Position numbers and translations under genes: made by a program. Shown here one piece after another: positions 1 to 64,000 of a stretch of 64,000 nucleotides of DNA. Source of the stretch: a virus. Each line of letters opens with the position of its first letter. Position 1 is the first letter of the stretch. The notes below the pieces were generated by a model. That model searched no databases and was not told the DNA's origin. It saw only the letters and a list, made by a program, of their open reading frames with translations. The stretch is taken from the IMG/VR virus record IMGVR_UViG_3300022902_000004, positions 62,268 to 126,267 of that record. The stretch is one strand, 5' to 3'.

Positions 1-557
1 GATACCGTCAGCTTATCAGCCGTTTTTCCTCCAACACCTGGCACACCTGGAACATTGTCTGTGGGATCGCCTCGTAGGGCTTTCCAGGTGAGATAATCAC
101 AGTACCAAGGATCTGCAAACGATTTCTTCCGAGGGTTCCAAAGTTTGACATTGCCAGAAATCAATTGGATGAAATCTGTGTCCATTGAAACAATCGTGAC
201 ATCATCATTCTTATGAAAATCCGTGGCAACCCGCTTGACAACATCATCACACTCAAAATCTGGATGCTGGATGTACACGAAGCCTGATGTTTTCTTGATC
301 GTTTCGAACACCTCTGTTATCTCGCGGTCGAACTGCGGGTCATCCAATTTTTTCCTGTTGGCCTTATAGTCTGGTTGCAAATCCACTGATTGGGTCGGGT
401 GCCCTTCATCAACGACGTAAACAATGTCGGGTGAGTGTCTCTTTATTTCGCTGTTTAGCATTCTAAAGAAGTTAAAATACACCTTGTGATCGCCACGGCC
501 AAAACCATATCTGGCACGATGAAGCATATTATACGAATCAATGATCAATACTTTCAT
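1..557 (-). CDS. 5'-3' exonuclease / flap endonuclease (FEN, RNase H-like); C-terminus runs off the window edge
   Basis: Minus-strand ORF starts at ATG 557 (MKVLIIDSYNMLHRARYGFG, PIN-like 5' nuclease N-terminus) and is still open at position 1. Last residues in the window are ...DNVPGVPGVGGKTADKLTV, the H3TH motif of FEN-family 5' nucleases. It is absent from the ORF track because it is truncated. Confidence 0.65.
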   Translation of the reverse strand, partial: MKVLIIDSYNMLHRARYGFGRGDHKVYFNFFRMLNSEIKRHSPDIVYVVDEGHPTQSVDLQPDYKANRKKLDDPQFDREITEVFETIKKTSGFVYIQHPDFECDDVVKRVATDFHKNDDVTIVSMDTDFIQLISGNVKLWNPRKKSFADPWYCDYLTWKALRGDPTDNVPGVPGVGGKTADKLTV

Positions 558-958
558 GCTTGGAAACCTTCTGGAACAACCATACTCACGTTTGCTTTTG
601 TTCCATTCTCTAGAATGATTTGCTTGATATTTGGATCTGTTTGTTTTGGCTGTGGCACAGGTGCTGATGTAGGTTTGGCGAAGCGTGCTGCTTTTTCTTT
701 AGCCTGCATGCTGAGTGCCTGAATGAACCTCGTCGCGTTTTCAATTAGATGTTTTTCCGCGCTGGCTGATGTTTCGAAAACTGTGATGTCGGCTTTCGTA
801 TCTTCAAGGCACGCAGACTGGCCTTCTACCGTTTGAATGGTATGCGCTGTCGCAAACCCATCAGCATTTTCGGTCGTTGTTTTCGACACGACCTGCACCG
901 GTGCGATTGAATTCGATGTCTTCGAAATCAACCATAATACTTGTCCAATTTTATACAT
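554..958 (-). CDS. hypothetical protein (134 aa)
   Basis: Tightly packed minus-strand ORF with ATGA overlap to its neighbour; no recognisable motif. Confidence 0.35.
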   Translation of the reverse strand: MYKIGQVLWLISKTSNSIAPVQVVSKTTTENADGFATAHTIQTVEGQSACLEDTKADITVFETSASAEKHLIENATRFIQALSMQAKEKAARFAKPTSAPVPQPKQTDPNIKQIILENGTKANVSMVVPEGFQA

Positions 959-1633
959 TTACGCAGCCTCGAATTCATATACGAATTTTGTGGGTGTTGT
1001 CTTCCAATACTCAATTTGCTTTAGCAGTTTTTCTCGTGTCTTTACAGCTCGTTGTGAACAATTGCCGAGCTTCACATTCAATTCTTTCAACCGGATTTCG
1101 TTCTTGTCGTGAATGTTTCCCCAAATGACCCTTCGCTTGGGAAGGGCGACATGCTTCAACATCTTTGCTTTGCCTCTGCCGGACGCATGAGGCTTTGCGA
1201 AGTCAGATACCTCTAAATCAGTATAGTGGATCGCGATGAAGTTTTCAAAAGATTTGTCAGCAATGACATAAAGATAATCTAGCTTTTTCTTTTTTTGAAG
1301 TGTCGCATAATCTGTTTGGAATACCACTGCACCAGATTTGTATGGCGACGTCAGTTTGCACTCGAGCTCTTTATCAAGCTCACCGATCAAGATATCGGCT
1401 GCACCTGTGTTCCCGTCGTTTTTTACACCACAAAATGATGAAGATAAGGCCTTCGCAAAAAAACGCTCCTGCGGTTGTGACATCATCATGTTACGTCGGC
1501 CAGTATTTGATGCCATCGATAAACCATGACCGGTATACAACGCTTGTAATTCGGTATTGAACTTTTTCATATCGGAAAGGGCCAATTTTGCATGTTCACG
1601 AGTGATGTACGTCATTTTTGCTCCATCAGCCAC
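959..1633 (-). CDS. hypothetical protein (224 aa), possible PD-(D/E)xK-like nuclease segment
   Basis: The segment AADILIGELDKELECK resembles a D...ExK nuclease core. This is weak; otherwise no match. Confidence 0.35.
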   Translation of the reverse strand: MADGAKMTYITREHAKLALSDMKKFNTELQALYTGHGLSMASNTGRRNMMMSQPQERFFAKALSSSFCGVKNDGNTGAADILIGELDKELECKLTSPYKSGAVVFQTDYATLQKKKKLDYLYVIADKSFENFIAIHYTDLEVSDFAKPHASGRGKAKMLKHVALPKRRVIWGNIHDKNEIRLKELNVKLGNCSQRAVKTREKLLKQIEYWKTTPTKFVYEFEAA

Positions 1634-1672
1634 AATTGACCTCTAGAACATTATAACACAAATGAGATCTTT

Positions 1673-2023
1673 TTACACAGATGAAATGGCTTTGCGGATG
1701 TTTTCTGTGATTTGTTTTCCGGCAGCAGATGCCTCAACTAGGGGCTGCAAACCTAGAGCTGCGCGAACCTTGTCGTACGTCACTGCATCCAATTTACGCT
1801 TCAGTGTGTCTGTGTTCGCATACTGCGTCAACGTCAATTCAGTGATTGGCAACTCTTCGCCGTCAGGACCAGGTTCGACCTCACCGGACTCCCGAGATTC
1901 AAAAATGAAGAGCATCCTCGGCATTTCTTCATCGTCAGGAACTGCGATGAATGGAATATGACTGGTCAGCGCAGCATCGGAATCATCTTCATAAAAAATT
2001 TCTGGGACCCATTGGTTTGACAT
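1673..2023 (-). CDS. hypothetical acidic protein (116 aa)
   Basis: ORF in the co-directional gene array; acidic composition. Confidence 0.35.
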   Translation of the reverse strand: MSNQWVPEIFYEDDSDAALTSHIPFIAVPDDEEMPRMLFIFESRESGEVEPGPDGEELPITELTLTQYANTDTLKRKLDAVTYDKVRAALGLQPLVEASAAGKQITENIRKAISSV

Positions 2024-2046
2024 CGTTAATTTACCTCTAGTTTAGC

Positions 2047-3327
2047 TTATGAGGAACCGAGCGCATTCGTCAGTGCCTGTTGTGCTTTATCATAACTTTG
2101 CTGGGAATTTTCGTAAATCTCTATGAGTTGCTTAGCCTCGGGGATGTTCGTTCTTTTCTTGAGTTGCTCAATCGTTTTTGAATCTAGCTTGGTTTCTTCA
2201 CGGAGTTTTTTGATCTCGGCTGCGAAGCTTGCAATACCAAGTCCTCCGGCTCCGCCAATTGCCTGCTCATTGAAACTTACCTTTCCAGCATTGAATGCCA
2301 CTTTGCGGGCTGCATCAGCCAGCATCGCATCGGTGACCTTTTCTACATCGACGCCTTGTGTCTGGGCTGCGGTAGCTTTGAAGTCCTGGCTGGCTGCTAA
2401 CTGCTTTGCCTGCTGCTCGATTTGCGGTACGATCTTTTCGAATTCTGATATATCACCAGCATCCAATTGATTTTTTGAAACGGCCGCCTTCAGCACTTCC
2501 TGGAAATCCTCAACTGAGTCCGTCCCAATCAGTTTGGCAACCACAAGCATTCGTTGTGTGGCAGACGCAACCTCCTGCTGGACACTAAGCTGATTCTTGA
2601 TTGAGTCTGCTGCAACTTCATCAAATGCCTGATCGAGACCAGTATCTTTGAAGAAGTCCGCCAACCATGCCTGCTCGCTGCTGGTATCATACTTGGCAGC
2701 TTTTTCTTTTTGTTCGCGGAGAACTGATTCGTTTGTTTCCCCGCCAAAGAAGAGCCTTGATAGCTTGCTTTTTATTGTTGAGCCTTTACCAGCTTCTTCC
2801 GATTGCAACTTCAAAATTGCATTCAGTGCATCGAGTTCTGTTGGCATTCTCCACAACTTTTCAAGGAGTCGTTCCCAAGATTCGCCTGATATAATTTCGG
2901 CTGCCGTTGCACCGGTTTTGATTCCGGCCGCCAAACCTTGTGCCGCGAAGTATGCTGTTGGCATCAATGAAAACGAAAGGAGCGGGTCGGCGTTCTGGAT
3001 TGCATCGAGTGAGTCGCCGATGATGGGTTTCCATTCTGCACGAAGCATAGCACGACGCTCTTCAAAGGCCTTTCTTTTTTCAATCAACTTTTTTGAGTCG
3101 AACGCCAGAAGGGTTCCCAAGATAAGGCGTGTCGAGTTACCGATGTCCATGGCTGTCAACTTCAGTGCTTTGAAAATGTCCGTGAATGGTTTCACGAATG
3201 CCTTTACCGCTGGGCCGGAACCAGGATCCCACCTTTGTTCAACGATTACCTTAGCTTCACGGAGAATCTTCTCATACTTTCGCTTTGCCGTCAGGTAATT
3301 TATTCTTGTTTCTAAGTTTGATGACAT
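2047..3327 (-). CDS. hypothetical protein (426 aa), alpha-helical/coiled-coil rich
   Basis: Long ORF with heptad-like charged stretches; no enzymatic motif recognised. Confidence 0.5.
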   Translation of the reverse strand: MSSNLETRINYLTAKRKYEKILREAKVIVEQRWDPGSGPAVKAFVKPFTDIFKALKLTAMDIGNSTRLILGTLLAFDSKKLIEKRKAFEERRAMLRAEWKPIIGDSLDAIQNADPLLSFSLMPTAYFAAQGLAAGIKTGATAAEIISGESWERLLEKLWRMPTELDALNAILKLQSEEAGKGSTIKSKLSRLFFGGETNESVLREQKEKAAKYDTSSEQAWLADFFKDTGLDQAFDEVAADSIKNQLSVQQEVASATQRMLVVAKLIGTDSVEDFQEVLKAAVSKNQLDAGDISEFEKIVPQIEQQAKQLAASQDFKATAAQTQGVDVEKVTDAMLADAARKVAFNAGKVSFNEQAIGGAGGLGIASFAAEIKKLREETKLDSKTIEQLKKRTNIPEAKQLIEIYENSQQSYDKAQQALTNALGSS

Positions 3328-3372
3328 TGCAACCCCTTGATTGTATTATAAATATTGAATCGGCAACGTGTT

Positions 3373-3735
3373 CTAAAGGACCCCAGAAAGCTTCAGAAGC
3401 CTTTGGGCATGTAATACCCCATGGTACGGCCGCCGGGACGTTCTGGGGACGACGTGGGACTCTAAGATGTCATCTTTGGGGAGGTTGCGATTGATGTCGC
3501 GTAGTTTACCACGCAGAACCTTCAGAATGCCGTTGTAGTGACTGCGTGCCGCCGACCGAAGTTTTTCTTCATTACGGGAATGTGTCGCATCAGCAATCCT
3601 CTTTTCAATGTCACCACGAGCTCGTTCGCTGTAGAGTTTCACCACTCGACCGGTAAGACACTTATGCTGGCTGCCTTTCTTCTTTTGCTCGATAAGGACG
3701 TTGATATTCATGTCCGAACCAATTGGAATTATCAT
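3373..3735 (-). CDS. hypothetical basic protein (120 aa)
   Basis: ORF with 4-nt overlap to the next gene. Confidence 0.3.
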   Translation of the reverse strand: MIIPIGSDMNINVLIEQKKKGSQHKCLTGRVVKLYSERARGDIEKRIADATHSRNEEKLRSAARSHYNGILKVLRGKLRDINRNLPKDDILESHVVPRTSRRPYHGVLHAQRLLKLSGVL

Positions 3736-4409
3736 GATGCCCCAACAACGATTACGTCTTGTCGCTTCTTCGGTAATGTGGAACCCTTATTTAGGTTCTT
3801 CTTTGGTTCCTGCTTCTTTTGTGGTTGTGCCTGCTTCTGTTGCTCGGTCGGTGTTGTTACAGGTGCAGAATGATCTGGCTCTGCCGCAGTTGTTCCGGAC
3901 GACACTCCTGACATTACCTGTGCCAGACTGTTCAGATAAATCAGCACCTCACGGCGCTCGACCTGATCAAGCTTATCAATGTAGGCTTTCAAGTTCCTGC
4001 GAACTACTTTATCCTTGATTGACTTACCGCCTCGTAGGAGATTTATGTTCTTCGCGATGGTCTGGAAATCCGGTGCTTGCAATTCCTGTTCGGTCGGATC
4101 ATGCATGTTCTTCGACGTAGGCGTACCTGGTGTCTGCTTTGCAATATCTGTTTTTTGTTTTTCGACCTTGGCGGCAGCAACATCAGGATCGCCTGTCAAT
4201 TTGATGCCTTTAGGCTTCTCTTCTTTCTCATCGTCTTCAATATCATCTTCGACTTCAACAACTTCTTCGTCCTCATTTTTGACGGGAGCACGGAAATTAT
4301 GCTTGTCTATTTTTTTTGATTGTACTTTTTGACGCAATCGTTCACGAGAGCCAAATGTCTCATTGACAGCCTTCACAACCAAATCATCAAGTTCATCAAG
4401 AAATTTCAT
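3732..4409 (-). CDS. hypothetical charged low-complexity protein (225 aa)
   Basis: Contains a D/E-rich block (EDEEVVEVEDDIEDDEKEE) and a Q/K-rich tail; 4-nt overlaps on both sides. Confidence 0.4.
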   Translation of the reverse strand: MKFLDELDDLVVKAVNETFGSRERLRQKVQSKKIDKHNFRAPVKNEDEEVVEVEDDIEDDEKEEKPKGIKLTGDPDVAAAKVEKQKTDIAKQTPGTPTSKNMHDPTEQELQAPDFQTIAKNINLLRGGKSIKDKVVRRNLKAYIDKLDQVERREVLIYLNSLAQVMSGVSSGTTAAEPDHSAPVTTPTEQQKQAQPQKKQEPKKNLNKGSTLPKKRQDVIVVGAS

Positions 4410-4600
4410 TTATCATACCTTATTTTGTTGCCAGGCAGTTCCTGATATCGTCGTCGCCACTTCTTTCCAAGCGACTCGTCCTCATCACGTTTCTGCTGTT
4501 TCTTTCGAGCCTTGTTCTTTTCAGTACGTTTCTCGATGTCTTTCATAAATTTGTCAAAATTGAATTCTTGCATAACTATAAATATCCTGCTATCCTGCAT
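4406..4600 (-). CDS. small basic protein (64 aa)
   Basis: K/R-rich ORF coupled to the upstream gene by an ATGA overlap. Confidence 0.3.
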   Translation of the reverse strand: MQDSRIFIVMQEFNFDKFMKDIEKRTEKNKARKKQQKRDEDESLGKKWRRRYQELPGNKIRYDK

Positions 4601-4928
4601 GTGTCATGTCATTCAGAAAAAGATGGACGGTCCATACCCCTTCGTTATGTTCAGCACTCGTATGACTTGCAACAATCGCCGATTCACACATTAGGCCATG
4701 AAGTGGTAAGCCCCTAAAAAACTCGATAAGGTGTCTTGCCGGGACACGGATTGAAACGCTGTTGTCGAATGTGTCCCACCCCACGACATCAAACGTCGCG
4801 AAGAGTGATGGGATACTCAATTGTAGTCCAGATCCTATTGGTTCTTCAACCAATAAGTTTCCTACACGATCTTCGAGACCCTCACTCATGAGGAGCGTGC
4901 TATCTGTCGAATGCTGCGATGTCTTCAT
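4590..4928 (-). CDS. hypothetical protein (112 aa)
   Basis: ORF in array. Confidence 0.3.
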   Translation of the reverse strand: MKTSQHSTDSTLLMSEGLEDRVGNLLVEEPIGSGLQLSIPSLFATFDVVGWDTFDNSVSIRVPARHLIEFFRGLPLHGLMCESAIVASHTSAEHNEGVWTVHLFLNDMTHAG

Positions 4929-5256
4929 AAATCTCGTCTACCTTGGCTGCCCACTCAATATCAAGTTCGGTGACCTGTTGAAGAACTTCCGTTGTTGCGT
5001 GTGCCAAAACCTTCTTTTTCTCGACAAGGAGCTTGCCGTGATGACCGAGCTCCTCCTGCATTTGTAGGACGTCTTCCAGAAAATCAATCAGTGCCTGAGT
5101 CGTTTCAAACTCGAATAGTCGCCGAATGGCTTCAGGATTCTCTGTCCTCGTCCACACTTCCTTCGTGACAGTAATGGGGACATCCCTGCCCGGAGCTTCA
5201 AGAAGCCTTCGGCCGTTGACCTTGAAATATTCCTGCATTAGAGCTGAAACTTGCAT
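4900..5256 (-). CDS. hypothetical protein (118 aa)
   Basis: ORF in array. Confidence 0.3.
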   Translation of the reverse strand: MQVSALMQEYFKVNGRRLLEAPGRDVPITVTKEVWTRTENPEAIRRLFEFETTQALIDFLEDVLQMQEELGHHGKLLVEKKKVLAHATTEVLQQVTELDIEWAAKVDEIYEDIAAFDR

Positions 5257-5262
5257 ATTTCA

Positions 5263-6450
5263 TTACACCGCTGCTGCTTGGACGTTGGCATCATTCGATG
5301 CCTTCTTCAGGATTCCCATCAGTTTCTTCTTGTTCAACTTTGCATATCGTTGCAGTGCCATCTCGGCGAAGTCGTCACCCGTCACCGCGAGGGTTTGAAG
5401 AGCACGGAACTTGTTTGCAAGTTCGTCTGCCAGTTCATCAGCCCTGTTTTGCTGGATTTGACCAGCCTTGACAGCAGCCTGAAGCTGGTCCGTGATAATT
5501 TGGTGATTTCTTGGAACCTCACCAACAAGCTGGTTGATCATCGATGCCTTCACTCTCGGAGGCAGGTTCAATTTACCAAGTGCCTGATTCAATGAGTTCT
5601 TGCCTTGCTTCTCAACAGCCTTCGCCGCCGGCAACACCATCGCGTGGAACAGAAAGTACTTGTATGACGGCAGGTTTGCAACCTCAGATTTATTCTGAGC
5701 CATGAACTTAGCATCTTCTCCGCTGATGGAGCCCGATTGCTCAAGCAGGTCGAGGTATTCACCCACACCAAACTCAATCAATGCATCGAACTCTTCATCA
5801 GGGATATTAGAGAACTGCTTCACGCGGCCGAGGAGCTTGTACAGAAAGTTTTTCACACCACTTGGACCTGCAAAGCCTGTCTCGTTTGCGATGTCCTTTA
5901 GCGATGTTTCATCTTGCGGTGCCTCCGGTTCTGGGGCACCCTCAGAGTCGTCCATCAGTGCGTCCAAGGTGTCTTCCGGATCAGCACCGAACTCCTCTTC
6001 AAATTGCTTTCGAAGATAATCGATATCCTCATCTTCCATTGCCTCTTTGATTAGCATGTTTAGTGTTTTTGATTCGCTCATTGGTCCCCCTGCGATTTCT
6101 TGTTCAGCTTCCATTTCAATTTTCTCAACCATGCCTTGGTACTGTTTATAAAATGCATGGATTTGTTCCTCAGGTATCGTTTTTGCCAGCTCAGCAACGG
6201 CCAATGACAGACTCTTTATTGTCGATGGCACATAATCCGGATCATCAACAGGTGGACGATCAACAGAAAGCTGTGTGGCAACCTGTTCTGACGCCACAAC
6301 TGGTGTTATCACATCTTCAAGGCCGAACTTTTCTTCGTCGTCCTCCACCGGGCCTGGCTGATCGAACATACCATAATCTGTGGTCAGCTCATTCAAAGCT
6401 CGTTTACTTGGCCGTTTTCTTTTGGTTATTCGGAGTTTTCTCATATTCAT
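5263..6450 (-). CDS. hypothetical highly acidic protein (395 aa) with basic N-terminal tail
   Basis: N-terminus MNMRKLRITKRKRPSKR followed by long D/E-rich regions. Confidence 0.5.
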   Translation of the reverse strand: MNMRKLRITKRKRPSKRALNELTTDYGMFDQPGPVEDDEEKFGLEDVITPVVASEQVATQLSVDRPPVDDPDYVPSTIKSLSLAVAELAKTIPEEQIHAFYKQYQGMVEKIEMEAEQEIAGGPMSESKTLNMLIKEAMEDEDIDYLRKQFEEEFGADPEDTLDALMDDSEGAPEPEAPQDETSLKDIANETGFAGPSGVKNFLYKLLGRVKQFSNIPDEEFDALIEFGVGEYLDLLEQSGSISGEDAKFMAQNKSEVANLPSYKYFLFHAMVLPAAKAVEKQGKNSLNQALGKLNLPPRVKASMINQLVGEVPRNHQIITDQLQAAVKAGQIQQNRADELADELANKFRALQTLAVTGDDFAEMALQRYAKLNKKKLMGILKKASNDANVQAAAV

Positions 6451-6459
6451 AAATAGGCA

Positions 6460-6921
6460 CTATTTTGATAGACTGACAAGTTTTGCCGCGCCCAGCGCCA
6501 AACCAAAACCACCGACGACACCGATACCAATTAGTACAGGTGTGGACTCATACCAAGCCCTCGGAAGATAGTTTTTTCTCAAGAAATCAATTTGTTCTTG
6601 CTTGACGCCCAGGATAGCTTTATGCTTTTCTTCGGTGGCAGTGTACTTTGCATCAGCTAGTGCAAGTTTGCGCTTCGCTTCAGCTTCACACATGGCAACC
6701 GACGCCTTTGCTTTTGCTTCGCACACCTTCTTTGGGAGGTGTGTTTTCCTTTCTGCTTCAATCCTGCTAGTCAACTGCTTGTTCATCAGTGTTCCAGCAA
6801 ACGGAGCTCGTTGACCCTTTTGTAAGTTGGAAACCTTGTCTCCAGGATTTGCAAATGCCGATCCCATCGCCATGAAGAAAACCAGAAGGAATGCAATGAT
6901 ACGTTTACTCGTCTTCTGCAT
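6460..6921 (-). CDS. membrane/periplasmic protein with a signal-peptide-like N-terminus and a C-terminal transmembrane helix
   Basis: Internal start gives MQKTSKRIIAFLLVFFMAMGSAFA (n-region, hydrophobic core, AFA cleavage-site-like). The central region is a charged helix, and the C-terminus VLIGIGVVGGFGLALGAAKLV is a TM helix. There is no lipobox Cys. Confidence 0.4.
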   Translation of the reverse strand: MQKTSKRIIAFLLVFFMAMGSAFANPGDKVSNLQKGQRAPFAGTLMNKQLTSRIEAERKTHLPKKVCEAKAKASVAMCEAEAKRKLALADAKYTATEEKHKAILGVKQEQIDFLRKNYLPRAWYESTPVLIGIGVVGGFGLALGAAKLVSLSK

Positions 6922-7315
6922 CAACGACCTCCGCACCGAATGTATTGGCAAAACGACGGGTCAGTTTCTCGCCGGTCAGTTTTCCATTTTCCTGCTCACG
7001 TTCGACGGCTGTCTCCTTGGCATCCTCAAGATCTTTGATTTTGGTGCGTTCGATTTTTACCAGCTCTTCGCTATGAATCTTTTCAATGGCCTTTTCGTGT
7101 TGAGCGATGCTTACGTCATATTGTTTTTTGATTTCATCAACACGCTGGTTGGTCTCTATTTCGTTCGTTAGAACCTCGCGTTGCTCATGAGATATCAGCG
7201 CAAACCGAACCCACAAACCAATTGCCAGGGCAACCCCAATGAGTATCTGCCAGTATTTTGACACGAAATTTTTTGTTTTTGTCCACATGTTAGTCATCCT
7301 TGAAAAGTCCTTCAT
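6905..7315 (-). CDS. type II membrane protein with N-terminal TM helix and periplasmic coiled coil (i-spanin-like architecture)
   Basis: WQILIGVALAIGLWVRFALI is a TM helix, followed by a charged helical domain (EQREVLTNEIETNQRVDEIKKQ...). Confidence 0.4.
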   Translation of the reverse strand: MKDFSRMTNMWTKTKNFVSKYWQILIGVALAIGLWVRFALISHEQREVLTNEIETNQRVDEIKKQYDVSIAQHEKAIEKIHSEELVKIERTKIKDLEDAKETAVEREQENGKLTGEKLTRRFANTFGAEVVDAEDE

Positions 7316-7565
7316 TACCGATTACATCGTAAAGGTTCTCAGCATATTTTTCTTCAAGCTTACCAACTTCTTTGTTATGTTTCGAGGCTTGAAGTTCGTC
7401 AAGCATCTTGATTGCATGAGGATGTCCTTCAACGATCAGTGATGCCATATATTCTAATGTCTCTTGAATTGAAAGTCCACGCGAGACCAATTCCTTTTTC
7501 AAGCCCATATGTGTTTTACCGAACATTGAGATGTGAACAGATTTCTTCCGACCGGCGTTGAGCAT
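7290..7565 (-). CDS. small basic protein
   Basis: The ORF track gives 7290..7733. An internal Met (MLNAGRKK...) avoids the 158-nt overlap with the acidic gene upstream. Confidence 0.3.
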   Translation of the reverse strand: MLNAGRKKSVHISMFGKTHMGLKKELVSRGLSIQETLEYMASLIVEGHPHAIKMLDELQASKHNKEVGKLEEKYAENLYDVIGNEGLFKDD

Positions 7566-7575
7566 CGCCCTAACT

Positions 7576-8325
7576 TTAGAGTCCGCCTGCCGCTGAGCCA
7601 CCGACCGCAATTGGGGCTTCTGGTACTTCTTCTTTTTCGGTTCCGCCGATTGTGCTTGTTTCAATGTCATATTCCTGTTCCAAAATATCGAAGAGTGCCT
7701 TTGATGTTTCTTCGCCATAGTGATTATTGACAAATGACCGAGCCTTGTTTAGGATTACCGACTCCCAGTCAATCAAGTTCTGATAATTTTTTACGAACCT
7801 GGCAACGTTTGCCGCGAAGCTTTGAAGGTCAATGTCGCTTCCTTCACCCTCATAAAGCATGCGAGACTCAGTAACCGGTGAATTTACTACGGATGATTTT
7901 CTGGCTTCTTCCTCAAAATCAATCATAAGAGCATCAAGTTCTTGATCAATCGAGTCGCTCATGCTGTATTCTTCTGCTGCAGAAACCTCGACCTCTGGCT
8001 CTTCAGGCGCTGGTTCTCCGCCGCCTTCGTCTCCACCCATACCGCCGCCGCCGCCGCCCATTCCGCCACCGCCGCCACCGCCGCCTCCGCCGAAATCAGC
8101 ATCATCACCAAATTCTTCGCCGCCCTCTTCTCCGCCTTCTCCACCACCGGCTTCATCACCAGAGATTTCGCCGTCGTCACCGCTGGCGTCTTCGTCACCG
8201 AAAAGGTCATCGTCGCCGCCCTCAGGTTCGACATCAGGTTCTTCATCCTGCTCGAAAAGCCGGCCATAAACTAGTTTCTTTAGGGTGAATTTGTTCATTC
8301 TGTTATCCTTGCGATCTTCTCGCAT
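7576..8325 (-). CDS. extremely acidic protein with a poly-Gly tract (249 aa)
   Basis: Contains DDLFGDEDASGDDGEISGDEAGGGEGGEEGGEEFGDDADFGGGGGGGGGGMGGGGGGMGGDEGGGEP. The Gly run is encoded by a (GGC)n repeat. Confidence 0.5.
   Translation of the reverse strand: MREDRKDNRMNKFTLKKLVYGRLFEQDEEPDVEPEGGDDDLFGDEDASGDDGEISGDEAGGGEGGEEGGEEFGDDADFGGGGGGGGGGMGGGGGGMGGDEGGGEPAPEEPEVEVSAAEEYSMSDSIDQELDALMIDFEEEARKSSVVNSPVTESRMLYEGEGSDIDLQSFAANVARFVKNYQNLIDWESVILNKARSFVNNHYGEETSKALFDILEQEYDIETSTIGGTEKEEVPEAPIAVGGSAAGGL
8043..8095. repeat. GCC/GGC trinucleotide simple-sequence repeat (~50 nt) inside the acidic gene
   Basis: The plus strand reads accgccgccgccgccgcccattccgccaccgccgccaccgccgcctccgccg. It encodes a Gly run on the minus strand and produces a spurious Pro-rich plus-strand ORF at 7961..8269. 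Confidence 0.7.
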
Positions 8326-8984
8326 GTCTTGAATCGATCGTCAATGATTCCCCATTTGAGTTCTCGCATCATGTTTGTAACATACAACTCGAGGTTGTCA
8401 AGGTAATCTCTGTAGTAGCAACCCTCGGATACATCAAGGACGATAACGGGAATCGCTGAGAATGGGACGCCAATGTCAGCCGAGTCAACGACAAAATTGA
8501 TGTATCGCCTGAGATAAATGCTGTATGCTGTTACGGCGTACCCATCACGTGAACTCTTGGCGCAGGCAATAAAATGCTTCTGCCAGTTATCGAACGTTCC
8601 GAAATCTCGTGTGAGGCGCATATAACATAGCATGTCCATATTGATTTCACTGTTGGGATCACTGATGTTGTCCAGATACTTTCCTTGCAGGAACGAATCG
8701 TTGATTGCGAAGGACTCGGCGATTTTGAGATTTCGAAATGTGTTGCTGATATCGTTATCAGCCTCTTCAATTCGAGCTCCGTCCAGTTCAGCACTAACCC
8801 TGTTTAGCGTCGTCACTGACTTTTCGAAGTGCCTGATTCTAGCCGCTTTTACTTTCTCGCTGAGTTTTTCAGTGGTGAGCTGAAACTTCCTGGGAGATAC
8901 AACGTATGCCTCATTCAATCGTTTTCGTTTCGGTAGTACGCCATCAATAGCTCGCAGTACGTCATTTTTGATATTGCTTTTCAT
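8295..8984 (-). CDS. hypothetical protein with Fe/Mn superoxide-dismutase-like sequence signature; metal ligands not conserved
   Basis: DFGTFDNWQKHFIACAKSS...GYAVTAY resembles the SOD C-domain FGSFDAFKEEFTKAA...FGSGWAWL. VLDVSEGCYYRDYLDN resembles GIDVWEHAYYLKYQN. The N-terminal IRHFEKSVTTLN resembles HHSKHHQTYVNNLN. His ligand positions are replaced (R/D/G). Confidence 0.35.
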   Translation of the reverse strand: MKSNIKNDVLRAIDGVLPKRKRLNEAYVVSPRKFQLTTEKLSEKVKAARIRHFEKSVTTLNRVSAELDGARIEEADNDISNTFRNLKIAESFAINDSFLQGKYLDNISDPNSEINMDMLCYMRLTRDFGTFDNWQKHFIACAKSSRDGYAVTAYSIYLRRYINFVVDSADIGVPFSAIPVIVLDVSEGCYYRDYLDNLELYVTNMMRELKWGIIDDRFKTCEKIARITE

Positions 8985-9337
8985 CTAACCTCATACTCCT
9001 TTTCAAACTCGTCTGACGGCACGGCCAGCAAGTCATCTTTCTTTTGTGCCTTGTCAGTTGGTTCGTAATACATCGAACCTAGGTCTTCGACGGGTTCCGT
9101 TTCATAAAGCACACTGCCTTGACGTTGTTGATGCGGGAGAACATTCGCCTTCTTCTTGGTGTCAAACCTTGCCGTTTCTGGTGAAGCCAACATGATTGTT
9201 ATATCGCCGCCAGGTTCCTGAATTACGCTGTCAACCGTATATTCGTACTGTGACAATTTGTGGCGTACTTTTAGGCCCTTCGAGATTACGACGTTCCCGC
9301 GGGGATCTTTCACGTCCATTTCTTTCATGTTTTGCAT
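8981..9337 (-). CDS. hypothetical protein (118 aa)
   Basis: ORF in array with 4-nt overlap. Confidence 0.35.
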   Translation of the reverse strand: MQNMKEMDVKDPRGNVVISKGLKVRHKLSQYEYTVDSVIQEPGGDITIMLASPETARFDTKKKANVLPHQQRQGSVLYETEPVEDLGSMYYEPTDKAQKKDDLLAVPSDEFEKEYEVR

Positions 9338-10506
9338 TAGTCAATCACCCCTGCCAAGTTTTTCCACCGATTGAATGTCTCGGCATCTTTGTCACTGATT
9401 TTGTCTGCTTTTATGCGCCGCGGGCCCGTCAAAAGGCCTTCCTCGAAAACTGTTTTGCCGACAGCTTTATTTACCGCCTGTTTGAATTTCAGACGTTGTT
9501 TCTCGCCGCCTCTTTTCGACTGTGTCATCCGCGGGGATTTCTTTATCAAATCAATGAATGCCTGTTTAGAAACGAACGGGCCGTCATTTGCTTCTGATTC
9601 ATCTTCAGGTGTTGTAGGATCATCTGTATTTTCGGCATCGTCTTGATCAGCGTTCGAGGCTTCAGCTTCAGGGGTTTCCTGCTCTAAATCAGCCGCGGCT
9701 TCTTTTGATGCATCACCGATATCATCGCTTGGGTTTGGATCAGCTTCAGGTATTGGCTGAAAGAGCTTTGAAAGAGGTACCTTCATAATAGCGTCTGCCA
9801 TGCCTTTGATCATTCCTGCGTCGATGTCAGGGATTGCGCTCATTATCTTTTTTTCGATGCCACCAATTTTACCGTTTCCAAAAAAATTACTGATTCTGGT
9901 TAGGTAACCACCCTTAATCGCTTTTGTCAGGGCGCTTTCAATTCCTGACTGGAGTGTGTTTATATCAGGGATTCCATTTTTTCCTGCTAAACTGTCTAGC
10001 GAACCTGACTGATCCAAAGAGCCTGATAAATCTGCATCGCCAGCTAGCGATTTCAGATTTGTCTGGATGTTGTTCATTGCTTTGGTAAAACCTGTCGTAA
10101 AGTCCGTCGCCTTTGTGTACAATGTTGCCACAGTCTTGATTATACGAGGCAGTGTAACTTTACCTCCCCACACCTGCGACACAGGGTTGGAGCCTGCGAA
10201 ATTAATTTTTGCCAATTCACCTTGTGCAAGGTTTAGAGCATCATCAATGCCTGAGACATATTTCGCAACATTCGGCAACTCGACGCCAAGACTGCCAATA
10301 TATTCGGTTATTCCTGTTGCTGCCTTTCTGGCTTTTGCGAGCGAATCAAGTACAGTCTTGACATCAGCCTCATCAAGCTCTTCTGTTATAAGGCGTGAGA
10401 TGCTGCCTTCAAAAAGGCACAGTTCCATGGCACGATCCGCATCGAGGCATTTTTCCAAAATCACTTGCAACTTTGGATCGGCAACAATTTTCATACGATT
10501 TTTCAT
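9337..10506 (-). CDS. hypothetical protein (389 aa) with acidic low-complexity insert
   Basis: GSLDQSGSLDSLAG repeats and a DPNPSDDIGD...EDESEANDGP acidic block. Confidence 0.45.
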   Translation of the reverse strand: MKNRMKIVADPKLQVILEKCLDADRAMELCLFEGSISRLITEELDEADVKTVLDSLAKARKAATGITEYIGSLGVELPNVAKYVSGIDDALNLAQGELAKINFAGSNPVSQVWGGKVTLPRIIKTVATLYTKATDFTTGFTKAMNNIQTNLKSLAGDADLSGSLDQSGSLDSLAGKNGIPDINTLQSGIESALTKAIKGGYLTRISNFFGNGKIGGIEKKIMSAIPDIDAGMIKGMADAIMKVPLSKLFQPIPEADPNPSDDIGDASKEAAADLEQETPEAEASNADQDDAENTDDPTTPEDESEANDGPFVSKQAFIDLIKKSPRMTQSKRGGEKQRLKFKQAVNKAVGKTVFEEGLLTGPRRIKADKISDKDAETFNRWKNLAGVID

Positions 10507-10511
10507 TTGGC

Positions 10512-10748
10512 TTAGTACCCACCAGGACCGTAGCCGACGCCGTCAAGTTCGTCAAACGATTCTTGCACGATTCTCATGCATTCTGTTTTTAGTTGCTGTA
10601 TTGGTGTGCCATACCCTACTTCTTCTTCTTTTGCCGCAATATAATCATTGATTGCCTCAAATAGCGTAACATCAGCTGGGCTGAAACCTCCGCCGCCAAG
10701 CTGTTCTTTGATTAGCTTTCGTAGTTCTGTCTTTGAGATTTTTTTCAT
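10512..10748 (-). CDS. small protein of the QLRRLIRE N-terminal leader family
   Basis: N-terminus MKKISKTELRKLIKEQL matches the recurring leader. Confidence 0.4.
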   Translation of the reverse strand: MKKISKTELRKLIKEQLGGGGFSPADVTLFEAINDYIAAKEEEVGYGTPIQQLKTECMRIVQESFDELDGVGYGPGGY

Positions 10749-10784
10749 CGCTATGTCTCCCTCGTTATACTAAATATGGCGAGG

Positions 10785-11201
10785 TTATTCAAATTGACGA
10801 ACTTCGATCCCAGAATTTTGGAGTAGGGTGATTCCTCTTTCATCACGATATTTCACGTCATAAATGACCTGGCGGATACCGGCGTTGACAATTGCTTTTG
10901 CACATCTGGTACACGGCGACAATGTCACATACATCCGTTTTTCAACCGGGTTGTTGTAGTCCATTTTTATCAGCGCGTTGATTTCGGCATGAATACAGCC
11001 GCTTTCACCTGGAAGAGCCGACTCAACCTCGTTGGCTCCCCCGGCTTCATCTCCATTGTATCCTACCGCCAGGAGTTGTGTGTTGTTTCCTGACACAACA
11101 ATGGCACCGACTTTCCACCGTGGATCAATACTTCTGTGCGAAATTGTTCTGGCAAATTGCATCCAGATAGAATCCCATGTTGGTCTTTCATTCTTCGACA
11201 T
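10785..11201 (-). CDS. dCMP deaminase (zinc-dependent cytidine/deoxycytidylate deaminase family)
   Basis: HAEINAL (HxE) and SPCTRCAKAI (PCxxC) zinc motifs, plus the N-terminus RPTWDSIWMQFARTISHRS...GAIVV. Start is trimmed to an internal Met to remove the overlap with the upstream gene. Confidence 0.8.
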   Translation of the reverse strand: MSKNERPTWDSIWMQFARTISHRSIDPRWKVGAIVVSGNNTQLLAVGYNGDEAGGANEVESALPGESGCIHAEINALIKMDYNNPVEKRMYVTLSPCTRCAKAIVNAGIRQVIYDVKYRDERGITLLQNSGIEVRQFE

Positions 11202-12030
11202 CAAAAATACCCTCGATGTCCATCCCATCGATGATGAAACCAGACGCGTTTGGGTGACCTCCACCACCGAAGGACCTTGCAATCTCGGATGCATCGACAA
11301 TGGCGTGCTGGCCTCGGAGACTTACCTTCGTACGATTGCTGTGGTGGTCATAAAACCAAATCACAGCCAAATCGGCTTTCATTGCCATCGCTGCACCAAG
11401 TTCTGACATAAGGTGCTGAGAGTTTATGACGAGAACATCATGGCCTCGCAGTTTCCGTTTCGACGCCTTCTCCATCAATGTCTTGACAACTGTCTTTGTG
11501 TATGCAAGAATGTAGCTTCCTCGCTTCACGGCATCATCAAACACAGAATCATCCTCAAACTTTTCGAACTCCTCAAACTCGAATGGAACCATGTCGAATG
11601 CACGACTGAATTCCTTAGAATACGGCAGCTCGAAACGCCATAGGTCACGGTCAGTTATATACTGGATGAACTTGGGCACTGTCTTGTCAGGATGAAAGTA
11701 ATTCCATGCCATCGTGGCACCTGAGTTATTCATGTCAAAAATCGTTTCAGAGATGTCATGCAGCTCAACCACAGCACTTTTGTGGTGGTCGATGATTAGC
11801 AATGAGTTGGCGTCTTCAATCATCTGCTTCGTCACCGCGTTGGGGAACGAAAAATCAAGGATCGCCACATTCTTGCCTACAACATCGGGTGGCGGGTTTC
11901 CGTGGGCACATGGAATGTATTCTGCTCTGTTCCCCAATAGCTTCCAGGCTGCATATGCAGCTCCCATGCCATCAGAGCATTTTGCATGATAAAGTACCAC
12001 GTTCACATCACTAGGATTCATTCGACTCAT
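11188..12030 (-). CDS. DHH-DHHA1 phosphoesterase (NrnA/nanoRNase- or pAp/cyclic-dinucleotide phosphodiesterase-like)
   Basis: VVLYHAKCSDGMGAAYAAW (motif I), ILDFSFP (motif II), IIDHHK (DHH motif III), and GGGHPNASGF (DHHA1 GGGH motif). Confidence 0.7.
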   Translation of the reverse strand: MSRMNPSDVNVVLYHAKCSDGMGAAYAAWKLLGNRAEYIPCAHGNPPPDVVGKNVAILDFSFPNAVTKQMIEDANSLLIIDHHKSAVVELHDISETIFDMNNSGATMAWNYFHPDKTVPKFIQYITDRDLWRFELPYSKEFSRAFDMVPFEFEEFEKFEDDSVFDDAVKRGSYILAYTKTVVKTLMEKASKRKLRGHDVLVINSQHLMSELGAAMAMKADLAVIWFYDHHSNRTKVSLRGQHAIVDASEIARSFGGGGHPNASGFIIDGMDIEGIFDVEE

Positions 12031-12046
12031 ATTATTCCCCTGTTAC

Positions 12047-12649
12047 TTACTCATCGCCATTCATAAAAAATGTATGTTCGTGGCACCTTGGTGAGTACAC
12101 TTCTTCTCCACCCACATGGATTTTGTCTAGACCTTCAACTGTCGCGATTGTGTAGAACGCATCAGCTCCGGAAATTGGACAAACTGCAGGACAGACCTCC
12201 ACCTGCGTCGCCCACGGAAACATTTTCTGTATTTCATCAAATGGTTCCCCGGTCGATGACAACTGGATTGATGATACGTATACATCTTTCCCAGACTTGA
12301 ACAGTTTGATGAGGGCGTCTGCAGCCCCATCGATCATGAAGGCCTCATCCACGGCAATCACATCAGCACCCGCACTAAGCCCCAGGATCTCCTTGCCGGT
12401 ACTCACGCACATCGCCGGTACCTCAGCACCTCCGTGTGTCACAATCTTGTCAATTGTATAGCGGTGATCCATTTTCGGCTTGAATGCAGCGACTGTTCTA
12501 GACTGGTATTTTGCCCTGTCAATCGCTGCCAGCATCCACGAGGTTTTCCCGCCAAACATGGGCCCACACCAAATAATGAACCTGGGATTCCTGGCGTACC
12601 TTTTTTCATCTTTTTTCAACGGTTTACCTCCAAACATGATGTTATACAA
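12047..12649 (-). CDS. tdk: thymidine kinase
   Basis: P-loop IIWCGPMFGGKTSWML (GPMFSGKS-type), Cys-rich C-terminal CPAVCPISG...CHEH, length about 195 aa. Confidence 0.85.
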   Translation of the reverse strand: MYNIMFGGKPLKKDEKRYARNPRFIIWCGPMFGGKTSWMLAAIDRAKYQSRTVAAFKPKMDHRYTIDKIVTHGGAEVPAMCVSTGKEILGLSAGADVIAVDEAFMIDGAADALIKLFKSGKDVYVSSIQLSSTGEPFDEIQKMFPWATQVEVCPAVCPISGADAFYTIATVEGLDKIHVGGEEVYSPRCHEHTFFMNGDE

Positions 12650-12672
12650 TATTTATATCAAAAGGAGCTGAT

Positions 12673-13539
12673 ATGTACATTACTAAAGAAATTTTCTCTG
12701 TCTTCAAAAAAGATGGTTCACTAAGCACACGACAAAAAATCATTTTCGTTTTTGAATGCGACTCATGTCATATGACATACAAAAAGCCTAGACACAAAGT
12801 TAGCAAATCTAAATCCGGTCTCACGTTTTGCTCTGTTTCATGTCGCCATGCGGCGAACAAAAAAGGAAATAAACTTTGTGAAAGTAGAGAAAAACATTGT
12901 ATTGAAAAATATGGCACCTCAAGTCCAACAAAATTACTGGAAACACAGGAAAAGGGACGAGCAACGCTTAGAAGAAAATATGGTGATGACGTTAGTTCTC
13001 CGCTGGCTGTTCCCGGTGCCAAGGAGAAGCGCCGGAGAACTCATCTTGAAAGATATGGTGCTGAAGAAACATTTCAAAATGAGCAATTTGTCAAGAAGCG
13101 TGCTGCAACGTGGTTGAAACGTTATGGTGTCCCATATCACCCATTCCCAAAAGATGCAAATATCAAGTCTCGACTAGCCATGGCAAAGATGCCTCATAAA
13201 TGGTCGTCCAAAGTAGAGCTTGAATATGGTGTGCTCCTCCGTGAACGCTTTGGTGCAGATGATGTTTTTGCACAAAAATGGATAAATAGGTGGCCTATCG
13301 ACTTTTATATCAAATCAATTGACACATATATTCAATTCGACGGCGTTTATTGGCACGCGCTAAATTGTTCGCTCGATGTACTCAAAGAATCAAAATCGCC
13401 ACGAGATAAAGCAAGACTAAAAAAGTGGGAAGCAGATCGAACACAAGACGAATGGTTTAGTTCGCATGATCTGCGATTAGTCAGGATCACAGATGAGGAG
13501 TTCAAGTACTCTCCTAGCCATTGTATTGACATACTATAG
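12673..13539 (+). CDS. free-standing homing-endonuclease-like protein (Zn-finger, K-YG repeats, C-terminal Vsr/PD-(D/E)xK-like FDGVYWH motif)
   Basis: AAGGAG RBS 6 nt before ATG. CxxC...CxxC N-terminus, repeated (K/R)YG modules, C-terminal PIDFYI...IQFDGVYWH. It is inserted on the opposite strand between tdk and the epimerase. Confidence 0.55.
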   Translation: MYITKEIFSVFKKDGSLSTRQKIIFVFECDSCHMTYKKPRHKVSKSKSGLTFCSVSCRHAANKKGNKLCESREKHCIEKYGTSSPTKLLETQEKGRATLRRKYGDDVSSPLAVPGAKEKRRRTHLERYGAEETFQNEQFVKKRAATWLKRYGVPYHPFPKDANIKSRLAMAKMPHKWSSKVELEYGVLLRERFGADDVFAQKWINRWPIDFYIKSIDTYIQFDGVYWHALNCSLDVLKESKSPRDKARLKKWEADRTQDEWFSSHDLRLVRITDEEFKYSPSHCIDIL

Positions 13540-13540
13540 T

Positions 13541-14545
13541 TCAAATTAGTCCTTTTAGTTTCAATATTTTCTCAAGCCCTTGTTCGACTGTCGTTTTGAC
13601 GTCCCACACATTCCGGAGCCGAACGGTTCCAGCACATGTATGCTTCACATCTCCCGGGCGAGAGGGTGACTTATTGATTATAATCTCCGGACGATGCTTT
13701 TTCAAGATTTTCAGGATTTCGTTGCTAGAGACAGATTTGCCAGTACCTACGTTGAGGCGCACGAAGTTTTCAGTCGTTTTCCGGATCGCCATTGCTATCA
13801 TTGTGCCGACGACATCATCGACATATACCAGATCTCGTGTCTGAGTTCCATCGCCGTCAAGTCGCAATGGTTTCCCGGTAGCAATAGCATCAACCCATGC
13901 CGTAATGGCTGTCATGTATTTCGTGCCATCGGCTCTCGCCGGCCCATATACATTGAAGAATCTGAGTGCTACCGCTGGGATCCCATACAGATCTGCAAAC
14001 TGCTTTATGAATTGTTCGCAAACAAGCTTTTGGAGACCATATGGGCTGACAGGTTCACATGTATCTCGTTCATCATACCATGTGCTATCTTGGTCACCGT
14101 AAACAGATGATGAAGATGCAAAGACAAATCGTTCCAAATTTGCTTTACGACACGCATCGAGAAGCTTCACCGTCTTCATGACGTTTGTGTCTGTCGTCTC
14201 AACCGGATGTTCAACAGAATATTCCACGCGAGGATTTGCAGCAAGGTGGAACACGTGTGTGTAGCCTCCTGTCACTAACTCACGAAGAACAACTGCATGC
14301 GTAAAATCACCATTCACAACAAGACAATCATTGAAATCAGGAAGCTGTTTTCGGAACTGGCGTATCATAGACGGCAGCACAGTTCGAAATTCAACCTCTT
14401 TGTCACGTAGATTGCCCAGCGTCCCAGAGGAGAAGTCGTCCACGATAGTGATGGACCAACCCTTCACATACAGCTCTTTTACGAGGTGTGAACCAATAAA
14501 CCCCAGCCCACCTGTGATCATCGCGCGCTTTCTATTTACTTTCAT
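13541..14545 (-). CDS. NAD-dependent sugar-nucleotide epimerase/dehydratase (GalE/UDP-sugar 4-epimerase family, extended SDR)
   Basis: Rossmann MITGGLGFIGSHL, catalytic YGLQK (YxxxK), FASSSSVYG, about 330 aa. Confidence 0.8.
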   Translation of the reverse strand: MKVNRKRAMITGGLGFIGSHLVKELYVKGWSITIVDDFSSGTLGNLRDKEVEFRTVLPSMIRQFRKQLPDFNDCLVVNGDFTHAVVLRELVTGGYTHVFHLAANPRVEYSVEHPVETTDTNVMKTVKLLDACRKANLERFVFASSSSVYGDQDSTWYDERDTCEPVSPYGLQKLVCEQFIKQFADLYGIPAVALRFFNVYGPARADGTKYMTAITAWVDAIATGKPLRLDGDGTQTRDLVYVDDVVGTMIAMAIRKTTENFVRLNVGTGKSVSSNEILKILKKHRPEIIINKSPSRPGDVKHTCAGTVRLRNVWDVKTTVEQGLEKILKLKGLI

Positions 14546-15371
14546 TTTTATATTGCCTCCTTAGTGATTGAATACTTTTATCAAAAAACGAATAAGATAG
14601 CTTTTGCAAATCATCATGCATTAGTATTCTGTAGAGGATGTTTATTTCTGTTGTGTAGCGCTCAGCAGCACCTTTTTTAGCCATAAGCTTGTTATGTTTC
14701 TCATATCCTTTTACCTCTTCTAAAACTGTTTTGCCATCTAATTGCTGTATTAAAAAATCAGGCACATAATGATGTTCTGTGTCACCTAACTTATACGGAA
14801 TGCAAATTCCATGATTTTTCGTCCATGCACTTACGTTATCATCAATGTCAAGAATTTTCATTCTCAAATATTCATAAAATGAATCAAATCGATTTTGTTC
14901 ATTCGTTTTTGTTGATTTGTAAGTACCTGCGATATATCTTGGGTGTGTGGGTATTTCACCGTTAGCGATTTTCAGCGATCTTGTTAGTGACATTTGTCTT
15001 TTAGATGCTATAGAATGCTTTTTGCCTTGAAAACCGACAGAGCGACGTTTTCCATAATTCATTTTTTCTTTTGCGGCGGGCGTCATACTTTGAAGACCGA
15101 TCTTTACATTTTTGCTCATGAGCTCCTTTGATAAAGCTGTATGTTTTTTGCCATAAAAAGGATTGCCTTCGCCCATCATCATGTTTGACATTTTATTTTT
15201 CCACTCTATAGAATGTAGCCTCCCACGATTTACACAATTACGACTACAAAATAATCGCTTTCCGGCACGAGCCTGTCGACTGTTTAGCCATTTTTCTATA
15301 TGACAACTGTTACATACAAAAAGATACATCATTCGACCATTTATTTTTTTTCGTTGTAATATCATGTACAA
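14532..15371 (-). CDS. free-standing homing-endonuclease-like protein (NUMOD-like NPxYGK repeats plus C-terminal PD-(D/E)xK-like YVPDF...EEVKG)
   Basis: CxxC Zn finger (CNSCH...CSRNC), GEGNPFYGKKHT repeats, HHYVPDFLIQ...LEEVKGY. Confidence 0.55.
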   Translation of the reverse strand: MYMILQRKKINGRMMYLFVCNSCHIEKWLNSRQARAGKRLFCSRNCVNRGRLHSIEWKNKMSNMMMGEGNPFYGKKHTALSKELMSKNVKIGLQSMTPAAKEKMNYGKRRSVGFQGKKHSIASKRQMSLTRSLKIANGEIPTHPRYIAGTYKSTKTNEQNRFDSFYEYLRMKILDIDDNVSAWTKNHGICIPYKLGDTEHHYVPDFLIQQLDGKTVLEEVKGYEKHNKLMAKKGAAERYTTEINILYRILMHDDLQKLSYSFFDKSIQSLRRQYKNESK

Positions 15372-15387
15372 TAAATATCAAACCACA

Positions 15388-15417
15388 AAGAAACCGCCTG
15401 TCACCAGGGCTTTCTTT
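15388..15417 (-). terminator. candidate stem-loop between the glycosyltransferase and homing-endonuclease genes
   Basis: AAAGAAAccGCCTGtcacCAGGGCTTTCTTT is an imperfect inverted repeat flanked by T-rich sequence. Coordinates are approximate. Confidence 0.25.
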
Positions 15418-15424
15418 ATTTGCT

Positions 15425-16249
15425 TCATAATTTTTTCTCAATGCTTGGTGTGTCGGTGAATCGCTCGACCCATATTTGTGGACTATTTTTCCAGTTATCC
15501 ATTCTGATTATCGTTTCTTTTTCGTACCATTTTGGATTATCATACTTTGCGCGATACAACGGCTCATCGCGTTTGATTTGTGCTCGATGAATCGGGCCGT
15601 GATCGCCGGTTTCCTCTGGCATATGCGTATGGTGAGCTACCTGGCCTAAATATAACATCATGTTTGCGCCCATGTACGCTGCACGATTTCCTAGGTCTGT
15701 ATGTGCCATTGGGCATGTTTCCCACGCACAATTCAGACCCCCGAGCTCATCAAAAAACGTTCTATGCATAATGCCCAGATTGATAATCAAATTTGAATCT
15801 GGAATATATTTCGATTTCAACGATTTATGACTATTACATGAAAAATAATCGGGAGAATATGGCGATGCATTGGCACCTTCTGAATACACACACGACACAA
15901 TATCCCTATTCGATCCATACGTCGATTCAAGTTCTTCCAAATGGTCAATGACCCGATCTAGCTCATTTGGAAAAAATAATCCGTCATCCGCCATCCATGT
16001 GATGTATTTTCCTTCTGCAACTGACGCCGCCAATTGATTTGCTCGACATGGAGAACCAAAATCCTTGATGTATTTTATATTTACCATGCCGTTCATGATG
16101 TCAGGAAGGGGATATGGGCCACACACGATCAGCTCGGCAGGATATTTCGTACATGAGTTTGCAAGAGAAGTAACTAAGTCGTGTATCTTTTCTGTACGAA
16201 TGCTAGGTAACGTTACCGATAACATCATTTCATTTTCCGTTTGTTTCAT
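15425..16249 (-). CDS. GT-A fold glycosyltransferase (family-2-like), soluble
   Basis: MLSVTLPSIR (compare SVIIPTYN) and YITWMADDGLFFPNEL (DxD motif). No TM segments. Confidence 0.55.
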   Translation of the reverse strand: MKQTENEMMLSVTLPSIRTEKIHDLVTSLANSCTKYPAELIVCGPYPLPDIMNGMVNIKYIKDFGSPCRANQLAASVAEGKYITWMADDGLFFPNELDRVIDHLEELESTYGSNRDIVSCVYSEGANASPYSPDYFSCNSHKSLKSKYIPDSNLIINLGIMHRTFFDELGGLNCAWETCPMAHTDLGNRAAYMGANMMLYLGQVAHHTHMPEETGDHGPIHRAQIKRDEPLYRAKYDNPKWYEKETIIRMDNWKNSPQIWVERFTDTPSIEKKL

Positions 16250-16256
16250 AATAGTC

Positions 16257-19200
16257 CTATAGGATTTGCTTCATTTTGTATGATGCCGTGGAATGTCCCC
16301 AGTCGGCGTCGTGTTTTGTGTATGTCAGCCAAAGTGTGTAAGGCTCGACTTTTATTTTCTCTTTGCCCCAAACACGTAGCCAGGCGATTCGTGATTCATC
16401 ATCAATCACGCGGCAACGCATGAATGGTTTTCCGTTCTTCGTTTTCTTACGCTGGATCGTCTCGATACACATCCAGCCGATACCCTCATGCCCTTGTGGA
16501 ATGTCGTGCAATTTTGGAATACCTTTTGATTTCAGATGCGCCATGAGTTTAGGTGGAAATAACAGCTCAGTATTCGCAGCAGATGTTAGGTCATACGACA
16601 TTTCAACCTTTTCGGCCCGAGTCCAATCGCTGATGTCAGCAAAACGAGCCAGCTCAGTTTCTAGGAACAGCGGAGGCACTTCTCCCAACTTATTTGCTTT
16701 CTTGATCGCTGCCGCAGTCATTCCTAGGTTACCACGCTTGAGCTTAATATAATTCTTGTCGTCAGTGAGAGCAAACAGAAGCTGCCTGTAATTCAGAACA
16801 GACCCGTTGTGAATATCCTCCAATGAATCCATGGCTTCAATTTTGCAGAGCGCCTTCAATGCAGTTTTATTTGCCTTACTCAGTTTCCAGTTTCCATTTT
16901 CGTCAAAGAACATTTCATCCAAGGTTTTGAATGGACGCTCATTGATAATTTCGCGCATGGCAACCTTGCCGATCCCCTTCACGGCAGCCATTGGTGGCAC
17001 GAAAGCGTTTGCCGCCTCAGCGAATGTCCACTCGAAGTCAGAGTAATTCACGTCGACCTTTGCAATTGCATGGCCCATCTCCTTGATTTCTGCCAATGCC
17101 CTTGAAAGGCCTTTCGGGCTGCCATTCTCAGTTTCCAGAACCGTAGCCAGCCACTCCTTCTCATAGTGTGTCATCAACCAGGCACCGTAGTACGAATCGA
17201 TGGCATAAGCAATTGCGTGTGACTTGTTGAAGCCGTACAGCGAGAAATATGCAATCTTATCGAACAAGTCCTGTGCTTTCTTTCGGTTCATGCCACTTTT
17301 TTCAACACACCCATCAACAAACTTCTTTTCCAATGCCTCCTTTTCAGAAGATTTCTTTCCCAAAGACGTTAGATCCTTTTTAACCAATGTCTTCCGCATC
17401 TTGTCGGAGTCGCCTTCAGTAAACCCTGCCAATTTCACAGCAAGAAGCATGAAACTTTCCTGGAACACAATGAACCCGCATGTTTCTTCAAGCACCTCTT
17501 TGATGACAGGGTGGTCGTAAACCTGGGCAGCCGGGTTTGCCTTTGCTTTCACATAATCACGGTGAACATTTGCCTTCAATGGACCAGGACGATAGATTGC
17601 CGTCACCGCTGCCAACTCTGTCACGTTGTTTACCTGGGCATCTTTACAGAACTTCCTGGCTCCGCTCGATGTGAACTGGAAAATCCCAGGCCACTTGCCT
17701 TTTTTGTACACGTTATCAAACACCGACTGATCATCCGGATCAACATACCTGCAATTCAGCTTTTCATCATAGAATCGCTTGATATCTGCAAACGTAGGTG
17801 CTTTACCGGTCTCTTTCTTCAAGATTCGACGAATACAGTTCTCAACCATTTTCATTTGCTTGAGACCGAGGAAATCGAACTTCAAGAAACCGTTTTCCTC
17901 GAGGTTTCGAATGTTGACACCCTCTGTCCAGGGCGTCTGAAGTTCACCACGAACCTTGATCAATGGCATCGACTTTTCAAGCTCTGGACAAATCAGCACA
18001 CCACCGGCATGGCGGCCAACTGAGCGATTCATCATGAAGAGCGCCTTGATGTTGTGCTCGACGTCCGGATATTTCTCCATGAATGCCTTGTATGCTTTTG
18101 AGTATTTCATACAATCGTCATGCTTGAGCACAAACATCGACTTTTCCATGTTCGGATCACGGGATTTTCGCTCAACCTCTTTCTCCAGTGGTCCTGTGAC
18201 GGCATTTACCTCCGTGAACGGCACCCCGAAGAACTTCGAGACATCTTTTACCAACGATTTCAGCTTCAGTGTGTTGAAATTCGAGACTGGAATCACAGCA
18301 TCATCGCCGAAGAGTTCGCGAGCTGCGAAAATCAGTTCATCACGGTCACCAGCGTCAACGTCAATGTCAGGCCAACCAACACGATGACGACCAAGGAATC
18401 TGCCCCAAAGCAGACCGTGCGGAATCGGATCGACATGGGTGATGCCAAGGAGATAATTCACCAATGAACCGGCGCCAGATCCTCGTCCGGCACCCATCAA
18501 TGTTTTCTGTTCAGCGAGGTGCATTACCTTCTGCAACGTCAAGAAGTAGTTTTCAAAGCCCAGGAACTTGATGTCACTTAGCTCTGACAATGCTCTGGCA
18601 ACGTAAACCTTATCCTTCGACAGGCCTTCATCAACCAAAGCCTGCTTCACATTATCTCGGAGCTGGTCGAATGCAGACTTATCAGGCCTATCGAACGAAG
18701 GCAATTTCGCTGTGGTATCGAACCAAACCTCATCGCACATTTGCCATGCAACATCATGACCATTCTCAATTGACCCACGGACGAGATCCTCTGTCCCTTC
18801 ATACCAGTCGTACTTATCACGACATTTCAGGTATTCGTCCCACATTTGCTTTGCGTTTTTAGGGTAAAGCATGGTCTTCATTTCTTCACGTTCAGGAAGC
18901 TTGATCTCTTCTCCAACCTTCATACGACCAGGAAGCAGGTTTCGATAAATCTCACGAGCCTCCCAAAGATCAGGTCCTGGAAAGTGAGAATCAGCTGTTG
19001 AAATCAGACGTGTTCCCGTCTTCTTTGCCGCGTCAAGAACACAACGGTTCGTTAGATCCTGGGCACCCAAATCATTGAACTGCAATTCCAAGAAGAAGTT
19101 GTCAACACCCACGCAATCCGTGAAGCGGTCAATCATGTTCTCGATATTTCCAACAATCTTGCCACGAAGATTTGCATCATCAACGAGTTCCGGCTTCAAG

Positions 19201-19820
19201 CCCATGAACTTTGTATCAGGAAACTCCTGGAAAATGATTCCGGCGGGGCGACCTGAAACGCATGCCGTAGAAACTACAAGGCCTTCGCCATGCTCCTTTA
19301 GCATTTCGTAATCGATTCGAGGGAATCTATAGAACCCTTCCATGAACGATCGCTTCACCAGCGTGAACAGGTTGGCTAATCCAGTGGCATTTTTTGCAAT
19401 GACAACGAGGTGGTGACGTCGGTTTACATTGAAACCGGAGATGTCGACACGGGATTCGCCAACGTCTTCGACCACAAGACCGGCATCACTTCCGTCACCG
19501 GTTTGAGCTGTTCCCTTCTTTTTGGCGTCTTTCATAAGCGCTTTGTTTTTCGTCCACTCTTTGATAGAAGGAACGAAGTAGAATTCGACGCCGTAGATTT
19601 GACGGTATTTTTGGCCCTTCTTTTTTAGTTTCTTAGCGTGCGCGTGAGCATGTGCGAGACCGTTTCCGTTTCCGTGATCCGTTAGTGCCCAGCCATCAAG
19701 TTCATTCGATAAGCAGAAGTCGATATGCTGGTGGGGTTGCCCGAGTCCATCATACGCGCTGAACGTCGAATGAGAATGTATCGACACAAATCGATCCGGA
19801 GGAGTAAGAATACCTGTCAT
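16257..19820 (-). CDS. dnaE: DNA polymerase III alpha subunit (DnaE-type replicative polymerase, with PHP domain)
   Basis: The N-terminal PHP domain is FVSIHSHSTFSAYDG...DHGNGNG, and the palm is GAGRGSGAGSLVNYLLGITHVDP. The single continuous 1187 aa ORF shows no intein-sized insertion. Confidence 0.9.
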   Translation of the reverse strand: MTGILTPPDRFVSIHSHSTFSAYDGLGQPHQHIDFCLSNELDGWALTDHGNGNGLAHAHAHAKKLKKKGQKYRQIYGVEFYFVPSIKEWTKNKALMKDAKKKGTAQTGDGSDAGLVVEDVGESRVDISGFNVNRRHHLVVIAKNATGLANLFTLVKRSFMEGFYRFPRIDYEMLKEHGEGLVVSTACVSGRPAGIIFQEFPDTKFMGLKPELVDDANLRGKIVGNIENMIDRFTDCVGVDNFFLELQFNDLGAQDLTNRCVLDAAKKTGTRLISTADSHFPGPDLWEAREIYRNLLPGRMKVGEEIKLPEREEMKTMLYPKNAKQMWDEYLKCRDKYDWYEGTEDLVRGSIENGHDVAWQMCDEVWFDTTAKLPSFDRPDKSAFDQLRDNVKQALVDEGLSKDKVYVARALSELSDIKFLGFENYFLTLQKVMHLAEQKTLMGAGRGSGAGSLVNYLLGITHVDPIPHGLLWGRFLGRHRVGWPDIDVDAGDRDELIFAARELFGDDAVIPVSNFNTLKLKSLVKDVSKFFGVPFTEVNAVTGPLEKEVERKSRDPNMEKSMFVLKHDDCMKYSKAYKAFMEKYPDVEHNIKALFMMNRSVGRHAGGVLICPELEKSMPLIKVRGELQTPWTEGVNIRNLEENGFLKFDFLGLKQMKMVENCIRRILKKETGKAPTFADIKRFYDEKLNCRYVDPDDQSVFDNVYKKGKWPGIFQFTSSGARKFCKDAQVNNVTELAAVTAIYRPGPLKANVHRDYVKAKANPAAQVYDHPVIKEVLEETCGFIVFQESFMLLAVKLAGFTEGDSDKMRKTLVKKDLTSLGKKSSEKEALEKKFVDGCVEKSGMNRKKAQDLFDKIAYFSLYGFNKSHAIAYAIDSYYGAWLMTHYEKEWLATVLETENGSPKGLSRALAEIKEMGHAIAKVDVNYSDFEWTFAEAANAFVPPMAAVKGIGKVAMREIINERPFKTLDEMFFDENGNWKLSKANKTALKALCKIEAMDSLEDIHNGSVLNYRQLLFALTDDKNYIKLKRGNLGMTAAAIKKANKLGEVPPLFLETELARFADISDWTRAEKVEMSYDLTSAANTELLFPPKLMAHLKSKGIPKLHDIPQGHEGIGWMCIETIQRKKTKNGKPFMRCRVIDDESRIAWLRVWGKEKIKVEPYTLWLTYTKHDADWGHSTASYKMKQIL

Positions 19821-20728
19821 TTAGATTCCCAGTGTTGTATTGTGGATGAGTATCGTCCACAAAGATCATTATATTCAGTCTCGCCAATTATTTCAATTTT
19901 TACTTCAGGGTACTGTGCTTCGAACTCAGCAAACTTTTCCTTCGCTCGGGGTGTCCACCAGCCCTTCACCTCATAGTACAAATCGCCTACCTTGAAGTCC
20001 GGCGTGTATGTTCGGCCGCTTTCCAGCACGAAACTATCTGGTTCGTATTCGAACACTTTTCCTTCGTGAAGCAGGTAGCGTGCAAAATTGGCTTCCCAGC
20101 AACTACGAACATAAAAGCCCAAATCATCCCGAGTACCGCCTCTACCGAAAAACGAATGCTTGTTCCTTCCTTCACGAACTCGCTTTGCTGCCGCGATTCG
20201 CATGTTTCGTTTTGTTTTCTCGGAGTGCTTGAAGTTCTTCAGCCTTTCGCTGGTGAGTTTTCGAGCCTCAGGTGTTTTCATCCAATGCTCAACGCCGTGG
20301 TTATCAATGTACCCCTGCTTCACTTTTTCACGGAACTCGTCAGTTTTCCATCTTGCGGCTAGTTCCCGGGACATTCTTGCTTTCGTTTCATCTGGTATTT
20401 GATAGCCGCCGGCTTCACGAATCGTTTTCATCGAAGCAACCATCTTCGCGTTCTGTTCGTCAGTCCGGGTATAGCTTCCATTTGCCATTCTGGTGGCCAC
20501 CATTCCGCTCTGGACGCACGGAAAACATTTGGACACCTGTTTCTTTTTGCTGGTGTCTTGGAACGTTCCAGAGCAAACCAGGCACACCTTCTCAGTCGGT
20601 GGATGTTTCGTGTGCCTGGTTTTGTTTCTGAGCTTGTACCCGCAGGTCTTTCCGCAGGTTTTCACTGTTCCGTTTTTCGTTTCAAATTTGCACTCGCAAA
20701 CTTGGCATGTTTTGGTGTGTATCTTCAT
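19817..20728 (-). CDS. free-standing homing-endonuclease-like protein (C4 Zn finger plus C-terminal PD-(D/E)xK-like)
   Basis: CQVCECKF...CGKTCGYK, and the C-terminal TYTPDFKVGDLYYEVKGWW. Its stop overlaps the dnaE start (ATGA). Confidence 0.55.
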   Translation of the reverse strand: MKIHTKTCQVCECKFETKNGTVKTCGKTCGYKLRNKTRHTKHPPTEKVCLVCSGTFQDTSKKKQVSKCFPCVQSGMVATRMANGSYTRTDEQNAKMVASMKTIREAGGYQIPDETKARMSRELAARWKTDEFREKVKQGYIDNHGVEHWMKTPEARKLTSERLKNFKHSEKTKRNMRIAAAKRVREGRNKHSFFGRGGTRDDLGFYVRSCWEANFARYLLHEGKVFEYEPDSFVLESGRTYTPDFKVGDLYYEVKGWWTPRAKEKFAEFEAQYPEVKIEIIGETEYNDLCGRYSSTIQHWESK

Positions 20729-20774
20729 GTGTCTAAGTATCGCCGACGTTCATGAGCGCTCAACCTTTATTAGC

Positions 20775-21155
20775 CTAATTACAAATGCTTCGCACTTTTT
20801 TCGACAGTTTATAAGCCTGCTCATAGTGCTTCAAAGCTACAGCCCTGGCCATCTCAACAACCTCGCGGTGGTGGGCTTTTTCAGCTTTATCAGCTTTTTT
20901 CAATCTGGCAACTGCAATGTGTAAGAACTTTATTGAAAATCTGGCCTGACCGGCAGCATCGGTGAACTGAGCTTTAGCTGCCTTACATTTGACACTTTTC
21001 GATTCTTCGTCAATGGTGACTGGCGCCGTTTTTGCGGGCTGTGTTTGGGTCGTACCTGTTGGCTTACTTGGCGATTTGCCATTGGTACTAACAAAGGCAA
21101 GCCAGACAAAAGCAAGAAGAGCTGCAATAGCGAATTTGAAATTTGTCTTAGTCAT
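20775..21155 (-). CDS. secreted/periplasmic protein with cleavable signal peptide (126 aa)
   Basis: MTKTNFKFAIAALLAFVWLAFVSTNG is a typical Sec signal. Confidence 0.4.
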   Translation of the reverse strand: MTKTNFKFAIAALLAFVWLAFVSTNGKSPSKPTGTTQTQPAKTAPVTIDEESKSVKCKAAKAQFTDAAGQARFSIKFLHIAVARLKKADKAEKAHHREVVEMARAVALKHYEQAYKLSKKVRSICN

Positions 21156-21158
21156 TTC

Positions 21159-21608
21159 TTACTCCTCATACCCGCGGGCCCATTCCAAAGTACGAAGGGC
21201 TAGAACGCCCAGGCAATCTTCGTTGCGACCGTTTTTATGTGACGAAAACACGTCCTTTTTACGCCGGGTGTCTGTCACCTTGACATTCCATGATGCTGCG
21301 TATAGCGGCTGCCTTTCCCATACCAACTGGAATTCGTAATAATCACAAACTTTCTCAATCTCACGCTGGATACAACCGACTGTCGCCGCGTCTGTTAAGT
21401 CAAGATACACGTCGGCTTGCTTTCCACTGTGACTCTTGAGGGCTGCTTGAACACCGAGGAAGTGCCAATCACTCAAGTTCGGACTGTACGTCGTGATAAC
21501 ACGTGTCCAATAATCAGTTTCCAAATCCCTAACAAGGCAACCCTGCCAAATCATTTTCCAGTCGGCCTTCATTGCTTCTTTCGATTTTTCTTGCCACATC
21601 TTATTCAT
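21159..21608 (-). CDS. hypothetical protein (149 aa)
   Basis: ORF in array. Confidence 0.35.
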   Translation of the reverse strand: MNKMWQEKSKEAMKADWKMIWQGCLVRDLETDYWTRVITTYSPNLSDWHFLGVQAALKSHSGKQADVYLDLTDAATVGCIQREIEKVCDYYEFQLVWERQPLYAASWNVKVTDTRRKKDVFSSHKNGRNEDCLGVLALRTLEWARGYEE

Positions 21609-21904
21609 GTTGTTTTTCCCCAGTCATCCCAGTCATTCTCTAGATCAACCCAGTCTTCTGCTTCCACTAGTGTCGTGAACACATCTTCCCGAGACACGCT
21701 ATCAATTTTACCGTCGCTGAGGACACGAAAACCCGGGCCGCCACCTGACGACCACGATCCGTCGTCCCAATTGTCCACCGGTTCCATCAGCAAAACCGGC
21801 CCTTCGATATAGAACTCAGGGTTCGCTGGGGTCGCCTGTGCATACGGGCGGGTTTTCGCTACCCAAACTAAATCACCGGTTTTCATTGTCGCCGTCCGCA
21901 TCAA
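21605..21904 (-). CDS. hypothetical protein (99 aa)
   Basis: ORF with 4-nt overlap. Confidence 0.3.
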   Translation of the reverse strand: MMRTATMKTGDLVWVAKTRPYAQATPANPEFYIEGPVLLMEPVDNWDDGSWSSGGGPGFRVLSDGKIDSVSREDVFTTLVEAEDWVDLENDWDDWGKTT

Positions 21905-22217
21905 GCCATGTTTTCAAGAGTGCTAGCGAATCAGCGTTATGCTTTGAAACACCTTCGTGGCCTTGCAGCGCTTCCAATACACCAATCACAGCGGCGCCGC
22001 AAGTTTCATTTACTTCGCGAAGCACTGGAAACATGATCCCAGGATTTCCACGAGTGGAAACGCACACGCCATTCCACGCCCGCATCACACCGATATAATC
22101 ATCGTCACCAAAACATTTCTCAATTTCAGCAATATACTGTTCAGCAGTCATACAATCATCCCTCCGTTGAGATTCATTATACCATATTTTTTCGCCCTTT
22201 ACACGCGGTGCGAGCAC
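21873..22217 (-). CDS. hypothetical protein (114 aa)
   Basis: ORF in array. Confidence 0.3.
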   Translation of the reverse strand: MLAPRVKGEKIWYNESQRRDDCMTAEQYIAEIEKCFGDDDYIGVMRAWNGVCVSTRGNPGIMFPVLREVNETCGAAVIGVLEALQGHEGVSKHNADSLALLKTWLDADGDNENR

Positions 22218-22248
22218 CTTTTGTGCGAGCTACACGATATTTAGTGGT

Positions 22249-23178
22249 ATGATACACACATTGCGTCAATTGGTCCGTGAAACATTACTTGCTGAGAAGC
22301 GTATGCAGCCCGTTGGTGGGGAACACTTGGTAAAACGATTGAATCTAGAAATCAAGAAACTTTTATCTGAACCTGACATAAAAAATGAAATGAAAGCAAA
22401 ACTGCGCGGATCGACAGGTCTTCGTGACGATGACAAACTAGAAAAATTTGTCCATGATGACATTTCGAATGCGTCACACATCGCACAACTCCATCGAAGC
22501 TCAGGATACGTCGTTATAGAGTTTTATATTTCTCAATTTTTGAACTCGGGACCAATTAGAACGATGGCCGAAAAACGTGCAGACGACATAATTCGAAAAA
22601 CATCTAAAAACTATGGATGGTCTGTTCTTTCTGCAAACCATCGAGCACCCCCAGCCAGAGAGCTTCGTTATAACCTAGAAAGAAACTATGGGAATCGTAT
22701 AAGCGAAACAGAGGAGGTGTTATATCACGTGACGCGGTCACGTGACGTAGAAAGGATCCTGCGACAAGGGCTCACCCCTCGTCAAGCATCACACGAAACC
22801 GAAGAAGATAAACAAAACGACAGAGATTCAGGAGAACAACTGCAACAAGGGCGACAATATTCGCCCCGGGTGTACGTCACACCAAGCCTTGAGCTGGCAG
22901 ACGAGCTCTCCTTTTCATTTCAGCAGGATGGTTCAGACATGGGCGAGTACGATTATGAGGACTATACGTTTCTTAGAATTGACACGAGCAAATTGTTGCC
23001 TGGAACGAAATTTTATGAAGATTCAGAATTCGCCACGTCGCGTTACAAAGGCCAGTCATTCTGGACGTATTCTAGAATCCCAGCGGTGGCACTTTCAGTT
23101 GATATCGAAAGCCTCGCCGGCTACAAAAAATACCTGCGTGAGGTTGAGGCAGCAGCGCATGAAGACCCATGGTACTAA
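22249..23178 (+). CDS. Tpt1/KptA-like (RNA 2'-phosphotransferase / ADP-ribosyltransferase fold) protein, paralog 1, with conserved N-terminal leader
   Basis: The C-domain EVLYHVTRSRDVERILRQGLTPRQ...RVYVTPSLELADE resembles KptA [34 protein letters not shown]. The N-terminal leader is TLRQLVRETLLAEKRM. Confidence 0.45.
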   Translation: MIHTLRQLVRETLLAEKRMQPVGGEHLVKRLNLEIKKLLSEPDIKNEMKAKLRGSTGLRDDDKLEKFVHDDISNASHIAQLHRSSGYVVIEFYISQFLNSGPIRTMAEKRADDIIRKTSKNYGWSVLSANHRAPPARELRYNLERNYGNRISETEEVLYHVTRSRDVERILRQGLTPRQASHETEEDKQNDRDSGEQLQQGRQYSPRVYVTPSLELADELSFSFQQDGSDMGEYDYEDYTFLRIDTSKLLPGTKFYEDSEFATSRYKGQSFWTYSRIPAVALSVDIESLAGYKKYLREVEAAAHEDPWY

Positions 23179-24119
23179 ATAGTATGCATATGATATTTAA
23201 TGGTATGCCTAGCACATTACGCCAATTAGTCCGTGAAACACTGCTCGCTGAGCGACGCATGCAGCCCATCGGAGCAGAACATCTGGTGAAACGGTTAAAT
23301 GTAGAGTTCGGCAAAATCCTAAACTCACCTGCTGTTTTGAAACAAATGAGGAATGATGCCATTGCATCAATTGGCGAGAAAGGTGATCACACCGCAATCG
23401 ATGAAATTGTCGCATTAAAAATTAAGGAAAATTCAGATCCAGTCGGAAGCCACATTGACGACGCCGGCTACATCAACGTCATCATTCGTGTTGATCGCAT
23501 TTTAGCCGACGGCCCATTCATGGATTCATTTGAAAAAAACGTCGCCGAAATGTTCAAAACAACAGTTGGGAATTATGGCTGGTCGATACAGTCACTATCT
23601 CGTTCTTGGCATTCCCGTTGGATGATGTACGTGATAGAACGAAACTATGGCGACCAACAGCTCAATATGTCAAAAAAAATATACCATTTGGCGCGGTCAC
23701 AGGACGTAAAGAAAATCCTGAAAATGGGATTAATTCCGAAAAGACCATTGCAACTCGGGAATCATGATGAAGACTCAGAACATCTCGAGGTGGGTCGACA
23801 GTACGCGCCACGCGTTTATGTCACGACAAGCCGTAAACTAGGGAAAGAGCTTGTCAGTTTGTTCAGTGAGGCTGGTGGCTATAAAGGATCAGACAATATG
23901 GAGCATTATACTTTGCTCAAGATCAAAGGCCGGAAACTTTTACATGGCACTAAGTTTTATGCTGATGCAGAATTTGTATACAGCGATAAATGGAATGATC
24001 GCTCATTTTGGACGTACTCAAGAATTCCTCCGGAAGCAATCTCAATCGACAAAAAATGGCTCGCGGAATACCAAGAGTTTATGTCCCGTGATGATGATGA
24101 CGACCCAAGCTGGCCCTAA
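23169..24119 (+). CDS. Tpt1/KptA-like protein, paralog 2 (tandem duplicate)
   Basis: IYHLARSQDVKKILKMGLIPKR...RVYVTTS, and the N-terminus STLRQLVRETLLAERRMQPIG. There is nucleotide-level identity to paralog 1 over the leader (CAATTAGTCCGTGAAACACTGCTCGCTGAG). Confidence 0.45.
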   Translation: MVLNSMHMIFNGMPSTLRQLVRETLLAERRMQPIGAEHLVKRLNVEFGKILNSPAVLKQMRNDAIASIGEKGDHTAIDEIVALKIKENSDPVGSHIDDAGYINVIIRVDRILADGPFMDSFEKNVAEMFKTTVGNYGWSIQSLSRSWHSRWMMYVIERNYGDQQLNMSKKIYHLARSQDVKKILKMGLIPKRPLQLGNHDEDSEHLEVGRQYAPRVYVTTSRKLGKELVSLFSEAGGYKGSDNMEHYTLLKIKGRKLLHGTKFYADAEFVYSDKWNDRSFWTYSRIPPEAISIDKKWLAEYQEFMSRDDDDDPSWP

Positions 24120-24454
24120 ACAGCAAGTTTCGGTGTGATTTGCAACGGGACATACGGGGCATAAACATGGCCTGCATCAACAAATGACACACCCTTTCGA
24201 TTGTATGCGTAATCGTGAAGTTCCTTGGCTCTTTTTTCTGCTTCCGACTTGGACGTGAAAACGTTGACAATCAAGCATTCCCTGTCCTGCGCATTGACAA
24301 GTACCCAACACCGCCCTTCCCAGCAAGCCGGTTCCGGCGGATCGCTCGGCATCATTGTGATGAGCCCGGGATTGACCGTATATGGAGGTACTGATGTGTT
24401 GTGTGAGCGTATCGTCTGTGCGTCGACAACCCAAACTAAATCACCGACTCCCAT
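24116..24454 (-). CDS. hypothetical protein (112 aa)
   Basis: ORF convergent with the Tpt1-like pair. Confidence 0.35.
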   Translation of the reverse strand: MGVGDLVWVVDAQTIRSHNTSVPPYTVNPGLITMMPSDPPEPACWEGRCWVLVNAQDRECLIVNVFTSKSEAEKRAKELHDYAYNRKGVSFVDAGHVYAPYVPLQITPKLAV

Positions 24455-25306
24455 CTAAAAGTTTCCTCGCGCCCAACCTGATGCCAGTTTGTCGAGAACA
24501 AATGCAGATCCACCGAATATATCATATGCCTGCTTGAGCCATGCCGCCGGGCCGGCCAACGATGTTAATGAGGATCCAATAAGTTTGCCGACCATATCAC
24601 CCAGCATGCCAATCAACATATCAGTTAATTCATCAACGATTATGTCTTTGACGCCTTGCGCTGCAGCTCTGGTAATGTCCCCTGCTGTCATTTCATGTAT
24701 TTTTCTTAATACTGGCATAACATTTTCGGCAAGCCAACTAAATCCAAGCAGGCCGGCTGCTGCCGTCAACAATCCTTTCCACCCAGATGCCTGCATGTTA
24801 TCCCTAGCATTTTCCAATTTTGCTATAAGAGCCTTAACGATTTTTGAAACTGGTCCCATATTTAGCTCGTCCAGCCTTTTTATGAGCTTGTGCAAGTACT
24901 TCAAAATAGTCTTGGCTCTTTTCTTCATTAACTGTTGCAAACCGTTTTTGAAAGTATCAAGCTTGTCTGGATCTGTAACTGCCGCCGCCATGGCTGCTAT
25001 AACACCTTTTGCATTTCTTCCATAGGTTTTTAATGCGTTAGCCGGGACAGCGGCTTTCTGCTTGATGTTTTCAATACTGTCACCAACAAACTCAGCAGCA
25101 GATGACCACCATCCTTCAAATAGGAAATGTTCACGGAGTATGTACACTTGGAGCTTATTGTTTCCGCGAGACTCTACAAGAACATTCCGATCAATACCCA
25201 GGACACGCGTTACATATGCTTCATTAAATTGATGCTTAAGCGCTGAATCTGCGATTAGTGTTTCATTTACAAATCGCCGCAAGTTACTATTCATCGGTAC
25301 TTTCAT
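24455..25306 (-). CDS. hypothetical protein (283 aa) carrying leader-like N-terminus
   Basis: N-terminus MKVPMNSNLRRFVNETLIAD. Confidence 0.45.
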   Translation of the reverse strand: MKVPMNSNLRRFVNETLIADSALKHQFNEAYVTRVLGIDRNVLVESRGNNKLQVYILREHFLFEGWWSSAAEFVGDSIENIKQKAAVPANALKTYGRNAKGVIAAMAAAVTDPDKLDTFKNGLQQLMKKRAKTILKYLHKLIKRLDELNMGPVSKIVKALIAKLENARDNMQASGWKGLLTAAAGLLGFSWLAENVMPVLRKIHEMTAGDITRAAAQGVKDIIVDELTDMLIGMLGDMVGKLIGSSLTSLAGPAAWLKQAYDIFGGSAFVLDKLASGWARGNF

Positions 25307-25580
25307 CCTGCTTTATCTTCTTTGCAGCAGACTTTAGCAGCGGAAATATCCTGGTGATGTCATCTCCTGCATTCAAAATCGCTATAAAGAACTCGGCAAT
25401 TATATTATCTTGCAATCTGGACCTATCGCTAGTCGTCATCGCTTGCATCAGCTTTTGTTTGTTAATTTTTTGTCCTAGGCCCAATTTCGTGATGACCGAT
25501 GACAATTCATCATTTGTGTTTACTTGTTCAGTCAACGTTTTTCGAATAATATTTGTTAGCTGTCGTCTTGTGAATTTCAT
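25287..25580 (-). CDS. small protein of the leader family (97 aa)
   Basis: N-terminus MKFTRRQLTNIIRKTLTEQ. Confidence 0.35.
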   Translation of the reverse strand: MKFTRRQLTNIIRKTLTEQVNTNDELSSVITKLGLGQKINKQKLMQAMTTSDRSRLQDNIIAEFFIAILNAGDDITRIFPLLKSAAKKIKQDESTDE

Positions 25581-25610
25581 GAAAATCCTCTTTTAGCTAA
25601 ATATCCGGAG

Positions 25611-25910
25611 TCATTCAAGTTCTTCCTTAATTTTCTTGAAATACATCTTACGAAACTCGAATGTCTTCGGATCCGCGACCGTAACCATATACGCCCGACC
25701 TGATTGCGCAAGCTCATCGCTCTCGTCTATCTTTTCATAGAGACCTAGCATTTTGTACTGTGGAGGATCGAACTTCTCAGTTTGATTCGTGGCCGTATTA
25801 TAAAACATGTAGCCTCGCTTGATTGACCACACCTCTACGCCGTTTGCCACACATTCACGATTTATGATCGACGGTGTCAATCTCAGCTTCAAATCATTCG
25901 ATTGCTGCAT
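25611..25910 (-). CDS. hypothetical protein (99 aa)
   Basis: ORF in array. Confidence 0.35.
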   Translation of the reverse strand: MQQSNDLKLRLTPSIINRECVANGVEVWSIKRGYMFYNTATNQTEKFDPPQYKMLGLYEKIDESDELAQSGRAYMVTVADPKTFEFRKMYFKKIKEELE

Positions 25911-34137: not shown

Positions 34138-34235
34138 GATTCACCCCCGGTAGTTGTTCACGTTGCAGGTATTCATCCCCGGCAACATATACATTATATC
34201 ATGAGCAGGACAGTTTTACACGTTGTGGATGCAAT

Positions 34236-34562
34236 TCATCCGCATGCATAATCTGACGACCTATAATCCTCGTCACAGGTACCATAGTTACGAAGTGCCG
34301 TTTCGGCATAATCATATATGGCGTCGTCCGACATTCCGGCCTTGTCCAGGAGATACATAGCTTGCCGGTGCTGATCGTCGTACTCGTCGCCTGTGATGTT
34401 AACCTCGTTGGCGAGATGTTCGAGGGCTTCCTGGTATCCTGGATCATTATTCATCGCGGCAGGGTTCTCAGAGTGCACAACTAAAACACGATATGGACCA
34501 CTTAGTTGGTCTTCTACAGATTCTCGGATCAGTCGCCGGAGCTGGTTTTTTGTAATTTTCAT
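34236..34562 (-). CDS. leader-family small acidic protein A
   Basis: N-terminus MKITKNQLRRLIRE, then a unique acidic body. Confidence 0.45.
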   Translation of the reverse strand: MKITKNQLRRLIRESVEDQLSGPYRVLVVHSENPAAMNNDPGYQEALEHLANEVNITGDEYDDQHRQAMYLLDKAGMSDDAIYDYAETALRNYGTCDEDYRSSDYACG

Positions 34563-34951
34563 GTGGCGTTTCTCTTCGGTGTAGGTTGCTCGGTATGGAT
34601 GTGCCAGTCACGATATTCATCCGCTGACATATCATCGTCATCGTAGTCATCACGTTCGCCGGTGTAACCGAATGTGTCAACAATCCACTCAGCGTTTTCA
34701 GTCGCTGTTTCTTCATCAGCACCTGCACCTTCAAACGCGCGTGCTATGTCCATGACATGTGCGGTGTAGTCGTCGTTGGCGAACATGACAGCCAACGCCG
34801 ATGCCGCCTCTTCAGATTCCGGGGAACCCTGAGTGGCAGACATAAAGTTATATGTGTGCGTACGCTCGTCATCTTCATCATCTCCAGGCATCATATGTGG
34901 CATTGTCTGCTCTCGGATCAATCGTCGAAGCTGGTTTGGCGTGATTTTCAT
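34559..34951 (-). CDS. leader-family small acidic protein B
   Basis: N-terminus MKITPNQLRRLIRE; 4-nt overlap with A. Confidence 0.45.
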   Translation of the reverse strand: MKITPNQLRRLIREQTMPHMMPGDDEDDERTHTYNFMSATQGSPESEEAASALAVMFANDDYTAHVMDIARAFEGAGADEETATENAEWIVDTFGYTGERDDYDDDDMSADEYRDWHIHTEQPTPKRNAT

Positions 34952-34954
34952 TGT

Positions 34955-35305
34955 TTATTCCTCAAAGAATTGGTGAAAGATTTCTTCTGCCTGCCATGCG
35001 TCATCTTCATCAAAACCCATGGCCTCTGCTAGCTCCTCTAGCACACCTTCCCAAGATTGCCCCCAGGAAAGCCGACCGTCTGTTCCGACTTGACCGTAGC
35101 CCATCCCACGACCTCCGCTGAATTCGCCTTCATCTTCATGGCGCTGAAATTCTTTGACGATATAATCTACGACCTCAGGCTGAAGACTTAATTCGCGGGC
35201 TTTGGCGTGGGCCTCTTGCGGTGTCATAGCCCGGTCGGATGATGTTGTGTAGCGTGAAACTTGCTCACGAATTAGTCGACGTAGTTGGTTTTTTGTAACT
35301 TTCAT
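34955..35305 (-). CDS. leader-family small acidic protein C
   Basis: N-terminus MKVTKNQLRRLIRE. Confidence 0.45.
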   Translation of the reverse strand: MKVTKNQLRRLIREQVSRYTTSSDRAMTPQEAHAKARELSLQPEVVDYIVKEFQRHEDEGEFSGGRGMGYGQVGTDGRLSWGQSWEGVLEELAEAMGFDEDDAWQAEEIFHQFFEE

Positions 35306-35324
35306 TGTTTCCCTCGTTGTTCCT

Positions 35325-35861
35325 CTAAATATCTGACAACTTCACAGCATGAGTTTTAATTACGAAAATCAAATATTTCATCAGTGCTGTCGCATCATCC
35401 TCAGACAATTCGACTGAAACATCACGCCAGGAAGACGACGAGAAGTTACGGCCCCCTGTATACCCAAGAACACGACCATCCTTCTTCTTAACGAGAAAGG
35501 CCTTGAGGTGGTGACTTTGTGTCAGGAACCAGGAGACATTCGGCCATGCATCGAAATGGGCATTATTCCTTGCGTCCCTCTTCTTGGATTTTGCAATGCA
35601 ATGTTCACAATCAGGAGTACAGATGATCGGGTCGCTCTCTGAGAGCAGGAAAATCACCTTCTTACCTTTATTTGACAAACCTAGAATCTTCTGGGGACGA
35701 CGATCAAAACTATACTTAGCTGCCGTGTTCTCACCGGTGTCTGAGATTCCAGCGTACATTCCATACGTCGAAATCATGATCGTTTCGGTGTCTTCCTGGG
35801 ATGCCTCCCAAAGAATTGTGTCCCAGTATTCTTGGCTGTCGGTAATCATTACTTTTTCCAC
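35325..35861 (-). CDS. hypothetical protein (178 aa), weak PLD/HKD-like segment
   Basis: HHLKAFLVKKKDGRVLGYTGGRNFS is loosely HxK..D..G.xN. It is not convincing. Confidence 0.35.
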   Translation of the reverse strand: MEKVMITDSQEYWDTILWEASQEDTETIMISTYGMYAGISDTGENTAAKYSFDRRPQKILGLSNKGKKVIFLLSESDPIICTPDCEHCIAKSKKRDARNNAHFDAWPNVSWFLTQSHHLKAFLVKKKDGRVLGYTGGRNFSSSSWRDVSVELSEDDATALMKYLIFVIKTHAVKLSDI

Positions 35862-36379
35862 GGGATTGTGCGGGCATCCTGGGTGTCGAAATCATACACG
35901 TAAACTTCGATGCCCTTGGCGATCAACTCTTCATTCACGATTTTCTCAATCTCTGACCATTTGCCGCCAGCCAGACCACAACCAATTCGAGGCATGTGAA
36001 CTGAGGCATGCATGACACCTGCATATGCAGCAACCTTTGATAAGCAGGAAGCTAAGGCATCATAACGAATCGGCGGGATGGCATCTTTCGTAAAGATGCC
36101 ATGCTGTGCAATCATGTTTACGACCGTGATTCCGTCAGATGATTCAACATATTGAACTTCGCCCAGACTCAGACGAGGCTGGCCTAGATGAGCTTCAGGA
36201 GGGTTTCCTTGATACCAGCTTCTGTACGCAGTTTCTGCAGCAGGATGTTCCTTCGATAAAGACAGGACAAATCCGCGGCCCCACCCGCCAATATCGTTGC
36301 AGATATGCGTGATTAGTTTCGTGCCTTCACCGATTGGTTTTGTGGCGTCGCCGTTGACATACTTGATTTCATTTTTCAT
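35849..36379 (-). CDS. macro domain protein, TARG1/OARD1-like (ADP-ribose / ADP-ribosyl-hydrolase family)
   Basis: GDATKPIGEGTKLITHICNDIGGWGRGFV and SVHMPRIGCGLAGGKWSEIEKIV match the TARG1 signatures (HCISEDCRMGAGIA; DLSMPRIGCGLDRLQWENV). Ends with EVYVYDFD. Confidence 0.8.
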   Translation of the reverse strand: MKNEIKYVNGDATKPIGEGTKLITHICNDIGGWGRGFVLSLSKEHPAAETAYRSWYQGNPPEAHLGQPRLSLGEVQYVESSDGITVVNMIAQHGIFTKDAIPPIRYDALASCLSKVAAYAGVMHASVHMPRIGCGLAGGKWSEIEKIVNEELIAKGIEVYVYDFDTQDARTIPWKK

Positions 36380-36656
36380 TCTCTATTACTCCTAATTCAT
36401 ATTTCGCGAAGGGTCTTTTGTCTTTATCTTCTTCAAAGAAAAACCATTCCATCCGATCGTGAAATTGTAATGTTACATATTTCGCATCGGGATCTCGTAT
36501 TACCCCTGAGCACAATGCTGGGCCTCTGTCATCACGATCACACCTATATGTTGTTTGACCGTGATAGCTCTTCGATGATAGCATAAGCTGGGTGAGCCTT
36601 ACTAGATCGCCCTTCTTTGGCATCCTTCCGATGATGTTTACCCATTTTTGCGACAT
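36369..36656 (-). CDS. hypothetical protein (95 aa)
   Basis: ORF in array. Confidence 0.3.
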   Translation of the reverse strand: MSQKWVNIIGRMPKKGDLVRLTQLMLSSKSYHGQTTYRCDRDDRGPALCSGVIRDPDAKYVTLQFHDRMEWFFFEEDKDKRPFAKYELGVIENEK

Positions 36657-37267
36657 TACATCTCATCTCGTGGGCCGTCCCAGCCGCGATAATAATCTAG
36701 GGCCTCTTGCATCACCTTGTCATAAAAATCGTTCTTCGTCATCTCCGGCCAGCCTTCCTTTAGGGATGCAGCCATCCACCCATCAAGGTTCAGTGCCAAT
36801 CCCTTTGCTGCGTACGCGGCGAAAGATGTAATTGAGGCTTCCCTGGCTAACATGCTCCAGGATGACGTTTTGTAATAGCTGAACCCGGCCACGAAGAAAC
36901 CAGTTTCGAGCTCAAACTCCTCGTGCTTCTCAACGTAGAAGTTGTCCAGGTGGTAACCCCAGACGATCCTTCCTTTCTTTGGAACGAATACACCATGGCC
37001 ACCCATGTTGTGCATCTCGCCGATGTAAAGAAGTGTCTCCCCTGTTTTCCATGGGTACGAACTTGCGTAACCTTTGGGAGCACAGAAAACCACGGCGATG
37101 TTCTTGGCGGCGGGATATTTCTGGACATAGTCAGCCAGGTTTGTCATCTCATTTTCAATAAACTTTCGTGTTTGTAGTTTCATGATTTTTTCCGTGATGG
37201 GACACATACGCTCTTGTGGATCCATGGGCGTTTCCTGCCATGTTTGAGACGAAGATATGCATCCCAT
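36656..37267 (-). CDS. hypothetical protein (203 aa)
   Basis: ORF in array; no motif recognised. Confidence 0.4.
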   Translation of the reverse strand: MGCISSSQTWQETPMDPQERMCPITEKIMKLQTRKFIENEMTNLADYVQKYPAAKNIAVVFCAPKGYASSYPWKTGETLLYIGEMHNMGGHGVFVPKKGRIVWGYHLDNFYVEKHEEFELETGFFVAGFSYYKTSSWSMLAREASITSFAAYAAKGLALNLDGWMAASLKEGWPEMTKNDFYDKVMQEALDYYRGWDGPRDEM

Positions 37268-37404
37268 TTATCAGCTATTTCATAGACCTCGCCGGCGTAT
37301 AAGTCAACAACAACCCTGCCGGCTTTATTACGACCACCGATCACAAAATCCGGGCTATCAAGTCCTGTTGGATCCACAATCATGATTTTGTCACCGATTT
37401 TCAT
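37180..37404 (-). CDS. hypothetical small protein (74 aa)
   Basis: ORF; overlaps the 5' end of the preceding gene, so one of the two starts is probably internal. Confidence 0.25.
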   Translation of the reverse strand: MKIGDKIMIVDPTGLDSPDFVIGGRNKAGRVVVDLYAGEVYEIADKWDAYLRLKHGRKRPWIHKSVCVPSRKKS

Positions 37405-38669
37405 TTATCAAGCCTCCAGCAAACGAAGGTGCCGAAGCGAAGCGAACCATCCTCCGTCTCTTCCTGGTATCGACATTCTGCAGTCATGCCCAGGAAATCG
37501 TCTTTGTTATTCCAAATCTCGACACGTTGTTCGTCATCGAAACCAGAACCAATTTTCACCTCGACACCATTGTGGTCGACCCACACAGCGCCAAGTTTTC
37601 CAACATTCTTGCCGGTTCCTTCCTTGAAACCGATGACCTCAAGATCGATGTCGATGAAGGACTTCACCTTCAGCATGTCATGTGAGCGACCGAACTTGTA
37701 GACGGCGTCTGGGCTTTTGACCATGGCACCTTCGAAACCCAGCGATTCCCAATGGGCTTGATGTGATGCGATTGCATCCATTGACTTTTCAACTTCCTGT
37801 TGCTCGATGAGGAAGATGTTGTCAGAACCAACGTTGTCGAACAGTGATTCAAGCCACTCACGACGCTCCCGCATTGTTGCGACACCTTTTCGATTGTCCC
37901 ACTCTTCCAGGGTGACATAGTCGAAAATGGTCAGGTACGATTTCGAAACGTTGGCACCGGTTTGGCGACGGTATTGACGCATCAAAGCAGTGAAATCTTC
38001 ATCCATAACCTCGCCGTCGTACACACCCTCCGGCCACGTCGCCAATTGGGCGCCGATGGTATCATCGAAATTGCTGATTCGTTTACCTGAGCGGGCATAC
38101 GATTCGCATGCGCCGTCCCGTACGATTGAAAGCAACCGGATTCCATCAAGCTTTGGCTCAAGGAAAACGTTCTTCGGCATCTTCTTGGCTGTTTTCTCGT
38201 TCCACTTGTCCGCAAGCTGGACTTTGAATGTCGTGATGAGCCCGGGAAAGACCTTGTTCGTGGTCGTTCGTGCGATACCAACGGCCGATTTCTTCTGAAT
38301 CAGACGGCGCATCCAGTACTCATCTTCTGGGGTGACCTGAACCAGCACGTTGCAGATGGCGTCGCGGGCTGCGTTGCCAGTAAGCTCTCGTGCCTGGCAC
38401 ATTTCCAGCACGTTGAAAAGCAGCTCCCAAATTTCGGCATCGGTCCGTGGGTGTTTCACGTCAATGCGAAGGTTAATCTTCGGAACCTTCTTGACCCAGA
38501 ATTGAATCGACTGGTCAAGGCTCAGCTTCAAAGCACGCTTCAGTGTCTCGTTGTCGCCGTTGGCTCGTAGAATGTCCAGTTTGGCATTTGTGCCTTTGGT
38601 TTCATTCACTGCATTCAAAATATCTGTAACACGCATTAGTTGACCTCTTTGTATCGTCCCCGGGAACAT
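37401..38669 (-). CDS. ATP-dependent DNA ligase
   Basis: Adenylation motif I is FLEPKLDGIRLL (KxDG). The nucleotidyltransferase is followed by an OB-domain, and the protein is 422 aa long. Confidence 0.85.
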   Translation of the reverse strand: MFPGTIQRGQLMRVTDILNAVNETKGTNAKLDILRANGDNETLKRALKLSLDQSIQFWVKKVPKINLRIDVKHPRTDAEIWELLFNVLEMCQARELTGNAARDAICNVLVQVTPEDEYWMRRLIQKKSAVGIARTTTNKVFPGLITTFKVQLADKWNEKTAKKMPKNVFLEPKLDGIRLLSIVRDGACESYARSGKRISNFDDTIGAQLATWPEGVYDGEVMDEDFTALMRQYRRQTGANVSKSYLTIFDYVTLEEWDNRKGVATMRERREWLESLFDNVGSDNIFLIEQQEVEKSMDAIASHQAHWESLGFEGAMVKSPDAVYKFGRSHDMLKVKSFIDIDLEVIGFKEGTGKNVGKLGAVWVDHNGVEVKIGSGFDDEQRVEIWNNKDDFLGMTAECRYQEETEDGSLRFGTFVCWRLDK

Positions 38670-38696
38670 GTTTATTATACCACAACGGGACGTGTT

Positions 38697-39113
38697 TTAC
38701 ACGTGCGATACAACAGAACCATCAGGATAAATGATCCAAAGCATTTTCTTGACCTTTTTTGCATACCGAATTGTTGCCCATGTACCTGACCCACGCCACT
38801 GTTCTACCCATCCATCTGGGAACGCAAACATCATTTCGCTCTCGTCAACGATGTCGTGGTTCCTTGCTAGCGGACGTTTTTCTTCATGAATCGTGGCTGC
38901 CCAAGAATGAGCTCTTGCTCCTGGAAAATCGCATGGCCTGATTGTGATCTCATGGCCTTTTTCGACGGCCAACATATGTGCTTCTGTGTCTGCACCATGA
39001 CAATCACCGTGAATCAAATGACAAAGTTTGGGGTACCGTTCAAGCAGTGTGAAAAACTTTTGATACTGTTCGTGTGACATGCCTTTCCTTGAACCGGTCA
39101 TGCCATATTTCAT
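38697..39113 (-). CDS. SLOG-superfamily (DprA/LOG/YspA-like Rossmannoid) protein
   Basis: GMTGSRKG...CHLIHGDCHGADTEAHMLAVEKGHEITIRP matches GxTGxR ... HGxxxGAD. Confidence 0.4.
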   Translation of the reverse strand: MKYGMTGSRKGMSHEQYQKFFTLLERYPKLCHLIHGDCHGADTEAHMLAVEKGHEITIRPCDFPGARAHSWAATIHEEKRPLARNHDIVDESEMMFAFPDGWVEQWRGSGTWATIRYAKKVKKMLWIIYPDGSVVSHV

Positions 39114-39349
39114 TACGGCGCCTCAGAGCATTCGCATCGCTTAATTTTCAATTGCTTGGTCCGGGAGAACAATTTCGCCCTGTACTTCCCACATGAGGAG
39201 CACTTTCCGCAGGTGACGCAAACAGGCTTACCACCCTTTCCATTGCACTTATAGCATGAGGCACAATTCAATGTGAACCCAGATCCTGAGCATGTTGCGT
39301 CTTCATCCAGGGGTGCAGCACACCTGTAGCATTGTTCGTTCTTAATCAT
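39113..39349 (-). CDS. small Cys-rich zinc-ribbon protein
   Basis: Multiple CxxC pairs (CYRCAAP, CASCYKCNG, CVTCGKCSSCGK, CECS); start trimmed to an internal Met. Confidence 0.35.
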   Translation of the reverse strand: MIKNEQCYRCAAPLDEDATCSGSGFTLNCASCYKCNGKGGKPVCVTCGKCSSCGKYRAKLFSRTKQLKIKRCECSEAP

Positions 39350-39632
39350 TTTGTTTCTCCAGCTTCTTATCATTTATCACATCGAACCATGCAATTTGGC
39401 ATGTCGGGTAATCTTCAAACGTCCAGATTTCGCCGTTTATTAGCAAGCTTCCGACGCCGTCATGTATTGGTGGCTGTACACATAGCCCAAACTTCACATG
39501 TCCGCCGGCGATTATAATCTCATATCTTATCAAATCACCAGTCTTTGGGATCTGGTTGAGTTTTATCCTAGCATGGTTCACTCTCATCCCCTGCCCATGA
39601 AACCACTGTTTGACGGGCTTCATGGGATTCAT
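39342..39632 (-). CDS. hypothetical protein (96 aa)
   Basis: ORF in array. Confidence 0.3.
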   Translation of the reverse strand: MNPMKPVKQWFHGQGMRVNHARIKLNQIPKTGDLIRYEIIIAGGHVKFGLCVQPPIHDGVGSLLINGEIWTFEDYPTCQIAWFDVINDKKLEKQND

Positions 39633-40048
39633 TATTTAACTTCCTCAAACCATTGCTCAGCACTGTTGTCTCGGACGAAACCAAACTTGGTACCGCCGGC
39701 CAGCAAAATTTCGCCTGCCATGAGGTTTTTCGGATCGTATTCATTCAAAATCAGGCCCGGGATTGGTTCATCATTCATCGGATGACAATAATTCACCATC
39801 ATGCCCTTTCTCGGCACGACTTCGAATCGTACATGAAGTGTTGCCAGCTGCTCAACGGCATCAGCAAGAAGCTCTGCGTCGATTTCGTCGGCTATCTGCT
39901 GGGCTACTATGCTTTTTATGGCATCTCTTTTTTTCAATGTTTCGGATAATTCCTCGGGCGTGTCCTCCTCAACAGCGGTCCACTTCATCTTTAGCTTTCG
40001 AGGCTTAGAAGAACCTTGTACTTTGGTTTCAAACCCGGGAATCTCCAT
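39632..40048 (-). CDS. hypothetical protein
   Basis: ORF; start trimmed to an internal Met to avoid overlap with the protease gene. Confidence 0.35.
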   Translation of the reverse strand: MEIPGFETKVQGSSKPRKLKMKWTAVEEDTPEELSETLKKRDAIKSIVAQQIADEIDAELLADAVEQLATLHVRFEVVPRKGMMVNYCHPMNDEPIPGLILNEYDPKNLMAGEILLAGGTKFGFVRDNSAEQWFEEVK

Positions 40049-40049
40049 C

Positions 40050-40673
40050 TTACTTATCCTCGTCGCAGTTGTGAAACTCGAAGTTGACATCGACGCTAAC
40101 TGTCATTTTTGGGATGCAGATATGGTTTGCAAGGTTGTGCTTCTTAGCCTCTTTCGGCGTGAAGAACCAGTCTGCACCTCGTTTCTTCCTGCTAAGCTTC
40201 TTGAAGTAATCGTCCTTTTGACCGCAGTTTCGTGACATCATGGTGTACAGCATCTTATCAAGGCGTTTGGCTTCTTTCGTGCTAACTTTCATTTCTTCAA
40301 TCTTGCCGACGGCCCATGACGAAACATCATGAATCAAATATGTCGCATCAGGTGAGCAAAATCGCATGCCTTCAGCCCCACACGATGCCAAAGCGGTGCC
40401 GCATGACATCGCCTTTCCAAGCACGATTGTCGCGACGGGCACCTCAGAGGCTTTTATCGTCGAGACCATTGATGTCAGCGAATATACTGCCCCACCGTAG
40501 CTATCAATCACGACAGGGATGACAGGCTGACCGGTCAACTGTGCTTTCCCCATATCCTCGGAGAACTTCTTGGCTGCTTCCTCATTGAACTTGTTGACAT
40601 ACACAATCACGGGCTCATTCTTGAGAACCGTCTCTGATTTCAGCAAATTACTCACTACTTTTTTTACGAACAT
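40050..40673 (-). CDS. ClpP-family serine protease (S14/S49-like; candidate prohead protease)
   Basis: IPVVIDSYGGAVYSLTSMVSTIKASEVPVATIVLGKAMSCGTALASCGAEGMRFCSPDATYLIHD aligns with ClpP [48 protein letters not shown]...RFCLPNSRVMIHQ. The catalytic Ser (MSCG) and His (LIHD) are present. Confidence 0.75.
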   Translation of the reverse strand: MFVKKVVSNLLKSETVLKNEPVIVYVNKFNEEAAKKFSEDMGKAQLTGQPVIPVVIDSYGGAVYSLTSMVSTIKASEVPVATIVLGKAMSCGTALASCGAEGMRFCSPDATYLIHDVSSWAVGKIEEMKVSTKEAKRLDKMLYTMMSRNCGQKDDYFKKLSRKKRGADWFFTPKEAKKHNLANHICIPKMTVSVDVNFEFHNCDEDK

Positions 40674-40990
40674 TCTTTTCTCCTGATCAAATCTGTGAAA
40701 TCCCTAACGCGGCTAAATCCACCGAAGGTCTCATATTTCCAATTCTCACCAAGAAATTTGGCGATGGTTGCATCATCTTGGGTCAATGCCCTAAAGTGCC
40801 ACCTGTTTTCAGCATATGTGTCACGAACCACATAACGACTTGGCTTTCGTAACTGGGCAATCGCAAGATGCGTTTCTTCAGAAATGATAGACATAATCCT
40901 GTCCTCATGATCATCAGCGCTTGTGTTTTCCCACCTTGTGTAGAACTTTTGCATATCAGTCATCCTCGTTGTATTTGTACTCATATTCAA
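40664..40990 (-). CDS. hypothetical protein (108 aa)
   Basis: ORF in array. Confidence 0.3.
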   Translation of the reverse strand: MNMSTNTTRMTDMQKFYTRWENTSADDHEDRIMSIISEETHLAIAQLRKPSRYVVRDTYAENRWHFRALTQDDATIAKFLGENWKYETFGGFSRVRDFTDLIRRKECS

Positions 40991-41282
40991 GATGAAATAT
41001 CCCTGTCGAGGGTGCTGTCATGGGTTGAACAGAACAAATATCTTTCGCGGTCATGTGCAAACTCTTTCGCTTGGCGGTAAGTGCCTCTTGGGCTCCCTGC
41101 TCTGTTTTGTAGAACCGGTTCTTCCATTTCACTTTCTTACCGTCGAAAAGCAACGTTCGGGTCTCGGCATCGACAATTAGCGCAGAAAATGAACTGTATT
41201 GCATGAACGGGGCGTTGATTCCCAATGTCCAAATCAGATCTCCAGTTTTGAACTCATATTCCCTTGGCTCATTTTCCTTCAT
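40956..41282 (-). CDS. hypothetical protein (108 aa)
   Basis: ORF in array. Confidence 0.3.
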   Translation of the reverse strand: MKENEPREYEFKTGDLIWTLGINAPFMQYSSFSALIVDAETRTLLFDGKKVKWKNRFYKTEQGAQEALTAKRKSLHMTAKDICSVQPMTAPSTGIFHLEYEYKYNEDD

Positions 41283-41481
41283 TTTGCTTCTCCAGAAAAT
41301 GGAACGTGTCCGCTACGATCTTACGATAGTTTTGGCGTGTCAAAATCGGCCGATTACTGAATGTATGGCAGTTTTGAGTTGTGCATTTTGGGCACACGTA
41401 ATGATGAATACCATTCATCCCTTGTGTACTGGCAGGCTGCATTATCAATTCGCACTTATCGCAAACAGGCGGTCCCAACAT
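41269..41481 (-). CDS. small Cys-rich protein (70 aa)
   Basis: CDKC...CPKC zinc-ribbon-like. Confidence 0.3.
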   Translation of the reverse strand: MLGPPVCDKCELIMQPASTQGMNGIHHYVCPKCTTQNCHTFSNRPILTRQNYRKIVADTFHFLEKQNEGK

Positions 41482-42361
41482 TTTCCTCTCCCTCTATGTC
41501 AGTCTCATCAACGACATCGAACTCATCATTTGTACATGATTCGTTCATTGTAATTTCATCGCCGTCTTTGTGTCCCATTTTGTACCAACGCTGGTCATTT
41601 GGGTTTCCATCGCTTGAACCGACGACATATATTCCAGTATATACAGAAGTGCCTGTTTTTTCACCGTCTTCGTTGGTTAGGGAACCTTCCGGCCAAAGTG
41701 TGGCACCCCGGAAGCATTCAGAGCCTTCCTTGAACCATGTGTCCGGCTTGGCGAAGTATCGGCGCTTGAACATGAAGTCAACCGTCTCAGAGGTTTCAGA
41801 TGTTTCCGCGGTGCAACCATCGTCTGGGCATACCCAATCGACCTGCATCTCATAAATCCCTGGACAGGTATACAGGCAACCCGTGACCTCGATCACCTCA
41901 CCGAATGCAGAGTATCCTGCTTCATCAGGTTTTTTATGCCTTACAATGTCGCCCTGCGCAAACTCATGCTGTGTATACAAATGCTTGATCCCTTTTGAAA
42001 CCTGTTCCCAGGTAAAAAACAGTGGGCAGTTATTCCAGCGTTCGTAGTCTTCGGCGACTGCGAACTCGTTTTGACTCTTATCGAATTGAACAAACACACC
42101 ATTGGAGATTGGAAACTGGGCTGCTGTAACGACAGTTCCTTTGAGCCAAATATAATCATGTGGTCGATGCCGGAATCCATTTCGACCACCCGACCAGTCG
42201 GCCTTCAATGTCCATGCGAATGGAAGTATTCTTACTTCATCACCTTCCTTGATATTGTCTACTGTTGGCTCACCGATTTTAGGCAAAACCTTAGGAGGTG
42301 CCGGGTGGGTCGAAGGACCAATTCGGGCCCTCGCTTTGGCAAATATTTCTTCGTTCGTCAT
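41456..42361 (-). CDS. hypothetical protein (301 aa)
   Basis: Long ORF; Cys and Trp rich; no motif recognised. Confidence 0.45.
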   Translation of the reverse strand: MTNEEIFAKARARIGPSTHPAPPKVLPKIGEPTVDNIKEGDEVRILPFAWTLKADWSGGRNGFRHRPHDYIWLKGTVVTAAQFPISNGVFVQFDKSQNEFAVAEDYERWNNCPLFFTWEQVSKGIKHLYTQHEFAQGDIVRHKKPDEAGYSAFGEVIEVTGCLYTCPGIYEMQVDWVCPDDGCTAETSETSETVDFMFKRRYFAKPDTWFKEGSECFRGATLWPEGSLTNEDGEKTGTSVYTGIYVVGSSDGNPNDQRWYKMGHKDGDEITMNESCTNDEFDVVDETDIEGEENVGTACLR

Positions 42362-42363
42362 GA

Positions 42364-43296
42364 CTAATCCAGGATCGCTAGAATCTCACCGACTTTCTTG
42401 CGGGATTCAGACTTCGGTGACAAACTCCTTTGAACACCTTTTATTTCAACAATCTTGTATCCATAAAAAGCGTAGAGCCCTCGGGCAGCCGGACAATCTG
42501 AGTTTGAGATGTAAACCTTGGCACCTCGCTTGTGGGCTTCAACACCCATTTTTGCAAGCTCAGACTGCTTGTCTCGGTCGAAATTCCCAACGAACCCAAC
42601 AAATTCTTGTTTCGGATCCTTGATACTGATGTAAGGCGGGTCACAGTAAACCAAATCGCCCTTCCCGAATCCCTCGAAATGTTGTTCAAAACCCAACCAC
42701 TTGACACAGACACGTTCTGATGCCAAGAAATCGCGGGCATATTTCATATCTTTGCCAGTCAGATTGACGATGGCTTTCTTCTTGGCGTGGTTCCATGGAA
42801 CGTTGAAGTACCCTTTCTTCGGGTTGTAGCGCATCAGACCATTGAAACAATTCTTGTTCAGGTAGAGTGTTCTTGCCGCTTGGTCGATGTCCTTCGTCCT
42901 TTCCTCGAAATGAACCTCTTCGCGGTCCTTGTTTCTGATCTCGTAATATGCATCTTCACCAAACGGAAGGGCATTTACTTTTTCCTCGAGCAGTGCCGGG
43001 TGCTTCGAGAACATTTTATGAACGTTGACGACTTCCCAGTTTTCATCAGAGAGCATCACATTCGTGACCTCTTCAGGAATTTCAACGTTCAACGCCGAGC
43101 CTAGTGCCCCACAGAAAGGTTCGAAGTAGGCCGTCACACCATCCCACTTGAAATATGGGGAAATCTTTGCCATAACTTTGGCTTTGTTGCCGGCATATTT
43201 GAAAATTGTCTTATTGGTCATCACATTCCATGGGATTTTGTGCTGGATCATTCCAGTCTCTTTTTCTTGCAAGCTCATCGAGTTTGTTGCACGCAT
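42364..43296 (-). CDS. dam: DNA N6-adenine methyltransferase (Dam-like, alpha-group)
   Basis: IFKYAGNKAKV (motif X), FEPFCGALGSAL (FxGxG motif I) before VYCDPPYIS (DPPY motif IV). Confidence 0.8.
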   Translation of the reverse strand: MRATNSMSLQEKETGMIQHKIPWNVMTNKTIFKYAGNKAKVMAKISPYFKWDGVTAYFEPFCGALGSALNVEIPEEVTNVMLSDENWEVVNVHKMFSKHPALLEEKVNALPFGEDAYYEIRNKDREEVHFEERTKDIDQAARTLYLNKNCFNGLMRYNPKKGYFNVPWNHAKKKAIVNLTGKDMKYARDFLASERVCVKWLGFEQHFEGFGKGDLVYCDPPYISIKDPKQEFVGFVGNFDRDKQSELAKMGVEAHKRGAKVYISNSDCPAARGLYAFYGYKIVEIKGVQRSLSPKSESRKKVGEILAILD

Positions 43297-43444
43297 TTTC
43301 GTATTCTTTATTTTGCTCTGCTTCGTCGGCTTCTTTCACCAAACGTAATGCATGGGCAACCCCTTCCATGTATGATGATATATCGTAACGACTTGGGATT
43401 TCGTTGATGTCGATTTTGTAGACTCGGCGATTATTCATCGTCAT
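43211..43444 (-). CDS. hypothetical small protein
   Basis: The ORF track gives 43211..43576; start trimmed to an internal Met because of heavy overlap with 43431..43637. Confidence 0.25.
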   Translation of the reverse strand: MTMNNRRVYKIDINEIPSRYDISSYMEGVAHALRLVKEADEAEQNKEYENACNKLDELARKRDWNDPAQNPMECDDQ

Positions 43445-43637
43445 GCACCACATGTGAGCGTACAAAGTATGTCGCATGGTATTCCGGGGTCCCCCATTGA
43501 CACTTCTCGCTAAAGCGAGTTGCTGCGTCTTCGTCCTTACAGACACGAACGATATCTGTCTCAGGGAGGAACCCATCCTGTTTGTGCGTCGTACACATCA
43601 CAATATGCACAAATTTCGTTGTATGTCTGGCAACCAT
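43431..43637 (-). CDS. hypothetical small protein (68 aa)
   Basis: ORF in array. Confidence 0.3.
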   Translation of the reverse strand: MVARHTTKFVHIVMCTTHKQDGFLPETDIVRVCKDEDAATRFSEKCQWGTPEYHATYFVRSHVVHDDE

Positions 43638-43676
43638 AGCAACCCCCTTTCTTACTTACATTATAGGGGATGAGCG

Positions 43677-43937
43677 TCAGGTGTTCAAAGAACCTGTGGG
43701 CCTACACGCTACCAAAACCAGGTCATCCTCTCTTTCAACCCAGCCATGGGCTTCCGGAAATAAATGGTATGCTCGAGCTTTGTCTGCGGACAGCGGTGGG
43801 TATTCAGAGACCGTCTGCGTGAAAAATCCCTCCCACACATCAGTGACAAGCCGGCACGTTCTCCCGGCGATGCATCCGGTTCCGTAGTGCCCTATCCGGA
43901 CCAAATCGCCGACGTTGAATTTACTTTCCGGCTTCAA
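43677..43937 (-). CDS. hypothetical protein (86 aa)
   Basis: ORF in array. Confidence 0.3.
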   Translation of the reverse strand: MKPESKFNVGDLVRIGHYGTGCIAGRTCRLVTDVWEGFFTQTVSEYPPLSADKARAYHLFPEAHGWVEREDDLVLVACRPTGSLNT

Positions 43938-44472
43938 ACCAGCCCCAACCTAAAATCCGACTGCACAACTCGCTGAAATCTCCGCGTTTCTCCGTGATGT
44001 CATCTGCAAGATCGCGACCAAGATTACGTGTACCGTCAAGAGCGGCCATAAGTTCGTGAGCCTCAAGTTTACGATCACGGTTGCCCATTCCAATATTACG
44101 ACCCATTGAGTATACATGCCCAAAGAGATCGTCAACCAATTGTTGAAACTTTTCCAGGTCGCCGTCGACGGTAGCGTCGATGTGCTTTCCATCGTCGGTG
44201 GTGAATGCAGAGATCTTGCCTGATTTTATCGCTGCATCAGATTCTTCTTCTGTCAGATATACCAACCGCGCAGTCCTTGGGGGCGGGACAATTTCCAGGC
44301 AATGCTCACCATACTCACATGCTGCGATCAGTTTATATTTCTCTTCTCCTGAATCAAATGCTGCGCGGTCGCTCGCCTCTTGTGCTGCGGCCAAGTCTGA
44401 CAACTCTTTGAACTCTTTGTTTAGTCGCTCGTCTTCAACCCTAAGGGCTTCATTTTCTTCTTCTGTGTTCAT
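43921..44472 (-). CDS. hypothetical acidic protein (183 aa)
   Basis: ORF in array. Confidence 0.4.
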   Translation of the reverse strand: MNTEEENEALRVEDERLNKEFKELSDLAAAQEASDRAAFDSGEEKYKLIAACEYGEHCLEIVPPPRTARLVYLTEEESDAAIKSGKISAFTTDDGKHIDATVDGDLEKFQQLVDDLFGHVYSMGRNIGMGNRDRKLEAHELMAALDGTRNLGRDLADDITEKRGDFSELCSRILGWGWFEAGK

Positions 44473-44672
44473 TCTGTTTCCTCCAGGTTTTCTTCAAGAT
44501 CAGTCAACTGTATAAACATTCCACCGAATTTGATGTAATCTTCATAAGTGGCATACCCTTCATAATCATTATTCGCCTTACGGTGCCACGCAAGAAGACT
44601 GTCTTTGAGTGGTGGTAGGCTATCGAGAATTTTCGTTAATTCTTTTCGTCTTTTGTCTTTAATTCGTGACAT
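44469..44672 (-). CDS. hypothetical small protein (67 aa)
   Basis: 4-nt overlap. Confidence 0.3.
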   Translation of the reverse strand: MSRIKDKRRKELTKILDSLPPLKDSLLAWHRKANNDYEGYATYEDYIKFGGMFIQLTDLEENLEETE

Positions 44673-44686
44673 TTTAGCCCCTTTGC

Positions 44687-45331
44687 TTATCGTTCATTTG
44701 TTGTATTCCAATCCAAGGTAAAACTTGATTCATCAATTGCGCAGCCCCAAAGGGCATCCCTGCGCAACGTTTTTTTGATGTCGGCGTCTGACATCCCGTA
44801 AAGCACGCCTTGAGCCGAAGAGTACGCATGGTATTCGTCCTTTGCTCTGAGTTGAGCCTGCTCATATTTGGATTTTGCATCGAAAGACACGACATAATCT
44901 TCAAAGGTCGGCCTGAAGTGGGAACCGGTCACATGCTGCCTATTGATTATGTGGTTGACTTCGTGGACAATTACCGCAATTGTTTGTAGCTCAATAACGG
45001 GATCTATTTTATAGCCGTCGTTGCAAATCGCATGTTTCAACTCTTTCACTTTGAAGTTGTCATTTTGGTGAAACAACGCTCTAGATAGAAATATTTCATT
45101 GCATAGCGTCACCCCAGAAAACGGAATCAAATCTTTGTACATCAGTTGGTACGCAAACTTGGCCCCGTTAATTAGGTATGGGATCTCAGGGGTGACATCT
45201 TCACCGACGACATAAACCGGTGTGGTCCATTTTTTAATGTATTTCGCGGTATTCCTGACTACTTCTTCTGTGTGATTGAGCATCGTATCCAGGATTTTTT
45301 TGAAGGCTGGGTCGTTGTTTCTACTCTTCAT
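44687..45331 (-). CDS. putative zinc metallopeptidase (HExxH)
   Basis: IAVIVHEVNHII is an HExxH motif; no other family assignment possible. Confidence 0.4.
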   Translation of the reverse strand: MKSRNNDPAFKKILDTMLNHTEEVVRNTAKYIKKWTTPVYVVGEDVTPEIPYLINGAKFAYQLMYKDLIPFSGVTLCNEIFLSRALFHQNDNFKVKELKHAICNDGYKIDPVIELQTIAVIVHEVNHIINRQHVTGSHFRPTFEDYVVSFDAKSKYEQAQLRAKDEYHAYSSAQGVLYGMSDADIKKTLRRDALWGCAIDESSFTLDWNTTNER

Positions 45332-45545
45332 GCAGCGATTTCTCTTCGTTCATTGTTTCTGTGATTTTTTCGAGACACTCCGGACAGCCAATAAGGCGCG
45401 AGTCCCATACCCGGTTGTGAAGCCAGTGGTCGATGCTCGTAAAACAAAATCCAGCAATTTTATGGCCGCACAATGTGTCAGTAGCATATAGTGCATTGGT
45501 ATTCATGGTATTCATGATGCATGTGATATATTTAGGACGTTTCAT
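45321..45545 (-). CDS. small Cys-rich protein (74 aa)
   Basis: ORF in array. Confidence 0.3.
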   Translation of the reverse strand: MKRPKYITCIMNTMNTNALYATDTLCGHKIAGFCFTSIDHWLHNRVWDSRLIGCPECLEKITETMNEEKSLHEE

Positions 45546-45793
45546 TCTTGGGTATACACGATATGTTTGCCGAATTGCACATCTTCTTTGCTGTTTTTAT
45601 TGATAGAAACCTGTGCGATTTTTGTTACAAGCTCCCCGGTGGGTGTTTGCTCAACGAAGACATATTCCTCCATCATACCAGGCCGGCACTCGGGACTTTG
45701 TTGCCAGGATCCCGGTAGAATGCCTGGCGTTGGTGGCGTCATAGTTTGCAAAACCTTGACCGCTTGGTCAAATCGTTCTTGTGTCAATAACAT
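45542..45793 (-). CDS. hypothetical small protein (83 aa)
   Basis: 4-nt overlap. Confidence 0.3.
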   Translation of the reverse strand: MLLTQERFDQAVKVLQTMTPPTPGILPGSWQQSPECRPGMMEEYVFVEQTPTGELVTKIAQVSINKNSKEDVQFGKHIVYTQE

Positions 45794-46772
45794 TCTTTAT
45801 TTCCTGTCGTTTCATTTCGATGTCGTCTGATTCCCAAACCACTATAACAGTGTATCCCATTCGTCGTAAGTTTTCACTTCGTTTGGCATCGGCAGCCCAT
45901 TTTTCTTCAGCAAGAAACGATTGGCCCCGAAGGCGCACATTGAATTTGGCTTCATAGAGTTTCGGGTTGGCATGGACATAATCACCATTGATTTCGACAA
46001 TGACCTTTTTCTTTTCGTTGAGCTCATCAGCAAAGTAGGCGCCCACTCGTTGCTCTGATACAAAGCCCAGTTTTGTCAGGCCGAGCTCTTTCCGGAGGCG
46101 TTGGTGGAGCTTTGACAACCTGTTTTTGGAACCGGCGAACATCTTACGTAATGTCGCTGCTTTTTGCGCCGGGGTTCTGTTTTTTCTCCAGTGCGCTTGT
46201 TTCTTCCTGTATGATTCCTTTTTCCAATTTCGTTTTGAACCCTTCCCTATCGCTTTCTTCCAGGTCTCGTCCATGACGACTTCACCTTTTGCCCACCTAG
46301 CTTTCATCTTCTTGGATGAACCTTTGGCGATATGGGGAAGCTGCCCGACGTTTTTGACACCGTACTTCTTCTTCACGACCTTCTTGATTTTTTCTTGTGT
46401 TTTCTTTAGTGAAAAGCCGGCGTTCAGTCCGGAGCACCTTTGTGAGCAATACGATTTTGGTTTGCCACGGACGAAAGTCACAGCCTTCTTGCAGGACTTC
46501 TCCTTACATTTGGGCTTGCCATACTTTTTGATATAGAGTTTTTCTCTTGTCTTGAATTTGTCGTGAGTAAGAGCATATCTCTTGAACACACCCCTGGCAA
46601 ATGCAGGAGGCAGATCGCAAAGCCCACAAATGCACTTTGGTGGTTTGCCATCAAGCTTGTGCTTAATGACGTAATCGACCATTTCCATTTTGTGGGCTTT
46701 GCGGAGATGAGTAGTTAGCTGTCCGCCTAAATTATCCTTGAATCCTTTTTTGCATTCTTTGCACTTGATCAT
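45768..46772 (-). CDS. free-standing homing-endonuclease-like protein (Zn fingers, K-rich, C-terminal Vsr/DUF559-like VIVEINGDYVH)
   Basis: CKECKK...H..H, CICGLC, multiple K-rich repeats, the C-terminal FADEL...VIVEINGDYVHANP. It sits next to the RNR gene. Confidence 0.5.
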   Translation of the reverse strand: MIKCKECKKGFKDNLGGQLTTHLRKAHKMEMVDYVIKHKLDGKPPKCICGLCDLPPAFARGVFKRYALTHDKFKTREKLYIKKYGKPKCKEKSCKKAVTFVRGKPKSYCSQRCSGLNAGFSLKKTQEKIKKVVKKKYGVKNVGQLPHIAKGSSKKMKARWAKGEVVMDETWKKAIGKGSKRNWKKESYRKKQAHWRKNRTPAQKAATLRKMFAGSKNRLSKLHQRLRKELGLTKLGFVSEQRVGAYFADELNEKKKVIVEINGDYVHANPKLYEAKFNVRLRGQSFLAEEKWAADAKRSENLRRMGYTVIVVWESDDIEMKRQEIKNVIDTRTI

Positions 46773-46825
46773 TTTATACCTCGTGGGTATAAATATGCCT
46801 AGGGTTGCCTAACTTGCAAAGAATG

Positions 46826-49285
46826 TCACCCGCAGGCCGAGACTCCACAAGCGGCGCAGGTCTTACATCCTTCCTGGTACACCAGGGAACCTTCTGCTTC
46901 ACAATTTTCGCAGACCTGGGATCCGCCAACCTCAGCTCCATCCTGAATGTATTTCTTCAGGATGCGTGACATAACCTTATTGAAACTGGTGAAGTCTGAA
47001 TCTTTCGTTTTCGTCAGTTGCTCACAAACATATTTCACGTCAGCACCATGTCGAAGTGCGAGAGAAATCGTCCTGGTAAACGCCGAGTGGTTTGCATTCT
47101 CAAAAGCATCCACAACGTTCTTCACCGTAACTTCGTCGCCATTTTCACCAAACTTCAGGTCGTAAACGCTGTTCATCGTTTTTCGTGGGTGCTTGATGAT
47201 TCGCCCGGTTGAATATTTGGCTGGAATCTCAACGTACTTGCTCAATCCACCCATCAATTCGTATGGGCGATCTTTATATAGCCCGACGAGGATCGTCCAT
47301 TTTTCCCCTTTGATCGATGCATGATGAATGTCACAAGCAAGCGAGTCGGGTCGTTTTGGTGCGGAAACCTCGGGGAAATTTGTCTCATCTTTCTTCTCGT
47401 CAGTTGAAACCAGAACTCCTGTTCGGCAACCATCACGATAAACAGTGAAACCCTTACATCCTGATTTCCAGGCTGCCTCGTATATCTTACGAACCGTTTC
47501 CTTTGAAACGTCAGACGGCAGGTTACATGTCGATGAGATTCCGTGGTCGACCCACTTCTGGGCTTCGGCTTGGATTTTCACACGTTGTGCCCAGTCCAAC
47601 TCCGGAGCTGTTGCTCCCCAATACGGTGAATTCTCGATGTCATCGTCACCTGTCACATCCATCCATTTTTTGAGCATGTGATGGTAAACGTCGTATTCAA
47701 CCCACTCATCGCCCATCGCATCAACAAAATCAGCCTTGAGGTTCTCCCCATGGGTGATTTTCCTTCGGCGGCGGTATTTGAGCATGAAGACCGGCTCGAT
47801 TCCAGAGGTTGTCTGGGTCATTGTTGAAACAGAACCTGCTGGTGCGGTTGTCGTCAGGGCAATATTTCTGCGACCGTATTTCTTGTACAGACTGGCGAGC
47901 TCTTTGTTTGAAACCAACAGTCGTGCCAAGTATGGAAGATCTTTTTCCCTCTCGGCATCGAAAATCGGGAATGCACCTCGTTCCTTGGCCAGTTTGCATG
48001 ACGAAATGTGAGCATTGATGCCGAGGGTTTTGTAGATTTCCCCGATGGCGATAACCGACTTATCCGATCCGTATTTCATGCCCATCATTGCGATGGCATC
48101 TCCCACCGCGGTGACACCCAGTCCTGTTCGTCGTCCCAGGAGAGCCTTCTTCTTGATTCGCTCCCACAAATCCAACTCGATAGCCTTGATACTCGCGTCC
48201 TCTGGATCAGCTTTGATCTTGGCGATGATTTTGTCGACGCTTTCAATCTCCAAATCAATCAGATCGTCCATGAGACGTTGTGATTGTTGGACCACCTTCG
48301 CAAAACGTTTCCACTCAAAGTATGCTCGGCCCGTGAATGCGTTCTTGATGAACTTGGCGAGGTTGATGAGTAGCAATCTACAACTGTCATCACGACAAAG
48401 AACCAATTCAGCACACGGGTTGCATGACTCAGTCTTGAAACCTAAATCAGCGTAGCAATCAGGAATTGAGCTCTTGATTACGTTGTCCCAGAACAGAACA
48501 CCTGGTTCAGCCATCGTCCATGCTGAATCAATAATCATGTCCCAGATTTTTCGGGCGCTGACGGATTTTGCACACTCAGGATTCGCTGAGTCTACCGGCC
48601 ATTGTTGCGTGTAATTTTTGTTGTTTGCCGCTGCCAACATGAAATCATCGGTCAGGCGGATTGAAATATTGGCACCGGTGACTTTGTCGAGGTTCCGTTT
48701 GATGTTGATGAACGTTTCAATCTCCGGGTGACGAATATCGATTGAAATCATCAATGCACCACGTCGGCCCCCTTGAGCAACCTCTCGTGTTGAGTTTGAG
48801 AAGCGCTCCATAAAGATCGCAAGACCGTCGGTTGTTCTGGCTGCGTTGGATGTAACCATTCCCTTCGGGCGGAGGTTTGAAATGTCGAATCCGACACCAC
48901 CTCGACGCTTCATTATCTGGACTTGCTGTTGGTCAGTGTGGAGAATACCTGCGTATGAATCCTCTGGGGCACCAACAACGAAACAGTTCGAGAGTGACTG
49001 AAGTTGGTGATCATTTCCAATACCTGACATCGGGGAACCTTGCGGCACCACCTCCCATGATGAAAGCAACCTGAAGATCTCAGCCTCATTCATTGGGTTG
49101 TCATATTTTCTTTCGATTCGTGCGAACTCTTTGGCTAGTCGCTGATGCATATCGTCTGGCGTATTTTCCCAGATGACACCATCTTTATCCGTAATCGCAT
49201 ACTTGGTCGTGAAGACCGTCGCGGCGAGTTCATCGCCATGAAAATATTTGCGTGATGCTGCCAGCACCTCCTCTTTTGTGAACAT
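46826..49285 (-). CDS. ribonucleotide reductase large subunit, probably class II (adenosylcobalamin-dependent, NrdJ-like)
   Basis: RNR fold motifs (SNCFV, DISNLRP), 819 aa, C-terminal zinc-ribbon tail CENCEAEGSLVYQEGCKTCAACG. There is no NrdB-like small subunit nearby, and no intein. Confidence 0.8.
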   Translation of the reverse strand: MFTKEEVLAASRKYFHGDELAATVFTTKYAITDKDGVIWENTPDDMHQRLAKEFARIERKYDNPMNEAEIFRLLSSWEVVPQGSPMSGIGNDHQLQSLSNCFVVGAPEDSYAGILHTDQQQVQIMKRRGGVGFDISNLRPKGMVTSNAARTTDGLAIFMERFSNSTREVAQGGRRGALMISIDIRHPEIETFINIKRNLDKVTGANISIRLTDDFMLAAANNKNYTQQWPVDSANPECAKSVSARKIWDMIIDSAWTMAEPGVLFWDNVIKSSIPDCYADLGFKTESCNPCAELVLCRDDSCRLLLINLAKFIKNAFTGRAYFEWKRFAKVVQQSQRLMDDLIDLEIESVDKIIAKIKADPEDASIKAIELDLWERIKKKALLGRRTGLGVTAVGDAIAMMGMKYGSDKSVIAIGEIYKTLGINAHISSCKLAKERGAFPIFDAEREKDLPYLARLLVSNKELASLYKKYGRRNIALTTTAPAGSVSTMTQTTSGIEPVFMLKYRRRRKITHGENLKADFVDAMGDEWVEYDVYHHMLKKWMDVTGDDDIENSPYWGATAPELDWAQRVKIQAEAQKWVDHGISSTCNLPSDVSKETVRKIYEAAWKSGCKGFTVYRDGCRTGVLVSTDEKKDETNFPEVSAPKRPDSLACDIHHASIKGEKWTILVGLYKDRPYELMGGLSKYVEIPAKYSTGRIIKHPRKTMNSVYDLKFGENGDEVTVKNVVDAFENANHSAFTRTISLALRHGADVKYVCEQLTKTKDSDFTSFNKVMSRILKKYIQDGAEVGGSQVCENCEAEGSLVYQEGCKTCAACGVSACG

Positions 49286-49287
49286 TA

Positions 49288-50712
49288 TTAGTTTTCCTCT
49301 CCGCTTTTTACTTTTTGCCAGGCGGCTGCAAGCGCTGCCTTGGCATTGCCATTGGTTTGTTGTACCGTCTCAGTAAGTGTCAACGAGTTCTCATCCAATA
49401 TCTCAAACATTGACATTGATGTGTCAATTGATATTGGAAAAAGGATTCCGTCACGACCTGCTCTGTTCTTTGCGATATAAAGACGACCAACACCTGTTGA
49501 TTTTTCCATTGCTTTTCTTGAGATGCTGATGACCACATCAGCAACCATTGCTTTTCCATAAGCTTCAGACATATTTTCGAGACCTACAATGTCCGATTGG
49601 GCACTATCTCGATTTGCCTGTGACGCTGTCCAAATAGGAACGTCTAATTCCATAGATAGATTTCTGAGTTCTTCGTAAATAAACTTTAGCTCGTGGCGCA
49701 GTTCACTTGACTTACGATCTGAACGCATGATGTCGGCGTAATCGACAAGAATGATGTCAGGCTTGAAGCCTTTCAGTGACAATTTCTCGATATGGTTGCG
49801 CAACGTTTGTACCGTGGCGCTTCCTGTCGGGTACTCTTTGATTATTAGGCGCCCGAGATTTTTGCTTTCGTAGACCTCTTTGACCAAATCGATATTGTCT
49901 TGGATGTCGTTTGAAGGAAGTCCGCAAAGATTGCTGTCATACCGAATACCGACTTTCGTCTCAGACAATTCGAATGTGTAGTGCAGGACGTTTTTCTTGG
50001 CCCGCATGGCGTTGGCACCGAGGGCAACCAGCCAGTGACTCTTACCAACGCCGGTATTAGCAACGACGATTCCAATCTCACCACGACCCAGCCCACCAGC
50101 AAAAATGTCCTTTGCATCCAGGATTGGGAATCCTGTCGGACATGCATGTCGATTTAGTTTGATAAATCTGGCTTCAAGGTCTTCGAAGAAATCGTGACCA
50201 ACACTATGAGGAGTACCAAGTGAAATGGCATCCTTCATCAGAGCCATGACTTCTTCGAACCCATCACCCTCAATCAAGGTGACAGACTTTTCCAATGCTG
50301 CTTTGAACGCTTGTCGCTTACAGAAATCCAACGACTTGTCTTTGACGTAGGCGATGTCTCCTGGGTTCCGGTTGGCCTTGACCCGCAACAAGAACTCAAT
50401 GATTTGGTCACGAAGGATGTCGTCTTCACCGTCAGATAATTCATCACGAATGACGTTGACAAGCAAACCCAACGTCGGGAAACACTTGTATTTCTGGTGA
50501 TACAGGAAGTACTTTTCAGTTAGAAATTGGAGATACTCGACATCAAAAAAGTTTGGGCGCATGACCTCAACCATTTGAGATGCCCACGGAGTATCAAAGA
50601 TTAGTCCTTGAAAGATTTTCTCTTGGAATGATTTTCCATGCTGGGCAAAATATGGTACGTTGTTTGCATTGTCTATGATTCCCTGCATGAAGTTGTTTTT
50701 CGATTCCGCCAC
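49288..50712 (-). CDS. DnaB-family replicative DNA helicase
   Basis: Walker A GIVVANTGVGKSHWLVALGANAM with a RecA-like C-domain; 474 aa continuous. Confidence 0.8.
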   Translation of the reverse strand: MAESKNNFMQGIIDNANNVPYFAQHGKSFQEKIFQGLIFDTPWASQMVEVMRPNFFDVEYLQFLTEKYFLYHQKYKCFPTLGLLVNVIRDELSDGEDDILRDQIIEFLLRVKANRNPGDIAYVKDKSLDFCKRQAFKAALEKSVTLIEGDGFEEVMALMKDAISLGTPHSVGHDFFEDLEARFIKLNRHACPTGFPILDAKDIFAGGLGRGEIGIVVANTGVGKSHWLVALGANAMRAKKNVLHYTFELSETKVGIRYDSNLCGLPSNDIQDNIDLVKEVYESKNLGRLIIKEYPTGSATVQTLRNHIEKLSLKGFKPDIILVDYADIMRSDRKSSELRHELKFIYEELRNLSMELDVPIWTASQANRDSAQSDIVGLENMSEAYGKAMVADVVISISRKAMEKSTGVGRLYIAKNRAGRDGILFPISIDTSMSMFEILDENSLTLTETVQQTNGNAKAALAAAWQKVKSGEEN

Positions 50713-50840
50713 ATTGCCTCATTTGCGCCTCACTCCGGCACGTTCGTATGCATAAATAATAGAAAAGCAAACCCGTATTTACATGTTTATTTGCGCTCGG
50801 GTCACGGGCAGATATTTATAGAGAGAAGTAAGAGGGCACC

Positions 50841-51176
50841 GTGAAAATCACAAGAAAACGACTAACAAAACTCATTCGTGAAGCCGGGCTGGCTGACATT
50901 CGGGATTCCACGCTTGATTGGTACACCGACCACAATGGCAGACAACGAATGGTTCCTGGTGGTAGAAACTACGGAAAACGCAAAACCTTTCCAACAGGTG
51001 AATTAGCTAGCTTTGTCGATGAGATCATTGAATATACAGAACCTGAGTGGGCTAATGAATCTGATGAGTCGATTGTCAAGCGGGCAATTTGGAAGGTTGT
51101 AGATGAGGAAGGTGCATCTTACGAAGATGTCAAAGAAGACGTTCGTGCCGCTGGCAAACATAAAGTCTGGTGGTAA
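50841..51176 (+). CDS. leader-family small protein (plus-strand island)
   Basis: GTG start preceded by AGAGGG; N-terminus MKITRKRLTKLIRE. Confidence 0.45.
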   Translation: MKITRKRLTKLIREAGLADIRDSTLDWYTDHNGRQRMVPGGRNYGKRKTFPTGELASFVDEIIEYTEPEWANESDESIVKRAIWKVVDEEGASYEDVKEDVRAAGKHKVWW

Positions 51177-51179
51177 GTG

Positions 51180-52154
51180 CTAACGTCGAATCGCTGTAAT
51201 TGCCTGAAAGTGCCTATCAATATCAAACTTTTGCATGCCCGACTGTATTAGCTGGCGCATCAGTTCCATTTTGTTTGGTTTTCCCTCGTTTTCAATCTGG
51301 TGGTTTACCTTTTGAATCTGGGTCCCGGAGAGCTGTGATGTGTCCAGGTAAATCAGCTTCCAGTTTTTCAATGCCAAATCCCTAGATTCTGCGATTCGAT
51401 GGATCGTTTTGGCTGCTTTCGTTTCCGCCAACTCGACCGCGCTGTCGACAATATCATTGTGACTTACGAAGTCAGGCCCACCCAATTGAGGGAACCACTT
51501 CGCCATATTCTTGAAGCCCACACCTTTGACACCCGGGACGTTGTCACTCGGATCCCCGATGAACACCCGAGCTGAACAAAAATTCTGCGGCGAAACACCA
51601 AATTTGTCTATAACTGATTGTTCTGTAATCAGTTTTTTCTGTCCGGGTGACCATTGTTGCACTCGTTCATCGATGAGCTGATAGAAATCCTTATCTGAAG
51701 ACACCAGAATGACCCTGGACGTCTTGAAATGGTACCGGCCTAGGTAACCTATAACGTCGTCTGCTTCGCAGCCACTGACGTACACCTGTGTCACCGGCAA
51801 GCATTTCAAAGCTCGGGTGATAAATAGGACTTGCATGGCAAAATTCTCAGGCGTCGTTGGAATATCATCGCCGTAGTACCGGTTCATTTTCGGTGCCTTG
51901 CGACCATTCTTATATGATGCCGAGATTGCCCGTTTTCTTTGGCTTCCACCTGACTCGAAAACAACGATTACCTTTTTGGGATTGTATGTTTCGCACAGCC
52001 GCCCAAGCCCACCAAGAAAGCCCATAACTCCGCCGACTGGTTCCCCCGTTGTTGCCATGGACGGATTCGCTTTGAAGTGTCGAATGAACATGTTCATGAA
52101 GTCGACAATCAAGATTGGGCGATCTTGGTGGGCTGGTTTGTTCATCTTATACAA
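51180..52154 (-). CDS. 5'-3' exonuclease / flap endonuclease (second FEN-family paralog)
   Basis: The N-terminal PIN domain (PILIVDFMNMFIRHF) plus H3TH motif SDNVPGVKGVGFKNMAKW. Confidence 0.7.
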   Translation of the reverse strand: MYKMNKPAHQDRPILIVDFMNMFIRHFKANPSMATTGEPVGGVMGFLGGLGRLCETYNPKKVIVVFESGGSQRKRAISASYKNGRKAPKMNRYYGDDIPTTPENFAMQVLFITRALKCLPVTQVYVSGCEADDVIGYLGRYHFKTSRVILVSSDKDFYQLIDERVQQWSPGQKKLITEQSVIDKFGVSPQNFCSARVFIGDPSDNVPGVKGVGFKNMAKWFPQLGGPDFVSHNDIVDSAVELAETKAAKTIHRIAESRDLALKNWKLIYLDTSQLSGTQIQKVNHQIENEGKPNKMELMRQLIQSGMQKFDIDRHFQAITAIRR

Positions 52155-53382
52155 TTTCCTCTAGCGCATCAGGATCGAGAGCTCCAAGCTCATCAGCAAG
52201 TGCTGTGACTTCTTCATATGAGTTCTCGTCGATTTCTATGTCGTGTGGGTTGATGATTGTTTTCACGTAAATCTTATCGAATAAATCGGCAAGGTATGGA
52301 CCATATTCGTCACTGTCCAGAAGTTTGTTGAATTTTGATTTGTAGAACTTCTTTTCAATAAGGACTTCACCGGTTTCTGTGTCGGTGACAATGAAATCTT
52401 TGCTTGCGCCGGCGCCGCTGACTGATATGGTTTTCCCATCAATGTCCTCTGGACCGTGTTTCCGCATCACATCAAAAACCTGCTCATGTTCAAAAATACC
52501 CTTACCAAAGTGGATTTCGAATTTGACTTTCCGGAAAGGCATGGCAACCTTGTTCTTGATTGTCTTTGCCCACACATGGATGCCGATGACATCACCGGAC
52601 TTGTCCTTGATTTGCTGACCGGCTCCCAGCCTAATCCTTACTGACGAGTGGAATGGAATCGCTGCTCCGCCGGGTGTTGTTGTCGGATCACCAAACATCA
52701 CACCGATTTTCGTTCTCGTCTGGTTTAGGCAAACGAGCAGAACATTTTGGCTGCCAATGATGCCGGTGATTTTCCGCATACCTTTTGAAATGGCTCGTGC
52801 CTGAAGCCCAATTGAGTTTTTGTCGTAGTCTCCGTCCAGCTCTTCTCGTGGTGAACAGGCAGCGACTGAGTCCCAAATTATTGTAATCGGCACATCTTTT
52901 TTCATGGCCTTGGCTTTCAAGATCGTTGACTCGGCAGTCTTCAAAACATCTTCTGTACAATGTTGGTCGACATACACGAATCGCTTTGAAATATCGATGC
53001 CCAACATTGCCAGGTTCTCAACTGATGTTGCGTTTTCGGTGTCAATATACACAGCCAACCCGCCCATCTCTTGGGTCGATCTTGCAATCTGCGTTGCGAT
53101 GTGTGATTTACCAATTGAAGGCGGACCGAAAATCTCAATGATACGACCTTCTGGAAGCCCACCGTTGCGACGGTTTGAAACCATATAATTGATCTGGCGG
53201 GAGCCAGTAGGAATCCACCGTTTCACATGTGTAGGTGAAGTCTCTGTACCCAAATTATATGCAACCTTTGAACCGAACTCCTTGTTCAGCGATGCGATTA
53301 GGTCTTTTGTAAAGTCCTCAGTTACTGCATCTTTCTTAGTTGCCCTCTTTTTCCTCGGCGTTGCTTTCTTTTTTACTACCAT
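52147..53382 (-). CDS. RecA/UvsX-family recombinase
   Basis: GGLPEGRIIEIFGPPSIGKSHIATQIA...AVYIDTENA matches the RecA Walker A region GRIVEIYGPESSGKTT...AFIDAEHA. Confidence 0.8.
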   Translation of the reverse strand: MVVKKKATPRKKRATKKDAVTEDFTKDLIASLNKEFGSKVAYNLGTETSPTHVKRWIPTGSRQINYMVSNRRNGGLPEGRIIEIFGPPSIGKSHIATQIARSTQEMGGLAVYIDTENATSVENLAMLGIDISKRFVYVDQHCTEDVLKTAESTILKAKAMKKDVPITIIWDSVAACSPREELDGDYDKNSIGLQARAISKGMRKITGIIGSQNVLLVCLNQTRTKIGVMFGDPTTTPGGAAIPFHSSVRIRLGAGQQIKDKSGDVIGIHVWAKTIKNKVAMPFRKVKFEIHFGKGIFEHEQVFDVMRKHGPEDIDGKTISVSGAGASKDFIVTDTETGEVLIEKKFYKSKFNKLLDSDEYGPYLADLFDKIYVKTIINPHDIEIDENSYEEVTALADELGALDPDALEEIV

Positions 53383-53427
53383 AATTTCCTCTATGTATGT
53401 ATATTAGTATTTTCCCCTCCAAAGAAC

Positions 53428-53461
53428 AAAGCGGGGATGACAATAATGCCGTCCCCGCTTT
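53428..53461 (-). terminator. candidate intrinsic terminator downstream of the SSB gene
   Basis: Perfect 10-bp stem AAAGCGGGGA / TCCCCGCTTT with a 14-nt loop. On the minus strand it is followed by UUUGUUCUUU. Coordinates may be off by 1 nt. Confidence 0.45.
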
Positions 53462-53482
53462 GTTGCTGATTTACACAGTCAT

Positions 53483-54268
53483 TTACATGTTGTCTAAATC
53501 AGCGAAAGCGTCGTCCAGCTCTTGGAATGTCGAAGGCTTAGCATCATCTGCTTTGTCCTCTGACTCTTCAGCTTTCTTTGGGGCATGACGTGGAGCCGAT
53601 GGCGCCTCGTCGTCTGGGTTCTCCAACCACGCGTTGATGATGTTTTCCAACTCATCGTAGCTCTTCAAGGTGAACAGGTCATCAAGATTCGGGATGCTGT
53701 CGAGCCATTCCTTCGCTTGCTTCTTGTCATCGCTCAACGGCGAACGAACAGGTCGTGCTCGAGGCGTCGTCTTTGCATACTGCTGACCAGCAGGCTGGGT
53801 CACAGTAACCTTGACATCAAATCCGTTCTTCGGGTCGGTAATATCGCCGAAGTCAGCATCCAACATTGTGGAAATCAAGTCCTGGTAAACCTGCTTTCCG
53901 AAGCCCCACAAACGAACGCCCTTGTCCTCTTCACCGCGGACGATGACTGGAACGTATGAACGCATTTTCGGGTATAGCTTCTTGCAAAGCTCGTAACCTT
54001 CCTTTGTGTCCTGGGCACGTAGCTTGTTGATTAGCTCCTGAATTGGGTCAGGCTTACCATACTGGTTCGGTGACAACAGGCCGCGATTGCTTCCGATGTT
54101 GTAGTAGAACCAAAGTTCTTTAAACGGTTGTCCGTCGTTGTCTGGGAAAGAGATGAGTCGTACAACGGACTCCTTACCCTTCTCAGGTCGCCAGAACGCA
54201 TTCTTTCGAGAGCCCTCACCATTCAATTGGGCCAACTTCTTCCGTAGTGCTTCTAAATTAACTGCCAT
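53483..54268 (-). CDS. gp32-like single-stranded DNA-binding protein
   Basis: LRKKLAQLNGEG resembles T4 gp32 LAAQMAKLNGNKG, and VVRLISFP resembles VIRFLPS. The acidic C-terminal tail ENPDDEAP... matches the gp32 ENPDD tail. GGAGG RBS 7 nt upstream. Confidence 0.7.
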   Translation of the reverse strand: MAVNLEALRKKLAQLNGEGSRKNAFWRPEKGKESVVRLISFPDNDGQPFKELWFYYNIGSNRGLLSPNQYGKPDPIQELINKLRAQDTKEGYELCKKLYPKMRSYVPVIVRGEEDKGVRLWGFGKQVYQDLISTMLDADFGDITDPKNGFDVKVTVTQPAGQQYAKTTPRARPVRSPLSDDKKQAKEWLDSIPNLDDLFTLKSYDELENIINAWLENPDDEAPSAPRHAPKKAEESEDKADDAKPSTFQELDDAFADLDNM

Positions 54269-54299
54269 CTTAAACCTCCAAGTTTATAAATTAGGCTTC

Positions 54300-54321
54300 C
54301 ACAATTTGTGATTTGTCAAAT
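54300..54321 (-). promoter_or_regulatory. two adjacent 11-bp palindromes in the SSB 5' leader (candidate translational/transcriptional operator)
   Basis: CACAATTTGTG followed directly by ATTTGTCAAAT about 30 nt upstream of the SSB start codon. Confidence 0.3.
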
Positions 54322-54365
54322 TTGTATGTTATATCTTATTGTTTTTGTTGCTGTTGTTCAAATAT

Positions 54366-54632
54366 TTATTTAGTGTTTGGTGCTTTTGCATTGCCACCGG
54401 ATGCCGCGACTGCGGACTTCTTGTTTGGGTACGTTGAGTCAGTACCTAACGGGGTCGTGACACCGGCTACACCAGCACACACGCTTTGCTCTTGGGCATC
54501 TTCTTCGTTCTCTGTCGATGCGTCTGGTTCTACAAGCAATTCAGTCGACGGATCGTCATCATCACCCTTATCATAGATTTCGTGCATCCACTTTACAACT
54601 TCCCAAAGGCTCTTTTTCATGTTCTTTTTCAT
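54366..54632 (-). CDS. hypothetical small acidic protein (88 aa)
   Basis: ORF in array. Confidence 0.3.
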   Translation of the reverse strand: MKKNMKKSLWEVVKWMHEIYDKGDDDDPSTELLVEPDASTENEEDAQEQSVCAGVAGVTTPLGTDSTYPNKKSAVAASGGNAKAPNTK

Positions 54633-54674
54633 ATATCTAAATATCCTGTTGCATTCGTTTCGACAACATCATAT

Positions 54675-55247
54675 TCACTTTTGTTTCATTTCGTTGAATG
54701 TTAATGTGCGGCACATTTGTAGCGCGCTGGCCAATGGTAGGTTCTCATTTGCATAAAACCGGTTCTCATCGTATTGAAATCCGGCTGATGTCAAGATTGC
54801 AACCCATTCATCCATTGTCACCTTGAATCCGTATTTCGCGATGTAGAATAGCGTCCTATGAGATGACGACATTTTTGGGCAGGCTTCGTTATATTTGTAG
54901 TTGCGATTCAACTTCTCACGATGCCAGTCCGATGTTTCTGTCACAAACAAGTCTGCATGCGGCCCGCCTACTCGACCCAACTCATGAAGCAAGGCAACCC
55001 GTACCAACGATCTGTGGTTGACGGCCTCGTGAAATATCTTCGTCTGTTTAGCTACATTTAGTGAAAACGATACCAACCCTCCTGGAATTCCGCCCAAATC
55101 TGGGGTTATGTCTCTCGGTGCAAGAAATAGTCTCTCTCCTAGGTCGGCTTCCATGCAATCAATTGCATCACTCGATTCGGGAAAGAACTTCTTGAGAAAG
55201 CTCAAATATTTTGCGTATGTTTGTTTTAGTTCTTCAAAGTTTTCCAT
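54675..55247 (-). CDS. HD-superfamily-like phosphohydrolase (divergent, HD to HE)
   Basis: RVALLHELGRVGGPHAD resembles the ALLHDLGK HD motif with E in place of D; 190 aa. Confidence 0.3.
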   Translation of the reverse strand: MENFEELKQTYAKYLSFLKKFFPESSDAIDCMEADLGERLFLAPRDITPDLGGIPGGLVSFSLNVAKQTKIFHEAVNHRSLVRVALLHELGRVGGPHADLFVTETSDWHREKLNRNYKYNEACPKMSSSHRTLFYIAKYGFKVTMDEWVAILTSAGFQYDENRFYANENLPLASALQMCRTLTFNEMKQK

Positions 55248-55282
55248 GATAGCATTATAGTCATATTATGGAATGTTTTCAA

Positions 55283-55813
55283 TTACTTTGCGTAAATTGT
55301 TGGTTTCGAAACCAGCTTGGCGTTGGCAAACCCGATGCCTTTATCGAGGTTCAAAATGCCACCGTTCTCTGCTGCGCGTAACGTAATAACAAGATACTTC
55401 GTTGCATCCCGTTGTTTCAAGTCTTCATCGAACGAGATGCTGAATCCTTCGACGTCTTGGCCTTTCGAGTTCTTCGTACGTGTTCTTTTGAAGTCGCCGT
55501 AAGCTTCTGCCATAATCTCGTTCGACCGAATTGCTTGCTGTAAAACGGAAACAGCTTTGATTGCATCCGTCTTACCTTCCGCTTTTTGAGTTACACCGAG
55601 ATCGCGTAATAGGCCTTTTGGGTCTGCTTCTGCTCGTCCTTTCGTAAACGCAATCTCCTTGGCGAAGGTACCGCCAGTGCCATACGCACCATGCCAGTCG
55701 ACCTTGCTCTTATTGGCTTTTGCTTCATGTAGAAAATCTTCGACCGCCTCTAAAAGCATCGCATCAAGTTTGTCGTTCATTGTATCACCTTTCCGCATAT
55801 AAATATCAAACAA
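55283..55813 (-). CDS. hypothetical protein (176 aa)
   Basis: ORF in array. Confidence 0.35.
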   Translation of the reverse strand: MFDIYMRKGDTMNDKLDAMLLEAVEDFLHEAKANKSKVDWHGAYGTGGTFAKEIAFTKGRAEADPKGLLRDLGVTQKAEGKTDAIKAVSVLQQAIRSNEIMAEAYGDFKRTRTKNSKGQDVEGFSISFDEDLKQRDATKYLVITLRAAENGGILNLDKGIGFANAKLVSKPTIYAK

Positions 55814-56921
55814 TAGCCAGCGTCGATGGAAACTTTATGTTTTCAAATTGTAATGCTGCCAACTCGGTTTTCAATGTTTCGATGTCACATTTTGGAATCT
55901 CAGCAATGAGGGCATCATGAATCACCAGCTGAGGCTTCATCGATGGCACTGCATCACATAACTTTGCAAATAACAGCACCGCCAACTCGGCCGCTGTCGA
56001 CTGAATGTAGTGGTTTACCCTTACTCTTTCAGTCTTTGTCGCATCATGCAGAGGTCGGCCGAAAAAATTCCTGACCATACCTTGTCTGGCTTGCTCTTCT
56101 AGCATCCCCTCTAAACTTGGTACATCAAAAAATGCCTTGACGTTTGCTACGACTGATGCCGCCTTACTTTTTGACTTCACCGTTTCTATGAGGCTACGCT
56201 CTGATGCCCCATACAACGCCGAAATTGTTGCAAGTTTTGCGATAGGACGAGTGGAAATATCACAGACATCCATAAGATACTCGTACACATCCATGTTCCC
56301 GATGTCATGTTGCAGCAACATTAGTGCAACTCGTGGCTCCATTGACGTAAAATCAATAATTGCGATATCCGAGTCACTTTTTGAAGCTCGGAGGGCTTTC
56401 CTTGACTTTGCTGGTGCAACAAGGAAATTCGGCCCCTTGGTAATCGTTAGCCTGCCGGTCGCCGAACCTGCTGTGGAGTATTTCACCCTTGGAAGAATTC
56501 CCGTCAAAATTGATGCCTTGAATGCATTTCCTTTCATAATTTGTGATTCTTGACGGATTGCGCTCCATGGCTTCGGCACTGTATAGATCCTATGCAAGCT
56601 GTCGAGGAAATCCCTAACCTGCAACCACGTCGACAAATACGTTTGATTTTCATCGAAACTCATCGCCTGCTTCATAGCCCGAAGTGACGCAGCCACAATT
56701 TCGTCGCGCTTCTTTTTTGCAATCATGACTGGCCACAATGATGAGTCGTTTGTAAGCGTGCTCGTCATGGCAAGCGTTTCATCGCCAACGAATTGGTACT
56801 TTTCATTGTCAACGATTGATAGGAACTCCTCAAGCATATCGAGAGTCAGAATCCCGTCAAGACCGTCTGCAACGTTGCCGACCCGAAGAAGATCATTTTT
56901 GACTTGAAGACATAAATCCAT
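55806..56921 (-). CDS. minimal family-A (Pol I-type) DNA polymerase, polymerase domain only
   Basis: KYSTAGSATGRLTITKGPNF (compare TATGRLSSTDPNLQNIP). Motif A is IAIIDFTSMEPRVALMLL (DYSQIELR), motif B RPIAKLATISALYGAS (RRxAKxxNFGxxYG), NHYIQSTAAEL (QGTAAD), motif C LVIHDALIAEIP (VHDE). 371 aa with no exonuclease domains. Confidence 0.7.
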   Translation of the reverse strand: MDLCLQVKNDLLRVGNVADGLDGILTLDMLEEFLSIVDNEKYQFVGDETLAMTSTLTNDSSLWPVMIAKKKRDEIVAASLRAMKQAMSFDENQTYLSTWLQVRDFLDSLHRIYTVPKPWSAIRQESQIMKGNAFKASILTGILPRVKYSTAGSATGRLTITKGPNFLVAPAKSRKALRASKSDSDIAIIDFTSMEPRVALMLLQHDIGNMDVYEYLMDVCDISTRPIAKLATISALYGASERSLIETVKSKSKAASVVANVKAFFDVPSLEGMLEEQARQGMVRNFFGRPLHDATKTERVRVNHYIQSTAAELAVLLFAKLCDAVPSMKPQLVIHDALIAEIPKCDIETLKTELAALQFENIKFPSTLAIV

Positions 56922-56952
56922 GTAGTAATATTAGCAAATTCATGCCGGGTTT

Positions 56953-59907
56953 TCAGGACTTTTTTCGTTTTGATGCATTTGCAATTTCGATTGTGACGAT
57001 CGTGTCTTCAATCTCGCTGTCAACATGAACAAATGATCCGAATGCATCTGTTTGAATCAAATCGACGTTCGTTTTGAACTCACCGCGGTTGATTGTATGG
57101 TTTACACTTGTCACGGCATAAAAATTGTCAGCCGATGTATTCGTACCCATGTCAACAAAAAACTTCTGTGCCATCCTGAAATATGGACAGCCAAACGTTT
57201 CAAGTCGCAACGTCGTCGGGTGAACCATCAGTGGTAACGACATATCTTCCTTGGCGCCGTTTCCGTCTTTTCCAGTTATTGCTTTTGTCAGTGCTATCGA
57301 TGTTAGCGCGTCGTTCTGTTGTGATGACAAATTTGCAGACAATATACCGGATGCTGCAGAGCCGTATATCAGACTCGGGGCAAACTCAAAAAACAGTTCC
57401 TTGATGTTGTTTTTTGCCTTTTTGAAATTGAAAACCTCAGTTGCGTTGAGTCGCTCCCTCAGCTCAGTTTCTTTCTTTGGCGGGAACGGGAGCTTGTCTG
57501 CCTTCGATATCCTTTTTATTTCCTCGATGATGTCATCAATTTTGCTTGTTCCACCAAGATGGTCAGCAAGCGAAGCAGTAAGCTTTCTGTCACGAAGTGT
57601 TTTGTATGTTGCCGCTGATGTTTCGCCATGGCGAGCACCTCTTTCATTCGCTGGACCGTTGAGCGAATCATTAACAAAATGGCCTAGCCTTGCGGCCTTA
57701 TTGAATGTGTCTATAATCGGCATAACCTGGCCGGCTGCGGCGTCGAAAAATGTCACCCGTGTGATGTTCTTTCCCGAGTTGTCGGAGCTTTTTCTGGTGA
57801 CAATATTCATCGTAACATGCGGCGGCCGGAATGTTGGCCTGATGCGTTTCATTTCATAAATGTTTCGCAGGTTTTCATGCAGTTTGTTATTGAACGATTT
57901 CCTATTGCCTTTTTTGCTTAGTATTCTATCAATATTTGCCCGGTAAACAGCTTTAAGGGTTTTATCATCTCGCTTATCAGGCTGATAGATATCGGACAAC
58001 CCATATGCACTACTTCCTTGGAACGATAAAAAGTACTTTTCTACGAACTGCAAGAGTTCATACGCCGAGATTTTCGTCTTCTTTTTTGCCTCTGCAACAA
58101 GGTACTTTCGCAAATCGTCGATATCGATTGGGAACTGTGAGATGTTGTGATCATACATCGCACCAGCAGAGCTATTAAATGGCGTGAAAATAAGCTGAAG
58201 ATCATTGTCCTGCGACGAGAACACCGGTGTCAAGAAATGTGTCATTAGCTTCCCGAACGAGATGTATGCTTGTTTTCCACGTTTTGATTTTTTGTTTTGG
58301 TTAAGCTTGCCGCCCTTGGTAAGATGTCCATCATTCAATTTTGATGATGTTACCCCACGCTTTGTTGGTCGAAGAAACGGATCAGGCGTTGACCGAAGGT
58401 AGTCGATGTGATCAGTGATGTTCTCTTTCACTGTTTTTTCTGCTCGATCCAGCAATGATTTCTTTCCACGAGACCGCACGCCGATGAGCTTTATAAGTTC
58501 GGTGTTGACGTCTTTTAGGCTTGTTCCTGATTTTCTTAGCTTCGCTGACGCTTTTTTTAGGGCTTTTTTATCCTTCGGGGTAAGGTTTAACACGTTTTCA
58601 GGACTTATGCCCATGACAATCTGGGGAATGCTCACGTTTGGCATCCTTTTTTGAATGTCTCTCATCTTTTTCTGGATTGCATGCATTACTGACATCACGC
58701 TAGCAACGCTTTCGCTGTCAGCGACACTTAGAATATCAGTTGCCGATGCGGCGCCAGTACCTACCATCGCCAAATCAACACTTACCGCAACTGTTCCATC
58801 ACTCTCAAATTCAAATGAGCTATTCGTTACAATATACGATTCTGATATCCGCATTGCATTTATCAAGTCTCCCATTTTTGTTTGAGATGCGTCAGCGCCC
58901 CTTTGCACAAACTGGCCGTCTGGGTGTGACCAGCCATACGTAATGTAGAACTGCACATTTCCTTTCCGCTGTGGTGAGACTAGTGGGGCAATATCCTGTA
59001 GCCGACCTCGATCGAATAGTTTCATATTCAATTTCGCGGATTTATGAGAAATCGTTCCAAACGCCGTTGGCACAATACTGATTTCTATTCCGTCGAGGCT
59101 CAAAAAGGGCCTAAACTTGTCAATCGGTCTCGATTCGCCTGGCTCATATGTTCTGTCGGCAGCCACCATAGTTTGCGGCGACGTAAAAACTTCCATTGAT
59201 GAAACAGCCTGCAGGTTTGATTGCTTGCTTGAGGCGAACGTGTCGGCTGTCCCAACCTTACCCAAAAATTTGCCACGGAGAGCCTTCTCTGATATTCCTG
59301 CACCTAAAAACTTACCAAGGGAAAAGTGTGCATCCTGGACGAAATTTCCAGTATCTTTATCGACGCCTGCATCCCCCACAGCCGATGATACAGTGATGTC
59401 AATATATGGCACTGCCCGAGACATTTCTAATGATGTCAAGTTACTCATAAACAGCGTGATGATTTCAGTGTCTGCAATGTCATGCCCTCGTGCCGCCGGG
59501 AAAACCTGGTATACGGTTGCTGCATTATCTGGCACCTTCGATGTTTGAATGACGTCCGTGTATATTCCGTAATGTTTTTCTTTTGGTTTTCCCCACCCCT
59601 GATCTTTGCCCGGCACGTTCAATACATCATCAGGAATACTACCTTGCTCATCTGCAGGAGTTACGCAAACATCAATTTTTGCATTTTTGCCATAACTGTT
59701 TAGCAGTTTGTAGATTTCAGCATCTGGCATAAACTCGACACCGTCGCCAAAAATCTCCTGAAAGAACATGTCCTTGCTGGTTTGACGTGCTGAACTTGCT
59801 GATTTCGCTGTCGAGTTTTCAATTGCAGACAGGAATGCGTCCTGTTCACGCAATCCAAAGTACCTCGCTAAGTCATTGTATATTTTTCTTGCTGTTCGAA
59901 CTGCCAT
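56953..59907 (-). CDS. large virion-associated (structural) protein, about 984 aa
   Basis: Long ORF. The track gives 56953..60015; start trimmed to the Met that abuts the stop of the upstream small gene. No enzymatic motif recognised; follows the LysM/gpX-like gene. Confidence 0.45.
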   Translation of the reverse strand: MAVRTARKIYNDLARYFGLREQDAFLSAIENSTAKSASSARQTSKDMFFQEIFGDGVEFMPDAEIYKLLNSYGKNAKIDVCVTPADEQGSIPDDVLNVPGKDQGWGKPKEKHYGIYTDVIQTSKVPDNAATVYQVFPAARGHDIADTEIITLFMSNLTSLEMSRAVPYIDITVSSAVGDAGVDKDTGNFVQDAHFSLGKFLGAGISEKALRGKFLGKVGTADTFASSKQSNLQAVSSMEVFTSPQTMVAADRTYEPGESRPIDKFRPFLSLDGIEISIVPTAFGTISHKSAKLNMKLFDRGRLQDIAPLVSPQRKGNVQFYITYGWSHPDGQFVQRGADASQTKMGDLINAMRISESYIVTNSSFEFESDGTVAVSVDLAMVGTGAASATDILSVADSESVASVMSVMHAIQKKMRDIQKRMPNVSIPQIVMGISPENVLNLTPKDKKALKKASAKLRKSGTSLKDVNTELIKLIGVRSRGKKSLLDRAEKTVKENITDHIDYLRSTPDPFLRPTKRGVTSSKLNDGHLTKGGKLNQNKKSKRGKQAYISFGKLMTHFLTPVFSSQDNDLQLIFTPFNSSAGAMYDHNISQFPIDIDDLRKYLVAEAKKKTKISAYELLQFVEKYFLSFQGSSAYGLSDIYQPDKRDDKTLKAVYRANIDRILSKKGNRKSFNNKLHENLRNIYEMKRIRPTFRPPHVTMNIVTRKSSDNSGKNITRVTFFDAAAGQVMPIIDTFNKAARLGHFVNDSLNGPANERGARHGETSAATYKTLRDRKLTASLADHLGGTSKIDDIIEEIKRISKADKLPFPPKKETELRERLNATEVFNFKKAKNNIKELFFEFAPSLIYGSAASGILSANLSSQQNDALTSIALTKAITGKDGNGAKEDMSLPLMVHPTTLRLETFGCPYFRMAQKFFVDMGTNTSADNFYAVTSVNHTINRGEFKTNVDLIQTDAFGSFVHVDSEIEDTIVTIEIANASKRKKS

Positions 59908-60203
59908 TAGATTACCTCTAAAACCGCGTTGAGATCGCTTGGGATTACGATCCGAGTGCCGGCTGGTGCCTGGAGCCACCAACCTATACCAGATGCTGCA
60001 GCAATAATCCACCATAACCTGCCGTCTCCATAATTATGATTTGCAATTACGTCGAGACGTTGAGCGCCCCTTAGCACTGTTGTTGTCGTTTGTATCCTGC
60101 CAGTTGAGATCGCGTTTCTGAGTTTTATTATTGCATCGTTTGTTCCTAAAAGTTTGCCTGACATTACCAGCTTGTCATTTTCATATCTGTTTATTGATGC
60201 CAT
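59907..60203 (-). CDS. small tail/baseplate assembly protein, LysM/gpX-like (tentative)
   Basis: 98 aa; the C-terminal LQAPAGTRIVIPSDLNAVL resembles the LysM-like tail protein X of P2-type myophages. Sits between two >980 aa ORFs. Confidence 0.3.
   Translation of the reverse strand: MASINRYENDKLVMSGKLLGTNDAIIKLRNAISTGRIQTTTTVLRGAQRLDVIANHNYGDGRLWWIIAAASGIGWWLQAPAGTRIVIPSDLNAVLEVI

Positions 60204-64000: not shown

Follow-up and report, generated by a model that had tools for sequence, protein, structure and literature searches.

The 64,000-nt stretch analysed here (the window; positions 62,268 to 126,267 of IMGVR_UViG_3300022902_000004, an uncultured large phage) very probably carries six free-standing homing-endonuclease genes (HEG1 to HEG6) of three nuclease classes, which lie beside, or in the edge of, conserved genes of nucleotide and DNA metabolism. 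An earlier note on this DNA had proposed mobile genes beside DNA-metabolism genes, and the presence/absence pattern bears this out: the closest relative, IMGVR_UViG_3300031603_000002 (REL), has precise empty sites between conserved flanks where five of the six would lie, and in other phages distant homologues are found at these same places.

Gene inventory

All six ORFs of the earlier note are present where it had placed them and have nuclease content in Pfam and PHROGs. A motif scan of all window ORFs of at least 50 aa returned the same six nuclease ORFs and none beyond them. Likely ATG starts lie at 15365 for HEG2, 27740 for HEG4 and 33003 for HEG6. The neighbouring TK, epimerase, DnaE, ThyX and RNR genes were also confirmed. 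The GC content of HEG1, HEG2, HEG4 and HEG6 is 0.34-0.40 (HEG2, 0.34) against 0.458 +/- 0.026 for the window. REL is collinear with the window at about 83% nt identity overall (range 79-85%). Among GenBank phages no near-identity match was found for 24 kb of the window, and the DnaE proteins of the best cultured relatives are less than 30% identical to the window DnaE; IMG/VR and metagenome contigs were therefore used for the comparisons.

Table 1. Probable homing-endonuclease genes and associated features, in window coordinates
Feature	Positions	Strand	Description
HEG1	12673..13539	+	zinc finger, DUF7487 helical KYG repeats, C-terminal Vsr-like nuclease
HEG2	14532..15365	-	zinc finger, NUMOD3, endonuclease-I/TnsA-like PD-(D/E)xK nuclease (YVPDF...EEVKG)
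274-aa ORF	15425..16249	-	same insertion as HEG2; weak GT2-like match only
dnaE PHP-motif codons (HSHSTFS-A-YDGLG)	19740..19778	-	uninterrupted in the window
HEG3	19817..20728	-	two zinc fingers, helical repeats, T7-endonuclease-I-like nuclease
Kinase remainder (NCGKT... onward)	26365..26865	-	88% aa identity to REL, dN/dS 0.14
Kinase 5' codons, second copy	26866..26926	-	MQANEVKARQKIIIFDGPD; ends in stop-first insert GAT/TGAT/AAC
HEG4	26916..27740	-	zinc finger, two NUMOD3, TnsA/endonuclease-I-like nuclease (FRSLLE...YVPDI...VEVKP)
Kinase 5' fragment, stranded	27737..27811	-	MSQQIVIFDGPDNCG plus 9 aa; TGA overlaps HEG4 ATG (ATATGA)
HEG6	32224..33003	-	N-terminal GIY-YIG nuclease, NUMOD3 repeats, C-terminal helix-turn-helix-like tail
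HEG5	45768..46772	-	zinc fingers of the C2H2-like and CxxC types, KYG repeats, DUF559/Vsr-like (EDxHD-type) nuclease

Domain architecture and nuclease classes

The proteins follow a modular plan with an N-terminal zinc finger, extended DNA-binding repeats (NUMOD3 or DUF7487-type helical KYG) and a C-terminal nuclease, and in HEG6 the module order is the reverse of that in the other five. The earlier note had described five of the genes as sharing one architecture of zinc finger, NPxYGK repeats and Vsr-like nuclease. The zinc finger is indeed common to HEG1 to HEG5 (CxxC...(F)CSxxC, matching L24e/MYM-type fingers), but among these five the NPxYGK (NUMOD3) repeats are confined to HEG2 and HEG4, with HEG6 as the third carrier in the window, and the Vsr-like nuclease only in HEG1 and HEG5; HEG1, HEG3 and HEG5 have DUF7487-type KYG helical repeats. 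Given two nuclease families, two repeat types and an all-versus-all BLASTP in which HEG2 and HEG4 form the sole similar pair (22%, E 1e-4), a single architecture could not be upheld. The call of a C-terminal nuclease was right at the superfamily level and had merged two families into one: the strings FDGVYWH and EINGDYVH are Vsr/DUF559-like as proposed (HEG1 and HEG5), whereas YVPDF...EVKG, which had also been read as Vsr-like, belongs to T7 endonuclease I/TnsA-like nucleases (HEG2 to HEG4). Judged by sequence, the six genes represent three nuclease types: Vsr/DUF559-like, T7-endonuclease-I/TnsA-like PD-(D/E)xK, and GIY-YIG.

HEG1 and HEG5 carry the Vsr/DUF559-like nuclease at the C-terminus. 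Single-sequence searches of the PDB with either protein returned only noise, and family profiles or models were needed. HEG1 matches Pfam DUF7487 (E 8e-15); D210, D223, G224, H228 and D255 are invariant in its family alignment, and Gln221 stands at the EDxHD-family Glu position (residue equivalence assigned by eye). Foldseek with its AF2 model (pLDDT 94) retrieved Vsr (1CW0/1VSR; probability 1.00, TM(target) about 0.5) and also DUF559 (3HRL). HEG5 matches Pfam DUF559 above the cut-off (E 6e-8), and its family profile retrieves 3HRL (1.6e-5) and I-Bth0305I (3R3P, 0.005). Across 32 family sequences D249, E260, H267 and D295 are invariant, and N262 of the window protein corresponds to Vsr His64 (equivalences by eye against the Vsr motif and the published description of the family).

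The C-terminal nuclease of HEG2, HEG3 and HEG4 is of the T7-endonuclease-I/TnsA-like PD-(D/E)xK type. HEG4 matches TnsA-like_N (1.4e-10; 42 bits against a cut-off of 26.5) and NUMOD3 (3e-9), and direct reading gives the motifs LLE...PDI...EVK. HEG2 matches NUMOD3 (1e-11), DUF1064, a PHROG annotated as endonuclease (2e-14) and TnsA-like_N (1e-5), the last just below the cut-off (26.4 against 26.5 bits); PDF...EVK can be read directly in its translation. For HEG3, single searches gave a weak Pfam match to Phage_endo_I and the PHROG 'endonuclease' (7e-13), and the family profile retrieved T7 endonuclease I (1M0D; E 2.9e-10) in an alignment that spans RSxWE, YTPDF and EVKG; E212, D244, E253 and K255 are invariant in the family and align with the T7 motifs. 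The best Foldseek matches of the HEG3 AF2 model (pLDDT 89) are also T7 endonuclease I. Foldseek E-values are modest throughout (about 0.005-0.04), though probabilities are 0.99-1.0. HEG6 exceeds the Pfam thresholds for GIY-YIG (6.9e-10) and NUMOD3 (2.4e-15, four stretches) and matches PHROG 314, 'homing endonuclease' (1.4e-32).

Empty sites and junctions

HEG1 is transcribed divergently from the 5' end of tdk, and window positions 12566-13540 correspond to an empty site between conserved flanks in REL; in distant phages, HEG1-like homologues (45-49% identity) have this divergent orientation to TK as well. REL has, in turn, an HNH gene with a zinc finger and KYG repeats of the HEG1 type, and the site of this gene is empty in the window. 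The 3' end of HEG2 overlaps the epimerase start. The inserted cassette starts directly after epimerase codon 3 (ATGAARCAA), and window positions 14516-16239, which hold HEG2 and the 274-aa ORF, have no REL counterpart; there dnaE abuts the epimerase gene. For this companion ORF, named a glycosyltransferase in the earlier note, there is only a Pfam GT2 match below the cut-off (E 2e-4). HEG5 lies 53 nt downstream of RNR, where window positions 45361-46865 face only 64 bp in REL, and in a distant phage the gene that directly follows RNR is a homologue with about 52% identity. HEG6 (window 32249-33174 empty in REL) replaces the 3' end of fpg/nei, so that Fpg has 215 aa in the window and 260 aa in REL; the codons QNKV* at the end are common to HEG6 and REL fpg.

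HEG4 is inserted within a P-loop kinase-like gene. In REL the site is empty (window 26869-27767) and the kinase is one 177-aa ORF, whose protein gives weak AAA_14/AAA_28 matches. Around HEG4 the kinase 5' codons are present twice, as an imperfect duplication of about 40 bp, and the two copies have diverged at synonymous sites. A 4-nt insert (26866-26869) that starts with a stop codon lies in the Walker-A codons; the same stretch in REL reads GGT CCG GAC AAT TGT GGC AAA ACC and is insert-free. The junctions are identical in eight independent assemblies, which rules out an assembly error behind the kinase frame break. The kinase remainder is still under purifying selection. The HEG4 family comprises 1,841 clusters at 50% identity, and its members in distant phages closely precede a gene of this kinase family, Tmk or RecA. 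With HEG4 as sole query, viral contigs yielded no relatives; the kinase query turned up one further locus only.

The term free-standing, used in the earlier note, is apt in that no intron or intein accompanies these genes, and needs amending for HEG4, which lies inside the kinase gene, and for HEG6 with its replaced fpg 3' end. For HEG4, Rfam gave nothing relevant nearby at E <= 10 and there is no non-coding room around the ORF for an intron; a split intein ('fractured gene') was also rejected, with just nine residues past the break and no C-intein. Introns at the other genes were dismissed as well, Rfam being without a match at the gathering threshold across the whole window.

HEG3 is the only one of the six that is kept in REL (83% aa identity), and its dN/dS of 0.10 indicates that it is maintained as a protein; purifying selection and presence in REL also fit a domesticated role. 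In this dN/dS comparison the NT5C row, whose alignment was out of frame, was disregarded. Its stop overlaps the dnaE start (ATGA). This site varies among phages: it is empty in loci L002, L003, L005, L009, L011 and L013, is occupied by a GIY-YIG gene in L004, and has HEG3-family genes in L001, L010 and L012. In the loci examined among at least 463 IMG/VR matches to the family, a HEG3-family gene lies upstream of dnaE in 25 of 25.

Non-nuclease ORFs are also polymorphic between the window and REL, namely the 274-aa ORF and the ORF at 29876-30769, the latter with imperfect direct repeats of 37 bp on its two sides (29780-29816 and 30773-30809). This polymorphism indicates that some local turnover is not driven by nucleases.

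Probable homing and its alternatives

The pattern of empty sites is best described by homing, in which, during mixed infection, the enzyme would cut the HEG-less allele within a conserved motif-coding stretch by its own insertion site, and recombinational repair from the HEG-bearing genome would copy the gene together with some flanking DNA. Candidate target stretches are the tdk 5' end, the epimerase 5' end, the codons of the dnaE PHP motif, the kinase Walker A, and the 3' ends of fpg and of RNR. That the enzymes cleave, which sequences they target and that they home is inferred from these sequence comparisons. Relative to REL, flanks are replaced in a pattern compatible with co-conversion: in tdk, roughly 28 codons at the start; in the epimerase gene, the first 10 codons; the last 13 codons of RNR, the C-terminus of fpg and a donor-type 5' end of the kinase gene. 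The empty sites of HEG1, HEG2, HEG4, HEG5 and HEG6 all come from one close relative, and a deletion in the REL lineage would mimic any single one of them; five precise deletions are unlikely. Distant homologues (37-53% identity) lie at the same sites, at the tdk 5' end, at the RNR 3' end, upstream of dnaE and upstream of the P-loop kinase gene.

It is very improbable that the six are ordinary, non-mobile phage nucleases whose variable presence reflects accessory-gene turnover, the endonuclease-I-like proteins acting as junction resolvases or in DNA maturation and the Vsr-like ones in mismatch repair or host-DNA degradation. T7 endonuclease I is a resolvase, and it is matched by the HEG3 profile (E 3e-10); JGI names several HEG1 and HEG5 homologues 'very-short-patch-repair endonuclease', and HEG3 is retained in REL with a dN/dS of 0.10. 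Five nuclease genes from two superfamilies within 35 kb, however, go far beyond housekeeping needs, and each is joined to zinc fingers and to long repeat modules for reading sequence, as is typical of homing endonucleases. Each family is bound to one neighbour gene in distant phages, yet missing in REL, and HEG4 and HEG6 damage their resident genes. Transport as passive cargo, by cassette exchange at short repeats or promoter-like sequences or by a transposon-like, TnsA-related route instead of cleavage by the encoded enzymes, also appears improbable. Such exchange would account for the polymorphic non-nuclease ORF between the 37-bp repeats and for the 274-aa ORF that travels with HEG2, and both the imperfect duplication of kinase codons around HEG4 and the TnsA-like_N match of HEG4 above the Pfam threshold are in its favour. 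Pfam searches of the six proteins and their neighbours, on the other hand, revealed neither a TnsB/TnsC-like partner nor the C-terminal domain of TnsA, and the synonymous differences between the two kinase copies point to a donor flank copied during repair rather than to a target-site duplication. The fidelity of each family to its site across distant phages is a prediction of nuclease-driven homing.

Stop-first inserts and possible ribosome hopping

The insert in the Walker-A codons of the kinase has counterparts in dnaE. At the PHP-motif position, most other phages with an upstream HEG3-family gene, among the loci examined, carry short inserts that begin with a stop codon, and these codons are the putative target region of the HEG3 family. 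Inserts were found in 19 of the 25 HEG3-adjacent loci examined, with TAA, TAG or TGA directly after a Ser codon and lengths of 5-16 nt (including 5, 7, 10, 11 and 16 nt), many of which break the frame. A reverse scan from dnaE, partly over the same contigs, gave at least 19 sites, and in 16 of 19 a HEG3-family gene lies 68-168 nt upstream. These dnaE counts come from scans of up to 80 and 120 loci among the IMG/VR matches, and the kinase insert comes from a single lineage. The triplet before the resumed dnaE frame is TCT or TCA (Ser) in 11 of 16 distinct inserts and ACG, ACC, ACT or TTG in the other five; in the kinase gene, the putative take-off and landing codons are GAT to GAT. Such a match could be a by-product of the origin of the insert. 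Two loci keep the dnaE insert without a nuclease gene. Reassignment of a stop codon was rejected as a cause of the dnaE inserts, since all three stops are used and many lengths are not multiples of three.

We tentatively consider, as possible but short of probable, that the stop-first inserts of kinase and dnaE genes form a second, independent and widespread class of HEG-linked cassettes that combine immunity with a ribosome hop. The insert would break the endonuclease recognition site within the conserved motif, leaving the carrier genome uncut, and the ribosome would hop over 4-16 nt, from the codon before the stop to the matching codon, restoring the protein. A consistent RNA structure was not detected at the putative hop sites (MFE z mostly -1.6 to +1), and hairpins upstream of them occur in differing registers. 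A literature search on dnaE bypassing found nothing specific, an absence that is no proof of novelty.

That no hopping takes place, with kinase and DnaE made as two polypeptides that reassemble or with the kinase simply dead, is a serious possibility, though not one that we would call likely. Genes that are split beside homing endonucleases and function as two pieces are documented for T4 gene 39/60 and Aeh1 nrdA, and in L056 and L057 an ATG follows one codon after the insert; for the kinase, the restriction of the insert to one lineage would also suit a split or dead gene. Against a split, L050-type loci offer no ATG, GTG or TTG for about 25 codons past the insert, and both the upstream peptide of roughly 25 codons and the downstream dnaE ORF are conserved despite frame-breaking insert lengths. 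The Ser codon that so often precedes the resumed frame would be needless in a split gene, and the two loci with an insert but no nuclease gene also count against one. In the case of the kinase, the dN/dS of the remainder argues against a dead gene, and a P-loop fold is not expected without the preceding beta-strand.

Comparison with known systems and significance

By themselves, the six genes add members to known classes of homing endonucleases and are of modest interest. The earlier note had suggested an under-described family, which holds only in part: homing endonucleases of the Vsr-like ('EDxHD') kind, free-standing examples from phages among them, have been in the literature since 2005-2011, and for the zinc-finger/endonuclease-I-like class the literature search found no paper that characterises it. 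Literature searches on endonuclease-I-type homing endonucleases and on DUF7487 returned nothing specific, which does not prove novelty. Compared with EDxHD enzymes (I-Bth0305I, the Vsr-like genes of the GOS 'fractured gene' set and T-even Hef), HEG5 shares the Vsr fold and the Asp/Glu/His/Asp set, and, as in I-Bth0305I, Asn takes the place of Vsr His64. In HEG1 the fold and Asp/His/Asp are likewise shared and the Tyr-Trp pair of Vsr is kept, but Gln occupies the family Glu position. N-terminal DNA-binding modules are found in EDxHD enzymes as in HEG1 and HEG5, and free-standing members beside nrd genes are known; I-Bth0305I has two NUMOD2/HTH motifs, whereas HEG1 and HEG5 have zinc fingers and DUF7487 KYG repeats. 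HEG1 and HEG5 are found outside introns and are not flanked by split inteins.

HEG2 to HEG4 have the catalytic core E...PD...(D/E)xK (for HEG2, its PD...(D/E)xK part) in common with T7 endonuclease I (PF05367) and the TnsA N-terminal nuclease (PF08722). T7 endonuclease I is a stand-alone, domain-swapped dimeric resolvase of four-way junctions, whereas in HEG3, a multidomain protein, the nuclease takes up the C-terminal third; in HEG2 to HEG4, nuclease domains of roughly 100 aa form the tail of proteins of 270-300 aa with zinc fingers and NUMOD3 or KYG repeats. Their distribution appears to be that of mobile genes with site specificity, and not that of genes for a resolvase or a transposase subunit. 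HEG2 and HEG4 match only the N-terminal nuclease domain of Tn7 TnsA, and no transposase-like genes adjoin them. I-Ssp6803I, the characterised PD-(D/E)xK homing endonuclease, is encoded in an intron of a tRNA gene. It is a small protein and is not known to carry additional modules for DNA binding. It likewise has a restriction-endonuclease-fold active site, and this superfamily fold is its only link to HEG3: it was absent from the PDB matches of the HEG3-family profile and from the top 50 Foldseek matches, and no sequence relationship was seen. The zinc-finger and endonuclease-I/TnsA-like class is large, to judge by the HEG4 clusters and the IMG/VR matches to the HEG3 family, and would add a nuclease scaffold to the homing repertoire, with modular DNA-reading domains that are possibly useful in engineering. 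Each family goes with one particular motif-coding stretch in a core gene, which offers testable enzyme-target pairs.

The closest parallel for the stop-first inserts is T4 MobA with gene 60. The T4 gene 60 insert protects against self-cleavage, and the bypass cassette was called still unique in a survey. In both systems a homing-endonuclease gene lies by a target gene with a non-coding insert, and a stop directly follows the take-off codon, a putative one here; a matching codon before the resumed frame, as in T4, is seen in the kinase gene and in 11 of 16 distinct dnaE inserts and may be a by-product of the way the insert arose. Some loci in the present set keep the insert after loss of the endonuclease gene. 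The gene 60 insert measures 50 nt, works with a take-off stem-loop and a nascent-peptide signal and lies in a topoisomerase gene, whereas those described here have 4-16 nt and lie in dnaE and kinase genes, next to an endonuclease-I-like enzyme instead of MobA; no conserved stem-loop was detected at these sites, and the hopping is a prediction. If true, the inserts would be a natural, diverse, short-gap counterpart of T4 gene 60, and bypassing would be a recurrent phage solution rather than a single T4 gene 60 lineage.

HEG6 resembles T4 Seg and I-TevI-type enzymes in its GIY-YIG nuclease, NUMOD3 repeats and C-terminal DNA-binding tail, and in being free-standing beside a DNA-repair gene. Unlike them, it does not lie between genes but has taken the place of roughly the last 45 fpg/nei codons.

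Nuclease classes and common plan

The six ORFs proposed in the earlier note as homing-endonuclease genes (HEG1 to HEG6, the last being the GIY-YIG gene) were recovered by ORF calls and translation at the positions listed in the table, and a nuclease-related module was identified in each using Pfam and PHROGs. A motif scan of every window ORF of at least 50 aa returned these six genes and no further ones with motifs of this type. The GC content of HEG1, HEG2, HEG4 and HEG6 is 0.34-0.40, against 0.458 +/- 0.026 for the window. Adjoining genes encode thymidine kinase (TK), NAD-dependent epimerase, DnaE, ThyX, ribonucleotide reductase (RNR) and an Fpg/Nei glycosylase; among the neighbours named earlier, only the glycosyltransferase was not borne out, its match being sub-threshold.

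Features of the window, its closest relative REL (IMGVR_UViG_3300031603_000002) and retrieved loci (L-numbers)
Feature	Position	Strand	Segment without REL counterpart	Description
HEG1	12673-13539	+	12566-13540	Pfam: DUF7487 only
HEG2	14532-15365	-	14516-16239 (with 274-aa ORF)	NUMOD3 + TnsA-like_N/DUF1064
HEG3	19817-20728	-		weak Phage_endo_I; PHROG 'endonuclease/Holliday junction resolvase' (1e-11 to 1e-13)
HEG4	26916-27740	-	26869-27767	TnsA-like_N above threshold + NUMOD3
HEG5	45768-46772	-	45361-46865 (with small ORFs)	DUF559 above threshold
HEG6	32224-33003	-	32249-33174	GIY-YIG + NUMOD3
Two-gene cassette	14516-16249			HEG2 + 274-aa ORF
Kinase locus	26365-27844	-		P-loop kinase-like gene split by HEG4
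Stranded resident kinase 5' end	27737-27811	-		MSQQIVIFDGPDNCG + 9 residues; its TGA overlaps the HEG4 ATG
Second copy of the same kinase codons, past HEG4	26867-26926	-		MQANEVKARQKIIIFDGPD; diverged at synonymous sites
4-nt stop-first insert	26866-26869	-		GAT|TGAT|AAC
Replaced flank, tdk				about first 28 codons
Replaced flank, epimerase				first 10 codons, now overlapping HEG2 3' end
Replaced flank, RNR				last 13 codons
Replaced flank, fpg	32224-33671 region			C-terminus, last ~45 codons
Interrupted dnaE loci	L042-L067, L130-L237			e.g. L050 ~3480, L056 ~3960
Broken dnaE loci	L010 10007-15348; L013 9995-14902; L014 1122-8788; L015 7910-11074+			distant-relative dnaE in two to four ORFs
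REL-specific nuclease gene	L001 4523-5491 = L025 16092-17060			322 aa
REL second extra gene	L001 ~2604-3653			349 aa, SAM-methyltransferase-like
Polymorphic ORF	29876-30769	+	absent from REL	297 aa, GC 0.395
Direct repeat	29780-29816, 30773-30809			37 bp, imperfect
Acidic-protein family	34236-35305, 25287-25580, 24455-25306, 23169-24119; L002 3331-4077; L003 5527-6192; L011 8489-8947			N-terminal motif type MKITKNQLRRLIRE

Five of these genes had been taken for paralogues of one architecture, a view that did not survive an all-vs-all BLASTP comparison, in which HEG2 and HEG4 alone are similar (22%, E 1e-4), nor the finding that repeat modules and nuclease families differ. Common to HEG1-5 is a plan in which a CxxC...(F)CSxxC zinc finger at the N-terminus is followed by a long stretch of repeats, with the nuclease at the C-terminus. 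Zinc fingers matched by the HEG1 family profile are those of ribosomal protein L24e and one of MYM type. The DNA-binding repeats are NUMOD3 (NPxYGK) in HEG2, HEG4 and also HEG6, and DUF7487-type 'KYG' helical repeats in HEG1, HEG5 and, more weakly, HEG3.

The nucleases of HEG1-5 fall into two families, Vsr/DUF559-like and T7 endonuclease I/TnsA-like, and the proposed Vsr-like C-terminal nuclease holds for HEG1 and HEG5 but not for HEG2-4. A profile built from 32 relatives of HEG5 matches the DUF559 structure 3HRL (1.6e-5) and the I-Bth0305I catalytic domain 3R3P (0.005). D249, E260, H267 and D295 are invariant in this family, and in HEG5 itself the position of Vsr His64 is occupied by N262; compared by eye, these match the residue set reported for the 'EDxHD' family. 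For HEG1, the AlphaFold model (pLDDT 94) matches Escherichia coli Vsr (prob 1.00) and 3HRL, and D210, D223, H228 and D255 are kept across the HEG1 family, whereas the Glu position of the 'EDxHD' family is Gln. For HEG3, a profile from 33 relatives finds T7 endonuclease I (2.9e-10) in an alignment that brings the RSxxE, YTPDF and ExKG motifs together, and T7 endonuclease I also provides the top Foldseek matches of its model (pLDDT 89). HEG2-4 as relatives of I-Ssp6803I were rejected, the HEG3 profile and Foldseek comparisons indicating a common fold only, and a Tn7-like identity was rejected because a partner gene and the TnsA C-terminal domain are absent from Pfam scans of the six proteins and their neighbours. 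In Foldseek, several mitoribosomal proteins of Toxoplasma and Tetrahymena also match the full-length HEG1 model (~180-250 columns, prob 0.6-0.9), and this modelled similarity suggests a common architecture of helical repeats and a nuclease-like domain.

Presence, absence and insertion junctions

No close cultured phage was found, and no GenBank phage has a DnaE with more than 30% identity. The contig REL is collinear with window positions 3596-58944 at 79-85% nucleotide identity. In this comparison, of the kind proposed earlier, five of the six genes are missing from REL, and the empty sites have flanks conserved on both sides. HEG3 is the only one common to both (83% aa identity, dN/dS 0.10); in more distant relatives, the site 5' of dnaE is empty in six cases, taken by a GIY-YIG gene in one and by HEG3-family genes in three. 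Conversely, the REL-specific 322-aa protein, whose site is empty in the window, combines a HEG1-type zinc finger and DUF7487 KYG repeats with a C-terminal HNH motif. At the sequence level, module shuffling is directly evident here: the nuclease would have been swapped on one DNA-binding scaffold.

Beside each insert, diverged sequence has taken the place of the flanks, the outcome expected of co-conversion from a distant donor. The HEG2 cassette is inserted directly past epimerase codon 3; the original epimerase ATGAARCAA now opens the 274-aa ORF, which has only a sub-threshold GT2 match, while a new N-terminus is found on the epimerase. The Fpg/Nei protein measures 215 aa in the window vs 260 aa in REL, with similarity gone past about residue 165, and HEG6 closes with the final codons of REL fpg (QNKV*). 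Insertion of HEG6 therefore deleted the glycosylase's C-terminal (finger) part.

Other differences from REL were also observed. The methyltransferase-like gene of REL adjoins thyX, where the window has an empty site. The 297-aa ORF is a non-nuclease polymorphic insert with no Pfam match, flanked by the direct repeat in the 5' leader of an NT5C-like gene. Small, very acidic proteins form a multi-copy family (motif variants LRRFVNETL and LRQLVRETL) whose copy number in the window differs from REL.

Site fidelity in distant phages

Two relatives of HEG1 (45-49% identical) lie divergent from the TK 5' end, one of the two having a different neighbour on its opposite side, and a HEG5 relative (~52%) lies directly 3' of RNR. 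HEG4 relatives (37-44%) twice immediately precede a gene of the same kinase family, and others of this identity range adjoin the 5' end of a thymidylate kinase or precede a RecA-like gene. The HEG3 family, with 463 IMG/VR matches in a pattern scan, is found upstream of dnaE in 25/25 loci examined. Fixed sites together with a sporadic distribution are the population-level hallmark of homing endonuclease genes, and on bioinformatic evidence the six very probably are such genes, either still active or active until recently. The observation of the earlier note is confirmed in part and its interpretation supported in part: the homing reading stands, with absence from REL and recurrence at the same sites, and the five-in-one architecture and single Vsr class do not.

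Stop-first inserts in the kinase and dnaE genes

HEG4 splits the kinase-like gene at its Walker-A codons, where REL has an uninterrupted 177-aa ORF. The junctions are identical in eight independent assemblies, and no intron was detectable. Past the second copy of the kinase codons, the window reads GAT|TGAT|AAC TGT GGA AAA ACT vs GAC AAT TGT GGC AAA ACC in REL: a stop codon stands directly 3' of GAT, and GAT is recreated one base later. The remainder of the gene is intact (88% aa identity to REL, dN/dS 0.14), and hopping between the two GAT codons would give back the canonical Walker A sequence GPDNCGKT.

The dnaE inserts beside HEG3-family genes show the same grammar on a much larger scale. 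Relatives free of HEG3 read ...HxHSxFS-T-(M/F)DGLG..., with a single codon separating FS from (M/F)DG, and dnaE is likewise uninterrupted in the window's own clade (window equivalent 19740-19778). At 19 of the 25 loci with a HEG3-family gene before dnaE, 5-16 extra nt follow the PHP-motif codons HxHSxFS, always opening with TAA, TAG or TGA right behind the Ser codon. A reverse pattern scan, covering partly the same contigs as the forward sample, found at least 19 insert sites; among the matches listed, a HEG3-family gene ends 68-168 nt upstream in 16 of 19, while two (L139, L191) keep the insert with no such gene within 1.6 kb. When both sets are pooled, the triplet before the resumed frame is a Ser codon in 11 of 16 distinct inserts, e.g. 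TCC|TAG GTA TCT|ACA TTT GAT.

By analogy, the form of these inserts matches the T4 MobA/gene 60 cassette, which has been called 'unique' and in which the insert blocks self-cleavage and is bypassed by ribosomes. Expression in two pieces is a serious alternative to ribosome bypassing. Many insert lengths in the pooled sets break the frame, some interrupted loci run for ~25 codons past the insert without a start codon, and the short peptide upstream is conserved. No conserved RNA structure emerged at the inserts, and a literature search on such dnaE inserts or their bypassing found nothing. Many interrupted dnaE genes (L043-L065 etc.) can fold a 5-7-bp hairpin ~25 nt upstream of the insert, spanning the R-F-V-G codons (e.g. 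AACCGA-TTTG-TCGGTT) in registers that differ between genes.

Comparison with known systems

The prediction of Vsr-like homing endonucleases dates from 2009 and their characterisation from 2011, and free-standing phage genes of this type are known, such as Hef, in place of mobE between nrdA and nrdB. HEG5 is a new member of this group, HEG1 (DUF7487) a divergent relative, and HEG6 an ordinary Seg/I-TevI-type gene. The suggestion of an under-described family is right in part: for the endonuclease I/TnsA-type core of HEG2-4, no description as a homing endonuclease was found in a literature search, although the family is a large one, with 1,841 clusters (50% identity) for HEG4.

In the broken dnaE loci of distant relatives, the pieces have ends resembling those of inteins (...HN[CS]), and endonuclease genes, Vsr-like or other, lie between them, the layout of the 'fractured gene' arrangement from the GOS metagenomes. 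At least 23 contigs (JGI, ENA and Logan assemblies) encode a protein identical to HEG1, and the longest measures 318,267 bp; therefore, the source of the window is probably an uncultured jumbo phage that is widespread and has a polymerase of the DnaE type.

Follow-up and report, generated by a model that had tools for sequence, protein, structure and literature searches.

This locus raises the question of what an uncultured T4-type giant phage does with two adjoining genes whose products resemble part of Tpt1/KptA. The window, meaning the whole 64,000 nt stretch analysed here, covers positions 62,268-126,267 of IMGVR_UViG_3300022902_000004, and the locus lies at window positions 22249-24119. 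Two adjoining plus-strand ORFs were present, as an earlier note on this DNA had described, one at 22249-23178 (geneA, 309 aa) and one at 23169-24119 (geneB, 316 aa as the longest ORF). The true start of geneB is most likely the ATG at 23205, giving 304 aa (23205-24119), rather than 23169, because its GATATTTAA-N4-ATG mirrors the GATATTTAG-N4-ATG of geneA and geneA orthologs. These promoter-like motifs lie on the plus strand, each 4 nt before the respective ATG, at 22236-22244 (GATATTTAG, geneA) and 23192-23200 (GATATTTAA, geneB). A scan for sigma-70 promoters and terminators around the two genes detected nothing exceeding chance.

The geneA product comprised a leader (aa 1-16), a helical and ferredoxin-like N-region (about aa 21-150), a Tpt1-like ADP-ribosyltransferase (ART) domain (aa 153-284) and a C-terminal helix. 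Its leader (MIHTLRQLVRETLLAE, plus strand, 22249-22296) includes two Glu residues after which a prohead protease might cut (VRE↓T and LAE↓K). The ART domain, which resembles the NAD+ lobe, is encoded at 22705-23100 on the plus strand and was delimited by hhalign and by conservation across 93 family members; its key residues are H160-x-T162, R202, R207, Y209, D258, F271 and T273. The geneB counterpart (about aa 154-281, nt 23664-24047, plus strand) has H161, R203, Y205 and D254.

The two genes are paralogs, as previously proposed, with 41% identity over 299 aa (BLASTP, E 4e-74). They also have the leader in common, agreeing completely in TLRQLVRETLLAE and at 28 of their first 34 residues. The earlier note had taken nucleotide conservation of the leader as a sign of recent duplication. 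This did not hold, as 19 of the first 34 codons differ and 13 of these differences are synonymous. The likeness of the leaders is thus better attributed to selection on the peptide, and in view of the synonymous differences neither a recent duplication nor gene conversion can explain it. Phages with geneA orthologs 84-93% identical had a single copy. Since the leader synonymous sites are scrambled and close relatives are single-copy, the duplication is evidently old.

The relationship of the C-terminal domain to the Tpt1/KptA NAD+ lobe, also put forward earlier, was confirmed. Both proteins have the split beta-sheet NAD+-binding fold of the ART superfamily, their closest solved structures are Tpt1/KptA, and the family profile matches these significantly. 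The 93-member profile, searched against PDB with hmmsearch, recovered Tpt1 9ld4 at E 1.1e-7, six more Tpt1 sequences at 2e-4 to 1.6e-2 and DarT1 at 4.6e-3. Using hhalign, aa 153-282 aligned with KptA 98-182 in a Tpt1 alignment (probability 97.1%, E 6.8e-11). Against Pfam PF01885 geneA scored 12.8 bits (E 0.12), under the 26-bit cut-off, and geneB had no match; the sole protein above the cut-off was P0021, from a three-copy relative, with 35.5 bits. Across Pfam and PHROGs, geneA had only sub-threshold matches (PARP, DUF7002, PTS_2-RNA) and geneB none. On these sequence comparisons, the catalytic domain is related by descent to the Tpt1/KptA NAD+ lobe.

At E<=1e-3 the family had 439 cluster representatives out of 1.84 billion. 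Searching 50,697 phage records by megablast or tblastn with the region or with geneA gave no match, and tblastn with a minimal family member (P0066) gave a sole match, to an uncultured 735-kb phage. The family is almost absent from cultured phages. To our knowledge, no member of this Tpt1-like phage ART family has been studied. Within this uncharacterised group of ART-fold proteins, which is carried by phages, geneA and geneB are two diverged members.

Common descent with the NAD+ lobe does not make these proteins Tpt1 enzymes. The earlier note had placed them in the Tpt1/KptA enzyme family, with the specific chemistry which that entails, and this assignment could not be maintained: there is no RNA lobe match, Tyr occupies the second triad position, and there is an extra Asp258. 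The N-terminal 150 residues showed no similarity to the Tpt1 RNA lobe (hhalign probability 0.4%), which leaves Arg-His and the third Arg, three of the four residues of the tetrad, without a placement. In Tpt1 the adenosine ribose is bound by His and Thr of the H-G-T motif (PMC10415124). H160 is kept in 92 of the 93 family members, and T occupies position 162 in 57 of them, S in 16 and A in 13, so that T/S accounts for 73/93 and the H-x-T pair of Tpt1 is present at the family level. The sequence is H-V-T in geneA vs H-L-A in geneB, placing Ala where the adenosine-ribose-binding Thr sits. The triad reads H-Y-h, vs H-H-h (H-H-V) in Tpt1: position 209 is Y in 75 of the 93 members, F in 13 and the second His in 5, and position 271, the third of the triad, is hydrophobic like its Tpt1 equivalent. 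Two conserved Arg residues precede Y209, R207 at a distance of two residues (86/93) and R202 at seven (43/93). Either may be the counterpart of the fourth tetrad Arg of Tpt1, which is found just ahead of the VHLS strand, four residues from the His of that strand; R207 and R202 would share a strand face. Asp258, in the acceptor-loop region, is invariant in the family and has no Tpt1 counterpart. A canonical catalytic Glu is missing. The H-Y-h triad, the lack of this Glu and the two conserved Arg residues by the Tyr strand favour mono-ADP-ribosyl transfer of the Tpt1/PARP10 type, which might act, for example, on an RNA or DNA phosphate or base; a protein target would also be possible.

These residues bear on two other readings. 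The proteins might be cytoplasmic Tpt1/KptA RNA 2'-phosphotransferases that serve tRNA or RNA repair by removing 2'-phosphates after attack by a host anticodon nuclease. Tpt1 does supply the closest structures and profiles, KptA is known in phages for RNA repair (PMC9503650), and one distant family member is encoded about 5 kb from a PNK-like gene. However, the N-terminal region without an RNA lobe, the unplaceable Arg-His and third Arg, the H-Y-h triad, the Asp258 foreign to Tpt1 and the low PF01885 score all weigh against repair. Moreover, no RNA ligase, 2H or PNK was found among the annotated window genes and no tRNA genes were found in the window, and a repair enzyme would leave both the leader and the late-type promoter described below unexplained. 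We consider this reading very unlikely. The suggestion in the earlier note of a role in host takeover or counter-defence instead of tRNA splicing fits as an idea; RNA-repair partners are missing from the window. Alternatively, the proteins might consume NAD+ as hydrolases or phosphorylases, or bind NAD or ADP-ribose as dead enzymes, for instance as an immune-signal sponge, and so not be macromolecule transferases. Both NADases with the ART fold and NAD+ phosphorylases of the RES type are known (PMC9503650), and the missing Glu and the lack of the H-x-T Thr in geneB are compatible with this. We judge it improbable, if somewhat less so than RNA repair.

The leader was not confined to the two ART genes. 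Its 7-residue core, LR[RQ][LF][IV][RN]E, opens six window genes belonging to three unrelated families, and looser forms open two more. In a six-frame translation the core gave six matches, all 4-9 residues after the start Met of real genes (shuffles expect 0.0), with the provisos that the pattern was drawn up after the matches had been seen and that it describes a short amphipathic helix whose information content is modest. Downstream of geneB on the minus strand, a 283-aa protein (24455-25306) unrelated to the ARTs has the leader MKVPMNSNLRRFVNETLIAD and a hydrophobic, Gly-rich C-half. A 97-aa protein (25287-25580, minus strand) has a weaker leader-like N-terminus, MKFTRRQLTNIIRKTLTEQ, with GATATTTAG upstream at 25597-25605. 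A 290-aa gene (29897-30769, plus strand) begins with the leader MTSEHDYLVRFINEVLTDD and has ATATTTAT at 29869-29876 and a Shine-Dalgarno sequence. Its R-S-ExE-like strings hint that it may be a second, different ART; its product had no match in Pfam, PDB or PHROGs, and an AF2 model from two sequences had a pLDDT of 33. Three tandem small acidic paralogs of 108, 130 and 116 aa (34236-35305, minus strand) each start MK(I/V)T(K/P)NQLRRLIRE, with GATATTTAG upstream at 35325-35333. The same window also contains a macrodomain gene of the phage at 35849-36379.

The earlier note had treated the leader as a by-product of duplication. The sharing of the leader stands, and this explanation of it does not, because the leader also opens unrelated genes and is similar to the T4 capsid-targeting sequence (CTS). 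A homolog of the 283-aa protein (P0158) starts MKLLQEFIAE, identical at 8 of 10 positions to the T4 CTS MKTYQEFIAE. The N-termini of geneA and geneB (...LVRE↓TLLAE↓) have the form of such a sequence, a 10-20-residue propeptide ending in (L/I/V)-x-Glu. In the predicted model of geneA, residues 1-20 had a pLDDT of about 52 and confident modelling began at about residue 21.

The second half of the leader complicates this picture. Even very distant members of the family keep the pattern (L/S)E(R/K)(R/K)xQP, so it might be a structural or catalytic element and not a disposable propeptide. The whole leader could then be an integral helix of the enzyme, whose ER(R/K)xQP end provides basic residues to the active site, with the proteins acting late in the producing cell; the similar N-termini of the other genes would be coincidental or serve a different common function, such as binding a common partner. 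Consistent with this, h-x-E-x-[KRH]-x1-3-P was found within the first 40 residues of 46 of 141 members, from many sources, vs 1-3 in controls, and the catalytic Arg-His of Tpt1 likewise ends its first helix and is followed by Pro (LRHxP). Against it, profile comparison fails to align the two N-termini, and residues 1-20 are modelled with low confidence, unlike the confident body. Further, the first leader half recurs on three unrelated families as well as on head-module genes, scaffold and capsid protein of a relative, and the homolog of one tagged gene has the near-copy of the T4 CTS. We find this alternative unlikely, although it is the most credible of the three considered here.

The relative in question is the contig IMGVR_UViG_3300031603_000002, in which the ART is 85% identical and other genes are about 92% identical. 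It encodes T4-type head proteins, namely a Peptidase_S77/gp21 protease (5.8e-25), a Portal_T4 (gp20) protein (2.4e-72) and Gp23 (1.5e-77), and in addition sheath, tube and baseplate hub. The gp21-family protease and the scaffold were thus found on this contig and not inside the window. The same (I/V)RE motif occurs in an acidic scaffold-like protein (KKLRRMVRE↓AAED) and in the capsid protein (GQVIRE↓ASS) of the relative, and leader-tagged small genes directly follow its capsid gene.

The upstream motif points in a similar direction. GATATTTAR had six exact matches in the window vs 0.74 expected, and none of 100 shuffles reached six. Orthologs with just 40-85% identity also had it, 4-7 nt ahead of their ATG. 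Genes for the head-tail adaptor, core and tail follow ATATTTA(G/T) in the relative, and here the ART genes do so as well. Co-occurrence with structural genes, taken by itself, suggests that GATATTTAR is a late-type promoter. With the motif 4 nt before the ATG, the mRNA would be leaderless or nearly so.

We suggest, at roughly even odds, that geneA and geneB encode late-expressed ARTs that would be packaged in the head, cleaved and injected in the manner of T4 Alt, using a different ART clade. Each gene would be transcribed from its own late-type GATATTTAR promoter near the ATG, giving a nearly leaderless mRNA. The N-terminal 11-16 residues would act as a T4-style capsid-targeting propeptide that directs the protein into the prohead scaffolding core, where a gp21-type phage protease would remove it after Glu (VRE↓T and/or LAE↓K). 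The mature enzymes would remain in the head with the DNA and be injected at infection, and inside the cell they would ADP-ribosylate a host target at the expense of host NAD+. The two diverged copies may provide two specificities, like Alt, ModA and ModB of T4. The position of the ART genes counts against head packaging, since they lie inside a replication and nucleotide-metabolism block and outside the head module.

More tentatively, and we think this distinctly less probable than the packaging of the two ARTs, the tagged genes might form a late effector regulon of this phage clade, marked by a T4-like capsid-targeting leader. It would comprise the two ARTs, the 283-aa protein as a membrane-active component, the small acidic proteins and possibly the second ART. 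Under this proposal geneA and geneB would be the first virion-delivered Tpt1-like enzymes, and might stop a host process or defence by ADP-ribosylating ends or bases of host RNA or DNA; the macrodomain protein might undo or limit this modification. If the leader is a T4-type CTS, injected effectors of uncultured T4-type and jumbo phages could be recognised by a simple sequence rule, the CTS system would reach far past the T-even phages, and the ARTs would represent a new scaffold with probably a new substrate.

Compared with known systems, geneA and geneB are most similar in fold to Tpt1/KptA/TRPT1 (PF01885), with which they share the NAD+-lobe fold and the motifs LYHxT...IL..GL.P, the R..(V/I)(Y/H)(L/V) strand, ID...L..G.KFY and the (V)W strand. 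Unlike Tpt1/KptA, they have an acidic insert of about 25 residues before the Tyr strand, and about 150 unrelated N-terminal residues plus the leader. The fold likeness to PARP10/11/15-type H-Y-(I/L) mono-ARTs and to DarT was far below that to Tpt1, with no family membership at the sequence level. T4 Alt is a head-packaged ART, and gp21 cleaves it at ITE-6 and LTE-619. The proposed similarity to Alt is that of an ART made late, carried in the head by means of a short N-terminal propeptide, cleaved by gp21 after Glu and injected. However, Alt, at about 76 kDa, belongs to the R-S-E (cholera-toxin-like) protein ARTs, whereas the products of geneA and geneB, at about 35 kDa, are of the Tpt1-like H-Y-h type. 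The Alt/ModA/ModB motifs (Arg, Ser-Thr-Ser and Glu-x-Glu) are missing from their invariant set, and any likeness would be functional (packaging) only. As in T4, which has Alt, ModA and ModB, the ARTs are paralogs; those of T4 have different targets. The tag itself recalls T4 IPI, IPII and IPIII, as in both cases small proteins that are otherwise unrelated, some of them acidic and in paralog sets, begin with a short tag that has (I/L/V)-x-E at its end. Unlike those of the T4 internal proteins, the tag of this phage is (T/Q)LR(R/Q)(L/F)(I/V)(R/N)E, of 11-16 residues, and its cargo includes enzymes.

Most genes in the window were on the minus strand and served replication and nucleotide metabolism, the replication block comprising a DnaE-type polymerase, RNR, a DnaB-like helicase, UvsX, ligase, ThyX, a nucleoside deoxyribosyltransferase and several homing-endonuclease-like genes. 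Two plus-strand genes inside this block, geneA (22249-23178, 309 aa) and geneB (longest ORF 23169-24119), encoded paralogous ART-domain proteins (41% identity, E 4e-74). The start of geneB is most likely the ATG at 23205, since GATATTTAA-N4-ATG there parallels GATATTTAG-N4-ATG before geneA. Its stop codon shared 4 nt (24116-24119) with that of a 112-aa gene converging on it from the minus strand, which leaves no space for a terminator between the two. The homing-endonuclease-like genes (DUF7487, Phage_endo_I, NUMOD3, TnsA-like and DUF559 types) were dispersed in the block, at 12673-13539(+), 19817-20728(-), 26916-27773(-) and 45768-46772(-). The DnaE (PolIII alpha)-type polymerase, at 16257-19820(-), was only ~25-28% identical to any cultured-phage homolog.

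Direct Pfam and PHROG matches of the ARTs were sub-threshold and all to ART families, and close homologs were scarce (nine among 5.8 billion proteins). Searching 1.84 billion cluster representatives with a profile recovered 439 relatives, with a common core at residues about 110-290. The profile of a 93-member family matched Tpt1 9ld4 (E 1.1e-7) and DarT1 (E 4.6e-3). Hhalign placed aa 153-282 on KptA 98-182 (probability 97.1%, E 6.8e-11), using a small Tpt1 alignment of PDB sequences and a KptA sequence validated by PDB sequence search. Some relatives exceeded the PF01885 threshold. Together with a usable AF2 model (pLDDT 79.6), these results uphold the earlier note, which had assigned the C-terminal domain to a Tpt1/KptA-like fold. 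The best structural matches in BFVD were uncharacterised proteins of uncultured phages, with a ‘putative RNA 2'-phosphotransferase’ of phage PaBG ranked lower. The ART module occurred as two or three fused copies per chain in some relatives and was joined to Macro, polyvalent-protein kinase, PARP-like or papain-fold toxin domains in others (multi-copy or fused proteins P0015, at 2154-3704 of locus L104, P0019, P0021, P0050 and P0070). Tandem multiplication is a recurring theme of this ART family.

The defining features of Tpt1 are two lobes, one for RNA and one for NAD, together with an R-H-R-R tetrad, an HGT motif and an H-H-V triad (PMC10415124). As in Tpt1, H160 and T/S162 (geneA numbering) were kept, in 92/93 and 73/93 family members respectively. 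Unlike Tpt1, the family had Y209 (75/93) aligned to the second His; the third position was hydrophobic, making the triad H-Y-h. R207 (86/93) lay beside the Tyr strand, offset in position from the Tpt1 Arg, and the invariant D258 (93/93) was paired with a small Tpt1 residue in the alignment. The N-terminal 150 residues did not resemble the Tpt1 RNA lobe (hhalign probability 0.4%). Judged by these sequence features, namely the triad, the foreign D258 and the N-terminal region, identity with Tpt1 proper was rejected for both geneA and geneB.

The nucleotide similarity of the leaders, the N-terminal tags of the two ARTs, had previously been read as a sign of recent duplication. This was contradicted by the codons: 19 of the first 34 differed, 13 of them synonymously, which argues that the leader peptide is under selection and not that the DNA was newly copied. 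GeneA orthologs in related phages (loci L001, L007 and L106) were 84-93% identical and present in one copy each. GeneB was slightly nearer to the geneA clade (41-43% identity) than to other clades (29-39%), pointing to an old or fast-diverging paralog. The same pair was found on a 26-kb JGI contig from essentially the same phage.

The motif GATATTTAR occurred six times in the window against 0.74 expected, always in sense orientation shortly upstream of a start codon: 22236-22244(+), 23192-23200(+), 25597-25605(-), 27745-27753(-), 35325-35333(-) and 54637-54645(-). A looser form, ATATTTA(G/T), was present at 10777(-) and 29869-29876(+). In four of the six cases (geneA, geneB, an endonuclease gene at 27740 and an 88-aa acidic gene at 54632) the motif ended exactly 4 nt before the ATG, which implies leaderless or nearly leaderless mRNAs. 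Motif and spacing (4-7 nt) were retained before ART orthologs of only about 40% identity. In a close relative of this phage, contig IMGVR_UViG_3300031603_000002, ATATTTA(G/T) stood upstream of head-tail adaptor, core and tail genes. A scan around the ART genes turned up no sigma-70-like promoter or terminator above chance. We infer that GATATTTAR is a late-type promoter producing nearly leaderless transcripts.

Translated in six frames, the window contained the leader core, LR[RQ][LF][IV][RN]E, six times (0.0 expected from shuffles), in every case 4-9 residues past the initiating Met of an actual gene. These genes come from three families unrelated to one another, comprising the two ARTs, a 283-aa protein (24455-25306(-)) and three tandem small acidic paralogs of 108, 130 and 116 aa (34236-35305(-)). 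Weaker versions opened a 97-aa gene (25287-25580(-)) and a 290-aa gene (29897-30769(+)). Overall, a leader of the form ~MK(I/V)T..QLRRLIRE or LR(R/Q)(F/L)(I/V)(N/R)ETL began at least eight window genes from several unrelated families. The acidic trio had identical leaders on otherwise diverged sequences, resembling the diverse internal proteins of T-even phages, which are anti-restriction factors.

No head genes were found within the window, so the close relative was examined instead; its ART was 85% identical and the adjoining large protein 92% identical. It encoded a T4-type terminase, Portal_T4 (2.4e-72; its gene carries an HNH-containing intein, locus L092, 2089-5151), Peptidase_S77 of the gp21 family (5.8e-25), Gp23 capsid protein (1.5e-77), two paralogous tail sheath proteins of ~1,000 aa (locus L011, 4587-10864), tail tube and baseplate hub. 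A phage with T4-type head and tail here has a polymerase of DnaE (PolIII alpha) type. The relative's acidic scaffold-like protein contained KKLRRMVRE|AAED and its capsid protein GQVIRE|ASS at residue 60; T4 gp23 is cleaved at residue 65. After the capsid gene came several small genes bearing the leader (MKITKTQLRKLIRE, TLTRFINETLESD, MKITKRSLARLVTE), leader-opened genes lying at 3701-4318, 4371-4613, 6887-7369 and 9264-9983(-) of locus L091 and 6987-7538 of L092. By these motifs and tagged genes, the leader core coincides with the likely protease site of this phage. In T4, propeptides of 10-20 residues direct internal proteins of unrelated kinds to the core of the prohead, and gp21 protease cuts these capsid-targeting sequences (CTS) off after Glu (PMC9026906, PMC5694885). 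Homologs of the 283-aa protein carried LLQEFIAE, and one, P0158, began MKLLQEFIAE, similar to the T4 CTS MKTYQEFIAE (PMC8442874). The leader appears to be a tag for capsid targeting and protease cleavage that is used across the genome. The main caveat to this propeptide reading is that the end of the leader's second half, (L/S)E(R/K)(R/K)xQP, was conserved across the whole ART family and might belong to the enzyme itself, not to a disposable peptide. In another phage (locus L004, 1-1824 and 9458-12046), the 283-aa protein homolog had an RF-1/PCRF-domain gene on one side and a GH25 lysozyme on the other and was followed by a leader-tagged 87-aa gene; NAD+ salvage was represented on the contig too, by NAMPT and an NMNAT-Nudix protein.

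A macrodomain gene (35849-36379(-)), two genes upstream of the acidic trio, matched PDB 2afc, 2fg1 and 5e3b (E 4.7e-54 to 3.8e-47) and, more weakly, the ALC1 macro domain, Poa1p and TARG1. Its product might undo ADP-ribosylation, be it by the phage itself or a DarT-type mark from the host. The 290-aa gene was the third counter-oriented gene with leader and late-type motif. Its product had no match in the Pfam, PDB and PHROGs libraries (AF2 pLDDT 33). It contained LYRGIS, SSWT and GEREV, all kept in its one 55%-identical homolog and resembling the R-S-ExE signature of Alt and C3-type ARTs, and may on these strings be a second, different ART. An identical copy lay on a 318-kb contig, so the phage is probably a jumbo phage.

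The best-supported model is that the two Tpt1-like ARTs would be expressed late, directed into the prohead through a propeptide resembling the CTS, trimmed by a gp21-type protease and injected with the DNA. Mono-ADP-ribosylation, possibly on a nucleic-acid phosphate or base, is the putative chemistry suggested by the Tpt1-like NAD site and the missing catalytic Glu. T4 Alt, the ART to which this route compares, is likewise packaged and trimmed, at ITE-6 and LTE-619 (PMC9026906, PMC5694885). Published surveys have already pointed out that many myovirus ARTs may be delivered as Alt is and that phages encode KptA homologs (PMC9503650).

What the first reader, a model, noticed from the sequence alone, without database searches (positions are those of the whole stretch)
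34236..35305. Recurring N-terminal leader MK(I/V)T-x-x-QLRRLIRE on at least eight to ten otherwise unrelated proteins, a candidate capsid-targeting or propeptide signal
Three tandem small acidic genes begin with near-identical leaders and then diverge completely.

- 34562: MKITKNQLRRLIRE
- 34951: MKITPNQLRRLIRE
- 35305: MKVTKNQLRRLIRE

The same about 14-residue amphipathic leader heads several other genes.

- 50841..51176 (+): MKITRKRLTKLIRE
- 25287..25580: MKFTRRQLTNIIRK
- 24455..25306: NLRRFVNETL
- 10512..10748: ELRKLIKEQL
- both Tpt1-like paralogs: TLRQLVRETLLAE

It is weakly present in the ART candidate (YLVRFINEVL) and possibly in the acidic poly-Gly protein (MNKFTLKKLVYGRL).

The leader ends in (I/V)-R-E. 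That fits the L/I-x-E-type cleavage consensus of the T4 prohead protease. It also fits the way T4 internal proteins and the packaged ADP-ribosyltransferase Alt share a short N-terminal capsid-targeting sequence that is cut off during head maturation. A ClpP-family protease is encoded at 40050..40673.

The inference is a family of proteins, including NAD-utilizing enzymes, that are packaged into the capsid and injected with the DNA.
Basis: partly seen in the sequence, partly recalled or inferred. Interest (0 to 1): 0.85.

Follow-up and report, generated by a model that had tools for sequence, protein, structure and literature searches.

The report
Shared capsid-targeting-like leader on phage proteins
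Six small genes in this window start with the same 14-residue peptide, which also heads thousands of unrelated small proteins in uncultured T4-related giant phages and most likely acts as a cut-off tag that loads them into the phage head, though no virion has been examined.

Summary
A scoring matrix trained only on other phages finds exactly six leader genes in the window: the tandem trio 34236-35305, plus 50841, 25287 and 10512. Random sequence gives 0.025 per 64 kb. The Tpt1-like paralogs, 24455, the ART candidate and the poly-Gly protein do not match.

Within the trio the leader differs at 6-7 synonymous codons against 1-2 non-synonymous ones, and the bodies are unrelated.

The leader is strictly N-terminal: 291 of 297 copies start at a start codon. 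It is widespread (5,027 protein clusters, no Pfam or PHROG family) and occurs in arrays of more than ten genes in 130-300 kb contigs.

The window belongs to a distant T4-like jumbo myovirus of at least 219 kb. Its closest sequenced relative (about 79% DNA identity where aligned; proteins 91-100%) has a Gp23-family capsid protein and a gp21-family (Peptidase_S77) prohead protease.

The leader ends in [LI]-I-[KR]-E. The likely capsid-protein maturation site is QVIRE|A and the protease N-terminus carries QIKE|S. Two conserved proteins encoded just after the protease gene carry the leader too (14.7-19.7 bits; null maximum 2.5).

The capsid-targeting reading is therefore supported by context. ClpP is probably not the protease. 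Packaging and cleavage are untested.

The parts
34955..35305 (-). Leader gene 1 of the tandem trio (116 aa, MKVTKNQLRRLIRE + acidic body). Leader codons are 35264-35305.
   Evidence: ORF; matrix score 43.3 bits; HMM 29.8 bits.
34559..34951 (-). Leader gene 2 of the trio (130 aa, MKITPNQLRRLIRE + very acidic body, net charge -24). Leader codons are 34910-34951.
   Evidence: 40.4 bits.
34236..34562 (-). Leader gene 3 of the trio (108 aa, MKITKNQLRRLIRE + acidic body). Leader codons are 34521-34562. It is the only one of the three with a counterpart in the closest sequenced relative's locus.
   Evidence: 47.7 bits; the relative's gene at L067 11320-11658.
50841..51176 (+). Solitary leader gene (111 aa, GTG start, V/MKITRKRLTKLIRE). 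It lies on the opposite strand, between the DnaB helicase and 5'-3' exonuclease genes.
   Evidence: 26.8 bits; HMM independent E 5.5e-3; also a called gene on the ENA contig.
25287..25580 (-). Leader gene (97 aa, MKFTRRQLTNIIRK), a degenerate copy with basic body, ending in K instead of E.
   Evidence: 22.4 bits; HMM only 7.8 bits; body 38% identical to a gene in marine locus L041.
10512..10748 (-). Leader gene (78 aa, MKKISKTELRKLIKE, one residue out of register).
   Evidence: 21.6 bits; 26.5 bits for positions 2-14; HMM 9.6 bits.
35325..35333 (-). GATATTTAG motif 20 nt upstream of the first gene of the trio; candidate late promoter. Other copies: 25597-25605 (-), 22236-22244 (+), 54637-54645 (-), 27745-27753 (-). 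One-mismatch copies: 10770-10778 (-), 50811-50819 (+), 23192-23200 (+).
   Evidence: The same motif precedes head-module and tail genes in the closest sequenced relative, sense strand only.
22249..23178 (+). Tpt1/KptA-fold protein (309 aa) with a detached N-terminal helix, IHTLRQLVRETLLAE. This is not the canonical leader. It is a possible separate targeting or cleavage class (V-R-E), which is uncertain.
   Evidence: AlphaFold2 mean pLDDT 79.6, residues 1-20 about 52; top 17 Foldseek PDB hits are all Tpt1/KptA; leader score -6.4 to 2.9 bits.
23205..24119 (+). Tandem paralog of the Tpt1/KptA-fold protein (41% identity) with the same N-terminal helix, MPSTLRQLVRETLLAE. The start is set at the ATG 4 nt after a GATATTTAA motif.

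Best explanation
The 14-residue N-terminal peptide M-K-[IV]-T-x-x-Q-L-R-R-[LI]-I-[RK]-E is most likely the capsid-targeting propeptide of a distant T4-like lineage. In many marine relatives it extends to 22 residues and ends in a second L-L-x-E. This makes it the functional counterpart of the T4 capsid-targeting sequence (CTS) MKTYQEFIAE.

Proposed mechanism:
1. Leader genes are transcribed together with the head and tail genes.
2. The basic amphipathic helix (+4 to +5 charge) docks the protein onto the acidic scaffolding core while the prohead assembles.
3. The gp21-family (Peptidase_S77) prohead protease cuts after the glutamate of [LI]-I-[RK]-E. This is the same kind of site it is predicted to use in the capsid protein (QVIRE|A) and in itself (QIKE|S).
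4. The freed bodies stay in the head and enter the host with the DNA. They are mostly small and acidic, evolve fast, and are swapped between relatives.

Shown here: the motif, its strict N-terminal position, selection on the peptide, unrelated bodies, its wide distribution, T4-type head genes in the lineage, the matching site endings, the leader on conserved head-module proteins, and the shared upstream motif.

Inferred: docking to the scaffold, cleavage, packaging, injection, and any anti-defence role.
For: 1. Strict N-terminal position. Of 297 unique copies of the core motif found without requiring a Met, 291 have ATG, GTG or TTG exactly at leader position 1.

2. The conserved part stops at a glutamate. 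Information content is 2.8-4.3 bits at positions 1-14, 0.6-1.4 bits at 16-22, and 0.3 bits after 22. 279 of 282 copies have [LIVM][LIVM]xE at positions 11-14, and 120 of 282 have a second hydrophobic-x-x-E ending at 22.

3. The lineage has T4-type head machinery. Pfam Peptidase_S77 and Gp23 match Mel-JY01 and related loci. BLAST places the same head module (large terminase, portal, S77-type protease, scaffold, capsid protein) in the window phage's closest sequenced relative, IMGVR_UViG_3300031603_000002, and in a marine contig that carries the leader (L257, L260). The window phage also has gp32, a T4-type baseplate protein, a sheath and a tube.

4. Matching site endings. The capsid protein reads ...ESQAGQVIRE|ASS (L257) or ...QVLKE|ASS (L260). 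This is about 18-28 residues before the conserved [IL]AFP[LI]VRR, or G-VALPLVRR in the Mel-JY01-like clade, and just before the point where the Pfam Gp23 model starts. The protease N-terminus reads ...DQIKE|SRE.

5. Leader on head-module proteins. The two proteins encoded just after the protease gene match leader positions 2-14 at 19.7 and 17.6 bits (L260) and 14.7 bits (L257). The maximum over 1,250 internal control windows was 2.5 bits.

6. Late-gene context. Leader genes lie between sheath and tube in the window's own phage, between tube and the baseplate-like gene in marine contigs, and after the capsid gene. The motif [GC]ATATTTA[GT] precedes both leader genes and structural genes, on the sense strand only.

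7. Precedent in T4. A 10-residue N-terminal CTS is sufficient for packaging, and residues 8 and 10 (I-x-E) govern cleavage by gp21. Relatives of T4 carry varied CTS-bearing internal proteins (PMC9026906, PMC9958956). T4 ipII and ipIII begin MKTYQEFIAE|A.

8. The locus is plastic, like the T4 internal-protein loci. The closest sequenced relative has one leader gene where the window has three, and homology breaks inside the leader-coding bases.
Against: - There is no proteomic or biochemical evidence for any phage with this leader. The two cultured relatives examined lack it: Mel-JY01 over its whole genome and Flavobacterium phage immuto in the 41 kb around its capsid gene.
- Hydrophobic-x-Glu is a low-information motif in charged helical proteins.
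- The leader is longer, far more strongly conserved and more basic than the T4 CTS. It has no significant sequence similarity to the T4 CTS beyond the MK start and the I-x-E end.
- The cargo is strongly acidic, unlike the basic internal proteins of T4 (pI 8.9-9.5).
- In most marine copies the residue after E14 is another E, and conservation continues weakly to position 22, so the true cut site is unclear.
- Multi-unit proteins with internal leader copies are common.
- The trio lies among DNA-metabolism and accessory genes rather than in the head module.
- The S77 protease was seen in the closest sequenced relative and in related contigs, not in the window itself.
Confidence: 0.58

Rival explanations
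1. The leader is a docking helix for some other common partner: a host hub such as RNA polymerase, the ribosome or the nucleoid, or a phage hub, or a self-association module. The variable bodies would then be intracellular effectors that are never packaged, and the resemblance to protease sites would be coincidental.
For: The leader is predicted to be an amphipathic helix (H5-22 in a low-confidence model). It is conserved far more strongly than a short cleavage tag seems to need. Internal copies in multi-unit proteins stay intact. The trio lies among accessory genes. Small acidic phage proteins are often intracellular inhibitors (general knowledge).
Against: A binding helix has no need to be locked to residue 1, yet 98% of copies start at the start codon. 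It would not be expected on conserved proteins encoded next to the prohead protease gene. Nor would it be expected to end in the same motif as the capsid-protein maturation site.
Confidence: 0.2
2. The leader is an N-terminal degradation tag read by a Clp-type machine (the phage ClpP at 40050-40673 working with a host unfoldase). This would give the whole family a timed, short life.
For: A true ClpP is encoded in the window and conserved in the lineage. N-terminal ClpX recognition signals of the Met-basic-hydrophobic type are known (from my own knowledge; not checked here).
Against: Mel-JY01 keeps the ClpP homolog but has no leader genes. No ClpX, ClpA or adaptor was seen in the window. A degron does not explain the leader on head-module proteins or the matching capsid-protein site.
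Confidence: 0.07
3. The leader is an amphipathic helix that takes the proteins to the cell membrane, or the family is simply a fast-diverging set of paralogs whose first helix is structurally indispensable and has no signalling role.
For: The helix is basic and amphipathic with a hydrophobic stripe (L8, I11, I12, L15/16, L19). The tandem arrays point to duplication.
Against: The bodies fall into 140 BLAST clusters with 94 singletons, and the lengths run from 26 to 542 aa. One fold with one essential first helix is therefore unlikely. In the Tpt1-like protein the analogous N-terminal helix is detached and of low confidence. Nothing in the context points to the membrane.
Confidence: 0.08
4. The conserved element works at the nucleic-acid level, as a translation-initiation enhancer or a portable homology that lets cassettes recombine. 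The peptide would then be a by-product.
For: Homology between the window and its closest sequenced relative breaks inside the leader-coding bases, as expected if recombination uses them. The A-rich codons after the ATG are typical of efficient starts.
Against: The three leaders differ at 8-12 of 42 bases, almost all synonymous, and many different codons encode the same peptide across hundreds of copies (needed a degenerate pattern). Selection therefore acts on the amino acids. Recombination at the leader may be a side benefit.
Confidence: 0.04

Closest known systems
Phage T4 capsid-targeting sequence (CTS) of internal proteins IPI, IPII and IPIII (and the propeptide of Alt), cut by the prohead protease gp21
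   Same: - A short N-terminal peptide shared by otherwise unrelated, dispensable, fast-evolving small proteins.
- It starts MK and ends hydrophobic-x-Glu.
- The genome lineage encodes a gp21-family (Peptidase_S77) protease and a Gp23-family capsid protein.
- The loci differ between close relatives.
- A protein with an ADP-ribosyltransferase-type fold that has an N-terminal extension is present, as Alt is in T4.
   Different: - 14-22 residues instead of 10.
- Strongly basic amphipathic helix (+4 to +5), whereas MKTYQEFIAE is acidic to neutral.
- No significant sequence similarity between the two.
- Cargo is mostly acidic (88% with pI below 6), whereas the T4 internal proteins are basic.
- Family size is several to more than a dozen per genome region and thousands of clusters overall, against three or four in T4.
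- Multi-unit fusions occur.
- Packaging and cleavage are untested.
Propeptides of the inner-body and ejection proteins of phiKZ, 201phi2-1 and SPN3US, cut by gp175 or gp245 at S/A/G-x-E or A-x-E
   Same: - Jumbo myoviruses with many head proteins.
- Paralogs share identical N-terminal stretches (SPN3US gp53 and gp54: MANFVKSKLARESVE, PMC5694885).
- Cleavage follows a Glu after a short motif, and propeptides carry redundant sites.
   Different: - In those phages P3 is a small residue and the propeptides are often longer than 100 residues.
- Their proteases are only distant relatives of gp21.
- Here P3 is I, L or V as in T4, and the leader is short and nearly invariant.
Phage P1 Dar (defence against restriction) proteins, packaged in the head and injected
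   Same: Capsid-packaged proteins that enter the host with the DNA and counter host defence; incorporation depends on N-terminal regions and head-assembly partners (PMC9024508, PMC12810830, seen as search results only).
   Different: P1 uses a hierarchy of specific protein partners rather than one shared short leader. No sequence relation was found.

Membership tests
T4-type capsid-targeting sequence / gp21-processed propeptide | Located at the extreme N-terminus of the precursor | tested here: met
   291 of 297 motif copies begin at a start codon. Of the six window copies, five start at the ORF start and the 10745 hit one residue after it.
T4-type capsid-targeting sequence / gp21-processed propeptide | Ends in the protease's recognition motif (hydrophobic L/I at P3, Glu at P1) | tested here: met
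   279 of 282 copies have [LIVM][LIVM]xE at positions 11-14. In the T4 CTS, processing depends on residues 8 and 10 (PMC9026906).
T4-type capsid-targeting sequence / gp21-processed propeptide | The genome encodes a gp21-family (Peptidase_S77) prohead protease and a Gp23-family capsid protein | tested here: met
   Pfam S77 at 6e-30 and 3e-25; Gp23 at 1e-79 and 1e-76. Homologs are present in the closest sequenced relative (L257) and in a leader-bearing marine contig (L260). They were not seen inside the window itself.
T4-type capsid-targeting sequence / gp21-processed propeptide | The same kind of site is used in bona fide head proteins of the same phage | tested here: inconclusive
   Sequence only: capsid protein QVIRE|ASS, protease QIKE|SRE, head-module proteins MAKMTKASLKGLIKE. 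Actual cleavage has not been observed.
T4-type capsid-targeting sequence / gp21-processed propeptide | Sequence similarity to the T4 CTS MKTYQEFIAE | tested here: not met
   Only the MK start and the I-x-E end are shared. No alignment beyond that.
T4-type capsid-targeting sequence / gp21-processed propeptide | The proteins are present in the virion with the leader removed, and the leader is sufficient to package a reporter | not testable with these tools
   No cultured phage with the leader was found: Mel-JY01 (whole genome) and immuto (41 kb around its capsid gene) lack it. No paper contains the motif.
   The ClpP at 40050-40673 lies among accessory genes. In the cultured relative Mel-JY01 a ClpP homolog coexists with a separate S77 protease that sits between the portal and capsid genes; the closest sequenced relative (L257) and marine contig L260 have the same S77 head module.
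Tpt1/KptA RNA 2'-phosphotransferase (for 22249-23178) | Tpt1 fold | tested here: met
   The top 17 Foldseek PDB hits are all Tpt1/KptA, E 2.6e-5 to 3e-3, TM-score normalised to the target about 0.45. There is no Pfam hit at the sequence level. The catalytic residues were not checked.

The most novel reading that the evidence does not exclude
An abundant, uncultured lineage of ocean and lake T4-like jumbo phages uses one nearly invariant 14-22-residue basic helix as a universal packaging tag. With it they load a very large, rapidly turning-over set of small acidic proteins into the capsid and inject them with the DNA. These proteins may be DNA mimics or other first-strike anti-defence effectors, and the set may include Tpt1-like NAD-dependent enzymes. 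The leader arose by copying the N-terminus of a prohead core protein, and it also serves as the recombination handle that shuffles the cassettes.
Probability: 0.35. Interest if true: 0.8.

Novelty: new variant of a known kind. Interest (0 to 1): 0.66.

Why it matters
If the leader is a packaging tag, it marks a catalogue of proteins that these phages deliver into the cell at the moment of infection. That catalogue is more than 5,000 protein clusters with no known family.

Injected proteins of this kind are the class to which T4 IPI*, Alt and the P1 Dar proteins belong. They are a natural place to look for new anti-defence and host-takeover functions.

The leader would also extend the T4 capsid-targeting principle to a very different peptide, acidic cargo and much larger gene families. 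It would provide a short portable tag for loading foreign proteins into capsids.

The hypothesis can be tested directly by searching existing marine virome metaproteomes for peptides that begin just after ...I[RK]E or ...LLxE.

Tried and rejected
- Megablast of 12 kb of the window against the phage collection found no match.
- tblastn of the leader consensus and of a 78-aa member against the phage collection found no match. This is uninformative, because a 14-residue match cannot reach E of 10 or less in 2.3 Gb.
- Pfam and PHROGs on the window leader proteins, typical short members and ten long members gave no family. The only signal was a sub-threshold EF-hand hit in one protein.
- A literal search of papers for the motif found nothing, as did a search for Mel-JY01.
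- ClpP as the maturation protease is rejected, as explained in the full report.
- An HMM built on 22 leader positions did not pick up the 183-aa head-module protein (1.6 bits). The ungapped matrix on positions 2-14 did (14.7 bits). The difference comes from the extra Ala after the Met and from local-alignment penalties. I report both results.
- AlphaFold2 of a 78-aa member with 10 sequences was too uncertain to say whether the leader helix packs on the body (pLDDT 63.7, pTM 0.32).
- Window ORFs 1-10.5 kb were suspected to be the head module. They have no match to Gp23-lineage head genes. The real head module lies about 30 kb beyond the right end of the window.
- Canonical leaders are not universal in the wider lineage. 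None were found in 80 capsid-gene loci of the Mel-JY01-like clade, and only 6 of 75 sheath loci have them next to the tube gene.
Full report
**1. The observation**

The three minus-strand ORFs at 34955-35305, 34559-34951 and 34236-34562 exist. They begin MKVTKNQLRRLIRE, MKITPNQLRRLIRE and MKITKNQLRRLIRE.

To test the motif without circularity, I built a 14-position scoring matrix from 280 leaders found in other contigs, with the window phage excluded. I then scanned the six-frame translation of the window.
- Exactly six positions score at least 8 bits: 47.7, 43.3, 40.4, 26.8, 22.4 and 21.6 bits, at 34562, 35305, 34951, 50841, 25580 and 10745.
- Five start at an ORF's start codon; the 10745 hit starts one residue after the Met.
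- Forty random sequences with the same dinucleotide transitions gave 0.025 hits on average, with a best score of 9.8 bits.

Within the trio, 6-7 of the 14 leader codons differ synonymously and 1-2 non-synonymously. The bodies are no more alike than shuffled sequences. Selection therefore acts on the peptide.

These are the Tpt1-like paralogs, 24455-25306, the ART candidate at 29876 and the poly-Gly protein at 7576.

**2. How widespread it is**

- A profile of the N-terminal 45 residues, searched against the 5.8-billion-protein collection, returned 1,368 hits from 1,407 candidates. Nearly all are 42-79 aa, have no Pfam domain and come from metagenomes.
- An exhaustive HMMER search of 1.84 billion cluster representatives found 5,027 clusters at E of 0.001 or less.
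- A degenerate DNA pattern for MKITKRQLRRIIKEE hit 58 loci in about 40 IMG/VR contigs. Many are 130-293 kb, and several have more than one array per contig.
- Arrays of 11 or more tandem leader genes occur in L001, L002 and in a 308-kb contig, L007.
- From 67 loci I collected 285 unique complete proteins with a median length of 100 aa.
- The consensus is M-K-I-T-K-R-Q-L-R-R-I-I-K-E-E-K-a-[RK]-L-L-x-E.
- The bodies fall into 140 BLAST clusters, 94 of them singletons.
- Neither Pfam nor PHROGs knows the family, and no paper in the library contains the motif.

**3. Anatomy of the leader**

- Of 297 unique copies of the core motif found without requiring a Met, 291 have ATG, GTG or TTG exactly at position 1.
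- Information content is 2.8-4.3 bits at positions 1-14 and 2.7 bits at position 15. It is 0.6-1.4 bits at positions 16-22 and at background (0.3 bits) from 23 on.
- 279 of 282 copies have [LIVM][LIVM]xE at positions 11-14.
- 120 of 282 copies have a second hydrophobic-x-x-E ending at position 22.
- The leader carries +4.65 net charge on average, and 88% of bodies have a pI below 6.
- Long members are multi-unit fusions in which internal leader copies are retained, usually with their Met.

**4. What phage this is**

- The exact proteins of the window lie on a 184.5-kb ENA contig. The window overhangs that contig by 34.5 kb, so the genome is at least about 219 kb. This is an inference from the coordinates.
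- The phage shares DnaB (66% identity), a RecA-like protein (67%), ribonucleotide reductase (60%), ClpP (59%) and DnaE (38%) with the marine leader contigs.
- Gene order and 36-38% identity link it to Microcystis phage Mel-JY01.
- Precomputed Pfam hits on the ENA contig show gp32, RecA, a T4-type baseplate protein and a sheath.
- Mel-JY01 and the related loci have Pfam Peptidase_S77 (the T4 gp21 family) and Gp23.

By walking along the closest sequenced relative, IMGVR_UViG_3300031603_000002, I recovered its head module. Its proteins are 91-100% identical to those of the window phage, and its DNA about 79% identical where I aligned it. The gene order is:
1. large terminase
2. portal
3. a 280-aa protein
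4. S77-type protease
5. a 134-aa protein
6. a 183-aa protein
7. a 92-aa protein
8. a 191-aa protein
9. a 169-aa protein
10. an acidic scaffold of 583 aa
11. the capsid protein of 628 aa

The same head module, in the same order, is present in L260, which comes from one of the MKITKRQLRRIIKEE contigs. This is a distant T4-like jumbo myovirus lineage.

**5. Links between the leader and head maturation**

(a) The capsid protein N-terminus reads ...RLLESQAGQVIRE|ASSIS... in L257 and ...QVLKE|ASS... in L260. In more than 40 relatives it reads LLENQA[KR]QL[VI]xE|[AS]. The motif sits about 18-28 residues before the conserved [IL]AFP[LI]VRR (G-VALPLVRR in the Mel-JY01-like clade), and the Pfam Gp23 model starts at about residue 71. 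This corresponds to the removal of 65 residues from T4 gp23 (PMC9958956).

(b) The protease N-terminus reads ...DYTPDQIKE|SRE, and ...INE|S in relatives. T4 gp21 has LIE-9 near its N-terminus (PMC9026906).

(c) I scored leader positions 2-14 over the first 30 residues of 179 genes. Right after the canonical leader genes come the proteins encoded just after the protease gene:
- L260, 165 aa, MAKVTKKMLKGIVKE: 19.7 bits
- L260, 103 aa: 17.6 bits
- L257, 183 aa, MAKMTKASLKGLIKE: 14.7 bits

The best of 1,250 internal control windows scored 2.5 bits.

(d) Leader genes are embedded in the structural cluster.
- In the window's own phage there are two between sheath and tube.
- In the closest sequenced relative there are four at that position.
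- In the relative, one clear copy and one weaker copy follow the capsid gene.
- In marine contigs there are three to five between the tube and the T4-baseplate-like gene, a position where Mel-JY01 has none.

(e) The motif [GC]ATATTTA[GT] lies 4-30 nt upstream of leader genes at 35305, 25580, 50841 and 10748, and of the Tpt1-like genes. It also lies upstream of the 92-aa head-module gene, a neck-region gene and the tape-measure-like gene, almost always on the sense strand. ATACTTA[GA] precedes the scaffold and capsid genes. I read this as a candidate late promoter. That is an inference.

**6. Comparison with T4**

- T4 ipII and ipIII begin MKTYQEFIAE|A.
- The first 10 residues are sufficient for packaging. 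Residues 4 and 7 matter for targeting and residues 8 and 10 for cleavage.
- Related phages carry varied proteins with CTS-like starts (PMC9026906).
- The T4 core contains gp67, gp68, the internal proteins and Alt, all cut by gp21 (PMC9958956).

The present leader shares the logic: an MK start, an N-terminal position, an I-x-E end, a gp21-family protease, unrelated dispensable cargo and plastic loci. It does not share the sequence, the charge, the nature of the cargo or the scale.

Locus plasticity is seen directly. Between the gene upstream of the trio (35325-35861) and the Fpg/Nei glycosylase gene, the closest sequenced relative has one leader gene where the window has three. DNA homology stops within the leader-coding bases.

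**7. ClpP**

The ORF at 40050-40673 is a true ClpP. It lies among accessory genes. Its homolog in Mel-JY01 coexists with the S77 protease, which sits between the portal and capsid genes. I therefore reject ClpP as the maturation enzyme. An N-terminal degron read by Clp remains a weak rival.

**8. The Tpt1-like paralogs**

An AlphaFold2 model of 22249-23178 (11 sequences, mean pLDDT 79.6) matches only Tpt1/KptA structures in its top 17 PDB hits. Its first helix (residues 2-15) is detached and has a pLDDT of about 52. Its sequence, TLRQLVRETLLAE, ends in V-R-E but is not the canonical leader. The parallel with T4 Alt, a packaged ADP-ribosyltransferase, is suggestive only.

A further N-terminal pattern, RF[VI]NE[TV]L, is shared by 24455-25306, 29876-30769 and a gene after the capsid gene in the relative. 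It resembles the protease's own ...INE|S. I did not follow it up.

**9. Verdict**

The finding is real, smaller in the window than claimed, and much larger outside it. The best explanation is a T4-type capsid-targeting propeptide in a new sequence guise (confidence about 0.58). It rests on genomic context and on analogy with T4. Packaging and cleavage have not been tested, and no cultured phage with the leader is known: Mel-JY01 (whole genome) and Flavobacterium phage immuto (41 kb around its capsid gene) lack it.

Noticed in passing
window 22236-22244, 25597-25605, 27745-27753, 35325-35333, 54637-54645 (exact); L257 8509, 15287; L173 6205: The motif GATATTTAG (variants CATATTTAG, GATATTTAT, ATACTTAG) lies 4-30 nt before gene starts, almost only on the sense strand, ahead of both structural genes and leader genes. 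Several starts lie just 4 nt after it, which would give near-leaderless mRNAs. It is a candidate late promoter of this lineage.
   Followed up: partly
window 22249-23178 and 23205-24119 (+): Two tandem paralogs (41% identity) with a Tpt1/KptA (NAD-dependent RNA 2'-phosphotransferase) fold and an N-terminal helical extension of about 100 residues. Only nine homologs exist in 5.8 billion proteins, and none has a Pfam hit.
   Followed up: partly
window 40050-40673 (-); Mel-JY01 157744-158427: A ClpP homolog is conserved across the lineage in addition to the gp21-type prohead protease. Its role is unknown and no partner unfoldase was seen in the window.
   Followed up: partly
window 16257-19820 (-), 55806-56921 (-): This T4-like phage carries a DnaE-type Pol III alpha subunit (27% identity to actinophage DnaE) and a 371-aa protein with a DNA_pol_A hit. 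Its nearest cultured relative, Mel-JY01, uses a family B polymerase.
   Followed up: no
L050 3696-4952; P0138, P0144, P0148, P0154, P0234: Many predicted proteins are chains of two to four leader-plus-body units in one reading frame. The internal leaders are fully conserved and usually keep their Met. They may be polyproteins, or genes with internal starts.
   Followed up: partly
window 33684-35258 against L067 11367-11679: The closest sequenced relative has one leader gene where the window has three leader genes plus a 149-aa ORF. The homology breakpoint falls inside the leader-coding bases, so the leader may also act as a recombination handle.
   Followed up: partly
L177 5622-8789 and 8816-11899; L022 5671-8706 and 8740-11949: There are two tandem tail-sheath paralogs of about 1,000-1,070 aa in this clade. 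Mel-JY01 has a single sheath of 812 aa.
   Followed up: no
L257 3058-6120 against L260 2832-4760: The portal gene is 1,020 aa in the closest sequenced relative and 642 aa in a marine relative. This suggests an intein or other insertion.
   Followed up: no
window 12673-13539, 14532-15371, 19817-20728, 26916-27773, 32224-33021, 45768-46772: The window has many genes that begin with Cys-rich, zinc-ribbon-like N-termini. One, 32224-33021, is a GIY-YIG/NUMOD3 homing endonuclease according to a precomputed Pfam hit. Mobile endonuclease genes appear to be scattered through the window.
   Followed up: no
window 24455-25306 (-), 29876-30769 (+); L256 4941-5558: A second N-terminal pattern, x-R-F-[VI]-N-E-[TV]-L, is shared by three otherwise different proteins. 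It resembles the ...INE|S stretch at the N-terminus of the prohead protease in relatives, and may be a second class of targeting or cleavage leader.
   Followed up: no
L019 3879 (u85), L034 6181 (u158), L062 1618 (u279), L001 8646: One sub-family of leader proteins ends in a basic tail followed by ...P-P-x-Y-D or ...S-Y-Y-D. Several short members end in ...G-Y. This may be a conserved C-terminal signal.
   Followed up: no
L014 1455-3329, L028 5087-6961: Leader-bearing jumbo contigs encode a full-length DnaK/Hsp70-like protein (MGKVIGIDLGTTNSCVA...).
   Followed up: no
window 35849-36379 (-), 33024-33671 (-), 37401-38669 (-): Neighbours of the trio are a weak macro-domain-like protein (Pfam E 0.038, below threshold), an Fpg/Nei-type DNA glycosylase and an ATP-dependent DNA ligase.
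   Followed up: partly

Follow-up and report, generated by a model that had tools for sequence, protein, structure and literature searches.

The DNA analysed here (the window, a stretch of 64,000 nucleotides from a marine jumbo phage) encodes a stand-alone macrodomain that, judged by its sequence, is a member of the SCO6735/BT1257 Gln-type subclass of the ALC1-like macrodomains. Most likely this macro protein is catalytically competent, and with a probability of about 55% we expect it to function as an AdfM-like DNA ADP-ribosylglycohydrolase directed against DarT2. The concept of an anti-DarT macrodomain as such is already known (AdfM, published 2025-2026).

The best match in the PDB was BT1257 (2AFC/2FG1; E 4.7e-54, phmmer, single sequence), and SCO6735 (5E3B) was found in the same way at E 3.8e-47. 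A PDB search with the family profile gave 1e-71 and 2e-63, respectively, and covered residues 2-163 of the macro protein. ALC1 came next in the ranking (E 2e-19), followed by Poa1p-type proteins, TARG1 and DarG (profile E 3e-6). The TARG1 match was confined to the C-terminal third (residues ~94-163; single-sequence E 0.014, profile E 1e-8), that of the Poa1p-type phosphatase 6LFU to residues 2-52 (E 3e-7 to 9e-11). No chain of the MacroD type (MacroD1/2, YmdB, Af1521, viral X domains) was matched at E<=0.1 by the family profile in the PDB. The Pfam model Macro scored 14.4 bits, below its gathering score of 22, and the NCBIfam model for DarG, NF048014, 22.5 bits at an equivalog cutoff of 250. 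DarG was also the sole match in the defence library of PADLOC (E 1e-5, 23 bits, macro part only), and none of the neighbours tested matched the PADLOC models for DarT. These results confirm the phage-encoded macrodomain, belonging to the broad ALC1-like/TARG1/DarG class, of a preliminary description made from the sequence, but not its assignment to the TARG1/OARD1 type: the TARG1 match is C-terminal only, and Lys84/Asp125 of TARG1 and Lys80 of DarG are replaced by Gln92/Ala137. Both sequence strings that had been regarded as diagnostic of TARG1 are present, HICNDIGGWGRGF as residues 25-37 and MPRIGCGLAGGKW as residues 129-141. The second, containing PRIGCGL, is indeed common to TARG1, whereas the first is the signature of BT1257/SCO6735 and partly Poa1p-like.

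The macro gene itself is a genuine ORF as previously described. ORF and translation were read from ATG to TAA, a Shine-Dalgarno sequence was read directly in front of the start codon (Table 1) and homologues were found far above chance. The start overlaps the upstream ORF and the stop shares TAATG with the start of the downstream ORF; the gene is thus embedded in an operon. The downstream ORF, conserved beside the macro gene only inside its own phage lineage (85-89% identical), had no match in Pfam, PHROG, PADLOC or PDB. Its reading as a PLD/HKD protein (HLKAFLV...GGRNFS) was dropped, as neither Pfam nor PDB supported it. The upstream ORF gave no family match, and a scan for promoters and terminators near the macro gene detected sites no more frequently than in shuffled sequence. 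An identical protein is encoded on at least 23 metagenomic contigs, and 4982 homologues were found at E<=1e-5 in a collection of 5.8 billion proteins. Megablast of the window from 30 to 42 kb gave no match to deposited phages.

Table 1. Positions of the macrodomain gene and of the other features of the window referred to in the text.
Feature	Position	Strand	Remarks
Macrodomain gene, 176 aa	35849..36379	-	SCO6735/BT1257 subclass by sequence, ALC1-like; key residues His25, Ile26, Asn28, Gln92, Gly133, Gly135, Ala137
Shine-Dalgarno sequence AGGAG	36389..36393	-	9 nt 5' of the macro ATG, within the 3' end of the upstream ORF
Downstream ORF, 174 aa	35325..35849	-	TAATG overlap, translational coupling to the macro gene
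Upstream ORF, 95 aa	36369..36656	-	11-nt overlap with the macro start
Tpt1-like ART-fold protein A, 309 aa	22249..23178	+	invariant H160, R207-x-Y209-x-T211-x-S213, D258-x-E260; N-terminal LRQLVRE motif
Tpt1-like ART-fold paralogue B	23205..24119	+	41% identical to A; probable start at Met13 of the 23169 ORF
R-S-ExE ADP-ribosyltransferase candidate, 290 aa	29897..30769	+	Y103-R104-G105, S168-W169, E226-x-E228
ATP-dependent DNA ligase	37401..38669	-	Pfam DNA_ligase_A_M and OB_2, phrog_114 (7e-111); upstream in the string of the macro gene
Fpg/Nei-family DNA glycosylase	33024..33671	-	Pfam Fapy_DNA_glyco (1.9e-16); downstream in the string of the macro gene

All residues of SCO6735 that proved important on mutagenesis have an equivalent in the macro protein (H24 is His25, V25 Ile26, N27 Asn28, Q85 Gln92, G126 Gly133 and G128 Gly135). 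None of the 120 homologues or 81 viral copies deviates at Asn28, Gln92 or Gly133; His25 was kept in 119 and 79 of these, Gly135 in 120 and 77, respectively. Ala137, located at the position of TARG1 Asp125, is invariant in the 120 homologues, too. By sequence comparison, the catalytic-site residues are under strong purifying selection in the phage copies. The residues were mapped on what we take to be the TARG1 sequence, the numbering of which gives K84 and D125 and the C-terminus of which agrees with the PDB match. Equivalence of Gln92 with Lys84 of TARG1 and Lys80 of DarG follows from the structure-based alignment in PMC9411070. As the Lys84/Asp125 dyad is replaced, a Schiff-base mechanism is impossible in the macro protein. 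In the preliminary description, missing catalytic Lys and Asp positions had been held to speak against the proposed activity. Both are indeed missing, yet this is no valid test for enzymes of the Gln type, because the SCO6735 subclass acts on DNA- and protein-linked ADP-ribose.

The mobile loop QHGIFTKDAIPPIRY comprises 15 residues and has the same length as that of SCO6735 (QHGMKTGSKGAPVRY). Compared to Tk.4 of the T4 type the loop has 5 additional residues, and against TARG1 the alignment is gapped; such a long loop is specific to the subclass and exceeds that of TARG1/DarG by about 5 residues. At the position of SCO6735 Lys89 the macro protein carries Phe96, Lys93 is not conserved, and Lys98 is the single lysine of the loop. 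The residue at the Lys89 position varies through the family (M, F, L, R), and the basic loop lysines, which give SCO6735 an electropositive groove for DNA, are a trait of SCO6735 itself, not of the whole family. The pI of the macro protein is 6.3; the values for SCO6735 and BT1257 are 9.5 and 8.4.

SCO6735 removes the thymidine ADP-ribose made by DarT on single-stranded DNA more efficiently than DarG or TARG1 and rescues E. coli from DarT toxicity, and its activity is abolished by the exchange Q85A (PMC9411070). In phage T4, resistance to DarTG2 requires tk.4, i.e. AdfM (bioRxiv 10.1101/2025.11.20.689424). The Gln-dependent activity of SCO6735 on DarT-modified single-stranded DNA together with the homology to T4 AdfM makes an AdfM-like function the most likely one. 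The reversal of thymidine ADP-ribosylation suggested in the preliminary description therefore gains support, since it is the activity of the nearest characterised homologue, ~50% identical (PMC9411070), and corresponds to the protection by T4 Tk.4/AdfM demonstrated by genetics. By homology to SCO6735, ADP-ribose would be bound with the phosphate-binding loop (P130-RIGCGLAGG-139) on one side and the substrate-binding loop (N28-DIGGWGRG) on the other, its distal ribose being positioned by Gln92, which in turn may be held by Asn28. A water molecule on the backbone of Ile26 would start to break the N-glycosidic bond that joins ADP-ribose to thymine N3 on single-stranded DNA, releasing free ADP-ribose and leaving the DNA intact. 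The gene would be expressed alongside replication and repair genes (ligase, Fpg/Nei, gp32, RecA, Pol III alpha), so that thymidine ADP-ribosylation by DarT2-type toxins of the host might be erased from replicating phage single-stranded DNA and replication could continue. We infer this substrate and role in vivo; fold family, subclass, conservation of the catalytic site, operon position and the homology to T4 AdfM are what the sequences show. Against a role on DNA count the non-conserved Lys89/Lys93 of the SCO6735 loop and the mildly acidic protein, and against the anti-DarT2 reading the three ART-fold proteins of the phage itself, a possible true source of the substrate.

Compared to known systems, SCO6735 of Streptomyces coelicolor is a stand-alone single-domain protein as well, ~50% identical over the full length, and shares the His, Val/Ile, Asn and Gln residues, the Gly-x-Gly of the phosphate-binding loop and the length of the extended mobile loop. 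It is, however, chromosomally encoded and DNA-damage-inducible, lacks an insertion of 6-8 residues which the phage protein carries after helix 1 (~57-68), and differs in the lysines and pI given above. BT1257 of Bacteroides thetaiotaomicron is ~55% identical and has all motifs, HICNDIGGWG+GF and HMPRIGCGLAGGKW among them, in common with the macro protein. This bacterial protein is a 'conserved hypothetical' from structural genomics with a mobile loop one residue longer, and to our knowledge no activity has been published for it.

T4 Tk.4/AdfM is a phage-encoded stand-alone macrodomain, too. A Tk.4 orthologue of a T4-like phage was related to the macro family profile with an hhalign probability of 99.1% (E 1e-18), sharing AH-x-CN and PRIGCG-x-AGG-x-W, and the catalytic residues aligned N to N and Q to Q (NLYTQY versus NMIAQHG). 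Thus, Tk.4 appears to share the catalytic Gln, in an alignment that rests on 22-26% identity. The tk.4 gene, in contrast, lies between vs and tk, and the mobile loop of Tk.4 is 5 residues shorter, so that the long loop of the SCO6735 subclass is absent. The AdfM of PhiKZ, gp104, is a stand-alone macrodomain of a jumbo phage which removes DarT2-made ADP-ribose from DNA, a role only proposed for the protein described here (Cell Rep 2026, PMC13309987). It differs in being a DarG2-like enzyme of the Lys type (N23/K78; PMC13309987) and in being imported into the phage nucleus, and its relation to the macro family was marginal (hhalign probability 6.8%, E 0.005). In the searches made here for other purposes, no sign of a nucleus-forming phage came up in the window. 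DarG of DarTG2 (T. aquaticus, 5M31/5M3E) is a macrodomain protein of the same class with weak matches, but it uses the catalytic Lys80 where the macro protein has Gln92, has ~330-340 amino acids including a C-terminal DarT-binding domain absent from the 176-residue phage protein, and is encoded adjacent to darT, which is not found beside the macro gene. Human TARG1/OARD1 (4J5S) resembles the macro protein in its fold class and in the phosphate-binding loop PRIGCGL, and it cleaves thymidine-ADP-ribose, the substrate proposed for the phage protein; it differs in its Lys84/Asp125 dyad.

If the AdfM-like function holds true, the reach of AdfM, for which PhiKZ-like phages and T4 are the only cases demonstrated to date, would be widened to marine jumbo phages and to the mechanistically distinct Gln-type SCO6735 subclass. 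The frequency of this subclass in viruses (127 loci in IMG/VR and 38 Streptomyces phage records) would then imply that DNA thymidine ADP-ribosylation exerts a widespread pressure on phages, far beyond those of enterobacteria and Pseudomonas. The phage copies also provide natural variants for studying the choice between DNA and protein substrates, for example in the acidic surface, in the absence of loop lysines and in the short loop of T4.

The setting of the macro gene is one of DNA replication and repair genes. The Fpg/Nei protein starts with MPEG..., the catalytic Pro2-Glu3 being present, and in diverged relatives (L013) the macro gene is located directly between DNA ligase and Fpg/Nei. A partner gene conserved beside the macro gene across phage lineages was searched for, but none was detected. 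Instead, the neighbours are clade-specific: ligase and Fpg in this phage, NAMPT and NMNAT-Nudix in another clade, metallophosphoesterase and rIIA/B in Streptomyces phages. In Streptomyces phage Francob, the macro locus carries an annotated 'ADP-ribosyltransferase', which is the mislabelled macro gene itself. The phage carries genes for thymidine use (ThyX, TK, dCMP deaminase). TNTC, the target motif of DarT2, showed no avoidance and was slightly enriched (2609 sites compared to 2451 +/- 39 expected).

Alternatively it might be that the macro protein hydrolyses ADP-ribose on proteins (Glu/Asp) or on RNA bases (uracil) and counters host ART defences acting on proteins or transcripts, not on DNA. 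SCO6735 has these activities too, as it removes Glu/Asp-linked mono-ADP-ribose from proteins and cleaves uracil-ADP-ribose on RNA (PMC13036486). The macro protein is mildly acidic and without the lysines used for DNA binding, and the exchange K89E shifts SCO6735 towards protein, lowering its activity on DNA and improving that on protein. Nevertheless, SCO6735 strongly prefers DNA over a protein substrate in competition assays, and the neighbours of the macro gene are DNA-repair genes. We know of no bacterial anti-phage defence producing Glu/Asp- or U-linked ADP-ribose, and consider this explanation unlikely.

A role in the NAD+/ADP-ribose economy, as ADP-ribose-1''-phosphate phosphatase similar to Poa1p or as O-acetyl-ADP-ribose deacetylase, is improbable. 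Such an enzyme might clean up by-products of Tpt1-type enzymes or sirtuins, or feed ADP-ribose to NAD+ salvage. The labels of the homologues ('phosphatase' for phrog_335, O-acetyl-ADP-ribose deacetylase at JGI) point in this direction, but these names are automatic annotations. The N-terminal 50 residues resemble the ADP-ribose-1''-phosphate phosphatase 6LFU at the E-values given above; this similarity, however, is that of a shared N-terminal loop only, and the full-length relatives are macromolecular glycohydrolases. NAMPT and NMNAT-Nudix, in place of repair genes, immediately precede the homologue in 16-17 of 80 viral loci, i.e. about one fifth, which allows for a metabolic or broader NAD+-conflict role. 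A shared anti-defence island would explain the synteny with NAD+-reconstitution genes just as well, though, and between 6 and 59 kb of the window no NAD+-salvage gene (NAMPT, NMNAT) was found. It is very improbable that the protein merely binds ADP-ribose as a reader or sponge, or inhibits DarT stoichiometrically by binding the toxin. Catalytically dead SCO6735 (Q85A) does still inhibit DarT through interaction, and the macrodomain of ALC1, which comes next in similarity among the solved structures, binds without being an enzyme and has Gln at the same position. But ALC1 differs at the phosphate-binding loop (GHATKG instead of GCGLAGG) and at the Asn, whereas the phage copies keep all catalytic-site residues of SCO6735, apparently under strong purifying selection.

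Three ART-fold genes of the phage itself, two Tpt1-like ones and the R-S-ExE candidate, are no more than 14 kb away from the macro gene, and the macrodomain could be the eraser or self-immunity protein for one or more of their products. The ADP-ribosyltransferases might modify nucleic acids or proteins of the host, possibly after injection together with the DNA; the macrodomain might keep DNA, RNA and proteins of the phage free of collateral ADP-ribose, or time the reversal. Hydrolase immunity proteins are common partners of toxin-type ARTs (DarT/DarG; the ART-ARH pair 8za7), and in the loci L013/L014 only ~900 bp separate the Tpt1-like gene from the macro gene, both being part of a cassette of ligase, macro, Fpg and ART genes. 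However, the constant partner of the Tpt1-like gene is Fpg/Nei and not the macro gene: in L094 the macro gene lies ~3.7 kb off, and in L095 there is none between ligase and Fpg. Among the 80 viral loci with a SCO6735-type macrodomain, 77 lack a Tpt1-like gene within 10 kb, and the R-S-ExE gene is absent from all of them. In the window, ART and macro genes are located on opposite strands and form no operon. Moreover, SCO6735 was inactive on 5'-phosphate-linked ADP-ribose of RNA and DNA, on which TARG1 is active (PMC11833690, Results). This leaves the processing of Tpt1 products, also suggested in the preliminary description, unsupported, and it speaks against an eraser of the Tpt1-like enzymes if these act as Tpt1/KptA. 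We consider self-immunity against the phage's own ARTs unlikely.

The two Tpt1-like proteins and the R-S-ExE ART have an N-terminal L-R-x-L-I/V-R/N-E tag in common, which in its sequence resembles a capsid-targeting and protease-cleavage signal of the T4 type; eight proteins in all carry this tag, and cleavage would be expected after its Glu. The macrodomain might be the eraser arm of a phage ADP-ribosylation toolkit, in which the tagged ARTs would be packaged into the virion, injected, and modify nucleic acids or proteins of the host, while the macro-Nei-ligase cassette would protect the replicating phage DNA. We regard this as distinctly unlikely; if true, it would represent a writer/eraser system for host takeover, beyond counter-defence. 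The ART neighbours are arguably of greater interest than the macrodomain, comprising an unannotated, lineage-restricted family of Tpt1-like ARTs and an unannotated family of R-S-ExE ARTs with a shared N-terminal tag.

The 176-aa macrodomain protein of the window is, at a probability we put at roughly 0.55, an AdfM-like counter-defence enzyme (AdfM being the phage anti-DarT factor with a macrodomain), namely a Gln-type ADP-ribosylglycohydrolase of the SCO6735 class removing thymine-linked ADP-ribose from replicating phage ssDNA. Host DarT2-like toxins would attack the replicating ssDNA, and the macrodomain would take the thymine-linked ADP-ribose off again.

The gene was confirmed on the minus strand with an ATG start and a TAA end, and both strings quoted in the preliminary description are present (HICNDIGGWGRGF, residues 25-37; MPRIGCGLAGGKW, residues 129-141). 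Reading the sequence directly, we detected an AGGAG Shine-Dalgarno sequence 9 nt 5' of the ATG. At its start the gene shares 11 nt with the preceding 95-aa ORF, and at its stop it runs into the next ORF through TAATG; it thus belongs to a densely packed string of genes that are probably coupled in translation. Its GC and GC3 are similar to those of the neighbour genes, and the exact protein occurs on at least 23 metagenomic contigs.

Searched against all PDB chains (phmmer), the protein matched BT1257 of Bacteroides thetaiotaomicron (2AFC/2FG1, E 4.7e-54 and 8.9e-54), SCO6735 of Streptomyces coelicolor (5E3B, E 3.8e-47) and, still strongly, the CHD1L/ALC1 macrodomain (E 1e-15) over the full length. 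Matches to the ADP-ribose-1''-phosphate phosphatase 6LFU (weaker, residues 4-52 only), to TARG1/OARD1 (residues ~121-163 only, E 0.014) and to DarG of T. aquaticus (weak, E 0.009) were partial. A family profile built from 25 members gave the same order in the PDB (BT1257 1e-71, SCO6735 2e-63, ALC1 2e-19), followed by 6LFU (9e-11), TARG1 (1e-8) and DarG (3e-6), and detected no MacroD-type chain at E<=0.1. Pfam Macro stayed below threshold (14.4 vs 22 bits) and the NCBIfam DarG equivalog far under its cutoff (22.5 vs 250 bits); PADLOC DarG reached 23 bits over the macro part only, and phrog_335, annotated as 'phosphatase', matched with 2e-31. These matches place the protein in the ALC1-like class, BT1257/SCO6735 subclass. 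The protein is not TARG1 or DarG proper, and the family label TARG1/OARD1-type given to it earlier was imprecise.

SCO6735 has neither Lys84/Asp125 of TARG1 nor Lys80 of DarG; in a structure-based alignment Gln85, locked by Asn27, takes the lysine position, the proposed catalytic water is held by the Val25 backbone, and the 'mobile loop' of the subclass is five residues longer than in TARG1/DarG (PMC9411070). [quoted passage not shown] Equivalents of the key residues are all found in the window protein by alignment (His25, Ile26, Asn28, Gln92, Gly133, Gly135), the mobile loop is as long as that of SCO6735, and Ala137 stands at the position of TARG1 Asp125. Asn28, Gln92, Gly133, Gly135 and Ala137 are invariant among the 120 closest homologues. 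Missing catalytic Lys and Asp had been proposed as refuting a glycohydrolase; both are indeed replaced (Gln92, Ala137), but this argument is invalid for a subclass which is active with Gln85.

Thymidine ADP-ribose made by DarT on ssDNA is removed by SCO6735 more efficiently than by DarG or TARG1, and SCO6735 rescues DarT toxicity in E. coli (PMC9411070). That phages counter DarTG is by now well established. Two of their factors, AdfA and AdfB, bind the toxin, and AdfN, a NADAR enzyme, acts against DarT1 (PMC11825919). PhiKZ gp104 ('AdfM'), described as the first macrodomain Adf, is DarG2-like and of the Lys type (N23/K78) and removes DarT2 marks (PMC13309987). T4 tk.4, also termed AdfM, was the one gene that a transposon screen identified as required by T4 to resist DarTG2 (bioRxiv 10.1101/2025.11.20.689424). 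In hhalign comparisons gp104 is related to the window family only marginally (probability 6.8%, E 0.005), but homology is clear for the Tk.4 orthologue that a T4-like phage encodes between vs and tk (probability 99.1%, E 1e-18). Common to Tk.4 and the window family are AH-x-CN, an aligned Asn and Gln (NLYTQY vs NMIAQHG) and PRIGCG-x-AGG-x-W, whereas the mobile loop of Tk.4 is five residues shorter. Together with the T4 screen, this homology with its aligned Gln means that a Gln-type phage macrodomain already has anti-DarTG2 genetic evidence. The anti-DarT function guessed in the preliminary description was well chosen, judging by SCO6735 activity and the role of tk.4.

Other substrates have to be considered. 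SCO6735 also cleaves Glu/Asp-linked protein ADP-ribose, with DNA preferred over protein in competition (PMC9411070), and uracil-linked ADP-ribose on RNA (PMC13036486). Lys89 and Lys93 of its DNA-binding loop are not conserved in the window protein, which has Phe96 and a single Lys98 and is mildly acidic (pI 6.3 vs 9.5); mutation of Lys89 in SCO6735 lowers activity on DNA and raises it on protein (PMC9411070). Nevertheless, a protein or RNA-base de-ADP-ribosylase seems unlikely to us. Very improbable is a non-catalytic binder, to which the additional inhibition of DarT by SCO6735 through binding offers a parallel (PMC9411070); Gln92 and Asn28 are kept in 81/81 viral loci.

ART-type (ADP-ribosyltransferase) genes had been suspected near the macro gene, and judging by invariant or nearly invariant residues the phage very probably encodes three ART-fold proteins there. 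That the macrodomain erases the marks of these enzymes is nonetheless doubtful, the evidence for a coupling being weak. In related loci (L013, L094-L097) the Tpt1-like gene is always paired head-to-head with Fpg/Nei, while the macro gene varies: it is a direct neighbour in L013, lies about 3.7 kb off in L094, and is missing between ligase and Fpg in L095. Among 80 IMG/VR loci with an SCO6735-type macro gene, a Tpt1-like gene lies within 10 kb in 3, all from the window lineage, and an R-S-ExE gene in 0. Processing of Tpt1 products, also proposed earlier, is argued against by the Results of PMC11833690, where SCO6735 was inactive on 5'-phosphate-linked ADP-ribose of RNA and DNA (the Tpt1/KptA product) and likewise on 2'-OH RNA ADP-ribose; the Discussion of the same paper states the opposite for RNA phosphate ends, so that the phosphate-linked range of the subclass is to be treated as unsettled. 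In its behaviour the macro gene rather resembles a mobile accessory gene. In another clade, represented by 16-18 of the IMG/VR loci L015-L049, it is located directly downstream of NAMPT and NMNAT-Nudix, the NAD+ reconstitution pair of NARP2 type, with PTH2-like and HD-domain genes alongside (conserved block: NMNAT-Nudix, NAMPT, (DSPc-like phosphatase), SCO6735-type macro, C39-like peptidase, PTH2-like, HD_4). In Streptomyces phages it adjoins rIIA/rIIB-like genes. Both are typical anti-defence surroundings. Macrodomains are never mentioned in the NARP papers searched. That the protein acts on metabolites, as a phosphatase or deacetylase tied to NAD+ economy, is quite improbable, although the NAMPT/NMNAT-Nudix block and the phrog_335 annotation might point that way. 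In the Streptomyces phage Francob, gp167 (PP537961.1) lies directly upstream of the rIIA/rIIB-like genes; its label 'ADP-ribosyltransferase' is wrong, the gene being an SCO6735-type macrodomain of opposite activity. Other Streptomyces phage records label such genes hypothetical, hydrolase or phosphatase.

Coordinates of the features discussed (window positions unless a locus is named)
Feature	Position (strand)	Remark
Macro gene	35849..36379 (-)	176 aa
Tpt1-like ORF A	22249..23178 (+)	N-terminal motif
Tpt1-like ORF B	23205..24119 (+)	N-terminal motif, as 23169..24119 (+)
Tpt1-like relative	L013:11386-12339 (-)	also L094-L097
R-S-ExE ORF	29897..30769 (+)	N-terminal motif, as 29876..30769 (+)
Further motif ORFs	10512..10748 (-); 34236..34562 (-); 34559..34951 (-); 34955..35305 (-)	N-terminal motif
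283-aa ORF	24455..25306 (-)	N-terminal motif LRRFVNE
DnaE-type Pol III alpha	16257..19820 (-)	PHP, DNA_pol3_alpha, finger, HHH_6
371-aa ORF	55806..56921 (-)	Pol A domain fragment only
Large ORFs	56953..60015 (-); 60204..63350 (-)	1020 and 1048 aa
Homing-endonuclease-type genes	32224..33021 (-); 26916..27773 (-); 45768..46772 (-)
NAMPT/NMNAT-macro block	L008:4602-8513; L009:4727-8516	16-18 of IMG/VR loci L015-L049
Francob gp167	L093:3498-3986

The window is clearly a large phage block for replication and nucleotide metabolism; a megablast of its 30-42 kb part gave no nucleotide-level relative among deposited phages. It carries DnaE-type Pol III alpha (unusual for a phage), gp32, RecA/UvsX, 5'-3' exonuclease, DnaB and RNR, further TK, dCMP deaminase, ThyX, NT5C and nucleoside deoxyribosyltransferase, ATP-dependent DNA ligase and an Fpg/Nei glycosylase with a Pro2-Glu3 N-terminus, as well as Dam methylase, a ClpP-like protease and homing endonucleases. 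The Pol A fragment is a separate ORF; the two large ORFs gave no PHROG match, and no Pfam hit is on record for a relative of the first. Identical genes on 184-kb and 318-kb contigs show that this is a jumbo phage, whose relatives were sampled in marine metagenomes, among them Tara. Ligase and macro are separated by three small ORFs, and macro and Fpg/Nei by, in this order, a 174-aa ORF, three small paralogues and a 149-aa ORF; in the diverged relatives L013/L014 (macro protein 59% identical) the order is ligase, macro, Fpg/Nei and, on the opposite strand, the Tpt1-like gene. Genes of homing-endonuclease type (GIY-YIG with NUMOD3, TnsA-like with NUMOD3, DUF559-like) interrupt the nucleotide-metabolism/repair block, which is probably why ligase, macro, Fpg and Tpt1-like genes spread over 16 kb instead of about 4 kb as in L013. 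A DNA-directed function would fit this setting. Thymidine is made by the phage, and the DarT2 motif TNTC is not avoided in the whole window but modestly over-represented (2609 observed vs 2451 +/- 39 expected from dinucleotide-preserving shuffles, of which 0 reached the observed count), which may simply reflect codon usage.

Sequence-library searches with the ART-fold ORFs were all negative, but closer analysis of their families overturned this picture. The Tpt1-like ORFs are paralogues (41% identical) of a lineage-restricted family of ~300 aa, which counts only nine members among 5.8 billion proteins and has no Pfam or PHROG model. Invariant are H160, R207-x-Y209-x-T211-x-S213 and D258-x-E260. 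In its predicted fold the family comes nearest to Tpt1/KptA, but the H...Y...E-like set (H160, Y209, E260) is more reminiscent of DarT/PARP-type ARTs. The R-S-ExE ORF, whose true start is at 29897, has 66 relatives (exhaustive HMMER search), some of them C-terminal domains of larger proteins (400-760 aa); Y103-R104-G105, S168-W169 and E226-x-E228 are nearly invariant, the classic R-S-ExE signature. This family has no coverage in Pfam, PHROGs or PADLOC and no PDB sequence relative.

All three ART-fold proteins are among eight otherwise unrelated window ORFs with L-[RV]-[RQK]-[LF]-[IV]-[RNK]-E in the first 5-17 residues (e.g. MKITKNQLRRLIRE, MIHTLRQLVRE); internal occurrences were not found in any ORF of at least 50 codons in six frames. 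The motif resembles the T4 capsid-targeting sequence with its [LI]-x-E cleavage site. In T4 this sequence tags diverse injected internal proteins (PMC3012670). PADLOC matches of the 283-aa motif ORF to OLD nuclease (E 2.5e-4, 18 bits) and PhoU_div (E 0.002) are not convincing. A similar N-terminus (MRVPLKELRRVVREVL) is present in another phage clade (L015).
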